A stretch of DNA of 64,000 nt from Botryllus schlosseri (taxonomy: Eukaryota), in NCBI GenBank assembly GCA_051294905.1, contig CM119380.1:18848001-18912000 (forward strand). Reading direction: 5' to 3'. A program made the position numbers and the translations under genes. Below the pieces are notes generated by a model. The model worked only from the letters and a program-made list of their open reading frames with translations, made no database searches and had not been told where the DNA came from. Positions 1 to 64,000 of the stretch are shown one piece after another. Positions within the stretch are counted from its first letter, which is position 1. Each line of letters starts with the position of its first letter.

Positions 1-75
1 CTTGACTTGAGTCAAAACTATAAAAGTGAGATTGACTTGTGACACGGAACCTTGTGACATGGTTCCAACCCTCCG
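1..75 (-). repeat. End of a GACTCGAGTC-family copy cut by the window edge
   Basis: Reverse complement matches 10256-10330. Confidence 0.7.
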
Positions 76-141
76 GCTCACCCAGATACTTGATAGAGCC
101 CAATCAACACATTTTCTGTGACTACTATGTTTATGTTTTAG

Positions 142-250
142 GCTTGCCCGTCGGTCACGTGCCAAGCGCAAACACGGTCCAGCGCAGGAAAGCGCAGTAC
201 AGAGACGAACTTCTGGAGCAAATGGAAGCGAACAAGAGACAGAAACAGAA
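142..250 (+). CDS. CSPP1: CSPP1 exon (GLPVGHVPS...QYRDELLEQMEANKRQKQK)
   Basis: ttttag acceptor, gtactg donor, open frame. Confidence 0.85.
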
Positions 251-3200
251 GTACTGTTTTGATCTGTGTTTTCCGGAACCCCGGTCGTTATTTTTCGATT
301 GTCTTTTTGACGCAGGGCAAAGGAACTCGATAGAGTTACGGGTCTCGCCGCTGTGGATTATGCGAATTCGAAACAGAGCTCCAACGTCAGAAAGAGCAAG
401 GACGCCAGCCCGCCGAAACGCCGGGCTGAGACGGACCAAACTCCCAAGAACAGGAAAGTTGGTAAAAGGTAAGAAGCATTGACGTGTATCACGCACTCCC
501 AAAATTCTAGTTCTTTCACAATAGTATCGCTGGTTATGAGACTCGATTTTGTCATGTTCTCCTTCTTTTGTCTCATATAGGTAAGAGTTAAATTTCATTG
601 GTTTTCCAGTGTTTTATTTCATGTGATATGCCATCAAAAGTTGATTTACTAGAGTTTTCCGGCGACTTGGGTGTGAGTTACCCATCTTCTATGTCACAGC
701 CTATGTTACGAAACGGTACCAGTATCAAACTGAACGTGGTAGCTAGGGTTGTCCATAATTTGGAAAATCTCACAAATCCTGCGTATCAATGTCTCATTCT
801 ATAGATTATTGATAAAAAACGTCGATGAGCCTGCAATAAGCTCACAGGAGAGTCGTTAAGATTTGTCTAAATGCGTTTGAAAGTGGCTGCAACAGAGAGG
901 GCGTACCAGCGACCATAGAACGGCGAAAAGACTAGTAATCATGAAATCCCGGCGCTTGATTGGGTAAGCGGCTATGCTTGAATGATTACGACGGTGGCGG
1001 CTTGCTGATCAGCTGTTCGAGGAGTCTGCTGACGGCCGTGAATCTGTAAGCGCATTGTAGGTTGGTCCGCAGATGATGATTTGAGATTGATTCAGGATAT
1101 GTTTAGTAACATATTACGTGACGAACAAAAGACAGCTGCTTCACAAAAACGCTTGAAGCAGGACTGGCTTGTTGGGAAGGTAGCCGTTGTAGTCTGGGTA
1201 CCTTGCTATCATCGAGGGAAAGCACTAAAACACACAAAGACACATTGCAATGGCACTTATGCAAGGGGCGTACGAATTTCTAGTTTCAGAAGGGATGTAC
1301 CATCATTGATACAGATATAAATCTTAACAGTGATAATACTTTGTCTGATCTTATCAGGCTCTGGTCGTGGGATATAATCAGAGGTGGTCAAAGTAGTCAA
1401 GAAAGCTACTCAAGTAGAAGTAGAAGTAGCGGCAAAAAAATCTACTCAAGTACGAGTAGAAGTACTTCTTCCGTAAGCCACCTAAAACTACTTGAAGTAG
1501 AAGTAGAATTGACTGACTTTAAGTCTACTCAAGTAAGTAAGTAGTTTTAAAAACAGTCTTAATTCGTTCGCATGGACTGTCAAAAGCTGCAAATTGAGTT
1601 ATGCGGAAGGTGCACAGAGCTTGATTCGTATTGATGCATATCCTAGGAGCTATCAATTTTCGACAGAATAAGCATTCTTTCGCATCATGGGATGCAAATT
1701 ATAGTATTGATATCAAATTGCGATACTAACCCTTTGTTTACTAGAAAACCCCGTCTTAGAGAATATCATTACATAGCGCCCTACCCCATATTATAAGGTC
1801 CCAAGTTTAGGCGAAGAGCAATACGGAGAAGTTGTATCGGATACCGTTTCAACACTTTGCGCGATTAGTATACAATAATTACAAATATTGTGGATCGTAA
1901 AATTTATATTTAGTGTAGCTTTATTTTCGGAAAATAGAGGCATTACTACACTTGCTTTTATGCTTCAACATGTATGTTCTGCGGACACAAGAACTGGCAG
2001 CATTTTCCAGATTTGCAGGACACGTCATGGGCTGCTATGGATTACGATATGATAGGTAGCCTAATTGCTAGATTGCGAAACGGTAGTTTCAAATCGTATG
2101 GTGGCCCATATTTACTGTGATGAAATATTTAATATGCTGGGCGACAATACGTGCGAGAGGAATCAACCAATCCGGTACCTATATAATATTCACTGATACT
2201 TTCGTGAAAACATATTTCTCACTCCATATAACTACTGTTCGCGAAGCGCAACAAAATTTCTCGGCTTTACTTTACAGCACAATGAATCTACCCGTAAGTG
2301 CTGTCAAAGTCCTCAGTCATACCACAGAAAGAGATCTAAAGGTATGCACGGACTACGCTGGTAGGGCCACCAAAACTACAGTTTGCGTGTAGAGCTTAGC
2401 CTGTCCCAAATGAATCATAGATCATTACTGGCTGCATCACGACTAATGCTTGAATCAAACCAGACATGGATACATAAATGCATTTAATCGATGCGGTAGT
2501 TACACTTCTTCAGAATTCCAATGTAAACTACCTGGTCGGTCCACATATCATCTTCTAAGCATACAGGATTGTGCCCCGCAGCATCCATCTCACATGCTGT
2601 GCTGCACCAGTTTGGCGATGGCTAATACTTTACCTGCTCCCAGAAAAGCAGGAGGACTCGACGTAATCGCCAGCATATCAGACTAGATATTTCTCGGATT
2701 TATACTTAGTTCTACAAGTTCACAATCATCCGCTGTTACACCTCTGCCATGTCTGCAGTAGGCTATTGCTGCTGTAAACCTATCGTAACCGACTTTTAAA
2801 ACTAAAACATTCAATGACCAGGTGTCACATATTATTGTTAAATCTCCAACCTACAATGCCCTTACAGAATCATCGTCGTTAGCAAACTTCTTTAATGAGT
2901 AGAAGCACGTAATCAGCAAGCCGCTGCGGTCGTGATCATTCAAGCATAACTGATTCACCAATCGAGAACCCTGATTTCGTGATTACTAGTCTTCTCGCCG
3001 TTCTATGGTCGCTGGCACGCCCACTCTACAGCAGCTACTTTCAAACGCATTTAGACAAATCTTAAGGACTTCCCTGTGAGCTTAGTGCAGGCTCATTGAC
3101 GTTTTTTATCAATAATCTATAGAATGAGACATGGATACGCAGCATTTGTGAGACTTTCCAAATTATGGACAACCCTAGTGGTAGCGCTTCCTTTTTCTTG

Positions 3201-6200
3201 GCGTGTGTTGGGTTGTATTTTATTAGATTCTAGTTGATCATTGACGTGACAAAAATTGCAAGGTGAAAATGATATGTAACTGTCAACTGGAGGCAATTAC
3301 AAAGAAATTTATTGTAGAAGCAACTTGACGCCATTACTTGATGATAAAGTCAAATTGACTTTGATAAGAAAAGTCGATTGTATTCTATGTGTCGGAAGAC
3401 CGAAGTTTGTTAAAAAGCAATATGGCAGAGCGCAAACTATGAAATGTAGCTTGGTGCATTTTGCATGTATTCATAGCTCAAGATTTTTTTGTTTGAAACC
3501 GCTAATCGCAGAGTGCCTACATTCTCTGATGAATCGTCCGAGGAAGATGATAGACCCAGAAGAAGTCGGTTCGCATACCCTCCTGCGCCTTACATGCCCC
3601 AAATGCCGCCCCCGATGCATCCCCCCCAAGTCGGGTACGCAAATTTCTTCATATCGCAAAAACGCAAATTTACATGAAAATTTGAATACCAGATATTACC
3701 CGTCACCGTACCCGGGGCCGTATGGCGACCCGTACGCGTTTTACGGAGCTCGCAACCCTCTGGACCCGAACGCCGCGTACGGAGCCCCGCCCGTGACGCA
3801 CCCCGGCGTGTCACCCCTACTCGCAGCCACGGGAATTTTGAGTACGTAATCGATTGACTCGCTCTTTGTAATTACTTATTTGATGTCCGCGATTTCAGAC
3901 ACGGGAGAGGAAGTTCCTCAGAGAAGCAAAAAATCCGTGAAACTGAATGTTCCCACAAGGTACGAAATGAGTTTTAATTTGTTGTTATATGTGTTTGCCA
4001 GTGATGAGTGGATTTAGCATTTTCAAAACTTTATCGAAAAAGATGAAAAGTCCAAATCCATATTCAGAATAGTCTTAACTTCATATCCGATCCAAATCCG
4101 GCAGAATAATGTTGGGCACTGTCTATTTGATATCTCGTGGTTCGGCCATTACCTTGAGTTAGTCTTTTGTGACCTGTACGATGGTGAATACTCGCAGACT
4201 ATCCCAAAACGAGTCGAGCCTCATTGCCGACGAAGATAGAGATAAAGAGAGAAAGAAACTGCAGACGATCGAATATCAGGAGGAACTCCGACGACAGGTT
4301 AGTCGACTGTTTTGCTCTCGAGCGAGGCGGTCACTTTGATCTATCACGGTCAGTGCCTGGAAAATGCAGGGATAACCCTCTATCCATGAGGTGGTCAAAG
4401 TAGCCTGGGTAGAAGAAGTCATGGCATAATTTCTAGATGTAATAATGATTTCCGAAATATGCTCAAACTACATTGAGTGGCAGCGCCAGTTGCTATGAAA
4501 GTTTCTCTCACTCAGGGGTGGGCATTTGGGCAACTCGCGGCCGTAGAAGGAAGTTTATGCGGCCGTGGACACATAATTCAATTAATATGTGTTGGCGGCC
4601 TTCGACATGGAGATTGAATTTATGAAGTGACTCCTGAATTTTTGATAGATTAATTAATCTTTGGAAGATTTAATCACTCTTGAAATTTTCTTCACGCGAT
4701 TCGATGCGACTTCATTTTCGATTTTAATATAGTAGCGCCCTTTGCAATATGAGCCTCGCACTACAGATGCGAACAGCGGAGGGAAATGATGCACCCCATA
4801 TAGAAATACCAACTTGTAATCGTGTGCTCCTCACGAAATAAATTTGTTTCGTGTACGTTTGCGAGATTCCAATACCTCACCACTATACCGATCCCGATAG
4901 GAAGTCAAGAAATAACTGCATGCAGCAAAGTGACTTATAACAGTTAGCCCACCCGAATATGCATTATCATTTTTAACTTGCCGTAAATTTTCGAAAACAC
5001 TCCCTCCGTCAACTTTTCACGTGAATCTGATCACTTGGACTGAGAAAGGATAAATATTTGATAGCAATATGTGAAACTATTAATGTTAATGACGGAATTT
5101 ATTCGTGAATCGTGACCATAACCACATACAGTAACCATTCATTACATGACCACTAGCGATTTCAATGCGTATAGTAAGACGATATGTAAAAGTAGATTAG
5201 CCCGTAGCTCACCGGAAATGGACATAAGACGTGGATAGTTTAACACGGGTATTTGGTGTCAAAAGTCCAGTTAGTTCATTGCGTCTGTGTTCTGGAATGA
5301 GGCCATAAGCTACATAAGTAATCGAAATGCGGCCGGGAATAGCAAAAAGTTGGCCACCCCTGTGCTAACTGATCGTAAAATCTATCTCCACTTTACAAAG
5401 TCCAAAATAATTTTCCATAAAAAATTGTTAGCAAGTAGTGCAAGCAGGCAAATATACGATTTTTTTGGATAAAGAATCACTGGTCAATCGTCAATGGTCA
5501 TACTGTGCCTGTCCAGGGTATAACTGTAGCTTTCCACAGCGGGTGCTCAAATGTGCTACCCACTGATTAATGGATGACTCGGCGTCGAATCTACAATGAT
5601 AAATAGCATCCATCGAAGTCTGTTATCTTACAGATCGTATTTTGAAACGTTGCAATTTTGAAATTTCTCTCTTGTAGATTCACGAGAAAAACAGGCAGAA
5701 AGCCGCCGCCAAAAACGAGCTCGAGCAATACAACATGAAGATGGAGGAGGAAGCCAGGAATTACAACCCCTGGGGAAAGGGGGGCGGCGGCGCCCCGATG
5801 AAGGACAGACAAGGGAATCTAATAAGTGGGTGCAAAGTTGTCTATAGACGAAACAATCTCCTTACTTTGTTCTCTCGTTAAGGCGACTTGAGACAAATGC
5901 ATCTGGAAAACGAGGAAGTATTACGGGACCCCACTAAATCGCAACAGGTCATGCAGTAAGTCGATATGGTTCATCGCCGTTGAAACGTCTGAGCTTGTAT
6001 CTTAAGCGTGATGGACGTGTTACTTTCTTTACAGAGAGAAGCTTCCGCAAACCAACCTTTACCGTGCCGAAGAGAGGCCTGTGATTGACTTGTCGCCTCG
6101 TAAAAATGAGGTACTTCTAGTGCGGTTTGATCTCAACCTTTTTGTCTTCACGGACCCCTTTTGGATCGTCACGGACTCTCTCCAGTATTAGTTAGAATTT

Positions 6201-9200
6201 ATCTCAATTGTCGTGCGACCGACATCTGTCTCGTGCCAAAATGAACTGAAGGGTATAGTAATAAACAGCAGCAAAATGACTTATCTTGAAAATAACATCA
6301 TGCTGTATATAAAAATTGGGTAGACTTTTACTATTTCAAAGCGAATTCTGTAGCTGCATTTCTTGAAATACGCAGCCTATTCGTATCTATCTTACAGCTG
6401 ACCTTAAATCTTTTCTGCAATAGTGCTTATGTGTATCACAAGAGAAAAATGGATTCCGTGGCGATGTTTCAATCCATTTATCGAGTAAGATTCGGAAAAG
6501 TCTTTGGGAATTTGTGTTTCAAACAACTCTTCACCGATTCGCCGAGACTAATAACCTCTAATCCCAAAGGTTTTCCAATGATTTCGTAGTTAACTTGATT
6601 GACCTTACTTACTCCAATTTTATATTATTTTCACAAACCCAACAAAACATCCCTGAACCGCAATATGTTTGTTTTGTATCAGGCAATTGCGAATTTAGCA
6701 ATAAACTGAGTTTGCGCAGTGGGATGTGTCTGATGATGGGAGTCGTGAAGTTGTAGCAGTTATCAAGCGAAACTGCCTTGTAATTTCCCTAATAAAAAAA
6801 GCACAAATAAAGTTGTAAATCATTTTGCAAATTTAGAGGTTTTGCGGACCCCCGGTTGAGAGCCACTATTATAGTGTTTATTTGCTATTCAGTAGCTCGG
6901 CGGTTAGTGCACTGGTCCGTAATCCGAAGAACTTGCTTAAAATCGATCGCAATCACCCGATCACTGGTATAATTATATATCAGAATCAACAATCGTATCA
7001 CCAAATATGGCGTTACAGTCATGAAAATTCGACTAATCGGGACTAACAGATGGCTCAAGTTCGATGTACTTTTTTCAGATTACACACAAACTCCTTCTGT
7101 GGTAATAGTCTGTTTTAAATTCTCCACAATTGCTGATAAATATGATTATGAAAATACTCGGGTATAATTCAATATGAATACATTATTCAACTGTATATCG
7201 AAGTTCTGTACCCATAAGAGTCTCTTAGAATAGATACAATGGAAAAGCGACAAACTTGTACCACCTAAAATGCCCTCGCGCGCTACACTTCGGGAACCAC
7301 TGTTTTACATTTCGAGCGTCACATTTCCAGGGAGCTCTGTCGCCCCAATTCGGTCGCAGCAACCCGTTCGAAGCCAGATTTTCTGACGAGCAACGAAATC
7401 AAAGCAACACCTACAAGGACTATCTCCAAAAACAGGTAGACATTTGCGTTCCATCCAAAGAGTAGTCGGAGTCAAAGTAGTAATTCACGCGGTTCCGAGT
7501 CACGAGTCAATCTCACTTTTATGGTTTTGACGCGAGTCAAGTCGAGTCATTTTCAATTCACCGCCGAGTCAAGTCTGACTTCAAGTCAGCTGGTAGAGGG
7601 CAGAGTCCGAGTCATTATGTTACATGTTCCGTTTTCAGTACAATCAGGTTCAATCCACTCTTTTCAACTGTGCTCGAGTGATATAGAATGGCTCGCAGTC
7701 GTAATATAGTAATTTTCCTCAGTTTTAACAGTTTCTGGCTGTATTTTTCAAGTATCAGGACTGATAGACGAAATACCAAGAATGTGATAACTTTATTAAT
7801 CTTCGAAGTTACAATGAAATGTCTGTCTTGGCCGTCCTAGTCTTGAGTTCTATGAGTTGGTTCGAGTCATGGACAATGACTCGAGTACAAATCGATTCTA
7901 TACAAAAGTTGACTCGAGTCGAGTCATTTTAAGCATTTGAAAACATTACCCGAGCCAAGTCGAGTCACCAAAAATGATGACTCGAGTCATTGCAACCCTG
8001 GTGTATACGCCGCAGTACCGTCAAGATTTCTTTTTTCTTATCCAGATTGAAGAGAAAAAACGGCTCGAGGCGGAGAGAAAAGAAAAGGAGAGAATCGAAG
8101 ACGAGAAAGAGGAAAAGAGACTGGAAGCGCAACGGCAGCGTATACAGGCCGAGCTGGACGCCGAGGTGGAGAAAGAGAGACGTAAGAAGGAGGCGGCCAG
8201 GCAGAAGAACGACGAGCTGAGACTTCAGGCGGAGGAGAAGAGGAAGGAGGACCAGGAGAGAAAGAAGCGAGAGGACGAGGAAGTGAGAAAGCAGAAGGAG
8301 AAAGAGCTGGACGAGAAGTTGAGAAAAGCGGTGAGTGTTGGCCGGGGTTAAACTACGCAAGTATTTCTTTGAATCTTGATTCTTGGACTAAATTTTGCTT
8401 TTGAATATCCTATCCGCTCATCCTATTACATTGGCCTGGACCGCTAGGGGTATTCAAAAACGACCCTTTTTCTCAAATGGTACTGCCTACTTGATAAAAT
8501 AGTATTTACGGTGACCAATTCTTTAATTATTTATTATAGTTTTGCCCACCGTAAATACTATTTTATTTGAATCAAAAATTTTCGACTTCAGTAACTCCGC
8601 TTCCACCAGTTGGAATTGAGCCAAAATTGGTGAACATCGGACCTGTAAACACTCTAACACTTTCATGGGGTGAACAGAAAATTTTGAAAGTTTTGTTCAT
8701 TTACCGTAATTTTCTAAGTATAGTACGCCCCCCTGTATAATACGCACCCTTAAAACGGCATGCAAATTCTGGGAAAAAGCCTGTACCCATGTATAGTACG
8801 CACCCTGCATTCGCAGTACATGAATAGCTGTGTTTTAGTACATGACGGTGTTCTGCTTTGCGATGTCACTGTCGAACAATCATGACATAACCATTGCTAA
8901 TCATTATGCAATTAACGGCATTGTCTGTTAGCGATAGTAGAGAGCAGCCAAAGCCTGCGAGGCTGGCGGGGCAATAGTTCGGGCCAGCGACACGACGTCT
9001 TGCCCACAAGGCTTATTACAGATGCTAAATTGCCTCTATACGATAGTAGATAGCAGCCAAAGCCTGCGAGGCCGGCGACGCAACATCTTGCGCACGAGGT
9101 CAGATGCGATTGCTCAGGCCAACGGTTATGTCGTGCACACCACGCATGTTGGAAGGGCGACTGATTGTGCAAGCGAATATATTTTGCGCACATGGCCTGT

Positions 9201-12200
9201 CGATGAATTTGCGAGGATCGCCGCGCGCGTTTAGCAATCAATGAATGACCTAATTTCGCTCGCGTGCAAACGGCAAGCCAACTCAGCAGGAGATTGTGTG
9301 CTGTGCAGACGACTCTCGTTAATTGGCAACACGCTCTTTGCTAATTGGTAGCGCGTTGCACTGATAATACGAATTACTGGGCACGATGGCTGAAAGTGAT
9401 GCGCGATTGGAAACAAACACGAAGAAAGGTGTGATTTCAAGTTTTTTATCGAGGGAGATTTTTTTCAAGCGTGTTGTTCCCATGTATAATACGCACCCCC
9501 CGATTTTAGGGCAAAAAATCGTGAAAATTTTGCGGATTATACATGGAAAATTACGGTATTTTTATATAATAAATAGAAACTTTGTACTCCTGTAGCAATG
9601 CGGCTACTGGCTGGAATTGAACCAAATTTGGTGTGTAGGCTTAAATTAAGTTTTATCAAGTAGCCAGTACCATTTGAGAAAAAAGTCATTTTTGAATACC
9701 ATACTGTGCAATAAAATTGTTAAGTTGACTAAAAAAACGAAAAGAATTTAATTTAATTTTAATTTTAATTTAATTTTGAACAACCCTAGTGACCGCAGTC
9801 TAGCGTGGATTCTGATTTCGCGACCGACCTGTATTTGAGGATTCGGACTGAGTTTGGATTTACGTTTTGTAAAAGCTGATTTGAATTTGAGCTCGGTTTG
9901 AATATTAGTACATTGACTGTGGCCTAACGTGGGGATATTGTGATGGATTACAACAATTACAGCATTTTAAGATCACCGTACGTTCAATAATTTGCATTTG
10001 AAAACAGTCCGAGGTGATCATAATCAATTATTTCACATATATAATTGATTTCATTGTAAAAGAATGGTAACTCAGCTTTTTACTTTTATGTGGACTTCAA
10101 CTGGACATTTGAAAACAAGGAATAGATTGTGCTAGCTGGTTATTGATAGTAGAGACGTCGGATCTGGGCAATGGATATATTGTGACATAACAAGTAAATG
10201 ACGTCACCTTGAATTACGGTATAAAATTGTTCTTTCGTGAATCTTACTCATCGCAGGGTTGTATTGTAACCAAGTCACAAGGCTCTGAGTCACAAGTCAA
10301 TCTCACTTGTATAGTTTTGACTTGAGTCAAGTCAAGTCATTTTGAATTCACCACCGAATCAAGCCCGAGTCCAAGTCAGCTAGCAGAGGGTCGAGTCCGA
10401 GTCGTGGTATTTTTACTCCAGCCCGAGTCCAAGTCATTGCGCTGACTGCTCTGTTTTCAAGTAAAGTCTCGTTTAAACTAAGTTTTTATAACTCTGTTTG
10501 GTGATATCGAATGATTTACATTTATAGTATACAAATTTTCCTTTGTTTTAGAAGTTTCTGGTTGCGTTTTCAAGTACCAGTCCCATCAAACGGAATCCCA
10601 ATAGTGTGGTTGCTTTACCATTATTCGAAATTATATTGAAATGTCAGTCTTGACCGTCCGAGTCTCGAGTCATATGACTTGGTTCGAGTGATGCACTATG
10701 ACTCGAGTCCAAGCCTAGACAATACCAACCCTGACTCGTCGCAATCATCATGTTGTGTTCCAATGTGTTCAAGGCTGAAGATCAATGCAGCTACGTAAAT
10801 GTAATTGTGGTTACTTTTCCATGTCACTGTGATTGGCAATTTTGGGATTTTGCTGTAATCGTAACCGTAATGGCGCGATTCAGAGGCAATCGTAATTGCA
10901 ATCGATTACTTGGATGCAGTAAGCACCCCGTTTACCATAGATGAGCTTAGATTTGGATTTGGATTTCAAACAATTGCATTCTAGGCTTAAGATTGGATTT
11001 AGATTTACGATTATTTGGATTTGTTCCAAGATTTTAATGTAAGTCTCTCGAATCATGAAACATTTTAACGAGCCACCCTATTTCTCTTTAGACCCGGTCC
11101 CCTCCCGTGCCCGCTCTGAGAAACTTGCCCCAAGGCAACGAAACCGACCGCCCGATTCCGACAAACCGCACCCAGCGTGAAGGACAAGGACGCGTGGCAC
11201 ACACGTAAGACACCCGGAGCGATATCATTGCCTTTTGTCAGACTCGTAGTCCTTTGTCACCTAACAGGCCGAATCAAAAGGTTCCGAGGACACCGCGGCC
11301 TGACACATACCGTGTAGAGCAGCCACGGCCGCGAAACGGAGATCGCCCCCCGAACACACCGTTGAAAGGTGAGAGACTGTTTTTTGGCCCAAATCCACTC
11401 GAAATTTTTTTCACTTTTCTTTGCAGACTATAAGAAATTTTTGTAATATAATTTTCGTCGTAGGCATTCGAAAATTTTTTCATTTTCATTTTTCTTGCAA
11501 GTGATTCGAAAAATTAGTTACTTCAATATTTTCGCGGGCAATTTGGAACATTTTTTATTTGTATATTTTTATTCGCAGGAGATTCACAAAGGATCTCCAG
11601 AGAGCTGTCGGCGTTGCGGAAGCAATTGCGCAGCGAACAGCGAAGGGTGGAAGATGCGTTGAAATCGAATGAAGGCCCGCCACCGAAACCGTGAGTGTCT
11701 GAAAAGTTTATTGCGTTATGAAGATGTTAGTCCTTATTTTGTATGACCGTGCAAAGGTTTTTATTGAGCTTGCAAATCAGTGTTGCTACTCTGGTAGAAG
11801 TAGAAGTAATTGCAAGTAGAACTGATGAATTCCATGACATGTCAAAAAAATAATCCTATCTTATCCAAAGCTTGTCACACATCACGTTATCACGGCCTTC
11901 CGATTAGTTATATTATCCTTTATGCTTAACGTGAATTTCCCTATGCATTGTATATCATGACCACCTTTCACGGAAATGGATAACATTGTTTTTACCGCGA
12001 ACAACAATCAATACTTGGTCGAATGAAGAAACGTTTGTTATTGTGAGCACGGGAAATGTGTTGTATTCTGTGTTCAATTCGATATCGTAACTTCCTCTAT
12101 TGTTGTGATTAGTATTTGATCAAGGATACTATAAGCGTTTGACTGGCTCATTTTGCGGAATATGTATCGTTAACGAGATATTTTCCATCCGACACTACGG

Positions 12201-15200
12201 TGCTCGTGAATACAACACGTAATGAACGTACGGCAGCCCGATCAAAGCATTTCCGACGTGTGAAAAGTGGAACCGCAACCCGATATTGTTTATGTGAACG
12301 TGTCGCATCGTACATAGCTTATTCTCTTTGATCCCAGGAACAATGATTACTTGATTGACCTGTCAAAAGCCAGACAAAAACCGGTGACTGTAAGGCGGCC
12401 TCCTACCGTGGATCGAGACAGGCCTGATTCTTCCGCTCTGGACGAATTCACGGCGTACAAGCACAGGTATAGTATGTTAGAAATTCAGTGCCTGTGAAAC
12501 CGAGACCTCTTTTTTGACTTGCGCATTCCTGAGAACGGGCTGCACAGGACATTTATGCATGCCGTCCAGGCATAGTTTTGCCTTAAAACCAAAGAGCTGT
12601 TGAGTAGAAGTAGTGATTACCACTTGACTAATTACTGCAAGCAGGCGAAACCTGATTGACCACTCCGAAAAAGTAGAAGCCCTATGTTACCAATCACCTT
12701 TGATCTGTTGATACGAGTATTCGTGTGTGTTGGGTGTACTTACCAAACTGGGGTGTACAGCTAGAATTTTCAGGTTTGAATCAGTTTTGATCACGCAACT
12801 GCAATTTCGCCACAATGCCGCTGCTTACGGTAGCTGCATCTTTGTGGTTGATCGCAATTTTGTGTCATGCTTGCAATTCGATGACTCGGTATGTAGTCCT
12901 CATTGTGTCGCGGTATTCAAAAACCAAGATCTGAACGTGCGAGTTGGTATGCCAGTCTGTAGGCATTGTTTTTTTTGCTTTGGCTTTGTCGTTTGTGAAT
13001 AGTAATTTCTGTTTGTCAGGCCGGACGATACCGCGTCCATTCGGATGTTCCGAGCCGAGTATCCAGAGTCGCCCGATGACGCGGCGACCTTGGAAAGGCA
13101 GCAACGGGCGCTTTTAGCGCAGCAGGACCGCAAGTTGGAAGATCTCAGGTAAGGTGCAGTGCGTCGATCGTGTATAGCTTCTTGGCGACGTGGTCCTACG
13201 TTTCGTTATTGATTTTTGGTATGGTAATGGTAAATTTCAATCTGATCCCAATCCAGTCAAAATCCATGCCAATCGCTGCTGGTCAACCTGCTACTGGACG
13301 CTGCTACCGTCTAGATAACAGAGCGGTAGAGCACGGCTTAACGAGCCGAGGGTCTCGCACGATGCGGCGTGTCCACGCAAAGTACACTGCGCATTACTTT
13401 AACAACTGGCGAACGTTCGATGACGAAACTCTGCATATGCGCTTGTCGGTTATTTCTTCATACAATGCAAATAGTTGCTAATGAATTTGGCATAAGAAAT
13501 ATAATAACTATTATTATTTGGAAAGCTGTACATCAGTAAAGTATTAATAAATTAGACAATGAATCTTTTACCGAGTACCAAATACGAAATATAACTACCG
13601 CCGAAACCGAATCGAATTTTGCCACAGAAATCAAGCCGTTATGGGAGGCGAAAAGGTCGTGAAACGCAAGCCGGAACGTAGAAAGCCAACGAAAGTCCAA
13701 TCTTCGCTGGTGGGATTATCTGTATATGTGATTTGGCTCTTTGTCGACGCCGTTTTTTTACGTGTTTAAGGGTCCGAGCGTCGCGCAGTCACGTGCTTCG
13801 TTGCTCGAGGCGGAAACGGCCTATATTCCAGTTCGGGATGATGAAGATTACGCGACGGACGGGAGATATCATTACGATTCGAACCGGTCGTCACCGCCGC
13901 AATCCAGACAGAACCGGTAATGGTTTGGTTGCGATCTCATCTATTTGTACTATTTTCCCCATTCGTAGTTATATGTCAGTTGCCAGGACTTTACATTCCG
14001 CAATCGCACATTTATTACTGTCTTTCACAAATCACAACTGCCTAGTTCTTGAGTAATATTTGAAGCCAGCAAATTCTACTTCAAATACGTATCTTGTATG
14101 CCACCTCAAAGAATACAATGCCGGTTTTACATCACGTTAGAGATAATGTGGTATTTTTTCGACATTCCTATTTCATTGCTGCATGTGACAATACTGTGGA
14201 TTGATCACGAATTTAAGGATATGTCATTCTCTGTGACCCGAGTAGCTTTATGCTACATGTTTGATGGGGTGCGATACGACTAATCAATGTTTCTAGGCTT
14301 CCACAGTAGAAAATTCTATCGGAACTATATTTTCCGCCAGTAAATTAACTCCTACTTGCAAGGAGCGTGTAATTTCAGTGCTCGGAAAAATTATCTGAAA
14401 CTAATCGACTCGAATCGTTGGAATTATTAATCGACTCGGACGCGAGTACTCTAATAATTGTGCTCTGTCCTGCTAATGACATCACCGCTACTGTCCTTCT
14501 CACTCAAAATAGGATTGTTAACGGACAGGTGCGATGGATCAGTGTTGGGATCCAGTCACTACCTTCGAGTCACGAGTCATTGCACATTTTGACTCGAGTC
14601 AAGTCAAGTCACTCGATTTACAAAGGTGACTCGAGTCAAGTCAAGTCACTCGATTTTTGGAGGTGACTCGAGTCAAGTCGAGTCAAGTCAAGTCAAGTCA
14701 CGAGTCAAGTCACAATTCAAGTCAAGTTGCCTTGTCGAAGTATGAGGCATGATTACGTCATTGCATTTTGCTAGCTGTCTGAAATACAGATTGAGTGGTC
14801 ATTGATTTTGAACCGATGAACGAATATAGAGTATATACATAAGAAGGCACTGTATCGCGCAAATATACGCAGAACTGTTAGACTAAGTAAGTAATTGCCT
14901 AGCCTCAGTTTATAGTTACAAGCCAAAATAGAGAATAGAGAAATGAATTGATAAGATGCAATACCCATTTATACATATCGATATGATACAATTCGAACCT
15001 GCGCCAATGGTTGAGGAGTTGAACAAACTATATTCGAATTCAATTTCAATAAAACAAGAGGGTTGGTTAATGTAAGAACAGATATTAGAAATAGATATTT
15101 TGCTATTAAATTACTTTACTACTAGTTTACGACAGAACGTAAGCTTTGATCACTTCATTTGTGATCAATTTATTTGTGAGAGAATAATGACGGCTCAGTA

Positions 15201-16081
15201 AAACGCACCATCATTGAATGATTGGTCGCGAACAATCAGAACAAATGCAAAATACAGTGATTTCTATCGACACCGATTACTTGATGACTCGAAATGGACT
15301 CGTGAATTTTGCTCCGAGTCACGAGTCAATCTATAATTCTGATACGCCGAGTCAAGTCAAGTCCTACAAAAAAGGTGACTCGAGTCTGACTGGAGTCAAG
15401 TCATGACTCTAGTCATCCCAACACTGCCATCTAGTCGATATGCTGCCTCTATATATCCATGGCATCATTCTCCTTGGGTGCTGTGCCGCCCTTACGAAGC
15501 AAGATTTAATATGCGTCCTTTCTCGCAGCCGTCCGTCGGCCAGGGACCGGCGCCGGAACAACAGAAGAGCCCCGTCGTCGCAGTCCGGCCAGGTGCCTCT
15601 ACACAGGACCCAGTCCGACAACTTCTCTCTCAACTCGATCAGTTCGCTGGCCACCCTCGACGTGGACCGCATCGCGAACAAAAACAGCAACAGACTCGAT
15701 AAGTTGCGTATCATACAAGGTACGTGAAAATTCCTGTGAACCGGGGGTGTCAAATGTTCAAGTAGAAGTGGAAGTAGTATAGAACATAGCCACTTGAGAA
15801 TTACTGACCATCTCTGCTCGATAATAGTCTCATTCGAAAAACACTATCAAGTCGCGATCTTTCAAGGTGACGACGTGTCTCTGACTGACCCCGACGATAT
15901 CCTGGACCGTTTCATCAAGCAAAAGGGCAACAGACCGCCTACCAACGAAGGTATGCGCGGGGCTGGCGCCTCCAGATATCGAGACTATGACCAGGCGCAA
16001 CTTGACACCAGGCCGCCGTCCGTAAACACTCTGGACACGGAGCCCTGGCTCAGACCAGAAACGGGACCGACTGTCGCCTAG
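142..16081 (+). CDS. CSPP1: Centrosome and spindle pole-associated protein 1 orthologue, 5'-truncated by the window, 20 exons
   Basis: join(142-250,316-468,3512-3634,3693-3841,3899-3959,4198-4297,5678-5825,5883-5955,6035-6110,7331-7435,8046-8330,11092-11204,11268-11368,11579-11690,12338-12466,13020-13148,13628-13709,13771-13916,15529-15719,15867-16081). All introns are GT-AG and phases are consistent (2600 nt, ending at TAG). Motifs recalled from CSPP1: [33 protein letters not shown], IEEKK coiled coil, ELSALRKQLRSEQRR, SLLEAETAYI, DPDDI, TEPWLRP. Confidence 0.9.
316..468 (+). CDS. CSPP1: CSPP1 exon (AKELDRVTGL...NRKVGK)
   Basis: cgcag acceptor, gtaaga donor, phase 2/2. Confidence 0.8.
744..3177. 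mobile_element. Non-autonomous hAT-type DNA transposon with long (about 265 bp) TIRs
   Basis: Ends TAGGGTTGTCCATAATT / AATTATGGACAACCCTA; 744-1009 is an imperfect inverted copy of 2911-3177; perfect 8-bp TSD GTGGTAGC at 736-743 and 3178-3185. Confidence 0.9.
1379..2275 (+). mobile_element. 3'-truncated copy of the CAGAGGTGG (AGTAGAAGT-rich) hAT-type element, nested in 744-3177
   Basis: Aligns by eye over about 900 bp with 30229-31250; no 3' TIR found. Confidence 0.8.
3512..3634 (+). CDS. CSPP1: CSPP1 exon (VPTFSDESSEEDDRPRR...PPQVG)
   Basis: cgcag acceptor, gtacgc donor, phase 2/2. Confidence 0.8.
3693..3841 (+). CDS. CSPP1: CSPP1 exon (YYPSPY...[17 protein letters not shown]...)
   Basis: ccag acceptor, gtacgt donor; CSPP1-like FYGARN motif. 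Confidence 0.85.
3899..3959 (+). CDS. CSPP1: CSPP1 exon (TGEEVPQRSKKSVKLNVPT)
   Basis: tttcag acceptor, gtacga donor, phase 1/2. Confidence 0.75.
4198..4297 (+). CDS. CSPP1: CSPP1 exon (LSQNES...EYQEELRRQ)
   Basis: cgcag acceptor, gttagt donor, phase 2/0. Confidence 0.85.
4513..5362. mobile_element. hAT-type MITE (CAGGGGTGG...CCACCCCTG)
   Basis: Matching termini and GCGGCC subterminal motifs; flanks match only 5/8 (ctctcact/tgctaact). Confidence 0.6.
5678..5825 (+). CDS. CSPP1: CSPP1 exon (IHEKNRQK...[21 protein letters not shown])
   Basis: ttgtag acceptor, gtgggt donor; hallmark GGGGAP motif. Confidence 0.92.
5883..5955 (+). CDS. CSPP1: CSPP1 exon (DLRQMHLENEEVLRDPTKSQQVM)
   Basis: ttaag acceptor, gtaagt donor, phase 1/2. 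Confidence 0.82.
6035..6110 (+). CDS. CSPP1: CSPP1 exon (EKLPQTNLYRAEERPVIDLSPRKNE)
   Basis: ttacag acceptor, gtactt donor, phase 2/0. Confidence 0.78.
6892..7070 (+). mobile_element. Degenerate tRNA-derived SINE-like sequence
   Basis: A-box-like TAGCTCGGCGGTTAG then tgcactggtc, resembling a tRNA 5' half; B box decayed. Confidence 0.35.
7331..7435 (+). CDS. CSPP1: CSPP1 exon (GALSPQFGRSNPF...YKDYLQKQ)
   Basis: ttccag acceptor, gtagac donor, phase 0/0. Confidence 0.85.
7490..8000 (+). repeat. GACTCGAGTC-rich dispersed repeat (CAGGGTTG-ended family)
   Basis: Similar to 10256-10735 and to the reverse complement of 1-75; ends TTGCAACCCTG. Confidence 0.75.
8046..8330 (+). CDS. CSPP1: CSPP1 exon, E/K/R-rich coiled coil (IEEKKRLEAERKEKE...)
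   Basis: tccag acceptor, gtgagt donor, 95 codons. Confidence 0.9.
8445..9788. mobile_element. TAGGG-ended non-autonomous element (hAT-like)
   Basis: Left end TAGGGGTATTCAAAAACGACCC...CTACTTGATAAAA has an inverted match of about 55 bp ending at 9703 and a 15-bp match ending at 9788; flanks tggaccgc/gtgaccgc. Confidence 0.65.
8704..9556. mobile_element. Tc1/mariner (pogo/Tc2-like) MITE nested in 8445-9788
   Basis: TIRs CCGTAATTTTC..GTATA; TA TSD at 8702-8703 and 9557-9558. Confidence 0.8.
10256..10735 (+). repeat. GACTCGAGTC-rich dispersed repeat copy
   Basis: Starts CAGGGTTG; aligns by eye with 7490-7900. Confidence 0.75.
11092..11204 (+). CDS. CSPP1: CSPP1 exon (TRSPPVPALRN...)
   Basis: ctttag acceptor, gtaaga donor, phase 0/2. 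Confidence 0.78.
11268..11368 (+). CDS. CSPP1: CSPP1 exon (PNQKVPRTPRP...PLK)
   Basis: ctaacag acceptor, gtgaga donor, phase 2/1; possible alternative acceptor at 11242. Confidence 0.72.
11579..11690 (+). CDS. CSPP1: CSPP1 exon (DSQRISRELSALRKQLRSEQRRVE...)
   Basis: cgcag acceptor, gtgagt donor, phase 1/2. Confidence 0.88.
12338..12466 (+). CDS. CSPP1: CSPP1 exon (NNDYLIDLSKARQKPV...EFTAYKH)
   Basis: cccag acceptor, gtatag donor, phase 2/2. Confidence 0.82.
13020..13148 (+). CDS. CSPP1: CSPP1 exon (PDDTAS...LERQQRALLAQQDRKLEDL)
   Basis: tgtcag acceptor, gtaagg donor, phase 2/2. Confidence 0.87.
13628..13709 (+). CDS. CSPP1: CSPP1 exon (NQAVMGGEKVVKRKPERRKPTKVQSSL)
   Basis: ccacag acceptor, gtggga donor; needed to bridge phase 2 to phase 0. 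Confidence 0.7.
13771..13916 (+). CDS. CSPP1: CSPP1 exon (GPSVAQSRASLLEAETAYIPV...)
   Basis: tttaag acceptor, gtaatg donor, phase 0/2. Confidence 0.82.
14540..15426. mobile_element. MITE with TIR CAGTGTTGGGAT and TGACTCGAGTCA-rich subterminal arrays
   Basis: Perfect 12-bp TIRs; 37-bp tandem unit starting at 14590, 14627 and 14664; TSD not preserved. Confidence 0.75.
15529..15719 (+). CDS. CSPP1: CSPP1 exon (RPSARDRRRN...FSLNSISSLATLDVDRIANKNSNRLDKL)
   Basis: ctcgcag acceptor, gtacgt donor, phase 2/1. Confidence 0.88.
15867..16081 (+). CDS. CSPP1: CSPP1 last coding exon (DDVSLTDPDDIL...TEPWLRPETGPTVA*)
   Basis: ttcaag acceptor, TAG stop at 16079-16081. Confidence 0.88.
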
Positions 16082-16270
16082 GGACCATCATGAATGCAGT
16101 ATTATCTTTGATCTCAGGCGTCAGCGATGAGACCGCGCTCCATCTCGATTTATTTTCCATTTTAGAATTCATTTAGAATTTTCCTTTTAAGAGCTTGTGT
16201 AATAATTTGTCACTGTACCACTGTATTTCTGCATCCCTGCGGTTGCAATCTTGTTTTTTTTTTATATGTG

Positions 16271-16276
16271 AATAAA
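16271..16276 (+). promoter_or_regulatory. Polyadenylation signal of CSPP1
   Basis: AATAAA about 190 nt after the stop codon, followed by T/GT-rich sequence. Confidence 0.55.
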
Positions 16277-17244
16277 GTATATTTGCTAGTATATTTGCGT
16301 GCATTTCCCGTTGGTATATTGCTGGGTTGCTACCAGAATTTGATCCTAGAACAGAGGTGCATAGTTTCGTCCTTCATCAGGCTAGTGATGTAGCCAGGGG
16401 GAATGGGCGAATGGTGCTTTTCCCCACTTGAGTTTTCGATTACAGCATAGTGACGCCATCTGTCTTCACGACCTGACAGTTTTATAATCATAATCACCGG
16501 ATTTGTTAAATTGTTCGCTCAAGACACGCCATGTACAATGCGATGTAATGAGCAGATAATAGAGCAGTGGTCGCCAAGCGCCAACCCATAACGACTCGCA
16601 GGCCACTTCTCAAATATGGTAGAGGCCGCCAAAACGCAGTATCGAGATAAAATCGTCCACACTTTTGCGTCAATATAACGCTGTGCTCTCGAACATGGAC
16701 CACTGGCATAGTACCATAAAGTATTATTTTATTAAAGAAATACCAATACAAAAAATATCATGATCACCAATTTTATGTCACTTTGAACTATGACCTGCGC
16801 ACGATACGTGACAACGCTTTTCAACGACTAAAGAATCGGCATTGGTGCTGGCGAGACACGGTACTGGTACTGGTGCGGATCGGATCGACAAATGCTCTGG
16901 TCCGACTCCGATCATGTTTTTCAATTCTCTGCCCCGGCTATGATCCGGCTCCGGCCGTATCAGGAAAAGTAGCCTACTGATCCGCCAAAAATGAAAAAGT
17001 CTGGCCGGATATCCATCCAGCTCCGGTCCATGCTCCGCCCTACGACGGTACGGTGGTTCCCCAAATTTATGAATGTGACTCGTTTATTTTCGCGCTGGCT
17101 TGGCGGTTTGACGGCTTGACGTGTGGTTGGTAGTTATTCAGTTACAAAAGTCATGCTTTTTAATTTAGATTCTGGCCAAAATTGAAAAATCCGGCCCCGG
17201 TCCATGCTCCGCACTACACGGTACTACCTGAAATACTGTGGCGT

Positions 17245-17455
17245 GGCGAGATAGCGTAGTGGTGTAATTCATCGCTACAACGCCAATGCGTTGCGGGTTC
17301 GAGTCTGACCAAGGTCGTCTCCAGAATTCCTGCCTAAGTGATGGACGTTTATCTACGGTCCTCCTTGCCATCTCTTCCGTGTAAGTGGTGTCTCATTAAA
17401 GCCTAGAAGTGGGCCGTGCTACAAGTCGGCAGCTATGGAATTAAAATAAAGAAGA
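17245..17455 (+). mobile_element. tRNA-derived SINE (Pol III A and B boxes)
   Basis: A box TAGCGTAGTGG (17252-17262), B box GGTTCGAGTC (about 17296-17305); cloverleaf stems do not pair; A-rich tail AATTAAAATAAAG. Confidence 0.6.
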
Positions 17456-18573
17456 TTGGCCTGGTGTGAATGACCATAGTAGTCGACAAACACCATGAAT
17501 ACCAAAAAACTAAAATTCCTGAAATACTATCTCCTTGTGAAGTTTGATATTCTGGGGAATCCCCAAGCCTTTTTTTAAATGGTCTCGGAATTATCTGGGG
17601 CATATGGGTCATCGTACGTCAAGGCAATATTTCCATTGCCCAATTGCCCGTTGATCATTCTTATCAGATAGGCCTAATTCTCCCTCGTTTGAATGCTGTT
17701 GCAATCGCCAAAGCCATTTCAGCTAGGCATGAATAGTGAATTAGTGATGTTCAACAGAGGAAATTAGCTTATTTTCAAACAGCAACAACAATATTTTGAA
17801 ATTATTTTCAGCATTTCAAAATGTTTTCTAGCGTCCTTATGAAATTTGAAAGCAGATCACGGGTCGCAAAATATGACCTCTCGGGACGCGTGTCGGTGAC
17901 CCCCGTATTAGACTGTGAAAACGACAAGTAGCCTAGCCTACGGTCTCCAAATTTAACACCCAGCTCGGCCTAGTGCCCAATGTAACAGTGTTCGAACATT
18001 TTCCAATCCGGGTGTCCATTTTTGGGCAAGTAGTTATTGCCTACGAGGTGTCCATGGTCTACATTTATTTTGACTGAATTTAGTGGGTTTTATAAGTCGC
18101 TTTAACGTCAACCTGTGTTGATATTTTATTTGGAATCTATCGGAATGGGTTTAAATATGCTGCAGCATAATCGCCACAATGATCATGGTTACGAACCTGT
18201 TACAACGTAGGCCTCCTTTACATAGGTTTTCGTTTATTTAGGCTAGTGTCAAAATCGTACAAGATGACCGTGACGGTGTTATCACAGCAACCCTGGATGG
18301 AAATATGAATATTGTAGGCCCACTATTCATTTCGTTCATTGACCAATACAGGCTGCTGCTCTCTAGGATATCATCAGTAGTTAGTATCCATACTGTAATA
18401 TTACCGATCTTGGTTGTTGTAGATATTGGATTTTGTACGAAGTATGCAATTACCCAAGTCGGTAAACACAGTAACTGTGTACCCTGAAGAATAGATAACT
18501 GCCCAAATACTATTGTATTGTCTCGGGAATTTTTTGACACAGGGTGGCAGTATATTTATGTATGTGGTTTGGC

Positions 18574-21500
18574 CAATGATATATATACAATGATTGGAAA
18601 CTACCGTGAGATCTGCGTTTCAGCGTGTTACTGGTCACGCTTCATCGCATACACAGTTGTGCTGTAAACAAAGGCTTCCTCAGCAATACTTCTTTGAGGA
18701 ACTAGCGATGATATATAATTCATTGGGTATATTTATCAGTGGCAATTAACGTTAACGTGTTGAATAGCTTTAAAAGTGCATTTCTTTCTCGCGTCTGGCA
18801 TTTTTCTTCTGATTATGCTAGCGGACCGCTGCCATATAAACGTTGATTCACGTACACGTACTTGGTACAGTCGTACACCTAGTTCACAAGATAAATTTCG
18901 CGCGTCATGCGCGTATCGTAAATCCAATTCACACATTGACGACTCGCAATTATACGCAATTCCCGTGATGTAGCCTTGTGACGACCAAAGAGGCTCATGT
19001 TCACACAGTCGTGGTCGTTCAACCTTTGTTGCAAGTGACACATCCTTCATTCCAACTTGCTAAATCAATGACATTATATATAACTAAATATCAAGCAGAC
19101 GTAGTTTTTAAAGGAGTAATTCTAGTTATTTTTTGAGTATTCGAGTAGGTTTGCCTACTTCCGCAGGTGATTGTTTTCATACTACTCACCAAACAAAAAC
19201 ATCACAACTTGTTTTTTTCCGGGGATATCTAGATCTCCTGAGTTTTGAAGGTTTTTGAAAATAGCACGCACATATTTAATGGCCATTTTGCGGCAGTCAC
19301 TAAGCTTAACCCTGCAATTTCAAAAGTGACTATTTCCAACTGACTCAGAGCGAACAACCAAATCTACTTTTAGAACTTTTTAAAAGTACTATACCGATTT
19401 ATATTTTCGCTACTTCTATTTGAACCTGAGTAAATCATTGTAGCAATACTTCCACTACTTCAGTAGCAACGCTGCATACATCACCCACCTCTGAAAAAAG
19501 TCACCTATCCATGATCATTCCACAAAATCTCGATGCCCTACAATACAGAATTGAATTTTCAGGATTCCATCATGTTATGTAAAGAAATACATACACTTCA
19601 CAGATATAGAACATTTACGAATACATAATTTAATCCTCAAATCCCTAATTCATGTGTATATGACCGAAATAATGATGCAGGCATTTGAAAAAAGTAACAT
19701 TAATATGCAACTGTACAGAACTAGACCAATGCAAAAATAACCATGTGGACAACAAAAACAGTTTATGCCTGATTTGTTAAGCAATAACAGTGCTAGATAC
19801 CAAGTTTTGTCATCTTCAACTTGGGAAAAGTATTTGGATGATGTCCTTAATAATGCAGCAGTACACTCGCTTTCGTTGGCTCAAGAATGGCCAAATACGA
19901 CCCGAATGATGCCGTATCTACTCTTGATGAAATCTGCCTTGTTTAGCTATTTGTCCATCTTTGCTTGCTCTTGCCCGAATCATTGGTAGGATGGGGAACA
20001 TTCTTTTTCCGTAATTTTACATGATATCAAGGTGTCACCAAATTCATTAATATCTGTAAGTGCAGAATAAGGATTCGGCTATTTGACCGTACTTGTCCAT
20101 GGTTAGTAAACGCATAAATGGTTATCGAGACTCAAGAATTTTTTGGTTTCCCAAGTTGCTGTTCCTTCAGCACAAGAATCTATCCATTTTCGCATTTTAG
20201 GCAAGAAATCATTTTCCAGCCAGTCCAAGCGTGAATCGTCTGGACTGCAATATGGCTTCAAGTTGGCGTTGTAGCTGAACTTGGTTGATGTATTCATAAT
20301 GTCGAACCACTTGTAAATACCGGCAAACCATGCAGAAGCTTCTTTAGCCTCACCTCTCCTGCTCGCATAATACGCGCAACACTATTAGAGAGAAGCTGAG
20401 CTGCAAAAATCTCCCGCATCTTTGCCAAGCTTTGCATATGAAAATGTGCATCCGTCAATTTGCCGCATCTCAATTCCGTCAGTTCAAACAGCCGTAAAAT
20501 GCCGCCATCGAATAAATTTACCATCCTTGTTGAGAAGTTTCGTACCACCAGTGCGGCTGGCGTAGAGGTTGTTGCGTACGCTCTTGGAACATCTTGCGAT
20601 TTGCACTGAGTCCATCAGCAACAAACGCAGATACCCGAAATCCACAATCCTCCAGGATGCCGACACATTTCCAGAATATAGGCCTACTCGAAAGTCGAAA
20701 TGAAGCCACCGACTTTGTTGCGCAGTATGCCAAGGGTTTGGAAACGGACGTTACCAGACCACTGGCATAAACTTGAAGAGCGTGTGTAGCTGCATGGTTC
20801 ATCATCATCTACAGGTCTTGACTCCCCAAGATCAACGAATCCTACCATTCCGTCTTTCGTTGTACTGAATACAATATTCTCTTTCACTGAAAATGCAAAA
20901 AATCAGAAGTAGTTAGACACATGAAACATCACCGTGAACAGCATTGCTGAAATATTCGCGGTGAAGATTTCGACACAGCTATAAAGTCATGAGAACACAA
21001 TCTAGCCAATTTACAGGCAAATTCAAGGTTGGAATTGCTCCAATTTGCAATTTTATCGATTTGTGTCCTATACGCAAGAGCAAATGCATTAGACATTAAA
21101 ACGAAACTCGTTTCAACAGCTTACCAGTCAACTACCATAGGAATCAAAATATATAGCCAAGGTAGCCCACCACTCTGTAGTGCTTATGCAATGATGAAGA
21201 GTAAGCTACAGTATAGAATCATTTCCTCACCTTTCAACAAATCAGATGTCGCGAATGAAGTTCGCAAATCTTCAAATCGCCTTTTTTGTACAATTGATCC
21301 AGCCACGATATTGACGCATGCTCCTTATAAATTTCTCAAGGTTTTCCGCCCATTCATATTTGGCGCCAGTACAAAAACGTTTAGCTGAAACTTTAAACAA
21401 ATGCGCATTGGCAGAGGTTTTAGCACACCCTAGTATGCAACACTATCTCACATCTGACGCAACCAACTATTCATCAATCAACTATTAGTGAGAAAAAAGA

Positions 21501-22011
21501 GTTATAAATATTATAGTAGCCTTCAATAAAATTGCTTTCTGTTAAATGGGTCTCATCGAATTTTCAGGTTGGCCACCCACCAGCAATAAGATTATTCACA
21601 AAAGCATCTTAATCAGTTTCGCTTTCAAGAATCAGATGGCGTAATTGATGCTTTAAAATGTTCGAATCTCAATCTGTCCTAATTTTCCAAGCTTTTTTAC
21701 GCTCATCCACAGGTACTAAAACCTAAGCAGCTAGTCAGTACCTGAATATTGCGCATTGGCGGAAGTTTGATTAGACCTTAGTATGCAGTACTGTCTCACT
21801 ATGCTCGCAAAACCTGTTAACAATCAACCAACAAACGAAAAAACAGTGGAATAACTGCCAGCAAAGGTGATAGCAGTACCCCACCACGGTTAACATTACT
21901 CAATGAAGTGTATGCAGTCAGCCTTATCCGCGCACACGCTGATTTCGGCGGGAGTAAACCTTACAGCGTTAGGGGGCGTGGCAGTTTCCAATCATTGTAT
22001 ATATATCATTG
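18574..22011 (-). mobile_element. P-superfamily (THAP9-like) DNA transposon, full length, decayed ORF
   Basis: Perfect 29-bp TIRs CAATGATATATATACAATGATTGGAAACT; 7-bp TSD GTTTGGC at 18567-18573 and 22012-22018; P-type transposase motifs on the minus strand. Confidence 0.92.
18736..21385 (-). pseudogene. Frameshifted, intron-containing THAP/P-element transposase
   Basis: THAP C-terminal half LKICELH(F)ATSD...GAIPTLNLP across intron 21068-21230; core motifs KENIVF..GMVGFVDLG, ATHAL, KPLAY, IFWKCVGILEDCGFRVSAFVADGLSANRKMF, KSVRNNL, KLTDAH..KM..AAQLLSNSVA, PYCSPDDSRLDWLENDFLP; several frameshifts and stops. Confidence 0.88.
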
Positions 22012-22351
22012 GTTTGGCATTTTATCCAAGTGGCGTCTAAATTGTTCGGGCTCCACATTTTGAAAGGCGATCAAGCAGTGGAGCAACTCACAGTCGCTCG
22101 GATCGAACTTACTAATGAAGACGGTCCGATTCCTGCATACCATGTGATCGCAATGTCGTGACTTCTTCAAGTGCCCCTGTCTACTGCGGCAGTCGTTGTG
22201 AAAAACAATTTGTGACCAAATGGAAAGCTAGATGGCTATTTCAAATTCCATAAATATTATCGTAATACTCCGAACGACTACACTACGATGTGAGGGATCT
22301 ATATAGGGACTTGCCTTGTCGGCAGTGCTAATTTATATAGTAACTGGGGCC

Positions 22352-22847
22352 CAGGGCCGTATCTGTCACACCCCAAACCCCCCAATTGGGGGGGGGGGGT
22401 ACGAGCTCGAAGGGGGCCCAAAATTATTTCGTGAATTAGCATAAATTACGGAGTATTTTTTGAAAATGTATGCAACGCTCCGCGCGATTTCAAGTTGTCA
22501 AGTATCTTGATTTTGGGGTACTCTTCCCCCAAGAAAAAATACCCAAGATTTAAAGAAATGAGCATATCGGCGTTGGCTATTACCGGGCCACGATACGCCA
22601 AGACATATAAAGTTTTAGGCCATGTAACATGCGACTCCAGGAAGTGTGCCAGAATGATCGACAGCGAGAAAACCTTGGCCGAAAAGGACTGTCCTAATGC
22701 TGACTGAAAACTTCGTTTTATATACAAAATACATATGGGATTAATTAGGAGCCTAAATGACTGGCGCTGAATGTTCCTGTCTTGGCATATGGGGGGCCCA
22801 AGACCAACGTTTTGGGGGAGGGCTGACAAAGTGCTGTTACGGCCTTG
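22352..22847. mobile_element. hAT-type MITE (CAGGGCCGTA...TACGGCCTTG)
   Basis: TIRs plus 8-bp TSD ctggggcc/ctggtgcc (7/8). Confidence 0.85.
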
Positions 22848-23383
22848 CTGGTGCCGGAGGTAGGCGTATGTGCGTTTAGTTATATCTTTCTTTGCCATTT
22901 TGTTAAACTGATATAGACGAACATTTATTTATTTGCTACATACCAGCATTACGCCTGGATTGCAGCTTACTTGAATGCCCCACCTCTTGAATGTGGTGGT
23001 ATCGCTTTCATTGTCTTTCCTGAATATTTGTTCAAACTTGAATGTAGCGAAATAAAAAATCTGTCTGTCTTCCATGTTTTCGTAAAATATTCCACATCGC
23101 GCACAATCGAATTCGCGATGAAATAGGCTGTGACACTCGTAGAAAAATTAACAACGAAAATTACTGCATTAGATCAGTGGATATGAAAACGGTGTACTTT
23201 CTTCAGTTCGCTATTTTGTACAGTTTCTAGGTGTACGGTGGTTACCATTACCAGGATATGATGATGGATTAGCAATGGCAGATCAGCGAAGTTGACAAAA
23301 TTTCTGAACTTGTCACGAGCCGAACAGCAAAATAGATTATAGATTTTTAACGTTCTCAGGTGTATGCACAGGACATTGTACAA

Positions 23384-23797
23384 CAGGGGTGGCCAACCTT
23401 TTCGGTCATAGGGCCACATGCACTTGACGAACCATTTCGCGGGCCACTAGCCGCGCGAAGCGCGTATTTTTTTCGAAGTTTACAGGTCAATAATATTATT
23501 GCTTGAGTATATTGCGGGTGTGCTGTATATCGCTGGGCTCTCAGTTTACAAGCACCGAACTATTCGGCGCCTGGTCATATCGATATCAAAAGCTTCGGTC
23601 AACATGCGCCAATCATTTTGTGCCCATGGGGTTTTCATCGTCGACGGTCTTTCTGCGAGGGCAAACAACTAATCATATTTTTGGTTGGTCTTGCAAGTTC
23701 ACAATTTGTGCATCCAATTTTGAAAATATTTCTGATTTCGGAAATTAGGTCGCGGGCCACTCAAAACCTTCTCGCGGGCCACGGGTGGCCGACCCTG
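23384..23797. mobile_element. hAT-type MITE (CAGGGGTGGCC...GGCCGACCCTG)
   Basis: TIRs, GGGCCAC subterminal repeats, TSD ttgtacaa/ttgtacag (7/8). Confidence 0.85.
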
Positions 23798-23835
23798 TTG
23801 TACAGTGTATATATATCTGCTGGTAATGATGCAAC

Positions 23836-23873
23836 AGTGGTAAGTTAGTTAGATAGTGGTAAGTTAGTTAGAT
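23836..23873. repeat. Tandem duplication, 2 x 19 bp
   Basis: AGTGGTAAGTTAGTTAGAT twice, exact. Confidence 0.9.
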
Positions 23874-25080
23874 TAATGTTAAATTGTTCGTGTATCTCAT
23901 ATCTCAGCGCAACAATGATGCAGCATTGGTCGAGAACACAATCGCAAGCACATTGACACACCAATGCGGCATTAGTGAAGAAATAACAAATTAGGTAAGG
24001 TGGTTTTCAACCTTTCACTATCATTACCAACATCCAATACAGGGCACATCCGGTTACTTCTCACTACACCGATTTCACCATAACGAGTCAGGAATATTAG
24101 TCAGGCCTGTGACTCCAAATTTAAACTTTGCCACCGACGATCCAGAATTCCCGACTATTCAGAGTCACTACTTTATAACAAAATAGTAAATGTGGTCACA
24201 TAATCCCCAGTGACCATACTACACAAATTCTCGATGCCCATTGTCCACTTTTTCTCCAACCAAGAATGTTGTCATTGAGAGCAGATGAATGCAGAAATAA
24301 GCTATGCGGCTTGTTTCTATCAAGTAGCATTAAACATCATTATTGCAATGCCATCCGTTAAAGATTACAATGACGCGTATTTTCGAAAGGGTTTCGCAAA
24401 TTTAATCGTGGAATTACGCATCAATGATAAATATGAACTGCCACGATCTTCATACAACGATAGACAATGGCTCTCACTCGTAATATAATTTGGTTCAACA
24501 AATGGCAGCAATCTAAACAAAGGCGGCGTAAAAGGTGTGCTAACTCATATAAAGTGGCAAATATAACTTTATGTATTTGCGTTTAAAGTAGTTTAAACCA
24601 AGACACATTTATGAAACTGTAGCGACGGTTTCCTGACTAGGGTCGGAGCATAGTCATTCTGACCGCAAATCTGCACAAGGGTGATTTCATCGTGGTATAT
24701 ACGAAACAAACTTATATCAGAATTGTTAAATGTAACGATTACATATCGTATTTTCGATGTGGGCTTGCTATATTACGACTGGACCGACATCTATCTCCAG
24801 AAAAATACAGGAATCGGCCTGTCCAACGATGTCATCACGCTTTTAATCGTCCCGAGTAAGAAGGTCTTCAGTATTGTTGGATTGGTTATGATGACCTCAG
24901 GAGCTCGCTTAGATGAAATTGCTGAATAATTGTGCCCTGAATTACAATACTTCTGTTGGCCTGAAAGTACTAGTTTTTTAGTTTTATGGTAAATAATAGA
25001 AATATATATGTATACAGGATATATTTTCACATTACTCCCTCTAATTGGAAGTTGTATCGGAATAATATATACTATGGTTA

Positions 25081-25130
25081 TTAAGCGATATCGGCGATAT
25101 TAAGCGATATTAAGCGATACTAAGCGATAC
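25081..25130. repeat. Minisatellite, about 5 x TTAAGCGATA
   Basis: Visible tandem 9-10-mers. Confidence 0.9.
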
Positions 25131-25272
25131 CCACACTTATGGTATCGGAAGCGCTGCTATTCAAACGTTTCAGGTCAGTGATATAAATTACGATTAACAG
25201 TGTTATGTATATTTATATATGTATTGAATTGTAGATTTGTGGATTTGGGTGTATGTAGCCTATCTTAACATT

Positions 25273-25295
25273 GAGAGAGAGAGAGAGAGAGAGAG
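25273..25295. repeat. (GA)n microsatellite
   Basis: About 11 GA units. Confidence 0.95.
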
Positions 25296-28200
25296 TCAAG
25301 GAAAAGAGAGGAGTATGCCTAAATGTGATGCGTATAAATGTGTTCAGGTATTTTCATCTCTCTGTTATAACTTCGCGTTTCGTCATCGGGTATCAAATGT
25401 ACCAGCACTTGTTCTATCTTGCTCTCAAATTCGCGCCAACACCATTCCAGTCAGCTGCTAACTTTTCACGAGCGAAATGTTGACACATAATACGTTTCAT
25501 CAACAGAAAACCGCCTTTCATTCGCGGCTATTGGGACATAAGGACCCACGCCTCACAACAATGTGTGCCCATAAAAGAAAATGAGATGAAAGGGGGCGGT
25601 ACACGTTTGTTTCTGGCTGGACCCCTCGATCTCATTCGATAACCACGCAAAAAAGTTTCCAACTGTCGACTTTAGGACCGAACTACGGGACAGTCCGCTT
25701 TGCTGAGTCTTTACTCTATACTGTAGTTCCAAATGTGTAGCGGTCGTATTAGAATTATTATATTATGATCAGCCAACCGCGTCGCGAGGGTGATAACGCT
25801 AAGTGGTTACATGGGATGATCATTGCTCATGTCATATCTCTCGGTGACATGAAATGGAGGTAAGAATGTTTGAACGACACAGGCGAGCAAACGATCCAAA
25901 CGAGTTCGACTGATCGCGCTTCGGCCAAGCGCACTCAACGAACGTGTGAACTGCGTAATGATGTAATAAAATGTTTCCCTTGTTGAAAGATCGCCCTTAT
26001 TGTGAAGTTTCGACGATAAATCAGCGAGATTGCAATTTAATAAGTCTCCCGTGGCGTTCTCCGGATCGCCATGGACAAAGCCCCCTGTTTTCGCAATGCA
26101 ATCTTGGCGTGCCGCGCCGATACGAATACGAGCAGTTACTGCCAGCGAGATGTCACGTTGCTTTACAATTTAGTGTAATTCGAGCAATATTAAAAATATG
26201 ATTGAGGAAGTAACGCGGGGTAGATATATCGCGATGGGGATATTGTGAGCAGCACCGTACTTGTCGGATACAGACGGAGGATTAATACGTTGGAGAAGGA
26301 TGCCGGCGTTGATATGTTTGATACTATTGCTATGCAACGGATATGCGATTTCCGAAGATCTTCTACAACTCCCACCTGCAAAACGTCTGGGTGAGTCGAT
26401 ATTATGCTATTGCATTTGACGCGTCTTTTTTTTAACGCAAGGATATCAATAAAGAATATCCGCTATAAATAATGAGTACGCGCTACGATGCTGTTTGGAC
26501 AATGGACAGGACAGGTTTGCTTTTACCGTACTTCGCATATGTCGCAACTATCTTGCGCGTGTTTTTCGGCCGACAACTTTTCCCAAATGGTTCTGCAGAT
26601 CTGTGTGAACAGTGTTTTGCCCAAGCGCCGCCGTGTCGTGTTAATCTGAAACGTCTTTATTCCGAGTTTTTACATGGTTAGCGTACAAGAAATAACAATC
26701 CCGCGACACACGGTTTCAATGCGTCGCATTTCTTTCTCTACTAGGGCGGGAGTGGGGTGCCATTCAATTCGCTCTTTTTCGTTTTGTCTTGCTGAAGGGA
26801 TGGTTGATTACGCGAGTTGTAAATAACGCTTTTATGTCGCCGACTATCGTGAAAATGACAAATGAGCTTTGCCGTGGTGCCGCAGCGTGATTTAAATCAC
26901 CGAACGAATCCAGACACCGCGTAATTTTTGGAGAGGATTTGATTCGTAAATCCTAGTAACACCTCCAGCAGTGAACGCTATAACGAGTACGTGGACCAGG
27001 ACGTTCTATGCCGTAAAGAAGTATCGTTGGCCGTCGACTCAGTCCCTGATTTGACCATCGGCGCTGGGTATTTACAATAGCGGTTTTTTCTAGTCAAGCC
27101 GGCTCTGATATAGCAACGGCTTCGGAAAATTGTGATTCTCAATTTGCTACCGACAGCATTTAGTCACGGTTGGCATCATATTGTGTGCGCACATTTAGTA
27201 CAGAGATACACATGCTTATAGATTGCTCAGATATTACGATTCTCTCAATCTCAATAGAATTGGTCATTTCGTAAATGGGCCAAATTTTCGATGCATTGAC
27301 CGCATCTGCATCAATTGAGGAAATCAAGGTCAAGGAAACTTCCCAGGCTTCATACATGTGACTGAATTATTGCGACTTTGAACCCTTTGAGTAAATGAAT
27401 GCGAATTCATCTGCGTATGCACTATGCAGTTGCTAATGCTACGAAACGTTATTGCGAAGCATTTAAAATAGTAGTTCTCAAACTTTTTTTTAGAGACGCT
27501 CCTCTTTATGATAGTGAAAAATTTCGCGCCCCCTTATCGTCATATCACAAAATGCAACCAGAATGCTAGCAATCCCAACGGATAGTAGATGGCATTGAAG
27601 GTTGGGACTGTTGATGAGATAATTCTCAAATATGAAATTAGGACTATACACAGAACAACAAGTATGACTTAGGGGTAAATCGCGTCGCGCGCGAAATAAA
27701 TTACCAGTTGATCGCAGCTTTGCGCCCCTTCAAATGATTTCGCGCCCCTTCGCCTGTGGTGCGTATACGGGATGTGTAATTCGCGTGGCGTGTTCTATCT
27801 GTGGCTCGGTATGCGGTTGTGTTTGATCAATGGCAATGAATATTTTGATGCTGCTTTGTATGAGCGACCATGTCGTTTTTATTCATCCTAATAAGAGGCT
27901 CGTTGAAAAATTTTAGGATATTGAACGTGGCGCCCGGCTTTGTACCTTTGACAACTATTTAGATTGCGCCATTCACGGGATCATGTGATCTTTCTAAGAC
28001 CAACGGATTATCGCTTGTCGGAATTAAGGCGCTCCGCGAATTTAATAAGAAAGAAAACACTTTGGTCGCGTTTTATGGGATAGACAATATGGAATGCCAT
28101 TGAAATGGGGATCCAAGTTTGGGAGGGATAATCGTGTCATTTTTGTTATTGTGTGCGGTCGCTTCTCAGGTTTGAAGATACGAGTGTGGTTGAAATACAT

Positions 28201-30228
28201 CGGACAATCGCCGCTACAGTGTAAACTGTGCGCCTATCGACGCATAACATTGTCTTTTTGTGGTTTTACCATTCTCAATTTCGAAAGGATATCAATCTGT
28301 TGTAGGCCACGCAATATCGCATCGCCGCGCTATATTCAAGAGGGCGCATAAGTGCACCCTGTTGTGACATTTCACAACGTGTGGACTTCATTCTAGCATA
28401 ATCCGATATACTTAAACCGCGTGTGGTTAACGTCACTCGAAGACTTGACACTCCGGCGGACTTGTCATATCGCGAGCCGTATTTGTTTCCAGTAAATAAT
28501 TGTGTCTTTGAAGGATTGTATATAAACAGTGTATCTGTACGCTCTCTTGAAATGTATTCCTCTTATCTGTTCGCACAGGGAATACAAGTCACTCGTAAGA
28601 TTGAATTAGTTGTGTAATGTGGCTTATCAGTGGTGACTTAAAGTTTAATTGCTCATAGTATTTCAACCGTTGCTAACTTGAACAAGACAGATACGTCGAC
28701 GCAAAAACGCTTATCTATTTCAGAGCGGCATTCTCTCAATTAGGTGAAGCCAATATTAAAGTATTCCAAAAACCTGATATATAGCCCACATCATGAAATA
28801 TATGCGGACCTTGATATTAGCGTTACTTGTTGACAATAAAAATTGCGAGGATGATTATCCGATTCCTTGTTCAACCAGCACATGTTTTGGTCCCTTTTAC
28901 TTTTCGTCAACCATAGCGACTCAAGTAGCGCCCCTCTAAAAACATCAACACCCCGAAGAAAATCTGATGCGTGCCGTTATATGTTTTCACTTTGTCATCA
29001 TGTATTAACGATCGCGCTCGGCGATATTATCATGTGATTAAGCGATTCCTTGTTTCCGTAGCGGCGCAAATCAAACGAAATTCCGCTGGCGAGATTATGG
29101 TCCCATGGGGTCGGTAGGATGACGTATTTGTGGGTTGTTCACGTAATATTTCCGTTGTCGCGCGTTCCGCGATCCAATTATGTTACTTTTTGTACATGGG
29201 GATGTCTGGGTAGCCGGATAAAAATGACACTCGACAAATAAGGCTCTGTGTCGCTTCGCCCCATTTGAAGATTCCACCTCTAATCATTATTGGTTACTGT
29301 CAGGACGTGACAGATCGTTCGAAGAGAAGTTTTCTCTGATTGATTGCCTCTTTTCGCCAATTCAACAGCTTACCTCATTAAGATGCGAATGTGTTGATTC
29401 CATTGGTGTCCTATGGTAGCCCAATCAGAAATAGGCGTGGTCAGGATGGAAATTGGAGACGTGCGCATTCTTTTACATATTGACATGGCGTCACGAATGT
29501 CTATTGTGACGCAGTATGACAAAATTACATTATACAATTATCATGTCGCAACTTCGTATACGGGATCTCGATTCTTGAATGGGCGAAATGTTACTCTCTT
29601 GCCGTCATGAAGCAGCTACACTTGATGTCGCTGAACTACGGCCCGTTACAATATTTTGTGCGGTACGCGAAAGTTTATCAAGCATAAAATGAAATTGAAT
29701 GAGAAATAGAATCACTCCAACGACTAGTTTTACGATGTAGTGGATTGTTTTCCAATTGCTGTTGCAATAATCCGACCATGGCGATGACATATTTCAAACT
29801 TCTTCAGTCGCTATGTAGTCAGTCAAAACTGAATTTTATGATTTCGCAGCACAAGTGGAATTCTGATTGAATAGTATATTCATACTGTAATGAACCCGAA
29901 TATTTTCGACTGACACGTCAGGTTCATTTCAATATGAATATACTATTCAATTGTATACATAAAGTTCTTCACCTCCGAGAAGCTCTTCAAGTTGGATTCT
30001 ATAGTTTAGAACAATAGACTAAAACTATCGGTATTTTATTTAGCCAAACAAAGCTAGTCATTGCCAGAGGTGGAATGACACTTCTACTTCTACAGAACAG
30101 TATCCAGTTTATTAGGAAACCTAGGCCTACCATACGTACTCATTTACGTACTTATACAAATACCTGCTTCTGCTCGTACTTGAGTAAAAATTAACGATGT
30201 TGCTTATACTTCTACTGCGTAATAGTAC

Positions 30229-31490
30229 CAGAGGTTTTCAAAGTAGTCAAGAACGCTACTCGAGTAGAAGTAGAAGTAGCGACGAAAAAATCTGCTCAAG
30301 TACGGGTAGAAGCATTTCTTCCATCAGCCACCTAAAACTACTTGAAGTAGAGGTAGAACTGACTGACTTTAAATCTGCTCAAGTAAATAAGTAGTTTTGA
30401 AAACGGTCGCAATTCGTTCGCATGGACTGTCAAGAGCTGCAAATTGAGCTATGCGGGAGGTGCAGAGAGCTTGATTCGTATCGATGCATCCCAGGAGGTA
30501 TCAATTTTCGACAAAATAAGCATCGTCCTCATCATGGGATGCAAACTATAGCATTGATATGAAAATGAGATACTAACCCTTTGTTTACTCGAACACCCAG
30601 TCTTACAAAATAGCATGACATGGCGCCCTACCTCAAATTAGTATAAGGCCCCTAAAGTTTAGGCGAAGAGCAATACGGAGAAGTTGTATCGGATACGGTT
30701 TCAAAATTTTTGCGCGATTACTATACGTTGTTGAAAAATATGGTGGATCGTAAGATTGTATATAGTGGAGGTTTATTTTCGGAAAATAGAAGCATTACTT
30801 GCTTTTATACCTTAGGATGTATGTTCTGCGGACAAAAAAACTGAAATTAATTAAAACTCAAAGTATGATACTCGGGTTGAAAGAGAAATACGAAAAAGCG
30901 GAAAATATATTTTTCTCGTCTTTTTTCCAGAAATATGGTCTGCTAAAACACGTGTAACGTTTAAAAAAGCCGGAGTCCACTTTTCCAGATTTGGACACGT
31001 CATGGGCTGCTAGCGTACGATATTATAGGCAGTTGCTAGATTGCGAAACGGAAGTTTCAAGCGTTATGGTGGGCCATATTTACTGTGATGAAATATTTGA
31101 AACGGGCGACAATGCTGTGTGAGCGGAGCCGCGCCATCCGGTGCTTAATTTATATTCACCGATACCTTCGTGAAAACATATTTTTGACAGTCTAAAACTA
31201 CTGTGCGCGAAGCACAACAAAAGTTGTGGGTTTTACTTGACTCTTATGAAAATTAAATGTTGGTACTCCGTGAAAACAGCCCCGAAATTCGTCAGGCTAT
31301 CTTTCTTATTGGAGGATTACACTACTTCTACTTCACAAACTGAAAATAGCAAAAAGTAAGTAAGTAAATCACACGATATTACGTAGTAGAAGTAGCGAAA
31401 ATCAGATCTACTTGAGTAAGTACTAGAAGTAGAGGAAAATTACTTTGGTACTTCAAAAAAGTAGAAGTACTTCGTTACTGACCACCTCTG
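30229..31490 (+). mobile_element. Full-length CAGAGGTGG-family hAT-type non-autonomous element
   Basis: Ends CAGAGGTTTTCA / TGACCACCTCTG; perfect 8-bp TSD AATAGTAC at 30221-30228 and 31491-31498; AGTAGAAGT subterminal repeats. Confidence 0.9.
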
Positions 31491-31529
31491 AATAGTACTT
31501 TGAAAACCACGAGTGTTACTGGATTTAAC

Positions 31530-31800
31530 ATTGGTGTGAGTGCTGAGTATGTTCTGTTTAGTAAACCTTCTTCATAGCGTTTAAGTTCAATGCCATTAAA
31601 AAGCGAATAGTTGAAGATGAATCTTTTATTCCAGAGCTTCCCAAACTTTTTGCCCGTGATACATTTATACTCCTCAAATTTAGCTCGACACGTCACGGTT
31701 AATCCGATAAACAGCTCGGAATACAAAAGTATTTCAAATGATTGCTGCAACGAGAATAATGCTGCTAACATGTCCTTTTTGGAAGACCCAAGACTCTCGC
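31530..31800 (-). pseudogene. Possible hAT transposase C-terminal dimerisation-domain relic
   Basis: DMLAALFSLQQSFEILLYSELFIGLTVTCRAKFEEYKCITGKKFGKL follows the hATC spacing F-x5-I-x2-K-x3-(R/K)L; lies in older AGTAG-rich repeat sequence. Confidence 0.4.
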
Positions 31801-34321
31801 TTCAGACTCCGCTTGTCAACATTATACGACACATCAAATGAATGGTTGAGTGTAGTGCAGTATAAAGCAGACATTCACAACACGGAAAGTTGTAACGTTC
31901 ATAATAAGGAAATCAAGTACATGTCCTGAAAATCCGTGATTCTATACTTGAAATTGAGTAGAAATTTGCGGTAGCGATACTTCTACACTTCTTGTTCTTG
32001 TATATCACCAATGCCTAGTTTGATCACTTCTGAAGTGTAATAGTCGATACGTGAATGCGACAGTTCATATGAATTAACGAGTCGGATTTCGGAATGACTA
32101 TAGATAGCATACCTGTTGAAGTAGAAGTAATATACTAACAAAACTACCTAAGTAAGTGAAACAAGTTTGATAGAAACTCGATAAGGGGACGATGTGTCTG
32201 AAATTTTTTGGAACCCCGGCCTATACTATCGTTCGGCCCGGGAAAAGAATCAGATTCAAAATGTGGCTCATGAATGTAGCCTGCGCCGATTCGCCATGTA
32301 AACGATGTTTGTATTCGTTCGGTCACGTCTAGTCGCCTTTCGAGCTCTAGCAGTAACAGTTCTGACCGAGAATCACCCTAACGCAACATCGTATTCCAGT
32401 TTCTCAACGTTACCTCAATATACGCACGTTTTCTTGTTGAGTTTCTCCATTGTGACAAACGTGCGGTTTAGTATGAAACAGCCTAAAATACCGCAATTGT
32501 TAGCCCTAGGTTTGTGTGCCCACAACCGGGCAATGAACCCGATATTACCTTTGCGAAGATATTTGTGTAAATAACAAGGTTTCAATATATATAACGGCAC
32601 GTGTGGCTCACGCGTCCTGATGGATATGGGAATAAGCAATTGTGTATTCATTGCATCCGAGGATTTAGTAGTTAAAAAGTATCATTACGACATAGCGGTT
32701 GGTATAATTCTAATTAAAATATTACAGGAATCTATTTCCGCATCCGGTCTTCATCGTGTTCATTTAAGTATACTACAACATTTTAACTGTTACGCTATAA
32801 TCATTCCTGAAATTGTTTCCTTACACCTCTATATCATACAATGAATTGCTTATGCTTTACAAGATGAGGGGTATCAGTTTATGTTTGCTTAACCTACGCC
32901 TAATTAAAGCGTTTGGCTTGCTTTTCATGTCGCCATAATAAAATAAATGGTTGTCTGGGGTGAGGCGACATGTCCGTACGAAAAGTGTCGTGTGCTGTGA
33001 AGAATAGGACTCATTGTATATTGGCATGTCATTATAGAATACAGTTGTATACGGCGAGTTGGAATAAATTCATGTTGGAAGCGTGGCGTGTCTTAGCGGT
33101 ATTAACTCCATCCTTAGTAAGAGTATTATTTGGATATTGTTGCGAGGGTGGAGAGTGGCAATAAAGTATTATTTGACTGTGAGCGCTGGGGTTGAAAAAA
33201 GGTGACGGTCTGAAGTATGTTCGTACTTGGGGTACGCTATTCTTTTAGCAGAGTCGTAGACTTGGAATTGAATTTATGGTACGGAACGACAAGTCCGGAT
33301 TATAGTACGCGTTCAAAGGATACGCCGTCGTTCTTTACAAACCCATTGCCACGGTTGAAAGAATCGGGACATAAACGGCTTCCCGTTTCTTATGTTTGGA
33401 CTCTGTTCATATGTTGGTAATAATGGGTAAAGGTGTGGTGACAATTCCTCAGCCGATAGCGCAACGCTGCGGAAGCCGGATGTTTTGTCCAGCCTATGGC
33501 TCGGAACTGGGTATTTCGTACGGCTTAACGTCACGACACTATAAATACAGAACTATGACGCAATGTAGAATGCGCTGAAATGCGCAGCAGTTATGACTGG
33601 CAGGGGCAGTGTTATGTCGCGTTAAAATTATTGATCTGTTGTGGTTGGGCGTAGAAGACCAATTAGGGTTGTTAATGAGACTTTATAAGTTACAAGAATG
33701 CGCCGTGAAGGGTTGTTGAGATGCCCTGAAGAGGTCATTGTCCTTCGAGCCTGACGGATATTTGCGGTCCGAGACGACAGTCTTGTCACCTCGCTGACAT
33801 ATTTGCGGTGTGGAGGAGACATCTGATATAGACCTCATTTTGGAAGGCATATTTTCCAGAAGTAATCCTGACTTTTGGGACGTGGCATATTTGTAGCAGG
33901 TGGTCTCGAAATAACTCCGAAATTATAGATCGACGCCAGCATTCATATCTCGCCGACTTTGAATTTGTAGCGGAAGAGAGATTTAACCGATGTGCGTGTG
34001 CGTACGCGAGTTCAAGTCTGAGGCGGAAGAAATCTGCTTGCCCCACGTTTATGTCAGTTGTATCGTTTGTGTTGGAAGCAATAGTGAAGTGTATTCGGTG
34101 GACGTAGAATACCAGGAGAGGTGTGATGGAATTAATGCACGTTTGTGGTGGAGTATAGCGTTGGAGGTTAAATTTTGCTATTTGTTTAGCGTCTGCGACT
34201 AAGTACGTTAGTACCTTAAGTTTTGATGTACGAGCAGCTGGGTCGACAAATGCCGCTCCACGTCGCACTGTCCTTGACAAAAAGAGCAATCGAGGACGAA
34301 ATCCTACACCGTTAGACGATT

Positions 34322-34949
34322 ATGTCACAGATTTGCGATCGAATTAGAGACAGGAGGTCGCCATGCCATCACGCGAATGCGACTGGATGTGGCAGTGAGA
34401 CCTCAGATCGTGTCGCGGACCAGCGCCGAATTTGTTCAGGCTATTGGGACTTAATTAGAGCGTTTCTTTTGACCCGGTGGGAAGGAAAAGAACAGACCAC
34501 GGGAAAATCAATCGCGGCCGTAATGAATGGCAATTCCGCTACTCCGCGCATTCTTCGACACATCACTCACGGGGGTAGTCACAAAGGTATCGCGAACCCT
34601 TGCTACTGTGCGCGACAGCATTTCCAACTTGCTACAAAGCCGGAAAAGTGTCTTCGTCCGTATCGTGTTACTAAATATACGGATAGCGGCGATAGCACCG
34701 AAAGTCCGTGTGTTTTCAGCTGCGCCGAACGGCGACCGCGCGCTAATCCGACAAGCCTGCGCAAATTGCACAAACATAGATCGGTTAATCTACGGCTTCT
34801 GATTTATTGCGCTGGTTTCATCATGTTGATTCTGTTCGGGCCCGCTCAAGCTAACAGATCGCGCAGAAAAAAGGATATGACAAATGGGTCGGCTCGAAGT
34901 TACCATGATGTAGCTATGCCGATGTTTCCCAACGCCGGATCCAATCCAG
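34322..34949 (+). CDS. LAMA1/2: Laminin alpha exon 1: long open leader plus hydrophobic signal/anchor [21 protein letters not shown]
   Basis: Open frame from ATG 34322 (further in-frame ATGs at 34523 and 34823); donor ccag|gtatac is phase 1 and matches the phase-1 acceptor at 37857, joining ...[13 protein letters not shown]. Confidence 0.7.
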
Positions 34950-37900
34950 GTATACACATTTACCTACGAAATATGGCACCCAAAATTTGTATTCTGATCT
35001 TGTACGGGATGCACTATTAGGTCCAGTAGCAGGGGTAAGAATTACATAGTATCAAATGCGTCCAATGTGTAATGGTTCTTTGTGTCGTGTCACCCCTTCC
35101 AAAAGCATTGTTTAGCCGTTATCTACGTCTCATTTGTTATACTTGGGAATTGTATCGGTACAAAGGAACTTTACGCTATGTTGTATCCCTCGTAATGAAA
35201 CACATGCAATTATCGTCATAAATGATTACTCAAAGTGATGTATTTTGCCTTTGACTTTGCGATCTGCCCGTTTCTTTTATAATCCTTGATTGATTGATGG
35301 GGCGTGATAATTTTGGTTCGGTGCCACTACGTCCCAGTCGGGCATAAAAGAATCTTTCCCTTTGTATGGTATCATGCCGGCTGAATTCTTTGTCACGTGG
35401 GATATATATCTGACGTTGACCAAATATCGGCACGCCACAAGGTCTTTGAGCGTTGTGTACCCAATATGTACATAAAACGCGGAGAGGTGGGACTTGGTGA
35501 TAGAAAAAAGATAATTTCCTTCCTCGAAGTTTGATTTCCGTGCGTAATAACCAAGGCTTCTATTGGATGATGAGCCTCATTCAAGAGCCCGTGATTTACT
35601 ATGACACATACGCACAGCACAATGTGTATAGGCGTAAAAATCGGCGATTATGTCTACATTTCCTTCTTTTTAACCGTTAGCAAGAGTTTCGAATGTCTTT
35701 CAATCTATTTCATATCGTATCATGATACTTTCCCGTATTTACCGCGCATGGTCATTATGCGTACCGAGACTGGTTATCCCTTATCAAAGTAGTAATATAT
35801 TTATATAATAAGATACAATACAAAATTATGTATTTTCTGTCGCTACCACACATTACGACCTTATATACGGCTTAAAAAACTGATATACTGCTAGTTTACT
35901 GCCTGGTAGTGAAGTTTGAAGTAGATTTGTGACGGAACGAAGATTTTTTCGCTTGATGGCCGTTTATAGTCATATCTTATGCTTTTAAGGATTACCGGTG
36001 AATGTGAAACAATGAATAATCTGTTGCGGTAATGCTAATCGCGGTGCTCTTTGGTGTAGGAAAGTGCTTCATCGCGTGGGTCAACTTGAAGTAGTTCGTT
36101 GAGTTACACGCACTTTTATGTCTTAAACGGCATGACATTGCGTGCATTTTAACGTGAGAACGTTTCGCGGGATTAATACGTCACACAGCATTGATTCCGC
36201 GATATTGCAATCACCCACCGACAAATTTGAGATGGTAGGAATTACTTCTGATTTCCAATTAGATACTTTCCCACGATTCTTGAAGGTTAATAGACACTAA
36301 TGACCGTGAAGCTTTCTCACCCATTTACGGCCTATCTGTAACGAATTATTCAATTACATTATATTCTGTCAGCGTTATACTCTGCTTTGCCAGCCGCACC
36401 TAGCATTTTGAGCACCTGACATTAGTTGATCGTTGAAATCTTTGAAATAGGCTATCCTATATACATACTCTCATTCATGTGTAAATAACATGCTGGTAAA
36501 GAGTTTATGATATAGCCTAGCGCATGCATGGCGGTCATTTATCCGATATTCAAATTTCTGGTCACGGCCGATATCGGTATCCGATAATAATGACGCGGTC
36601 AACAGAAATGCTGACGAAGTAATTTGCCGGGGCTTGGTGAGAATTAGGGTTCAAAGGGGCATGAAATAGAAATACCGGTACTCCCATAGAGGGGTAGATG
36701 ATGGTACAGGATTGAAACATCTAAAAAATTCTGGTTGTCTAATTAAACTTAATGCAGCGAAATGTATGCAATCTAATATTACTATATGGCAGGTTTCTAT
36801 GCTCAAATTTCACTTGTAATCAAATTCTTAGTTCCCCTGTAAATGCTACAGGAGATCTGTATCGCGCGAAACGATCCGGGCTCGGCGTGCAGGCACTTGT
36901 CTTTCTCATACTGACGACAGTGAACTTTGATTTGATATTAATTTAGGGTTAACATAACAACATGTCCTCTATTAAGAGGATTAGTCCTCTCTTTTCAATA
37001 AATTGAAAGTATCCCCGGATGACGCCTGAAAGCCCTATTTTTGGGAATTTGTCCTCTCTTTTTTGAGTAAAAGTGATAAAATGCGATCAAAAACTCGACT
37101 CCTACGCCGTGAACGCCAGAGTTGGCAAGACAATCAACTAAAATAAACGGCGTGACGGGTATCTCGGGATTAGAGATGGGAAATGTGACTAATTAGTTTC
37201 AGTTAGCACCACAAAAGCAACGTAAAAAGCGGGGTAATTCGGGAGTCGAGTGATGTGATAACCTTTTTTTAGTCAACACAGTACCATTGGTCGAAAATTT
37301 TTCAAAATCACTAGTTGTCTTTTCCGGTACTAGATCTTTCAGAATTTCTGAAAAGTTTTTTTCGGATCTCATAATATGGTTACCCTATATGAATTGAACT
37401 TGGTTTTTGTTGTATTTCTTCCTAATTGTGAATGTAATTCAATGTCCATGTCAAGTTTTTGCGAATCCAATAATTCTAATTATATTCTAATTTAGGAAAA
37501 ACCTGTGCAGTTTTTATCTGGTTCCATAAAGCTGAAATGTTTCTAGTTGTTCAACTCTCGACGATGCAAGGCACGGATTGAATGAAATTAGGTCCCAGTG
37601 AACTTCAAATTAAAAAGTGGGCTGGCAAAATGCATTCCGTGTCAAAGTCCTTTCATGTGATGATAATAGCCTCTCGAAGCGCGCGAGAACGTGTCGTCCT
37701 GGAATGCAAACTGTTTATTACTTATACCCAAAATACTGAACGCTAGCACACACTGTTATTCCGCCTTCTCCTCCTCTTTGACCATCGGCTTGCACGGTCT
37801 CACCGTCCGCGTCTCTTTGGATTTTTACCAATCCTGCGAACGCTATTGCATTGCAGGATTATATCCATCACTAGTGAACCTAGCGGCGTCGGCGAGAATC

Positions 37901-40900
37901 ACTGCCAACGCGACGTGTGGACAAGACGGGCCAGAGCGTTACTGCAGACTGGTTCAACACCACGAGAAATTATTCAGGCGTAAAAAAAGACGAAGTCACT
38001 GTGACGTAAGTAAGGGGCAGCCGCGAGTACCGTGACGCTCCCGTGATTACGTTATCGGAATCGTGATTTTGTCAATATCCCTGCTCTTGTTCAGTATCTA
38101 AACGTCCAGCGTTCTTCTGGTCAAATGATTATTTGACAAATCTTCACTGTGTTTTACAGATATGTGACGCTACAAATGTGGAGACGAGACACGACATCGA
38201 ATACGCTATTGATGGTATTGGCCGTCGATGGTGGCAAAGTCCAACAATAAACAATGGTTATAATTACAATTGGGTGACGATTTCATTGGATTTGAAGCAG
38301 GTTCGTAGCGTGCTACAGCATTTTCTCATCAGTGCATACTCCGATGATACGACTCAGAAAATGGATATTCTCTTCATATGCTTAGTGATCAAAAATTGCA
38401 GTGAGGTAACAAAATTACAGAAATATGTACAATTGTCCACTCATCTAAGGCCTGATCAGACGCAACATATTATGAAAATTGTAATCTGATGGCTAAAACC
38501 AAGTGGCTCGAGTGTGATATCGAGTTATAGTCGTTCCATCAAAATTTATACATTATTTTATGAATCGCTTATAGGTTGCAGGAGAAAATTGCCGTCCAAA
38601 AGTATCGTGTGAAAATATTATATTTCATCTCAAAAAAGAATATGATGTATTTGAGTAGTTTCGTAGTTTTGTGATGGTGATCGAAAACAGTTAGGTATCT
38701 TATTAGTATATTTCATTCTTAATTTCAATTCGGTGTTTGGGTTCAATCACACACATCTTTTTCTATCGCGTAAGAATGGATATAGTTTTCGACCTTTCAT
38801 GCAACAGGTTACGCGCGTACTTGAAATTCATTAAAGCGAACATTACATTCATCTACTGCACTTGTAATATAATCATCCGAAGGGTGTTATACCCAAATCA
38901 ATGCGTACTATCAGCGAGTTGAAATGAAGCCCGCCTAGCAAAGTCGCCGATATCTGAAGCATAGTTTGATGATTTCAAGGTTCCGTAACACATTATCGGG
39001 CAATCAATGTGATTAAAAGGCCTTTTAAAATGAGCTTATCTCCACATCACGAGCGACGCAGTTTCGTCCTCGGTGGCCTCAAATTGATGTTTCACTTACC
39101 CCGACGTTAATGTCATGATGAGCTGGATACAGTTATTTTGATAGGCCCGCTATGAGATGTTGGTACTAGGTAGCTGTCGGGGAAATGTCATCACCGTACG
39201 TATTAGTACTTCTGCCTTTCGTCTGCTGAGTGGAATAATATTTCGATATAAAGCGTATTCACTGACATCAAGCGTGACCCGCAGACGGTGTTACTTGACA
39301 TATCTTTTGTCCCACTGTGGTACAGATAGGCTTTGTAGTGAACTTAACGGATCTGATACTCGGAAGTAATTCCTCACGGCATTTTAATCGACTATTTTCA
39401 TTGCTCCTGTATTGAAAGTAAGACTTTTGAATGAAAGTTTTTCATCGCGTGTGTACAGTATCGTGAATCTCACTCCTTATGGCGGTTTATCTTGACTGCG
39501 AGTATGATGTCAAGGCAGATATTGTCGGAAGACCTGTACATGGAATGACATGCTAAAACATGTGATTAGCATAACTGCGTATAAGATTTACATTACGACC
39601 GCTATGTGGAATAATTTCGCCCTTTCATGCGATGGCGTTAAGTTAAATGGTCAAACTTACTGTATAGGATACATTGCATATGCGCAGTGGCAGTAACTCC
39701 AATAAATGGCCGCAACCATTCGATGCAGACATAACAATATATCACAGTTTAGGAACTTTGTTGCACCTTGCCGCGTGGCTTTTAACCACGCGCCATATAC
39801 CTACCGAAATTGACCCAATGAAGAAAAGACGATAGGGATGTATGCATATTGCATATGCATGCTTGTGTGCCTGGGAATATGCAGAGTAAGTCAATTTTGA
39901 AAACGCCAAAAATTTCCGGAATTCCGTATTCTATCAAATCCGCAGTGACGAGGCCGATGACAATATTGACGTCACAGATCCTTTTTTTTCGTTGGGGGGC
40001 GATGCGATGGCATTTATTACTATAGATCCTCCGATGCTTATTATAAACGCTATATTATTTTTATATGATTGAAAACATATTAATGTCTCAATCGATTTCG
40101 TTGCGCTTTGCAATATTATCTCAACGTCCCATTGTGATTATCTGCGCTATGCTTTGTTATTAGACTTGTGTTATTGTTGCGATGAATAGGATTCGACGTG
40201 AATGTAATTTCCGATTTGTAACGTGAATAACCTCGCTACTGAATCGAGTTAACAGATTGACAGATCTAACTGTTGCTTTTGTGATAAAGCGCATAATGCC
40301 CGAACGCTGTTGAATTAACCTCAACGTTCGCCGAGAAATATTTTCGTTGGCCGCAGATAGTAATCCATCGTCGCGACATGATTGGGAGTCCGCGATGTTG
40401 CAACTGTGCCCTCAATTCGTGTCTTTAGAAAAGATTGTAACGTCCGATGATGTATAGTACTTGCCAGCGACATTATGATTTCATGGCATTATCTGCGCAT
40501 AACATTGTGCGTTGTGTACACCCAATATACCACTGACACGTAATTTATGATTGTATCAAACGATTAGTTGGCGCAAATAGCCTACATATTGATTTGATGC
40601 GCATCATCCGATAAACACATGTCTTCGCATTGAAACACTCAGAACCGTGTATATATAATATATGTTTACTCGTATTACTTAGCGCCTAAGGTGTGTTATG
40701 CAAATATACATAGAGTTAATGCTACTGGTTACGGGTTGATTTTGCGTGTACTGACAAGGAATGTACATTCCAGTAAACACATCATTATGTTTTATCCTTA
40801 AAAACTATGAAATAATATATGTCCTTTGTAGACGTATCCGTTACACACGTTACACATTATGAATTATTATGATGTTGGTTTTAGAGTGTGCATTGTTGTC

Positions 40901-43900
40901 GTGTTCAAAGTCCTTCCTTGGCACTACTACAGCACTACCCGGTCTGACTATTATATATTCGGTCTGATGAAAGCACTGTGATCACGAAGTATAATTCGGT
41001 TTCGTTGCATAATTGAGTGTGTCGGGTGCCGCGCCGGCCTAAGTTATTTGCATAGGTTAACATTGGAGTATTATGGTGACAGTGATGCGTGAGGCTTAAG
41101 TACAGCGGCTCATGACCTTGCGGTGACTTTGGCAATCTCGCCCCGACGCGAGACTGTCGTGACGGCTTTGAACGCATCACTCCGGGGGAGACAGATCCTT
41201 AGAAATGACCGTGTAAGGATTTATCGCTGCGGCGCTATGACGTAATCGCTGCGGCAAAGCCTTGAAAACGTTGACCGCCGACAAAAATCAGAATTACGGA
41301 AAGTGCTGGCCGTTGGCGAAAACGCATCAATTTCGGATTGTTGACAAAACATTGTTGTTAGCCGCACAGGCAGCGGACGAAACAAACTCCAGGTCTCGGC
41401 AACGTAGCAATCGCGCAAATTGAAGCACTTACGCCTGGGCTACTGACGATTTGCTCGAGAAACGGTCTTATTTTTAGAATCCCCTGGCAATTTTGCACTC
41501 ATCCCGATTATTCTAATGCGGCAATAACCGACTCCCGTACATTTGTCATTGTATAGCGCTCAATGTAGCGTTTGTCTCGCTTTCGGCTCGAGGGATCCAT
41601 CCCCGATTTTAAGGCTGTTAATCTTCGTTAGGTATTAGGATAATATCCGACCCTTTTCGTGGCGAAGACGGCTATTAGGCCCGCTCGAGGAATGCACGCG
41701 GTTACCTAAAAGGCTAAACGCGAAAGTGCATTATGCCATTGTTGGTAATTTCAGCGGGTCACCAAATATTCCCAAGATGCGAGAATTTAGCCGATTACGG
41801 CGATTTCATCTATCGAGTACTTTGAGTTTGCGCGATTTGCGCGGCACGTCAAAGGAGGCGCGTAATTTGGCGACGATCATTGAGCAAATCGGAATTGCGA
41901 ATTGTCTTTAGGGGTGCATAACCCTTACATCACATCTCACCGCTCTAGTTACACCCTGTCATTGTCTTTTACACACAGAGGTGGTCGATATCGAATCACA
42001 TATACTTTGCCTACTTGTACTACTTGAGCGGCTATGTGTTTGACTAATTTCATTTCTACTTGAATAAATTTTAGGCACGTAGGATTTTGTAAAGTAGAAA
42101 GTACTTTTGGGAACTTTAACGAGTAAAATCGTAACAACAGGACGAAGAATTCCTTTAACCGCGGAAACTGAATAGATTTTCGAAAATAGCATCTATTTGC
42201 AGTACCATCGGTAATATTGCGTTAGTCGCGAATACACATCCATTTGCGATTTTCAAACCAGCAAGCTCCATTCACTGTTTAAAGTAAAATAAAATATACA
42301 TACTAATTACTCTAGTACTGTTCACGCCTTCACTATCTACATTCACTTGAAGTAGTTTCCATATGTCCCAGAAGTAGCTACTTCTACTTGTAACTGAGTA
42401 GACATTATAGTCTAATAAGTAATTACGTAATAACGTAACGGGAAGGTCCCTTTAAATCTCGACACAAAACCCATTTTGGACGCAAGTAAACCCGTTTGTT
42501 AATCATTTAAAGTTTGATCCTATACCTTTACAAATAATTATTTTGGGTATTATCCCCGATTGTTTGCCATCACAACAGGGGCGCCGCGGTAAGGTCTTTG
42601 CGGGTGAGCGGTTCCCATTTTCGCGCGGGTGTTAGGGGTTAATTTGCGCGGCGAGCGGTTCATCTCCACGCGTGTCGTTTGTAACACGAGCGCGAAACCC
42701 GATACGTGTCGTTGCTTAAAATTCTCGCCGAGAATCTGACGTCAGGTCACGTGACCGCGGCGGCCAACGAAATTGGTCACCTTCAAAGAATTCACGACGT
42801 AACGCGATCCCCTCGGTAAAATAATCGCCGAGTTAGGGCGCTCGGTAAGTGCAGACGGTGGCTATTTCCTCAGATGGATAATTGTTACGCGATTGAGGCG
42901 CCATTGTTTGGCCAACAGGCGACAATCTACCGACACTGCGTGTCAACGGGTTTCCGTGACTCGCGCGATGAAAAGAAAGTTTCGGACACCACCCGCTACG
43001 TACCCCTGAATGGCGTTTACGATGACGTCATCATCGTATCAATGCGTTTTCTCTCCCCAAATAAATGTACTATACGTTGAGCTATCGACTATGGAACACC
43101 TTAGAAATGTACCAGTGCTGGGCGCGACATTTTTGTCACCAGCTGACCCAGAACTACATTCAGCAAACTCGGATGTTTTCAGTAACGAAGTACATCTACG
43201 TCAACGTCTTGGGCCGCCTTAGATGAAACTACTGATAACAAACCCAGCTTACTGACAGCATAATAAATCTTGACCAAATTCCCACATAATTGACGACCTC
43301 TCACTTAGAATACTGTGTATAGGTGTAATGATGGCATCAATACATTGACGTAACTGACTTGGAAATGGCAATGCCTTTGAGCGGAGAATCACAATCTCGC
43401 CCCTTTTCTGCAACCGTGACAATCCTCTTATCGGCTATCTCCTGGGCCCATCCATCGTAACTTACAAATTGTCGCCGAAATAATCTATCGGAGATTGTTG
43501 GGATTATGCGGATCGCAACGGAATCTCGGACGAATTCCAACGATTATCGCTTTTTTTGGTTACCGTAATTCGCTTTTATTGCCACCGATACGGATTACGA
43601 CGTCCTACACAAAAATTAAGGACTGTGCTCGGCGCATAGTATATTCGTTTGCGATTGGAGTCGCTGAATTTAATTTTCCTGGCGTCTTAATAGATGATAG
43701 TCGCAACGATGTATGGAATGAGTGTAACGACATTATACTGACTACATTTTCTTTAATTTCGCTCTGGAGAGAAACTTAACGAAGCGACGAGAAATGTATC
43801 TGTTAGGTGGGGATTTGGATATTATGTCAACGGGTTATAATAATGAGTTTACTTTGCACTGACGTAATTTCGCATATGTTCGGCCGCGAATGAAGACGGG

Positions 43901-46900
43901 TTTTCTGTGATTTATTGGCCATGGACGAAATTTCATTTCGTTTCAAGTGACCTTGCTCAACGAACTGAATCTAGGATTCGATATAGACTTGAACATACCG
44001 CTATAGGAATACAATTATCGCCAGAATGCTTAAAATTATTGGAAGCTTATTAATAATAATAATATAATAATTTATAGAGCGCCGAATATACCATTATATC
44101 ATTACTACACTAGGGAGCTGTACACAAGAAGCAATAAAATATAAGAGTGAACGATTTGTTTAAAAGACGGAGTGCGTGGTTGTAGGGCAGAATGAACTGA
44201 ACACTATTGTAGTTCGAACGATCGTGTGAATAAAACGGTTTTGATTTTGCGCTTGAAAACATATAGCGAGTCAGATAATCTGATAGAAACTGGAAAATTG
44301 ATTAGTAGTATATTTAGACATTAGTAATTCAGCTCACCAAAACAATACAAAGTCTTATTACTGGAATTCTGCCCAGGCAAAAGTAGAAGCGTAGTGCTTT
44401 CCAATAATGACAAGACGCAGGACACAACTTTAATGACTCTAAAAAGTTCGAGTATTGCCGTGACGGTAACTGTTTGCGTCCGTGACTTCCATATCCGCCT
44501 CGTAAAGTACTTAGCAATATATGCATAACCTAACACCGATAAAAGTAGGTAAGTAGTATGAAATATCACTATTGCGGTCTTACTAAGTGAGTATAGCTGA
44601 TCAGTGATCAAATTGAGTGCAATATCATAGCAATCCTCAACGTACTTTGATTTCAGAGAATCATGATCCGTCATGGACCAATGCGATTGCCCATATTCAC
44701 TACATTGCCATGATAATCACGGCGCGCACTGAAATATAATTTACGTGATGTCATTCGTCACGGTCGGCTCGCCGCTTACAAAATTGAGTATTGAGCAATC
44801 ACCGCGTGTGGAAACAGCTCTCGTTATCCGTGCGATTGCTTTCAAAGCTAGGAAAAGCTTGTGATGAATCGGTTGCCGCGAATATGAATTCTATTGTGTC
44901 GTAAATAGCGTGAACGCGCGCAGTTATTATAATATCTCTTTCCCTTTTACTTTCCGGTCTTACTCTTTGGGGTGCGGGTGATTTAATTATCGCGATACGT
45001 CTGGTCTCGCTTCGGCGTTTTCAAATGCGCGATTTAGAGTCGCGCACTATTTCTGACGCGCAACTACGGTGTGCAATTTGTGCAAAGTTTTATAAAGTAT
45101 TCATTACTGGCACTCAAGTAGAACTAGCGACGTAAATATCTACTCTTGTACAAGCAGATACGTAGATTTACAAGTAAAAAGTAAGTATTCTGGGCATGGG
45201 TTTGTCTCAATAATTGAAAACTGTAGTAGAAGAGGAAGTTGCGCAAAGCCAAAACGTACTTGACTATACTTCACAATAGTAGAAATACTTATTTACTGAA
45301 CCCCCTCTGAAGGTGTGCGTGGTTCACGTATAATTGGCGATGTAAATTCACTTGGACGTGGTCAGTGACGAAATACTTCTGCCTTTTCAAAATAATCAAG
45401 TGGATTTTGTTCACTTTCTAGTTTTTTAGATTTTTTTCAAGTACATGGTATTGTATCTATAGATCGATTTCCACCACTTTTTATTAGTAAAAAAGTTACA
45501 TGGCACCTATATTACAGTGACAGATTATAACTTCGAGACTTGTGGTTATTTTGATCGCCATTCGCCATTATGCGTTAGTCTCAATCTCGCGATTGTGAAA
45601 ACTGGCACCAGGGCTTTTGAAACAAAAGTCTGCAATGACTCGTTTTGAACAGGCATTGCTTTTACTTGTACGATAGAACCAATGCTGGATAGTGTGACCA
45701 CGTCTCAATTTATGTAGATTCCTTTAGTCTGGTGATGCGCTGTAAGCATTGTCCATTTGCCACGCCACTAATTCCAGTTCGCAGTAGAAATGTACGCGGA
45801 TCTTGTGCTTTTAAATATGACTCGAGCCAGCTGTCCGTCTAATATCACAAACTGCTGATCGCTTCAATTCGTTCATCAGTATCGTGTGTGATCCGTAATC
45901 CCGTTCCGCGCAAGGTGACGTACTCTTGAAACACAAATCGCTTTAGATACCGTAAATAAACTATCGTCCACAAAACAGTTGTGTCTACAAGACGCAATCG
46001 ATTGGTAATCGGGCGAACTTTGCGAATGAGTGCGTTGGAAATTATAAAAAAAGTGAGCAATGAGCGTCGGAAGTTCCATTGCTGCCAGACAATATCATAT
46101 ACAATGAAATCCGCATTAATGCTGTAGCGTGCGGAGAAAATAACTTGAGTCGACTGGTTTACGCATGACGATATGTCACGGGTGCATACGGGAATTGATG
46201 TTTGCTTTTGTGTGCAAGATCGCACATCCGCACTTCCACGTATTTCCGAAAGCTCTGCGTTGTTTAGTTAAATATGCTCCGACCTTGATTCGACGAATAT
46301 ATCCACGAAAGATATGTTCAGTCCTGCAAAAAGATGTCTAAGTCTTGGGGTTATATACGCGCACGTGAACATTATTGTGTCTCGTGACGGTTTCATGTGG
46401 TATGTTCTCGAGTCATATATAGTTCGAATAATTTAAGACCATGATCGATCTTGGCCTAAGATGACGTCAACGCGATTGTTTGGAATCGGCGAAAATATCG
46501 TTCTCACGGTGGTGCAATAAAAGACACCGTGCCCGCTTCGGATCTAAGCCGCGTTTTCCGCATAAAAGAAATCGTAAAAGGCCATTTACTGCCTAATTCG
46601 CCAGAATTCGTGGGTTGCCCGATCACGTTCGAAGACTGATCTCCATTCACGACGAGAGCTGTTGGCTTAATTCCACGCCACATCACACGTTGACCGTTCT
46701 CATATGGCCGCTTTTTAAGAGTTTTATGGGGCGGAGGAATGAAGCGATGGAAGCCCCGTATTGACGTGCGGTTATATTTCGCCACTGTGTGACTGAGCAA
46801 AACAAATAATAAACTCCCGGATGTTCTCCCAAGCTATCCATCCTGGTCATCAAACGCGCTTGTGGACCACCTTCAGACCGCCAATGTTATGAAATAATAC

Positions 46901-49900
46901 TAACCAGAGGTGGTAAAAGATATTGGCGTTGCTACCCAAGCGGAAATAGAATTACCGCCACGAATTTCTACTCAATTACAAGTAGACGCAGCAATTTCAA
47001 AGGCGTGTCAAAACTACGTCAAGTCAAAGCTGAAAACGAATAACACAAAAAGTACCCAAATAGGTGGTTGCGAAAATTAGTTTTACTACTTCCGAAATTG
47101 CGAGGGGGATCTTCGCGACTATAACGCAATATGACTAATAACAATAACAATTAGGCGCAATCTCAAAACATAGATTCAGCAGTTACACTGTGATGGCTAT
47201 TTCACGCAGTTCTTATGATCATTTCACGCATAGAAGCGACGGAAACCTGTCCCAAAACAGATTTCCCCTATCCAAGAGTGTAAAAGTATAGTAGTTGTGT
47301 CTATAAACTGTTCAAGTAGAAGTGTAAGTATAGGCTGAAAACGAAACCACTTGAGTAAGCAGTGCTAATAGACAAAACCTACTTGACTATACTTCGAAAA
47401 ATTCGTTAGGGACCAGTGGCCACATCTGATACTAACTGGTGGGGTGCATCCATAGGGTTACATTCTAAACAAGAATCAATTTAAAACAGAGATGTTTAAA
47501 ACATGTTTTTTATTTTTATTTTCGGTTTTCTTTTCAGTCATGACGTCACGAATCATCAATTGACAGTTGACATGTAGCAGAAATATAGCTACTTCGACGA
47601 AAAACGCTTCCGACCATACTGCCATAAACACACATACTATACTATACATCGTTATGCAGCATTTGTACGGCCGGCGTTCATCATCATCATAACACCCCCG
47701 TTCCGTTCCAATGATCTATATATCTACTTGCTATAACTGTTGAACCAACAACGATTTCGAGGGTTCCAGCCACTCCATATCGTATGCGTCGACTATATTG
47801 GGTACGAATCGTCCGAATAGGCTCGTACTTCAAGTTTTCGAAAGTATTTAAATAATTATGGCATAATTATACAACGTCTGAAAAAGAACACAATTTTGTT
47901 TTTCAAAAAAAAGGCATTTGTTTAAAACACTGTTTGTTTTAAATGCAACCGTAGGTGCGTCATATTGTCTCTATTAAAGTGTTATCAGCGTTCATTGTCT
48001 ACTTATAGTAATGGAACTAGCGAAAATAATTTCAACAACCAAGCGATTTCACGGTTTGCTTGGCCGGTGAAGAGTAATTATCAAGTATTACTACTCGAAA
48101 CACAAAATCCGATCACTTAGTCCCTGAGGTAAACCCATCTTGTATGATTTACAACAGTTAGCAATGACCTCGCAGGTGTTCCAAGTGGCATACTTCATCC
48201 TGAAAGCCGGTGATTCCCCGCGCCCAGGCAATTGGATATTGGAAAAGTCCATGGACGGAATTACGTACGAACCCTGGCAGTACTTCGCCATCACAAATCA
48301 AGAATGTCGCGATCTATATCCGGGGAACAGAGTGTCGAGTTTCGGCGCTACGCGGATGTTATACGACAGCGAAGTGATATGCACTTCTTATTTTTCGAAG
48401 ATAGAACCTCTGAAGAATGGAGAAGTAAGTTCATGTTGTTATTCAGTCGAGGTGATGAATGTGTGACACCAGTCATGAAGTATTTCTGCTTTAAAAAAAA
48501 TGTTTTTCAACTACTTCCACTTCTACTTAAGATTGTTTTCACCAGTCTATAGTTACTTGTTGCACTTTGAACTTTGTGAAAAGTAGAAAGTAGTTTGGGT
48601 CATCTTCTAATTTCGAATTTAGCCCCCCCCCGATTAACTGCTAAATGTAAGCAACCAGTCGACCAAATCTACTTTTTGACACTATTTATTTTAGTACTTC
48701 TCATATACCTTCATTTACTACTAAAGACATAAGACTTAAGTGTTAATAGTTAAGCCATAAGACTTAAGTAGTTCTTACATGTTTCCGAAATCGCTATTCC
48801 TACTTATCACCGAGTAGAACTTTCCGGCGTTACTTCTACTTCTACTTGAGTATGAGCACTGACAGCTTTCACCACCTCTTGTTAGATGTCAATATCCTCC
48901 TGACAATGTTCGGACTTCGGCCACGGCTTACTGCGGCTTAGGCATGTTTTGGCATACCAAGAGCCGATTACCATAATTTTTGGTGTGCAAATAGATTTCG
49001 TTAAAATAGACTATATTCTTGTCTTTAGATCCACATTTCACTGATTAACGAGCGACCTTCTGCCGAGAATCCTTCTGAGGAGTTGATCCGGTTTATGTCA
49101 GCGCGTTACGTCAGACTGCGTTTCCAGAGGATCCACACACTGTTGGGGGATTTAATGACCCATTCCAGAGACGTCATAGACCCAATGGTCACGAAACGAG
49201 TGAGTAGTACTGGCTAGCCATTTTCATTTTCTACATCCACTGCTGTATGAGGCGATATTGGCAGCGTTCTAAGTAGGTGAGACATTGAATCAGTTGCTGA
49301 CCACGATTTCAAAAGGTTATCTATAGGTGAGAATCATTTGTATGGATTATTGATTGGCCATGATCCGATTATTATCGGAACAAGTGTTAACAGCAATCCT
49401 GTTAAGTAGCATGACTTATGGTGTGTGGAGATGTCGGACTTACCGTGTTAGCTTGGCACACTTCCTTGTAATGGTTGTCTCGTTGGCTGTTTTTGGGCTT
49501 TAGAAAAATCGCAATGGTTTTAGCATTGTCGCGTGAATTCGTCGCTATACACACGCAGGGCGTGACATTTCTTCCTGTGTATGAACACTTGCGCCCGCGG
49601 GGTGTACTAGCTGTCTCAAAATATGGACGCAAATTTGCATTGTAAAGTCAGCTGGATCCAATTAGGACAGCTCTTATAGTAGCACCGACTCCATTCCCAA
49701 ATTAATGGTGGTCACTTACGAAGTACTTCTATATTTTCGGAGCACCCAAGTACGTTTTGCCTACTTTCGCTACGTACCCAAGTAGTTAAGTTTTAGTTGT
49801 CCATTTCTACTTGAACATTGTTTTTTAGAGCAAACCACTTACACTTTACGCTTTGGATTTTTAAAAGTAGAAAGTAACTTGGGCTCAAGTTTGCCTCACT

Positions 49901-52900
49901 TTTATGAGTATTAGCATGAGTTTTCTTTTCTTCTTCCATACGAAGTAGTTTTGACATGCCTGCAACTTTCGAAGGTTGATTGTACCGTACTATAGTAGGA
50001 ACAGCGTATCCAGATTTTCGGACACTCCATATATCGTGATGATGCACGCGGGCGGCATTTGCCGCCGAGCCACCTGCGTCGAAGCACGGATTATCGGCCG
50101 CGCGCCTGTCGAAAGGCTATTCGCCTATTTGAGAAGTAGCACCTTGCTACACATCAAACGCGCTTAATACACTTGATATGAATGGACTCCGAATTTGCTG
50201 AGCGCGAAGACATTCGTCTCAAATCATTGTCGGGCAGTCATCCGCGGAGTAAATTTCGGCGATAGAACAGGCAATCAAACGCCACCGGATAACGGTAATG
50301 TGAAGCGCGCATGGGATTGGCCGGGATAATCTGCGAAATTGTCGTCCTCCTGCCCGAAATTAACCCCAAGGTAACCCAACACCGAAATTGCGATCGCGTG
50401 CGGCTTTTGAGAACTTGAGCGATCTCGATATTAATTGTGGGTTAAACTAGTTCGTACTTTGAAGATCGGGTACCCGACGGCTGTTCAAAGAGCAGAATTC
50501 TTGGACTCGAACAGTGAAATTGGCAATAGGCGCAATAACCAATTTTGATTGCGTCATTCCGTTAGATACATGTCAAGCCGAAATACTACACCCCGTAGAT
50601 ACACATACTCCCGAAATATAGATGTGTTGTGATAAGTCTATTTGCTGTCCGTTTTGTATAATATCAGAATCTGATCAAAAGTGAGCAATGAGCAATGAGC
50701 ATGTATGTATGGTATTATCGCTGTGGTTGTAAGAAGGCGCGTGCTGGCCAATCACAACAACGATAGTTATTTAAATACAGCAAAACGAATGGGCTTATTG
50801 ATCAGGGATATCTAGAACTAGAACTAGAACTAGATATCCCTGTTATTGATGTATATGACCTCATTTGTTGACGACATCAGAAAGAGAAATGTCACCTAAA
50901 GTTTTATCGTCATTACACGATATATGGATATTATTCAGTATAAATTAACATGCCTTAGTTTTTATAATGAGCCCAAAGGCACAGTTGGGACTAAACATTT
51001 TCGAGGCGAACGTCCTTATATATAGCGACAATTGAACTTGAAATTAGTAAATATGTCTGTATGAATATTAGGTATCATGGTGAGAGACCTTTTTACAGCC
51101 GCTGTTTGAATATAGGAATTGTCACCGAAATGCCCGCGTTGCAAATCCCACGTTTGTTCTGCTTTAACCAGTCGGCTAAACAGATTACCGGTAACCGGCG
51201 GGCTTATATGCTGAAGGGTGTGTTTGTACTTGGAAATATTGGAGTTCCTGTACTCAGGGATTTTCGATCGGGGCTGTGCTCTCCCAAATTCCGCCCTCCA
51301 GGTGTACAGGTGATCCTACGAATAATTTTGTTTCCGGAGCTTGGCAAGACAAGTCCTTCGCAACTATTGTAAGCGCTCTAATCCCTTTAGGTGCTTGCGG
51401 CCTGCCCCTTATATATACCGGGTTTGTCACAGATCATCGCATTCGCCCAAGTATCGGCTCAGAACCCGATCACGTTGGCTTTCACGACTCTTCAAAATCC
51501 TATTTTCCGTGATTACGTCATTACTATACGTTCAATATCCAGGATTAGTCATATAGGCGATCACTGTTCACTGATCACTGTTCGACAAATTATGAATTCG
51601 AAACATGTGGCTTATTGAGGCTGCCGATTGAATGGCGCTCTTTCCCACTTGAGCGCGACATGTTCAATTAGGAATATCGTATCACCTCAGTTTCGATGAA
51701 GCATTTCACTTCAAATCCAAAGTGTAAATTTACATACGATGATTTTGCACGCAATATGCGGTTAACGCGTGACTTCCAACACGCAAACATATAGTGTGAC
51801 AGGTTCGTTCATAGTGCCTCAAAGGGTGTACTTCGCTGATTATTGCGATCCATTTTAGTATGAACGAACGTGAACAATCGTATCGATTTAAAAGACACAC
51901 GAGTTGATATTTTATCAGCGTATGATTGTTTTAACATCGTCATGCCATTTTTCAGTAGGATACTGCCGTATCGAAGCAGACATCCTATTGTGTTTCATCT
52001 GTGATTTGCGCGTCTCAGCTCAATTTGTTACAATTTTCTAATTGGCAATGTCGTCTGGTCTTGTTCCGAATCGGATTTGGTTCAAGTCGCTTTGATTTAT
52101 TTTGTGTTGGGACATATCCGCGTCTTTAAGAAGCAAGGGAACATAAACGTAACCAAGTGAACTTCCGCTATTGAACGAATCAGACTGAAATTAATATCAT
52201 TCGACGTGAATATGCGACTATGTACCTCGCGGTATAACCGCTATTCTGTATCTCTCTCGGCAATTACCTGACGTCATTATCCGGCAGTAGTCATACGAAG
52301 TGACACCAAATACAACGAACTTCACCATAAAGCTACGGAACGGGCATTATATGCGTTTGTGTCGCTGTGCAATGCGTATAAAAGTGTTATGATTTCGCCT
52401 CAACGTTTGTACTCGTAGCTAATATAGCGGACCATATGTCTGTACTTGGTGCTCATTTATTTTGATTGTTATAACATTCCGAACCATGCTTTGTGATATG
52501 CATTGCAGTCGATATCAGCGACATTCACAGTAAAGTCTGAAGGGGTTGTTCGCATTCTACCAATGTTATTGGTTATTTCGACCCGTTGTATAGTTAGCGA
52601 AGAATATGAGGCGGTTAATTCAGTTGATATAGCTCATGATGTGTATTTAGGGTACTTGTGAGATATTTCAAACTATATCATGGCTATCGTATGAGATTGT
52701 AAATTGCTGTTTTACTAACAATAGCAGCTCCTTTCCGCATGCTTATTCCCTATTATTCAAGTGTTGATCAACCTGAATGGATTGAAATACGTATTTCTCT
52801 CGTGCATTTCCGATCTATCGAATATACTGAGGACCTCATTGGTTTGCGGTGGATGGGTGATGTATACGTGACTTGAATGGGGAAATATTGAAAACAAAAT

Positions 52901-55900
52901 CAGAGCTACCACGTATGAGGTTTTACTGCCATTGACCAGGATCTATCCTATATATTACTCTTATTTTATCAAATCGTTTGCGGTGAGTGCAATCATTCGC
53001 CGTAATTTCACAAAATTGCCTGTACCGGCATTATGGAGTTGGGATTGTCAGCACTTTCTGTCTCTGCGGTACCTGCACCATTATCGGTTTCTTCACAAAC
53101 ACGCAAATAGTCTTTAAAATATTATAAGCCGTGTATTTATTAGAATTATATTGACATGCCCGGACGCGAACACGGCAGAGTTTGCGATAATTCACGACGA
53201 TTCGCCGGTATGGATTCAGACATCAAATTTTCGGTTACGCTGTCGGCAAGGAAACAATGATTTCCTGATTTGGTCGTTAAATGTATGAGACGGCGCGCTA
53301 AGTACAACTAGTCGCTTCCTCAATTCGTATCTAATCCCCTTCTAAAAAGAACTTCATTAAGGCGAATTAGCAGCTTGAAAACGCGACATTCCTTTGTGTC
53401 TTGGTGGATCACAATTGTAATTATGATCCGAAATGTGGCTAGAATACACCTGTATCCACACGCGGCTCTCCGCCGGCTAAATAAACGAGGAATGATATCG
53501 CACAAATGGAAGGAAACGTACCTGACGACAGTCGCAATTCAACTCCATCATTCCGATATGACGTAACAATGCCACATGAGACATTCGAGTTTTACAGGCG
53601 TGATTTTACGAGCGTCGCTTGTAAAATTGTCAGCTTAGAGGCGGTATTAGATTGAATTTGTAATTGTTAACCACGCTTGGATGTATATAGAATTAACGTC
53701 AATGCGTGCGGTCGTTGCGAACAATTTACACGGTTTAAATAAGGCGTTTTTGCGATTGTGGCATGCTTTCGATTTCATTATACCTGACCACGTCAACTGC
53801 GCACCGTGTGATGTCATTGTTCAAATAATCATTCACATTGGCTAGGACTCATGTAAAACTGTGTAGATGAGTAATCGAACTTGTCCAAATCGTGTTTATT
53901 CAACCACTAATTTACTGTAATCGTCTTACTGCCACCCATGCCATTTAAAGCCACCATGAACTCGCATCTGATTTTGCTTCGAACTGATCGTGCGGGATTT
54001 GCTGCATTTGGAATACGTAATTGTACCTGTCGAGACTTTGATAGGACTGATGACAATATCCAAAACTATGTCGTAGGTCAGACATATATACATTAAGTAC
54101 AAACATACACGGCGTCCTATTCTATCCCAATTATTTCCTACATGCGTCCTCGGTTTAAGGCCAGTTTCTCAGCTGCCACTGCCGCAATGAATTCGCTCTC
54201 ATCTTGCCCCCATTTGTAATTTTGCTCACATTTGTAATTCAATGTCATAAGCTGGCGATAGGCCACTGGAACCTTGGCTCAAGTAAATCACACTACGATT
54301 ATCAGGCATCGAATACCAAGCGCTGCACAAAGGTATTTCTGTAGTACGAATACACGTTGCGCAATGTACAATTGTACATGTACATTCGACATATCCAGAC
54401 CTGGCTTGGCAAAGTCTTGAAAAAGAATGCGGCCCAATCCGCGTTGGCGAGGATGCACTTGAGTTTTCGAAATGGTGGGCGACCTATTTCTTTACTTTTG
54501 AAATCGTGCGAGGTATTTTGATCGAGCAATCGGGCGCTGCGCTGTACACAAATCAATGAAGTGCGCGGGTTTATGGCCAGGTGACGTACATGATAGACTT
54601 GCGATATGGTCGCGGTGTATTGTAGTATCTTCACGCGTTGTCGCGTTAACGTTTATAAATGGTCAGTTGCCGTTGGAAATGTACATCGCGGTAAGTGTGC
54701 CGACTTTTATTGCGACGCAATCCAGGCCGGCGAAATCGCTATTCCCTCAAATCCAAGTCGTTAAACTCATTAGACAATCGTTAATTACTGACTGCGACAC
54801 AGGAACGTTAGTGGAGCTTTTTTGGATGGAACTCGATGTGATCATGCGAGAAAATGACGATTGGACGGAATTGAGTCTCTCGCGTCGCGGTGTATAGCAA
54901 ACTGTCATGTAGAATTGTAAGCCTGTGTGGAATCTAACGACGAGAGCGTCACTCTTGGAGTCAATTGACAATTTTAATATCTTAGAGATGACGACACCGG
55001 TCTTTTTCTCCTTTTGTGCCTAAAAAAAATCTGTTCAGTTGCAAAATTTTCGGTTAAAGAGAGAAATTGGAATACGTTTGATGTTGGAATAGAATGAGAT
55101 GGGTTACGACGCTGGTTGGTCCGCTTTTATTTCCACTATACCACGATTGAGAGAGTGTTGTTGCTCTATTTTGCGCTACTGTACGCGCGACGTAATTGCG
55201 GGCTTACGTTGGTCGCGCGGCCGCTGGTGTCGTTTCAATGCTTGATTGTGCGCTGGAGATTACATAGGATAATTGTAATAGACAATGAATAGTATACGCG
55301 CGGACATTATATAATTTTCCATCGCCGCGATTGAAAATAGTGATCATTACCGGTACGATATGGCAACATGTTGTCGCCGCCTTTATATATGCTACCCCAC
55401 AAAGAGAATCGGTTTCAGATTTCGCAATTAGGAATTGATAGGAAAGACAAACAAGGATCTAGTTGGCGTTTATTATGTCAGACTCGACAGGTGATTATGG
55501 CGATTTTGTCTAAGGTACTGCAGATAAGCCGGGGGATTGCAGGGATTATTATGAGGCGCATAGTTCCAATAGCGAATACGTTAGGTGCCCATTCCAATTT
55601 GGTGAACATAGGTAGCTCAATAATACAGATTATTTAAGATACTTATGAGAAATAATTGAATTCCGTTCGGTTAGTTCAGTTTCTGATGCGTATGAAGGCT
55701 ATGTCCAGTAAAATTGGCGGTGCGGGAATATGCTTGAATGCTATATGTATTATATGGCTCGATGAATCATTGCGTTGCCGGACATTGTTTGGTTTACGTT
55801 TCCCAGTGTTTGTAGTCGACGTTATTAGGGGTGAAATAAATTCAATTGAGTATTTTCGCGTTTATACATTTCCCATCACGGGAAATAGACTCTGCGCACG

Positions 55901-58900
55901 GCGTGACTCAGGCCGTGCCGTTATATACTTGGAGGGCGTTGGTTTGACAAGTGGATCAGTCGAATTATCCGGATCTGGTGATTTAATCTGCTGTAAAACG
56001 TGCTAATCGTTCCTTAAAACAAGCGGAATCCCGTACTGGCGCGCGTTGTCGTTCATAGAATATTATCAGATTATCACGGGCTGAGCAACTATTACACTTC
56101 TTACGAATTGTCATGCCGAAGAATGCCCTGGACGCGTTTATGTGTACCATTGAGTCACTGTCGATTGGTTTTAGACTGTTTCCTCTCAAATCGCATTGTC
56201 TTCCACCGCAAAATATGATGTCGGACGGCCGGTGTTAATACCGGAATGGCCTGTCGTGAACTCAAAATATTGATTCCAAGTCTAATACGACCAGCAAAAT
56301 GAAGGCGCGTTGAACGTACTCGGCTTGCGTCGCTGTAAATGTTTGCAGTTTCGATACCTCCCACAATAAGTTTGTGTACAATTGTACATATGCACTGTGT
56401 GCGGAAGATAATATAAGAGACACCGGGACGAATAAACTGTTTGATTTCGTTGGCGCAGGCGCGTACCGATAGGCGTGGGTGGTTGCGTAAAGAGCTCCAA
56501 CGTTTCCTGTACTGTTGCTGTCATCGGTTGTCAGATCTTACCGCGGGGTGAATCTAAATCGGCTCGGGTGGGACCGATTTCATGTCGTGTCTCTTTGAAA
56601 AACGTAAGATAACATAAAACATCCAGGTAATCGGTTGATTGCCGTGGACATAGGAGTTTAAAGCATAACTGCATGATATGGTGATGTATACGCTCTGTAG
56701 TTCCACGTCTGGTCGCATGTCGCCCGCTGGAGTTAATTGGCGGATGACAAAGAATTTACGGAAAAGGGCGCTCGTTAAAATAGGCACCCGGCCACCAGAA
56801 CGATCGGATCGAGTCGACAGTTCCGCGAAATCTTTTTCTGTTATTCCATATGTCTTTCCTGCTTTCGTCTCGCGGCGTTTGCACGGGTCGTAAAATATCG
56901 CAACGTATTATTGCGACGCATTAATTTATAGGCGAATTATGTGTAGGTCGGATCGACTGATAAATCCGACGCATTTATCCAGATGCATCCGCCTATTTTC
57001 TGGTGTTGATCAGCGGTGCGAACCGTTAATTTGTGACGTGCACCGACTACATCAAGGCTATTAGCGTCTAAACGGCCACCGCACCAGGCCGGAAGCAAAG
57101 GCTTGTAGTGACAGGTCACGACCTTGACTAATATGCAGTATGAGATGTTTAATAGGTGGAGAAGTATCAACATGGTGGTATTCATACACTCGAATGGCTA
57201 TTTCAGAGGACGAGAGAGAGAGAGAAGAGACAATATTTGTATTACATCGTTTGCCTAAACAATATCAAATTGAGACTAATAGGATTAGAGCAAAGAGACC
57301 TTTAAATAAAGTTGTTGTCTTTACAGTATCATTTCAGCGCATAGGTAGATAAGTGGTTACATTATTGCAGATTACGCTGGTTCATTGCGGCCGCTTATAT
57401 TACATCATCAGGTATAATGTATTCACGTCCGAATAATATAGGATAGAAGTATGTGGAATCCTGTACTAATTATAATAATACGTCTGCCGACAAGGGAGGA
57501 TTTGTCGCAGTTTGAAGTGTGTCGTCATTGTGGAACTCGTACGTCTTCATGCGTACATGTTACTCGGTTTTAGGGTCATTTTCGGAATGAGAATGATACT
57601 ACAGCCGAAGGGTCATGTTTGTTGTGCGGTATCTATGAATACAAGTGTGTATCTCACTAACCTTCATACATTCCTCATTTCTAGACGTTAAATTGTTATA
57701 CGTGTTTGTGAATGGAGTGACTTCTGTGATCTATTGAAACATGATACTGGATTAGCGCCTACCTATTCACGTCGCTCCGTGGTAGATTTACAACAAATCA
57801 TATTCATGAACACACACCGCTAAAGCCTGAATCGCGCACACGATACGGGTGCATATATGGGCGCGGGGACTCAGTTCATCACCGAACATGACAAGGATAT
57901 ATTGTTACAAAACTACCTTCGTTTTTTGTATACTGTGGTTGACTATGGCTGAGGGACGTCCAGGACGCAGGAACGATCGTAATCACTTTTATTATCATCA
58001 CGCACCTTTTGTCGAAAGTTCCCGGTTCCGGATACCGTCCTATAGCCGGAATCCCGGGTTATTTCCTACTTCGGCACCGGAGATATCATTCGATATTTCT
58101 GCGTCTCATTCCACTGGTATATTTGGATTTAATAACCGCGGACGATATGCAAGCCTCGGACGAGCGCTGTCTTTCAGGGATCGTAGGATGTTATTAGCGA
58201 GGCGCGTGTGCCAGTGTGGCGTGTCTTCTCGTTTTGATAGAGAACACGTAAGTGTTATTTACTTGGTTTCTATGCACGCCGAGATTTGTGACATTAATTA
58301 GCGCGTGCTGGTATAGTGGATGTCGCTTGTCATAAGTACATAATCACCCAGAATCTCGGAAGGTACCTTCGAGAAATTTGAAAGTTTCCGATTGCCACGA
58401 TCGTACGGATTGACATGTTCCTGTTTTTCGTCCGTGTTTACCGCGCGTTTCCCTGTGTATTTGTTGTCTCGAGATGCACGGGTTAAGACCCGGCGGATTC
58501 GTGGCGAAACATTGAGTGTTGGGAGACTAATCCGCAAATGATCGGTAGGTTTTAGGCCGGATCAGCGGCGTTGGTGTTGTTGAGTTTAGGCTCCAGACTT
58601 CTCCGTGTCTCCATCGTTCCTGAAGGAAGCGTACTTCTGCCGGATATTGTGACTAAAATACTTGACTGTCTACGTTACGCCGGCGCGTGTCAATGCGGGT
58701 TCACGTATTAATCGCCGCAACACACCGATGATCTGTTGTTTCATTGAAAACCGCGGATGTGACAGACTTGTCGTCGGGTCAATTTGTGAACATTTCGAAT
58801 GTATAAATTCCAAACATTGGTGTACTTCCGCTGGCCGTGATGGTACCAAAATTTGATGCCAGTGATAATCTTTGTTGCTTATGTGATTATTACTATTTAC

Positions 58901-61900
58901 TTACTGTCAAAAAGTTATTTTTGCACTTGAATTTAGTTTTTATTTCGGTAATTACCAAATCGCGACATTAATTTAATGTTTTAATGATACACAGAGCTTT
59001 ACTTGCGCGGTTCTGTATTTTCTGTTGGTTTTTAATTGACTCGCACCTTCCACGAATTTAAATGTTTAATATCCACAAAATCGTAACCTTTTATGGTAGC
59101 AAGTTATTTGTTATTGTTACGAATGAAATTGTAATACATGATTTAACACTAAAATAAACGCAACATTCCAAGACTTGCCGGTATTGACCTATACGTCCGA
59201 GCATGGCAGCATATGTAAATTGGGGACGAATAATTATTTAGGGACCGGTAATAGAATTGTTGTTAGAATTGTTTTCCAGATAAACTAAGCCGGTCAATAC
59301 CATCGTCTCGCCACCGTGGGAGAAGATGCGTGGTTTAGGATCGATAATTTCGTTAAAGACATGATTAACGTTTTAATCATCACCTGAGCTTGAAAATACA
59401 CTCCAACAGCGCCATAATCCCATTCTTACTACCGTCTTATTAGCATGGCTGATTGAGGTTTTTTACTTTACGATATCTGCCGTTCTCACGCATTTACCCG
59501 GAGTAAATAATGCGCCGACACTCGGGTTTCGCATAATTTCCACCGTTCGCGTCGAAAGTATATGGTTTGAGACGGAAGAACGCCGATAATTCGACTAATC
59601 TTTACCGCTGCAATGTGCGTTCGAATCTCGGCGGTTTGTAGCCGGGTAGGCAACGGCCATTTTATTTTGAACTGTCGGCAACGCTGTAATTTCGTACTGC
59701 TGTTGAGCTGGACCTTGATCGTAAACGGATTTCAGATGAGTTGTCGATTAGTCCATTTTAAATAAGGTTGTTTTCTGTTCTATAAATAGGTTTACGGTTA
59801 CTCTTCGTGGAATAGTAAAATTAGAGTTCCGTTTAAACCGTTAGGACGATGGTGTCATCAATGCTATTTTTTTCCGTTCCGGAAAATAAGGACCAGTTGG
59901 ATTGGACGTAGTCCTAAAATTGACATGCAGATAACATCTTAACACGATTGAGTATACGCTCAATGACAAAAGCCACTTTCAGACACGATGCTGTGCAGGG
60001 TAAAAGTGCATTCGGTCGATATAGTCTTTGATGCAATAACTATTGCACATGTGCAATATACGTTTGGCAGTGCACGAGCTACGTATATGCGTTGCACATC
60101 CAACGATATGAGCAACATTTGTTTATTGCAGCGAATGTCTACATATTTAATAGCATCTTCACGTCGGTGAACTAATTTGATTGAATTGATAGTTGAGTTC
60201 AAAAATTGAATGAACGGAAATTGAATAGAGTCAGTTGATGAAATTTTCAAAAATTTTTTCAGTATTTTTACTCCGTCAAAGACATCAGCATCGGCGGGAT
60301 GTGTATTTGCCACGGGCACGCCCACGACTGCCCATCAAATCCTCTCGACGGAGTGAGTCATCCCATTCTGTTCCAACCATTCAAACTCAAACTTAGTTTC
60401 ATATTTGTCGGTTTAGAAATTCGTGTGTAAATGCGAGCACCAAACGACCGGCGACAACTGTGAGCAGTGTCTTCCGATGTATAATCAACATCGCTGGAGA
60501 CCGGGAAACGCCGGCTTTGAGTGTGAAGGTGAGAGTTGTTGCTGCGGTTGCGATCTTCCGGTAGCTCTGGAAGGGCTGCTTGTTCTCAGAATGCAATTGT
60601 CACGGACACGCATCGTCTTGCTACTATGACGAAAACGTGGAGCGACGAAAAGGGAGCCTGAACCGGAGAGGGATGAGGATAGGCGGTGGGGTTTGCGTTG
60701 GGTGCCGTGATTACACAACAGGCGTCAATTGCGAAAGGTGAATAAAGGAAAATTGTGCATTTGACTGGTACAAACACGCCAGAAGTTTGATTCCCATGTT
60801 TCGGGCGTAGGTATTTGATAACCCAAATATTTTGAGCTCATATCATTCAAAACATCATGATTTGTGTCTGGTTAAAGCTGGGGTGGGCGGTAACGAAGTA
60901 CTACTAATTTTTCGGAGTACTCAACCAGAATTTGCATACTTGGACTGAACTGGAGTGTACTGGACACAATTCGTTATAGTTTTATAATACTCCCACTACT
61001 ACTTGAATACATTTTAAGGAACAACTACTTAGATCTTACACCTTTGATTTGATGAAGTAGAAAGTCGTTTGGTGATAAGTTTGCATCATTTCTGTGAGTG
61101 AAATTGGTATATGTACCGCGTGAAATAGTCCTGTATCACGGTATGTGAATACATTTTCGAAGAATGCACTTATTTCTAGTGTCGGTATTCGCTAAAATGC
61201 ACTTTGCAATTTCTGAAGGAATAAAATCCGATTAACTGCTAAAAAGTACGCGTCGACCTCTACAAATCAGCTTTTGGAAACTATCTTGAGTACTTTCAAG
61301 ACCTCAATTTTCTGCTTCCACTTGAAGTAGTTTTGACATTTCTTGTACTTGTACTTGTAATTGAGTAGAAATTTACAGCGTCATTTCAACTTCTAATTGA
61401 GTACCAACAATTACTGCCTTGACTTCGCACCTTGCATATACCTTTCTCATTGGGAAGACCACACTTCTAAATATTCGCGCATTTTCAAGTTGCATGGACG
61501 GCTATTTCCGTCCGGCCGATGTCGACCCGAACGGGCGGTTTCCCTGTCAGCGGTGCGTTTGCAACCGTCTTGGCAGTCGGGCCACACGGGACGGCGTGGT
61601 GATGTGCATGAAATCGTTGGAGGACGGGAGAAATAGCGGGACGATGCATCCGGGAGACTGTTTTTGCAAAGATGGATTCGCTGGAGCCAATTGCGATCAG
61701 TATGTTTATAAACTATAGCAGCATATAGTAACCACGGACGGGCAAAATCCGGTGTCTGAGTGATTCGATTCCGAATTGAGTATGAGCATTCTAGTCAAGA
61801 TGAGTATTCGAGTATTCCCAAATATGACGTCAATAGAGCATCTAGATGACGTGTTAAGTTCACAGTTGAATCTTTTATGGGATAAAAAAATGCCAGTTCT

Positions 61901-63985
61901 ACCTCATATAAGGACAATTTTGTATTTGTTCGACGACGCCTATTTCATTCCACTCTATGGCAATACTGTAGCTTGATCGCGAGTTCATGAAAATGTTATT
62001 CCCGTTAACGAAAGTAGCTTGGTACTACATGTTTGGATGCTGTGATTCGATCACTTGAGGTCTCAAGGCTTTCATATTGGGAAATTGCATCGAAACTATA
62101 CTATCTTTGATAAAATATTTCTTAGTGGAAAGGGGCGTATACTTTCAGCAGTCGGAAAAATTGTCCCTTACTATACTATCGGCTCGAATCACTACAATTA
62201 ATACTTTAATACTTGATTCGTATTAGAAATTAGAGTACTCAAATCTAATATCGCTATGATGACTACACTGATACGTATCGACTCGTTATACGTCAGCTTT
62301 CTCTCTTATAGATGTGAGTTCGGATTCACTGGATTCCCAAATTGCAAACCGTGTCCGTGCAATGTAGCCGGGAGCGTCAACAGCGATCCTTGTCTCGGAG
62401 ATTGCATTTGCAAGGTCAGTAAACAATCTAAGGCAGAGGGCAAAGACATTTAAACAACCCTGCTGCGTAATTTGTAGGAGAACGTAATGGGAGTCCATTG
62501 TGACGAATGTAAAAGCGGGTTTTACGATCTTACCAGAAGCTCGGACAAAGGCTGTTCCGAGTGTTATTGCTCCGGAATGTCAATGAACTGCGCTTCGGCC
62601 AGCTTATTCAGGTACATGCCGAGACTTTGAGTCTGCAACAATACGCGAATGAGCACACGTTTTGCTTGCATTCCATTCTTCGAACAATATGTGGCGAGTA
62701 TATTATATAGTGTGTTTTGTATGTAGGCAACACGAATTATGGTGTACATATGTTAAGGTATTTCGTGTGTTCACAGGAAAGTCCTAACTGCTTCGCAAGG
62801 ATGGGACGTTTCGGACAGATACGGTGCGCATAAAACGACACCGCTGTACGACCAAACTCTGAACGAGCCCTATATAGAACACGGCAATGCCACCGACAAT
62901 ATCGGGAATGAGGTTTACTACTGGTCTGCGCCCGATTCTTATCTAGGCAAGTAAACACCTCTAAATTATCTGTAATTGAACAGACTTTGCGCGGATCTAA
63001 TTCAATAACAGCATGAGTTTGGGATTTAGGAACTATCCAATTGCAAACAAGATTTGCTCCAACTCTTTAATCTCAAATTTCGTGATGTACACGTGGATAT
63101 GTGATGTGAGTTTGTCATTGCAATCCTTAAATTTTAGGCAACAAGTTATCCTCCTACGGCGGCGATATTCGGTACAAAATCTACTATGAACTTCCGCTCT
63201 TGGACTACGAATCGGCATTTTTTAACGAGGTTGACGTCATATTGGAGGTGCGTCCGCGGTGTCATTGCACCCTGATACTTCGTAAGTAACATATGACCGT
63301 TATAGGGAGAGGAATTGGTGCTGGAGTTTTCCGCTAGCACGCAAGTCGAGCCGTTTGTCAGTACTGCGTTCACTGTGACTTTGAAAGAAGATACGGGCTG
63401 GGTTGAGGCTAACACGCGATCGCCAGCGACGAAGACTCAATTACTCAAGGTTTTATCGCGCCTACACCGGCTGCTCATAAGGGCTCCGTATAATCACGAA
63501 GGGCGGGCCTTGTTTCGGTATGATTAAATTCAGAAGTGATTTGGCGGATTCGTTAGGCCAGAATTATGTCTCCCAGAATTCGAGACGTGGAAATGGACAC
63601 AGCGACACCAGACGGTGACGGCGCTCTTGTGACATCAGTGGAGAACTGTCGCTGCCCGTTGGGTTTCTACGGTTTGTCGTGCGAAGACTGCGCGCCTGGA
63701 TTCTACCGGTAAGTAGCCCGCGATTTGTAGTTTGACTGAGGTGACAACTATAATACTTTTCAAACGTAGGAAAGGAAAACGCTGCGTGGAATGCCAATGT
63801 AACGGAAAATCTCGAACGTGTGACTTGGAAACGGGTGTGTGCGAGGTACGGTGCGATCTGGTACGGATGTACCAATGGTATTAACCGCCATATCCTCTGC
63901 AGCATTGCCAGAATAGCTCGATCGGAAGGAACTGCGAATGGTGCTTGCCTGGGTATTTCAAGGACGCCGCTGGAGATTGTCAACG
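34322..63985 (+). CDS. LAMA1/2: Laminin subunit alpha, alpha-1/2 type, 3'-truncated by the window (LN, LE1-4, L4, LE)
   Basis: join(34322-34949,37857-38005,38160-38300,48176-48424,49029-49199,60263-60352,60417-60528,60590-60737,61490-61699,62312-62414,62478-62611,62777-62946,63138-63247,63306-63517,63577-63708,63770-63845,63903-63985). Phases are consistent. Motifs: [68 protein letters not shown]. Only four LE repeats precede the first L4 domain, which is the alpha1/2 architecture rather than alpha3B/5. The start codon is uncertain. Confidence 0.93.
36944..37387. mobile_element. hAT-type MITE (TAGGGTTAACAT...ATGGTTACCCTA)
   Basis: TIRs plus TSD tattaatt/tatgaatt (7/8). Confidence 0.85.
37857..38005 (+). 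CDS. LAMA1/2: Laminin alpha exon 2 (start of LN domain)
   Basis: ttgcag acceptor, gtaagt donor; [22 protein letters not shown]. Confidence 0.95.
38160..38300 (+). CDS. LAMA1/2: Laminin alpha exon 3 (LN)
   Basis: ttacag acceptor, gttcgt donor; [13 protein letters not shown]...VTISLDLKQ. Confidence 0.95.
41976..42430 (+). repeat. Partial CAGAGGTGG/AGTAG-rich repeat copy
   Basis: Starts CAGAGGTGGTC; TACT/AGTAG motif clusters; no 3' TIR. Confidence 0.55.
44048..44300 (-). mobile_element. 3' end of an L2/CR1-clade LINE (5'-truncated)
   Basis: Minus strand encodes [22 protein letters not shown], a typical L2 ORF2 C-terminus, then a 3' UTR ending GGCGCTCTATAAAT plus a (TAT/ATT)n tail. Confidence 0.75.
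46905..47428. mobile_element. CAGAGGTGG-family hAT-type MITE
   Basis: Ends CAGAGGTGG / CCACATCTG; perfect 8-bp TSD ATACTAAC at 46897-46904 and 47429-47436. Confidence 0.88.
47453..47953. mobile_element. TAGGGTT-ended MITE
   Basis: Ends TAGGGTTACATT / AATGCAACCGTA; flanks ggtgcatc(ca)/ggtgcgtc resemble a TSD offset by 2 bp. Confidence 0.55.
48176..48424 (+). CDS. LAMA1/2: Laminin alpha exon 4 (LN)
   Basis: cgcag acceptor, gtaagt donor; [25 protein letters not shown]...IEPLKNGE. Confidence 0.95.
48480..48880 (-). repeat. AGTAG/CTACT-rich repeat copy in laminin intron 4
   Basis: Ends CCACCACCTCT; same subterminal motif style as the CAGAGGTGG family. Confidence 0.55.
49029..49199 (+). CDS. LAMA1/2: Laminin alpha exon 5 (LN)
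   Basis: ctttag acceptor, gtgagt donor; [12 protein letters not shown]...[14 protein letters not shown]...DPMVTKR. Confidence 0.95.
50803..50842. mobile_element. 40-bp micro-element with hAT-type signature
   Basis: CAGGGATATCTAG-aactagaactagaa-CTAGATATCCCTG (13-bp perfect TIRs) flanked by perfect 8-bp direct repeats TTATTGAT at 50795-50802 and 50843-50850. Confidence 0.8.
57888..58247 (+). CDS. Candidate alternative first coding exon of laminin alpha (signal peptide plus 97-aa unique N-terminus)
   Basis: gaacATG start; [23 protein letters not shown] signal-peptide pattern; 120 open codons ending at cac|gtaagt (phase 0), matching the phase-0 acceptor of exon 6 at 60263. Confidence 0.65.
60263..60352 (+). 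CDS. LAMA1/2: Laminin alpha exon 6 (end of LN, start of LE1)
   Basis: ttttcag acceptor, gtgagt donor; [20 protein letters not shown]. Confidence 0.95.
60417..60528 (+). CDS. LAMA1/2: Laminin alpha exon 7 (LE1)
   Basis: tttag acceptor, gtgaga donor; [15 protein letters not shown]. Confidence 0.93.
60590..60737 (+). CDS. LAMA1/2: Laminin alpha exon 8 (LE2)
   Basis: tctcag acceptor, gtgaat donor; [13 protein letters not shown]...GGGVC. Confidence 0.93.
60885..61430. repeat. AGTAC/TACT-rich MITE-like repeat in laminin intron 8
   Basis: GGGGTGGGCGGTAACGAAGTAC start and motif clusters; TSD not found. Confidence 0.5.
61490..61699 (+). CDS. LAMA1/2: Laminin alpha exon 9 (LE2/LE3)
   Basis: ttcaag acceptor, gtatgt donor; CMDGYFRP...[13 protein letters not shown]. 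Confidence 0.93.
62312..62414 (+). CDS. LAMA1/2: Laminin alpha exon 10 (LE3/LE4)
   Basis: ttatag acceptor, gtcagt donor; [21 protein letters not shown]. Confidence 0.93.
62478..62611 (+). CDS. LAMA1/2: Laminin alpha exon 11 (LE4)
   Basis: ttgtag acceptor, gtacat donor; [18 protein letters not shown]...CYCSG. Confidence 0.93.
62777..62946 (+). CDS. LAMA1/2: Laminin alpha exon 12 (start of L4); ends at a GC donor
   Basis: tcacag acceptor; [11 protein letters not shown]; donor AG|GCAAGT. Confidence 0.85.
63138..63247 (+). CDS. LAMA1/2: Laminin alpha exon 13 (L4)
   Basis: ttttag acceptor, gtgcgt donor; [16 protein letters not shown]...DVILE. Confidence 0.9.
63306..63517 (+). CDS. LAMA1/2: Laminin alpha exon 14 (L4)
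   Basis: ttatag acceptor, gtatga donor; [15 protein letters not shown]. Confidence 0.9.
63577..63708 (+). CDS. LAMA1/2: Laminin alpha exon 15 (end of L4, LE)
   Basis: cccag acceptor, gtaagt donor; [24 protein letters not shown]. Confidence 0.93.
63770..63845 (+). CDS. LAMA1/2: Laminin alpha exon 16 (LE)
   Basis: cgtag acceptor, gtacgg donor; [21 protein letters not shown]. Confidence 0.92.
63903..63985 (+). CDS. LAMA1/2: Laminin alpha exon 17 (LE)
   Basis: tgcag acceptor, gtatgt donor; [19 protein letters not shown]. Confidence 0.92.
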
Positions 63986-64000
63986 GTATGTCACTCTCAT

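What the first reader, a model, noticed from the sequence alone, without database searches (positions are those of the whole stretch)
34322..34949. Laminin exon 1 has a long open leader before its hydrophobic segment: possible membrane-anchored (type II) laminin alpha
Seen: the only hydrophobic stretch ([21 protein letters not shown], 34790-34852) lies 156 codons after ATG 34322 and 89 after ATG 34523. The only ATG close to it (34823) would give a 10-aa signal, which is too short. The frame is stop-free for 167 codons upstream of that ATG; at 3/64 stops per codon this has a probability of about 3e-4. The segment is preceded by basic RKLHKHR and followed by a signal-peptidase-like AQA and a furin-type RSRR (34856-34867). 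Known: laminin alpha chains normally start with a short cleaved signal peptide, and basic residues before a hydrophobic segment favour an N-in (type II) orientation. Inference: either an unusually long signal peptide, or a tethered laminin alpha with a Cys-containing cytoplasmic tail that is released by signal peptidase or furin.
Basis: partly seen in the sequence, partly recalled or inferred. Interest (0 to 1): 0.72.

Follow-up and report, generated by a model that had tools for sequence, protein, structure and literature searches.

The report
Laminin signal sequence behind long leader
A sea-squirt laminin alpha gene opens its reading frame 156 codons before its secretion signal. This leader is in the mRNA and stays open in a related species, but it evolves like conserved non-coding sequence, so a long signal extension is likelier than a membrane-anchored laminin.

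Summary
Spliced RNA contigs from two studies join 34949 to 37857 and 38005 to 38160. They run colinear from at least 34257 through the whole open leader, at exon-level depth.

Exons 2-4 are a laminin alpha1-type LN domain.

One related species (L001) has the same ATG, the same upstream stop, the same second ATG and an unbroken frame through the hydrophobic segment. ATG 34823 is GTG in one allele and TTG in the relative, so a 10-residue signal is excluded.

The leader does not evolve as a protein:
- Differences are flat over the three codon positions (0.22/0.24/0.22).
- Synonymous to non-synonymous single-change codons are 9:27, against 33:16 in the LN exons.
- No fold or protein family is recognised.

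It is nevertheless more conserved in DNA (78-84%, no net indel) than the LN exons (67%). The conservation also extends 130 nt upstream of the ATG.

Best reading: a conserved regulatory mRNA leader that ribosomes read through from ATG 34322 (or 34523). This gives an N-terminally extended internal signal sequence, and laminin is released by signal peptidase, or possibly by a furin-type protease.

A functional cytoplasmic tail or a stably tethered laminin is not supported.

The mRNA 5' end and possible spliced-leader use remain unmapped.

The parts
34173..34189 (+). Polypyrimidine tract ending in AG (ttttgctatttgtttAG). Cross-species conservation begins here. It is a possible spliced-leader or cis-splice acceptor, so the 5' edge of the mature exon may be 34190.
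   Evidence: Alignment to L001. Identity jumps from about 0.4 to 0.87 at 34160. Use as an acceptor was not tested.
34190..34321 (+). Conserved leader upstream of the main ATG (about 84% identity, no indel after 34176). It contains a conserved 29-codon uORF at 34226-34315 in the same frame, ending at TAG 34313-34315.
   Evidence: The uORF is 22/29 identical in L001. Its two ATGs have weak contexts (-3 T, -3 C).
34322..34789 (+). Open leader of 156 codons from ATG 34322 (context -3 A), with a second in-frame ATG at 34523. It is present in mRNA. The frame is open in both species, but substitutions follow a non-coding pattern.
   Evidence: RNA contigs 34257-34946 and 34339-34946. (P0001, 57-58% aa identity, same Met). 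(flat 0.218/0.237/0.224; syn:non 9:27; frame 0 has 0 stops against 4-12 in the other frames; simulated P of staying open is 0.02).
34790..34852 (+). Hydrophobic segment [21 protein letters not shown], read as an internal ER signal sequence. The h-region is about 16 residues, followed by a helix breaker G(P/S) and small residues at -3/-1 (AQA; VQG in the relative). A>G at 34823 (M168V) occurs in run X2.
   Evidence: hydropathy. (coding-like differences 0.43/0.19/0.43). (alignment). (the only confident helix, residues 157-172). (SNP).
34853..34949 (+). Linker of 33 residues between the predicted cleavage site and the LN domain. It holds the basic cluster RSRRKK at 34856-34873 (RGHRKK in the relative) and the conserved island DVxMPMFxxAGS. 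Exon 1 ends in phase 1 at 34949.
   Evidence: The only clear indel in exon 1 is 12 nt (in frame) and lies here.
34950..37856 (+). Intron 1 (GT..AG).
   Evidence: Joint seen in contigs of X1 and X2.
37857..38005 (+). Exon 2. The LN domain starts here with (G)[21 protein letters not shown].
   Evidence: Pfam Laminin_N. (aligns from residue 2 of the laminin alpha-1 chain 8dmk_A, E 2e-9). (joints).
38160..38300 (+). Exon 3, continuing the LN domain ([19 protein letters not shown]...).

Best explanation
Window 34190(?)-34949 is the first coding exon of an ascidian laminin alpha1-type gene. About 560 nt of it (34160-34720) form a conserved nucleotide-level element in the mRNA leader, with a conserved uORF and several conserved AUGs. 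Its function is most likely translational or transcriptional control; this is inferred.

No AUG exists near the signal sequence. Ribosomes therefore must start at a conserved upstream AUG. The likeliest is 34322, the first with a purine at -3; 34523 is the alternative. They then read through the leader in frame. This keeps frame 0 free of stops and frameshifts while leaving the peptide itself unconstrained and disordered.

The hydrophobic segment at 34790-34852 then acts as an internal, N-terminally extended ER signal sequence that translocates the laminin chain. The chain is released as ordinary soluble laminin. Release is most likely by signal peptidase after AQA (VQG in the relative). Less likely it is by a proprotein convertase at the conserved R-x-x-R-K-K.

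Shown here:
- the exon structure;
- presence of the leader in mRNA;
- conservation of the open frame and the ATGs;
- absence of protein-level selection.

Inferred:
- the start codon used;
- cleavage;
- what the conserved nucleotides do.
For: - Spliced contigs of two studies contain the leader colinear with exon 1-2-3. Leader depth (7.2, 5.6, 5.1) equals or exceeds exon depth, whereas intron 1 is covered only in small patches.
- The gene is laminin alpha: Laminin_N, EGF_laminin and Laminin_B hits, and best solved relatives laminin alpha-1 and alpha-5.
- The only relative of the leader among 1.8 and 5.8 billion proteins is P0001/L001. It has the same ATG, the same upstream TAG, the same ATG2, the same donor phase and no stop.
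- ATG 34823 is GTG in X2 and TTG in the relative.
- Frame 0 has 0 stops in both species; the other frames have 4-12.
- Probability that 106 neutral substitutions leave the frame open: 0.02.
- MAFFT finds no indel from 34176 to 34860. With blastn, only two compensating +1/-1 pairs appear. Other conserved non-coding patches of the locus carry 13 gap openings in 563 nt.
- The coding signature starts at the hydrophobic segment (0.43/0.19/0.43), and the -3/-1 motif is kept.
- The leader has a non-coding substitution pattern yet 78-84% nt identity, against 67% in the LN exons, whose third positions differ at 52%.
- Precedents for long translated extensions ahead of a signal peptide: L-VEGF, whose 180-aa extension is cleaved off (PMC9024919); PTPRJ (PMC7725344); long signal peptides in general (PMC2447879).
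Against: - Only one relative is available, so the frame-conservation test rests on P of about 0.02 plus the a-priori 5e-4. The window was selected for having an open frame.
- The mRNA 5' end is unmapped. Contigs cannot show spliced-leader addition, and the raw RNA runs gave no reads.
- A conserved acceptor-like TTTTCAG|CTGCG sits at 34713-34724.
- In yeast, long N-terminal extensions and high hydrophobicity reduce signal-peptidase cleavage and give membrane-anchored forms (PMC8277137). Cleavage is therefore not assured.
- Basic residues right after the predicted cleavage site are unusual.
- No RNA-structure signal explains the nucleotide conservation (z -0.8 and -1.15; no Rfam hit; only 2 compensatory pairs).
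Confidence: 0.5

Rival explanations
1. The segment is an uncleaved type II signal anchor. Laminin alpha is made as a membrane-tethered chain with a 156-residue (or 89-residue) cytoplasmic tail, and either stays tethered or is shed at the RSRR/RGHR-KK site by a furin-type convertase.
For: - The leader is translated if any AUG is used.
- The uncharged span is 19-22 residues, long enough to cross a membrane.
- Long N-lengths and hydrophobic cores disfavour signal peptidase in yeast (PMC8277137).
- R-x-x-R-K-K is one of two conserved islands in an otherwise poorly conserved linker.
Against: - There is no protein-level selection on the supposed tail.
- Cys residues are conserved no better than average.
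- The tail is predicted disordered and not protein-like.
- The strongly hydrophobic core is only about 16 residues, with a G-P/G-S breaker and a kept -3/-1 motif.
- The C-terminal flank is as basic as, or more basic than, the N-terminal flank, so the positive-inside rule gives no N-in bias.
- The strict furin motif R-X-[KR]-R is not kept in the relative.
- An LN domain tethered about 35 residues from the membrane would conflict with its known role in the three-chain polymer node (established knowledge; 8dmk).
Confidence: 0.12
2. The leader is a purely untranslated, conserved 5' UTR or DNA regulatory element. Translation of laminin starts near the hydrophobic segment at a non-AUG codon (for example the conserved CUG at 34799), or by internal entry. 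The open frame is a coincidence preserved by the high nucleotide conservation.
For: - The substitution pattern is flat and non-coding.
- Conservation extends equally into the 130 nt upstream of ATG 34322, which cannot be part of the ORF.
- The peptide is not protein-like.
- Given 78% identity, the conditional chance of staying open is 2%, which is not negligible.
Against: - Scanning ribosomes would have to pass eight AUGs, six of them conserved, including one at 34322 with A at -3.
- The only conserved near-cognate codon has a poor context (-3 C/T). It would give a signal with no n-region.
- Frame 0 alone is stop-free in both species.
- Indels are absent or compensated within the ORF, but not just upstream of 34176.
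- No IRES-like structure signal was found.
Confidence: 0.2
3. The productive mRNA lacks the leader. Either a spliced leader is added at 34720 or another site downstream of 34523, with the leader being an outron or the tail of an upstream operon gene, or an unseen alternative first exon supplies a normal short signal peptide and splices to exon 2.
For: - Earlier notes say the genome is an ascidian. About half of Ciona genes are SL trans-spliced, and many give both spliced and unspliced forms (PMC4691747).
- Assembled contigs lose 16-nt leader tips, so they cannot show trans-splicing.
- Acceptor-like motifs at 34189 and 34719 are conserved.
Against: - An mRNA starting at 34720 has no AUG before the hydrophobic segment in the X2 allele or in the relative.
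- Leader depth equals exon depth in two studies.
- No contig joins exon 2 to anything else, and there is no loose end at 37857.
- A scan for ATG plus hydrophobic run plus phase-1 donor in 28000-37856 gave nothing supported by RNA or conservation.
- No plus-strand gene is evident upstream.
Confidence: 0.1

Closest known systems
L-VEGF / N-VEGF (VEGF-A 5' leader translated from an upstream in-frame codon)
   Same: A long, highly conserved mRNA leader is open in frame with the signal peptide of a secreted protein. The 180-aa extension is translated and then cleaved off, and the secreted part leaves by its own signal peptide (PMC9024919). The leader also holds a regulatory uORF (PMC2367723, listed).
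   Different: VEGF has a canonical AUG directly before its signal peptide, and the long form starts at CUG. Here no AUG lies near the signal, so the extended form would be the only AUG-initiated product. Translation and cleavage are not shown here.
N-terminally extended / long signal peptides (NtraC model; PTPRJ, DCBLD2, MMTV Rem SP98)
   Same: The hydrophobic core and cleavage motif are preceded by tens of residues. The extension can act on translation rather than as a folded domain (PMC2447879, PMC7725344, PMC8725593).
   Different: At 156 (or 89) residues before the core, this is far longer than most of them. The extension shows no amino-acid-level conservation, whereas the Arg cluster of PTPRJ does.
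Type II signal-anchor proteins shed by proprotein convertases
   Same: An internal hydrophobic segment follows a long N-terminal part, with a basic R-x-x-R motif just beyond it.
   Different: The core is short (about 16 residues) and has a signal-peptidase motif. There is no charge bias, no constrained cytoplasmic domain, and the strict furin motif is not conserved.
Canonical laminin alpha1/alpha2 N-terminus
   Same: The LN domain begins with GL(F/Y)P..(L/V)NLA...ANATCG and aligns from residue 2 of the laminin alpha-1 chain 8dmk_A. LE and L4 modules follow.
   Different: From established knowledge, vertebrate alpha chains have a short cleaved signal peptide a few residues before the LN domain. 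Here the initiator lies at least 89 codons upstream, and a 33-residue linker follows the predicted cleavage site.

Membership tests
Laminin alpha chain | N-terminal LN domain (Pfam Laminin_N) of alpha type | tested here: met
   Laminin_N hits in exons 2, 3 and 4 (E 5e-9 to 2e-20). The best solved relatives are laminin alpha-1 (5e-27) and alpha-5, ahead of netrins.
Laminin alpha chain | LE (laminin EGF) repeats followed by an L4 / Laminin_B module | tested here: met
   EGF_laminin at 60417-60626 and Laminin_B at 63306-63524.
Laminin alpha chain | C-terminal coiled coil and five LG domains | not testable with these tools
   These lie beyond the window's 3' end.
Classical short cleaved signal peptide | Initiator Met within about 5-15 residues before the hydrophobic core | tested here: not met
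   There is no in-frame ATG between 34523 and the core. ATG 34823 lies inside the core, and is GTG in run X2 and TTG in the relative.
Classical short cleaved signal peptide | Hydrophobic core followed by small residues at -3 and -1 | tested here: met
   [19 protein letters not shown]|N in the window and FLIYWIGFVLLVLLG-SVQG|G in the relative. This was judged by eye against the -3/-1 rule; SignalP was not available.
N-terminally extended (long) signal sequence, L-VEGF type | In-frame start far upstream, with an uninterrupted frame into the signal, present in mature mRNA | tested here: met
N-terminally extended (long) signal sequence, L-VEGF type | Open frame conserved in other species | tested here: met
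   One relative only (L001): no stop, no net frameshift, simulated P 0.02.
N-terminally extended (long) signal sequence, L-VEGF type | Extension shown to be translated and removed | not testable with these tools
   No ribosome profiling or proteomics data were within reach.
Type II signal-anchor membrane protein | Uncleaved hydrophobic span of about 19 or more residues | tested here: inconclusive
   The strongly hydrophobic core is about 16 residues and the uncharged span is 19-22.
Type II signal-anchor membrane protein | More positive charge on the N-terminal flank (positive-inside rule) | tested here: not met
   Fifteen-residue flanks were counted by hand from the alignment. Window: +4 before and +5 after. 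Relative: +3 before and +5 after.
Type II signal-anchor membrane protein | Cytoplasmic domain under protein-level selection | tested here: not met
   Flat codon-position differences, syn:non 9:27. pLDDT is below 50.
Furin-type convertase substrate | R-X-[KR]-R motif conserved | tested here: inconclusive
   RSRR in the window, and RGHR (only the minimal R-x-x-R) at the aligned place in the relative. Both are followed by KK.
SL trans-spliced ascidian mRNA | Spliced leader joined at an AG acceptor | not testable with these tools

The most novel reading that the evidence does not exclude
In at least two ascidians the LN-bearing laminin alpha chain is made only as a precursor with a 156-residue translated leader and an internal signal anchor. 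One mRNA would then yield a transiently membrane-tethered laminin, released by a convertase at R-x-x-R-KK. It would also yield a cytosolic N-terminal fragment, as L-VEGF yields N-VEGF. The 560-nt leader, conserved like an ultraconserved element, would control when this happens.
Probability: 0.1. Interest if true: 0.8.

Novelty: new variant of a known kind. Interest (0 to 1): 0.45.

Why it matters
Laminin alpha chains are textbook secreted proteins with short signal peptides. A chain whose only AUG-initiated frame starts 89-156 codons before the signal would be an extreme natural case of an internal signal sequence. It would bear on how signal peptidase tells signal peptides from anchors.

The leader is also interesting in its own right. 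It is more conserved in DNA than the LN domain, between species whose silent sites are saturated, and it carries no coding signature. It is therefore a candidate translational or transcriptional control element of a basement-membrane gene in a chordate model group.

For annotation, any gene model that starts this protein at Met 34823 is wrong. That codon is polymorphic and is absent in the relative.

Tried and rejected
- **Raw RNA reads:** runs X18 and X22 gave 0 and 2 reads on the region, so there is no information on start, strand or spliced leader.
- **More relatives:** the search with the ORF around exon 2 and with the best-conserved core of the leader found nothing. The exhaustive HMMER search found only P0001. 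A metagenome scan with a 27-nt invariant stretch found nothing.
- **RNA explanation for the conservation:** there is no Rfam family. Folding energies are not different from shuffles (z -0.78 and -1.15). A two-sequence RNAalifold gave only 2 compensatory pairs.
- **Protein explanation:** no Pfam hit. AlphaFold mean pLDDT is 41. The Atlas recognition score of 985 is typical of non-proteins, and the best hit scores 0.77.
- **Dual coding or antisense coding:** rejected, because all three phase classes differ equally and the plus-strand frame-1 ORF at 34527-34802 is broken in the relative.
- **Repeat or transposon:** rejected, because the block is single-copy in the 495-Mb genome.
- **Intron inside the leader:** no contig shows one, and candidate donors are weak or not conserved.
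- **Spliced leader supplying the start at 34720:** from my memory of the Ciona leader, it would be out of frame and hit a stop. This was not tested with this species' leader.
- **Alternative first exon with a short signal:** the scan gave no candidate supported by RNA or conservation.
- **Operon with an upstream plus-strand gene:** no such gene was seen.

Full report
**Observation.** The sequence is as described.
- An ORF starts at ATG 34322 and a second in-frame ATG lies at 34523.
- There is a single strongly hydrophobic stretch, [21 protein letters not shown], at 34790-34852.
- ATG 34823 lies inside that stretch.
- RSRR lies at 34856-34867, and a GT donor follows 34949.

**The gene.**
- Downstream stop-free pieces carry Laminin_N (37670-38032, 38067-38486, 48128-48463), EGF_laminin (60417-60626) and Laminin_B (63306-63524).
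- The best solved relatives are laminin alpha-1 (8dmk_A, 5e-27) and alpha-5, ahead of netrins.
- Exon 2 aligns from residue 2 of the alpha-1 chain, so the LN domain begins at the exon 1/2 junction.
- Earlier notes of this scan call the genome an ascidian. I did not verify that independently. It matters because ascidians add spliced leaders to about half of their mRNAs (PMC4691747).

**RNA evidence.**
- Contigs of two runs from different studies are spliced, so they are RNA. Both show the joints 34949|37857 (GT..AG) and 38005|38160.
- One X2 contig is colinear from 34257 to 34946 and then continues into exon 2. X1 contigs cover 34339-34946 and run on into exons 2 and 3.
- Leader depth (7.2, 5.6, 5.1) equals or exceeds exon depth, while intron 1 is covered only by small patches.
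- Exon 1 is therefore at least 34257-34949 and contains the whole open leader. No splice is used at the acceptor-like 34719, and nothing else is joined to exon 2.
- Run X2 carries A>G at 34823, turning the only nearby ATG into GTG.
- Two raw RNA runs gave no usable reads, so the true 5' end and any spliced leader are unknown.

**Relatives.**
- Among 5.8 billion clustered proteins, and in an exhaustive HMMER search of 1.84 billion representatives, the 209-residue exon-1 product has one relative. This is P0001, a 253-residue ORF on a 5.6-kb genomic contig of another species.
- That contig (L001) is the orthologous locus. Exons 1, 2 and 3 and several intronic patches are colinear.
- In L001 the same ATG, the same in-frame TAG six bases upstream, ATG2, the donor phase and the whole frame are kept. 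The codon at 34823 is TTG.

**How the leader evolves.**
- *LN exons 2+3 (control).* The two species differ at 28%, 18% and 52% of first, second and third codon positions. Amino-acid identity is 65% and nucleotide identity 67%. Single-change codons are 33 synonymous to 16 non-synonymous. Introns hardly align.
- *Leader 34322-34789.* Differences are 21.8%, 23.7% and 22.4% (p=0.92 for heterogeneity). Single-change codons are 9 synonymous to 27 non-synonymous (Fisher p=1.6e-4 against the exons). The 62% amino-acid identity is near the 56% expected from neutral substitutions at that density.
- *Nucleotide conservation.* It is nevertheless high (77% overall, 81% in the first 200 nt). It continues at 84% for about 130-160 nt upstream of ATG 34322, and begins abruptly at a polypyrimidine-AG motif at 34173-34189.
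- *Where the coding signature begins.* It starts only at the hydrophobic segment (0.43/0.19/0.43).
- *Conclusion.* The leader is constrained as nucleotides, not as a peptide.
- *Consistent checks.* Pfam finds nothing. AlphaFold gives pLDDT of about 35, except for the helix at 157-172. The language-model recognition score is in the range of shuffled sequences.

**The frame is nevertheless maintained.**
- Frame 0 has no stop in either species, while frames 1 and 2 have 4-12.
- Placing the observed 106 substitutions at random keeps the frame open in only 2% of trials (0.11 for ATG1-ATG2, 0.17 for ATG2 to the core).
- MAFFT needs no gap from 34176 to 34860. blastn places two +1/-1 pairs, 5 and about 12 nt apart, which restore the frame. 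The one clear indel of the exon is 12 nt, after the signal.
- By contrast, four other conserved non-coding patches of the locus have 13 gap openings in 563 nt, and a 1-nt indel sits just upstream of 34176.
- There is also no AUG near the core in either species. Together these points make it likely that the leader is read through by ribosomes.
- Of the AUGs after 34190, those at 34226 and 34250 form a conserved 29-codon uORF in the same frame, with pyrimidines at -3. ATG 34322 is the first with A at -3.

**What constrains the nucleotides is unexplained.**
- No Rfam family matches.
- Folding energy is not different from shuffles in either species.
- A two-sequence consensus fold shows only two compensatory pairs.
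- The block is single-copy, is 50% G+C and has CpG o/e of 1.38.
- My inference is linear regulatory motifs in the mRNA leader (uORFs, protein binding sites) or a DNA regulatory module overlapping the exon.

**Cleaved signal or anchor?**
- For cleavage: the strongly hydrophobic core is about 16 residues, it ends in a G-P/G-S breaker, and small residues at -3/-1 are kept in both species.
- For an anchor: the uncharged span is 19-22 residues. Yeast experiments show that long N-terminal extensions and hydrophobic cores lower signal-peptidase cleavage (PMC8277137).
- RSRRKK aligns with RGHRKK, so only a minimal R-x-x-R-K-K is kept.
- Precedents where a long translated extension is removed from a secreted protein exist: L-VEGF (PMC9024919), PTPRJ (PMC7725344) and long signal peptides in general (PMC2447879).
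- I favour release as ordinary soluble laminin. A functional cytoplasmic tail is not supported.

**Remaining rivals.**
- An untranslated leader with non-AUG or internal initiation.
- Spliced-leader addition downstream of 34523.
- An unseen alternative first exon.

Each is weakened by the lack of any usable AUG downstream, the exon-level depth of the leader, the absence of other partners of exon 2 and the maintained frame. None is excluded, because the 5' end was not mapped and only one relative exists.

**Verdict.** It is a new variant of a known kind (an N-terminally extended signal sequence), with a separate unexplained feature in the strongly conserved, non-coding-like leader.

Noticed in passing
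window 34226-34315: A conserved 29-codon uORF (22/29 residues identical in L001) lies in the same frame as the main ORF. It ends at TAG six bases before ATG 34322. Its two ATGs have weak contexts.
   Followed up: partly
window 34173-34189 and 34713-34724: Two acceptor-like motifs (polypyrimidine-AG) are conserved in the relative. The first marks the exact start of cross-species conservation and may be the spliced-leader or cis-splice acceptor of this exon.
   Followed up: partly
window 35279-35545 (intron 1): A single-copy conserved non-coding element is 71% identical to L001 3350-3617, with 5 gap openings. An RNA contig of run X1 covers 35154-35366.
   Followed up: partly
window 33350-33465 and 32812-32905: Two further conserved patches upstream of exon 1 are colinear with L001 865-979 and 154-249 (74-76% identity). 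They are possible promoter or enhancer pieces.
   Followed up: no
window 33585-33993: Two 202-nt RNA contigs of run X2 lie upstream of exon 1 in sequence that is not conserved. They may be outron or pre-mRNA, or another transcript.
   Followed up: no
window 34823: An A>G polymorphism (Met168Val) in run X2 removes the only ATG near the hydrophobic segment. Any gene model starting there is wrong for that allele.
   Followed up: yes
window 20297-20808, minus strand: Decayed pieces of a TNP-like (P-element/THAP9-type) transposase: Pfam TNP-like_RNaseH_N at 5e-9 and a weak GBD hit.
   Followed up: no
If that is real, the unusual leader serves only the LN-bearing isoform.
   Followed up: no

What the first reader, a model, noticed from the sequence alone, without database searches (positions are those of the whole stretch)
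57888..58247. Hidden second first exon in laminin intron 5: predicted laminin alpha lacking the LN domain
Seen: inside the 11-kb intron 5 (49200-60262) an ATG in good context (gaacATG) opens 120 codons. They begin with a signal-peptide pattern (basic MTRIYCYK, hydrophobic [14 protein letters not shown] cleavage site) and end exactly at a consensus donor cac|GTAAGT in phase 0, the phase of the next laminin exon (60263, [12 protein letters not shown]). The nearest plausible upstream acceptor (about 57685) hits a stop in phase 0, so it does not look like an internal cassette exon. Known: the LN domain drives laminin polymerisation, and vertebrate LAMA3 uses an internal promoter to make the short-arm-truncated alpha3A chain. 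Inference: an internal promoter in an alpha1/2-type gene makes a secreted chain with a novel 97-aa Arg/Ser/aromatic N-terminus (including a CQC) fused directly to LE1, which could not polymerise through its alpha LN domain. I do not know of such an isoform for alpha1/2-class chains.
Basis: partly seen in the sequence, partly recalled or inferred. Interest (0 to 1): 0.88.

Follow-up and report, generated by a model that had tools for sequence, protein, structure and literature searches.

The report
Conserved alternative first exon in laminin
A 120-codon open reading frame inside a big intron of a laminin alpha gene is a real coding exon, kept in the same place in two related species. It probably starts a shorter laminin that lacks its self-assembly (LN) domain, but no RNA data were available to show the splice.

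Summary
ATG 57888 opens 120 codons that end at cac|GTAAGT in phase 0, the phase of laminin exon 6 (60263).

ORF length alone means nothing: 23% of simulated introns hold an ORF this long. Comparative evidence decides the case.
- An exhaustive protein search found two homologues in Logan assemblies, P0001 and P0009 (49% and 45-46% identical).
- P0009 lies in the orthologous laminin intron, on the same strand, 2.8 kb upstream of the exon 6 orthologue.
- Synonymous sites are saturated (pS 0.79), yet pN is 0.30.
- Identity by codon position is 0.60/0.74/0.42.
- All indels are in frame.
- The gaacATG start and the phase-0 GTRAGT donor are kept.
- Similarity stops at the donor.
- Every other conserved block in the intron has stops in all frames.

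The exon codes a hydrophobic signal-like N-terminus, then about 95 basic residues that are mostly disordered and match no known domain.

It replaces exons covering Laminin_N profile positions 2-215 of 233. The gene is alpha1/2-like.

Splicing to exon 6, and the origin of the 5' end, are inferred, not shown.

The idea has precedents: LAMA3A, and LamNT-differing products of the two TSSs of Drosophila wing blister. I rate it a well-supported new member of a known kind, of moderate interest.

The parts
57888..58247 (+). Alternative first coding exon, 120 codons, phase 0 at its 3' end
   Evidence: Open frame. Homologues P0001 and P0009 at E 1.5e-27 and 3e-61. Syntenic in L001 at 4963-5349. pN 0.30 against pS 0.79; codon-position identity 0.60/0.74/0.42, chi-square p 3e-6. 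It is the only block in the intron conserved in one open frame.
57888..57956 (+). Signal-peptide-like N-terminus, residues 1-23: basic start, hydrophobic core, T-M-A before E-G
   Evidence: Kyte-Doolittle 11-residue maximum is 2.41 here, and 2.52 in P0001 and P0009, against at most 1.15 elsewhere in the exon. AlphaFold2 helix at residues 3-22. No SignalP was available.
58176..58187 (+). Conserved basic motif R-D-R-R (K-E-R-R in both relatives) followed by [ML]-L-L-A-R; a candidate proprotein-convertase site
   Evidence: Alignment A3 and motif list. Cleavage is inference only.
58209..58217 (+). Conserved C-x-C (CQC; CRC in relatives), the only cysteines after the signal region
   Evidence: Invariant columns C108 and C110 in A3.
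58248..58253 (+). 5' splice site GTAAGT
   Evidence: Window cac|GTAAGTgt; L001 cat|GTGAGTgt at the homologous codon. All three read-through products show V-S-V and then diverge.
60263..60352 (+). Laminin exon 6, the proposed acceptor: last LN strand [12 protein letters not shown] plus the start of LE1, phase 0
   Evidence: Orthologue at L001:8165-8254 is 93% identical, with the same tttttcag|tattttta acceptor.
49029..49199 (+). Laminin exon 5, the last LN exon bypassed by the proposed isoform
   Evidence: Laminin_N profile positions 169-215. Donor cga|GTGAGT.
56973..57080 (.). Conserved non-coding block about 0.8 kb upstream of the ATG; candidate regulatory element for the exon
   Evidence: 78% identity to L001:3657-3764. 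Stops in all frames. Alignment shows TTAATTTGTGACGT and AGGTCACGACCT kept. The regulatory function is inferred.

Best explanation
The 120 codons at 57888-58247 are a conserved alternative first coding exon of the laminin alpha1/2-like gene. A transcript whose 5' end lies within intron 5 starts translation at ATG 57888. The 5' end could come from an internal promoter, an upstream non-coding exon, or spliced-leader addition; this is unresolved. The exon supplies its own signal peptide. It splices from the conserved phase-0 donor at 58247 to the acceptor of exon 6 at 60263.

The product would be a laminin alpha chain that lacks about 92% of the LN domain (Laminin_N profile positions 2-215 of 233). 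In its place it carries about 95 basic residues (pI about 11), largely disordered and rich in Arg, Ser and aromatics. This region has one predicted helix, a conserved [RK]-[DE]-R-R motif and a C-x-C.

By analogy with alpha3A and alpha4, a trimer holding this chain could not complete the alpha-beta-gamma LN node. It would behave as a non-polymerising laminin.

Shown: coding constraint, synteny, conserved start and donor, phase match, and the class of the host gene. Inferred: the splice partner, the origin of the 5' end, secretion, processing and the effect on polymerisation.
For: - Homologues exist only as one small family. P0001 is 49% identical (BLASTP) at E 1.5e-27 against 1.84 billion representatives. 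P0009 is 45-46% identical.
- Synteny: in L001 the homologue at 4963-5349 is on the same strand, 2.8 kb upstream of the orthologues of exons 6, 7 and 8 (93%, 78% and 90% amino-acid identity).
- Coding constraint: pS is 0.79 (saturated, as in laminin exons, 0.77) but pN is 0.30. Second codon positions are most conserved and third least (chi-square p 3e-6). Indels are all multiples of three. Frame 0 has no stops in either species, against 2-14 in the other five frames. A 129-codon frame stays open by chance with probability about 0.001.
- The gaacATG start and the GTRAGTgt donor sit at homologous codons, and both exon ends are in phase 0 with exon 6 in both species.
- Similarity ends at the donor. 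P0001 and P0009 are 75% identical in the body, but after V-S-V their tails differ (FVWEF against QIFVFF).
- No other frame-specific conserved block lies between the exon and exon 6. The conserved blocks there have stops in all frames.
- A hydrophobic N-terminal core is present in all three species, as a first exon of a secreted protein requires.
- The host gene is alpha1-like: 8dmk at E 1.8e-25, alpha5 at 4e-17. Its order is Laminin_N, EGF_laminin, Laminin_B.
- Precedents for the mechanism: LAMA3A (PMC8388930) and Drosophila wb (PMC11724274).
Against: - There is no RNA evidence of any kind. The 58247-60263 junction and the 5' end are unobserved.
- The protein databases held no spliced product of 66-240 aa that begins with this exon. 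It is unknown whether RNA-seq of these species is in them.
- The 800 nt upstream of the ATG are not alignable between species, apart from a short GGGCG about 26-30 nt upstream. No promoter could be tested.
- Several upstream ATGs would lie in the leader if it began at the acceptor-like sites (57685; L001 4873).
- The exon evolves about 5-6 times faster at non-synonymous sites than laminin exons 6-8 (dN 0.38 against 0.068).
- It has no recognisable domain, and AlphaFold2 confidence is low (pLDDT 45).
- The isoform would keep an orphan last LN strand of 12 residues.
- Only two relatives are known, and their species are unidentified.
Confidence: 0.62

Rival explanations
1. It is the first or only coding exon of a separate gene nested in the laminin intron on the same strand. 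The product would be a small, basic secreted protein. It could be the unspliced 137-aa read-through product, or the exon joined to a short, poorly conserved exon before 60263.
For: - The ORF with its read-through tail is a complete ATG-to-stop frame of 137-138 aa in all three species.
- The sequence has no similarity to laminin or to any domain.
- It evolves much faster than the laminin exons.
- Signal peptide plus conserved dibasic sites also fit a small secreted precursor.
- No junction data exist.
Against: - The tails after the donor are unconserved even between the 75%-identical P0001 and P0009, while V-S-V (the GTRAGTGT donor) is kept. This argues that the exon is spliced there.
- No second frame-specific conserved block lies before exon 6.
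- The phase match with exon 6 holds in both species, which would happen one time in three by chance.
- Same-strand nested genes are rarer than alternative first exons (general knowledge).
Confidence: 0.22
2. It is a regulated exon of the full-length laminin transcript, spliced in after exon 5 through an upstream acceptor such as 57685. It would introduce a stop, acting as a poison or regulatory exon, and its ORF would not be the point.
For: Strong acceptor-like sites lie upstream of the ATG in both species: tttctag at 57685 and attttag at L001 4873. Both are followed by stops.
Against: A poison exon needs no conserved 120-codon frame, no conserved ATG context, no hydrophobic N-terminus and no dN<dS signature. 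The sequence between the acceptor-like sites and the ATG is not conserved.
Confidence: 0.06
3. It is a chance ORF in neutral intron sequence.
For: An ORF of this length is expected in 23% of simulated introns. It matches no known domain.
Against: - Protein-level homologues at E 1e-27 or better, at a syntenic site, while synonymous sites are saturated and the immediate flanks cannot be aligned.
- The frame is open in three species.
- The codon-position pattern has chi-square p 3e-6.
Confidence: 0.02

Closest known systems
Vertebrate LAMA3A (laminin alpha3A, made from an alternative promoter and first exon inside LAMA3)
   Same: A first exon inside a laminin alpha gene, downstream of the LN-coding exons. 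It carries its own start and signal peptide and joins the common downstream exons, giving an LN-less, non-polymerising alpha chain (PMC8388930; PMC11260871).
   Different: LAMA3 belongs to the alpha3/5 class and alpha3A drops most of the short arm. Here the gene is alpha1/2-like. Only the LN domain would be dropped, with LEa and L4 kept. The new N-terminus is about 95 residues of orphan basic sequence. The junction and the promoter are shown for LAMA3A but not here.
Drosophila wing blister (laminin alpha1,2), alternative TSS isoforms
   Same: An alpha1/2-class gene with two TSSs seen by CAGE-seq. The predicted products differ in having the LamNT domain: it is present with the upstream TSS, and as I read the text absent with the downstream one (PMC11724274). 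This is a precedent in the same chain class.
   Different: I could not compare exon structures or N-terminal sequences. The wb isoforms also differ in LamB and EGF_Lam content through splicing. No sequence relative of the present exon was found outside its two close relatives.
Laminin alpha4 and gamma2 (constitutively LN-less chains)
   Same: The same functional outcome is predicted: a chain that cannot contribute an LN domain to the three-arm polymer node (PMC8388930, PMC11260871).
   Different: Those are separate genes with truncated short arms, not isoforms of a full-length gene.
Bacterial FG-GAP-like repeat proteins with 'HPRMLADVNGD...GFG' repeats (P0002, P0004-P0008)
   Same: Weak local resemblance of residues 49-96 to each roughly 50-residue repeat. 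The best single-pair match is 33% identical, E 5e-6.
   Different: The library E-values are inflated by 4-10 repeats per protein. The matched residues (SLGRALSF) are not kept in P0001 or P0009. There is no Pfam support. I treat this as chance.

Membership tests
Alternative first exon giving an LN-less laminin alpha isoform (LAMA3A type) | Lies inside a laminin alpha gene, on the same strand, downstream of the LN-coding exons and upstream of LE-coding exons | tested here: met
   Exons 2-5 match Laminin_N positions 2-215 of 233 and lie at 37853-49199. The exon is at 57888-58247. The LE exons start at 60263. The arrangement is the same in L001.
Alternative first exon giving an LN-less laminin alpha isoform (LAMA3A type) | Protein-coding, and under purifying selection | tested here: met
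   pN 0.30 against pS 0.79; codon-position identity 0.60/0.74/0.42; in-frame indels; frame open in three species.
Alternative first exon giving an LN-less laminin alpha isoform (LAMA3A type) | Own start codon and signal peptide | tested here: inconclusive
   The gaacATG start is conserved, and all three species have a hydrophobic core with a Kyte-Doolittle mean of 2.4-2.5. No dedicated signal-peptide predictor was available and no secretion data exist.
Alternative first exon giving an LN-less laminin alpha isoform (LAMA3A type) | Donor site in phase with the next common exon | tested here: met
   cac|GTAAGT and cat|GTGAGT, both phase 0. Exon 6 is in phase 0 in both species.
Alternative first exon giving an LN-less laminin alpha isoform (LAMA3A type) | A transcript that joins the exon to the common exons | not testable with these tools
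   No RNA data could be reached. The protein databases gave only unspliced genomic ORFs.
Alternative first exon giving an LN-less laminin alpha isoform (LAMA3A type) | Own promoter or TSS | not testable with these tools
   The upstream sequence is not conserved, apart from a block 0.8 kb upstream (56973-57080) and a GGGCG about 26-30 nt upstream. No eukaryotic promoter tool or CAGE data were available.
Laminin alpha1/2 class | LN domain closest to alpha1/alpha2 rather than alpha3/5, beta, gamma or netrin | tested here: met
   Exon 4 matches laminin alpha-1 (8dmk) at E 1.8e-25, alpha-5 at 4.3e-17, and netrins at 1e-5 or weaker. No beta or gamma chain reached 0.01.
Laminin alpha1/2 class | Full domain order: LN, LEa, L4a, LEb, L4b, LEc, coiled coil, LG1-5 | tested here: inconclusive
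   Only LN, the LE repeats and the first Laminin_B lie inside the window. The rest of the gene is beyond 64000.

The most novel reading that the evidence does not exclude
An invertebrate lineage has kept an LN-less isoform of its alpha1/2-type laminin across a divergence deep enough to saturate synonymous sites. The isoform starts from an orphan exon that adds a basic, disordered pro-region of about 95 residues. This region carries a conserved convertase-like R-x-R-R site and a C-x-C. The 5' end may be made by spliced-leader addition inside the intron rather than by a promoter. This would make non-polymerising laminins a regulated feature of basement membranes outside vertebrates, built on a new N-terminal module.
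Probability: 0.45. Interest if true: 0.6.

Novelty: new member of a known kind. Interest (0 to 1): 0.5.

Why it matters
Laminin networks form only when each trimer contributes an alpha, a beta and a gamma LN domain. In vertebrates, LN-less chains (alpha3A, alpha4, gamma2) tune basement-membrane stiffness and assembly.

A conserved LN-less isoform of the alpha1/2-type chain in an invertebrate would mean the switch between polymerising and non-polymerising laminin can be made within one gene. Together with Drosophila wb, it would suggest that this switch is widespread or recurrent.

The exon is short, specific and conserved, so it offers a clean handle for isoform-specific knock-out or in situ work.

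For genome annotation, it shows that a first exon hidden 8.7 kb into an intron can be recovered from two unannotated read-through ORFs in raw assemblies.

Tried and rejected
- ORF length as evidence: rejected. 23% of simulated introns reach 137 codons.
- Transposon or repeat origin: the region is not repeated in the window.
- Known domains: Pfam on all three proteins, a PDB profile search and AlphaFold2 (pLDDT 45) gave nothing. I did not run fold searches on so poor a model.
- Bacterial FG-GAP-like hits: judged repeat-inflated chance, because the matched residues are not conserved in the two true homologues.
- Structured RNA: there are no Rfam hits in intron 5. The 302-nt conserved block shows no fold signal (z 0.11, one compensatory pair).
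- A second coding exon between 58248 and 60262: none found by tblastx.
- Internal cassette reading: excluded by the upstream in-frame stop and the out-of-frame AG.
- More homologues or spliced products: two further profile searches returned only P0001 and P0009.
- DNA of the P0001 contig could not be fetched.
- Identifying the species failed. The SRA run numbers appear in no held paper, and earlier notes name no taxon.
- Fahey and Degnan 2012, on laminin family evolution, is not held.

Full report
**Observation**

- ATG 57888, in the context gaacATG, opens 120 codons.
- They end at cac|GTAAGTgt (58247|58248).
- Unspliced, the frame continues 17 codons to a stop at 58299-58301.
- Laminin exon 5 ends at 49199 (cga|GTGAGT) in phase 0.
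- Exon 6 begins at 60263 after ttttttcag and reads [12 protein letters not shown] in phase 0.

The ORF frame is closed upstream at 57828-57830. The only AG between that stop and the ATG (57873-57874) would start an exon 13 nt before the ATG, which is out of frame. The acceptor-like tttctag at 57685 meets TGA after eight codons. An in-frame internal cassette is therefore excluded.

**Is it more than chance?**

Length alone says nothing. In 300 second-order Markov simulations of the 11,063-nt intron, 23% held an ATG ORF of 137 codons or more (12% on the + strand). The window has three longer ORFs and one of nearly the same length. The region is not repeated in the window and matches no Pfam family.

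**Comparative evidence**

- An exhaustive HMMER search of 1.84 billion representative proteins found one true relative, P0001. It has 137 aa, E is 1.5e-27, and it is 49% identical by BLASTP. It comes from a 1,579-bp Logan contig of SRR25569784, whose DNA could not be fetched.
- A profile search found a second relative, P0009. It has 138 aa and comes from a 17-kb Logan contig of SRR23343704, fetched as L001.
- Both are unannotated ATG-to-stop ORFs called on what look like genomic contigs.
- Two further searches found nothing else.

**Synteny**

In L001 the homologue lies at 4963-5349 on the + strand. Orthologues of the laminin exons follow it:

| Exon | L001 position | Amino-acid identity |
|---|---|---|
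| 6 | 8165-8254 | 93% |
| 7 | 8317-8427 | 78% |
| 8 | 8497-8649 | 90% |

The ORF therefore sits in the same intron and orientation, 2.8 kb upstream of exon 6. In the window the distance is 2.0 kb.

**Coding signature**

- Over 118 aligned codons, identity is 0.60, 0.74 and 0.42 at codon positions 1, 2 and 3 (chi-square p 3e-6).
- pS is 0.79, which is saturated, as in laminin exons 6-8 (0.77). pN is only 0.30.
- All indels are multiples of three.
- Frame 0 has no stops in either species. The other five frames have 2-14.
- At the intron's stop-codon frequency, 129 codons stay open by chance with probability about 0.001.
- At the DNA level, blastn aligns only the last 68 nt of the exon. The immediate flanks do not align.

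So the similarity is held at the protein level and is not neutral residue.

**Exon boundaries**

- The start context is gaacATG in both species.
- The donor is cac|GTAAGTgt in the window and cat|GTGAGTgt in L001, at the homologous histidine codon. Both are in phase 0.
- The exon 6 acceptor is in phase 0 in both.
- All three read-through products show V-S-V, the translation of GTRAGTGT, and then diverge. P0001 and P0009 are 75% identical in the body, yet their tails read FVWEF and QIFVFF.

Coding constraint therefore ends at the donor, as expected of a spliced exon.

**What lies between the exon and exon 6**

The intron holds a collinear series of conserved blocks: 54739-54799, 55955-56018, 56149-56275, 56973-57080, 58515-58602 and 59308-59609. 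All of them have stops in every frame in one or both species. The largest has 1-nt indels. The alternative exon is the only block conserved in a single open frame. No second conserved coding exon precedes exon 6, which makes exon 6 the simplest splice partner.

**The product**

- Residues 1-23 form a signal-like segment. The hydrophobic 11-mer scores 2.41 on the Kyte-Doolittle scale (2.52 in both relatives), against at most 1.15 elsewhere in the exon. AlphaFold2 places a helix at residues 3-22.
- The rest is basic (pI 10.5-11.2), rich in Arg, Ser and aromatic residues, and predicted to be mostly disordered. Mean pLDDT is 45, with one helix at residues 96-111.
- Conserved features are H-H-x-P-F, F-P-T-S, F-D-[IV]-S, G-F, [RK]-[DE]-R-R-[ML]-L-L-A-R and V-C-x-C-G-V-S.
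- R-D-R-R fits the furin-type consensus. Cleavage there is only an inference.
- There is no Pfam or PDB relative.
- The bacterial repeat proteins match through 4-10 copies of a weak motif. The matched residues are not kept in P0001 or P0009. I treat them as chance.

**The host gene**

- Exons 2-5 match Laminin_N profile positions 2-215 of 233.
- The first 12 residues of exon 6 supply the rest. They are followed by EGF_laminin repeats and Laminin_B.
- Exon 4 is closest to laminin alpha-1 (8dmk, E 1.8e-25), then alpha-5 (4.3e-17), then netrins.

The alpha1/2 assignment holds as far as the window reaches. The isoform would lose about 92% of the LN domain and keep its last strand.

**Mechanism and its limits**

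The best reading is an alternative first exon that gives an LN-less alpha chain. By established laminin biology, such a chain cannot complete the alpha-beta-gamma LN node (PMC8388930, PMC11260871).

The junction, the 5' end and secretion are not shown.
- The 800 nt upstream of the ATG are not conserved, apart from a short GGGCG about 26-30 nt upstream.
- A conserved block 0.8 kb upstream (56973-57080) carries TTAATTTGTGACGT and AGGTCACGACCT. It may be regulatory.
- Earlier notes on this genome suggest spliced-leader trans-splicing. An internal promoter is therefore not the only route to the 5' end.

The main rival is a nested gene for a small secreted protein. The unconserved tails, the conserved donor, the phase match and the lack of a second exon argue against it, but only cDNA can exclude it.

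**Comparison with what is known**

- LAMA3A is the textbook case of an internal first exon giving an LN-less alpha chain.
A CAGE study of Drosophila ovaries reports two TSSs in wing blister (laminin alpha1,2). Their predicted products differ in having LamNT (PMC11724274).
- The 1999 wb paper saw two transcripts of 11 and 10.5 kb and left their origin open.

The present case is therefore a new member of a known kind. What is new is the orphan N-terminal exon and its conservation.

**Verdict**

- Observation: confirmed.
- Confidence in the LN-less isoform reading: 0.62.
- Interest: 0.5.

Noticed in passing
window 59308-59609 (L001:7117-7416): A 302-nt block that is 80% identical between the two species, which is better conserved at the DNA level than the laminin exons. 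It has stops in all frames and 1-nt indels. There is no Rfam hit and no fold signal (z 0.11). It holds several TAAT-type motifs (CATGATTAA, TAATCC, TTATTAGC). It is probably an intronic enhancer, lying between the alternative exon and exon 6.
   Followed up: partly
window 54739-54799, 55955-56018, 56149-56275, 56396-56435, 56973-57080, 58515-58602: A collinear series of short conserved non-coding blocks (72-82% identity to L001) in intron 5, although synonymous sites are saturated. This looks like a cluster of regulatory elements around the alternative exon.
   Followed up: partly
window 34322-35017: The ORF containing laminin exon 1 is the longest ATG ORF in the window (232 codons). It has a long open leader before the hydrophobic segment. 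This is the subject of another note (s1-243984).
   Followed up: no
window 1372-2275 and 30222-31241; 743-1009 and 2912-3178: An interspersed repeat of about 0.9 kb is present twice in direct orientation (77-95% identity), 28.85 kb apart. Separately, a 267-nt inverted repeat pair (89%) flanks 1.9 kb near the window start. These are likely transposon copies upstream of the laminin gene.
   Followed up: no
L001:4951-4953: In the related species an in-frame ATG lies four codons upstream of the conserved start (ATG GAA CGG AAC ATG), in a poorer context. The window has no counterpart.
   Followed up: no
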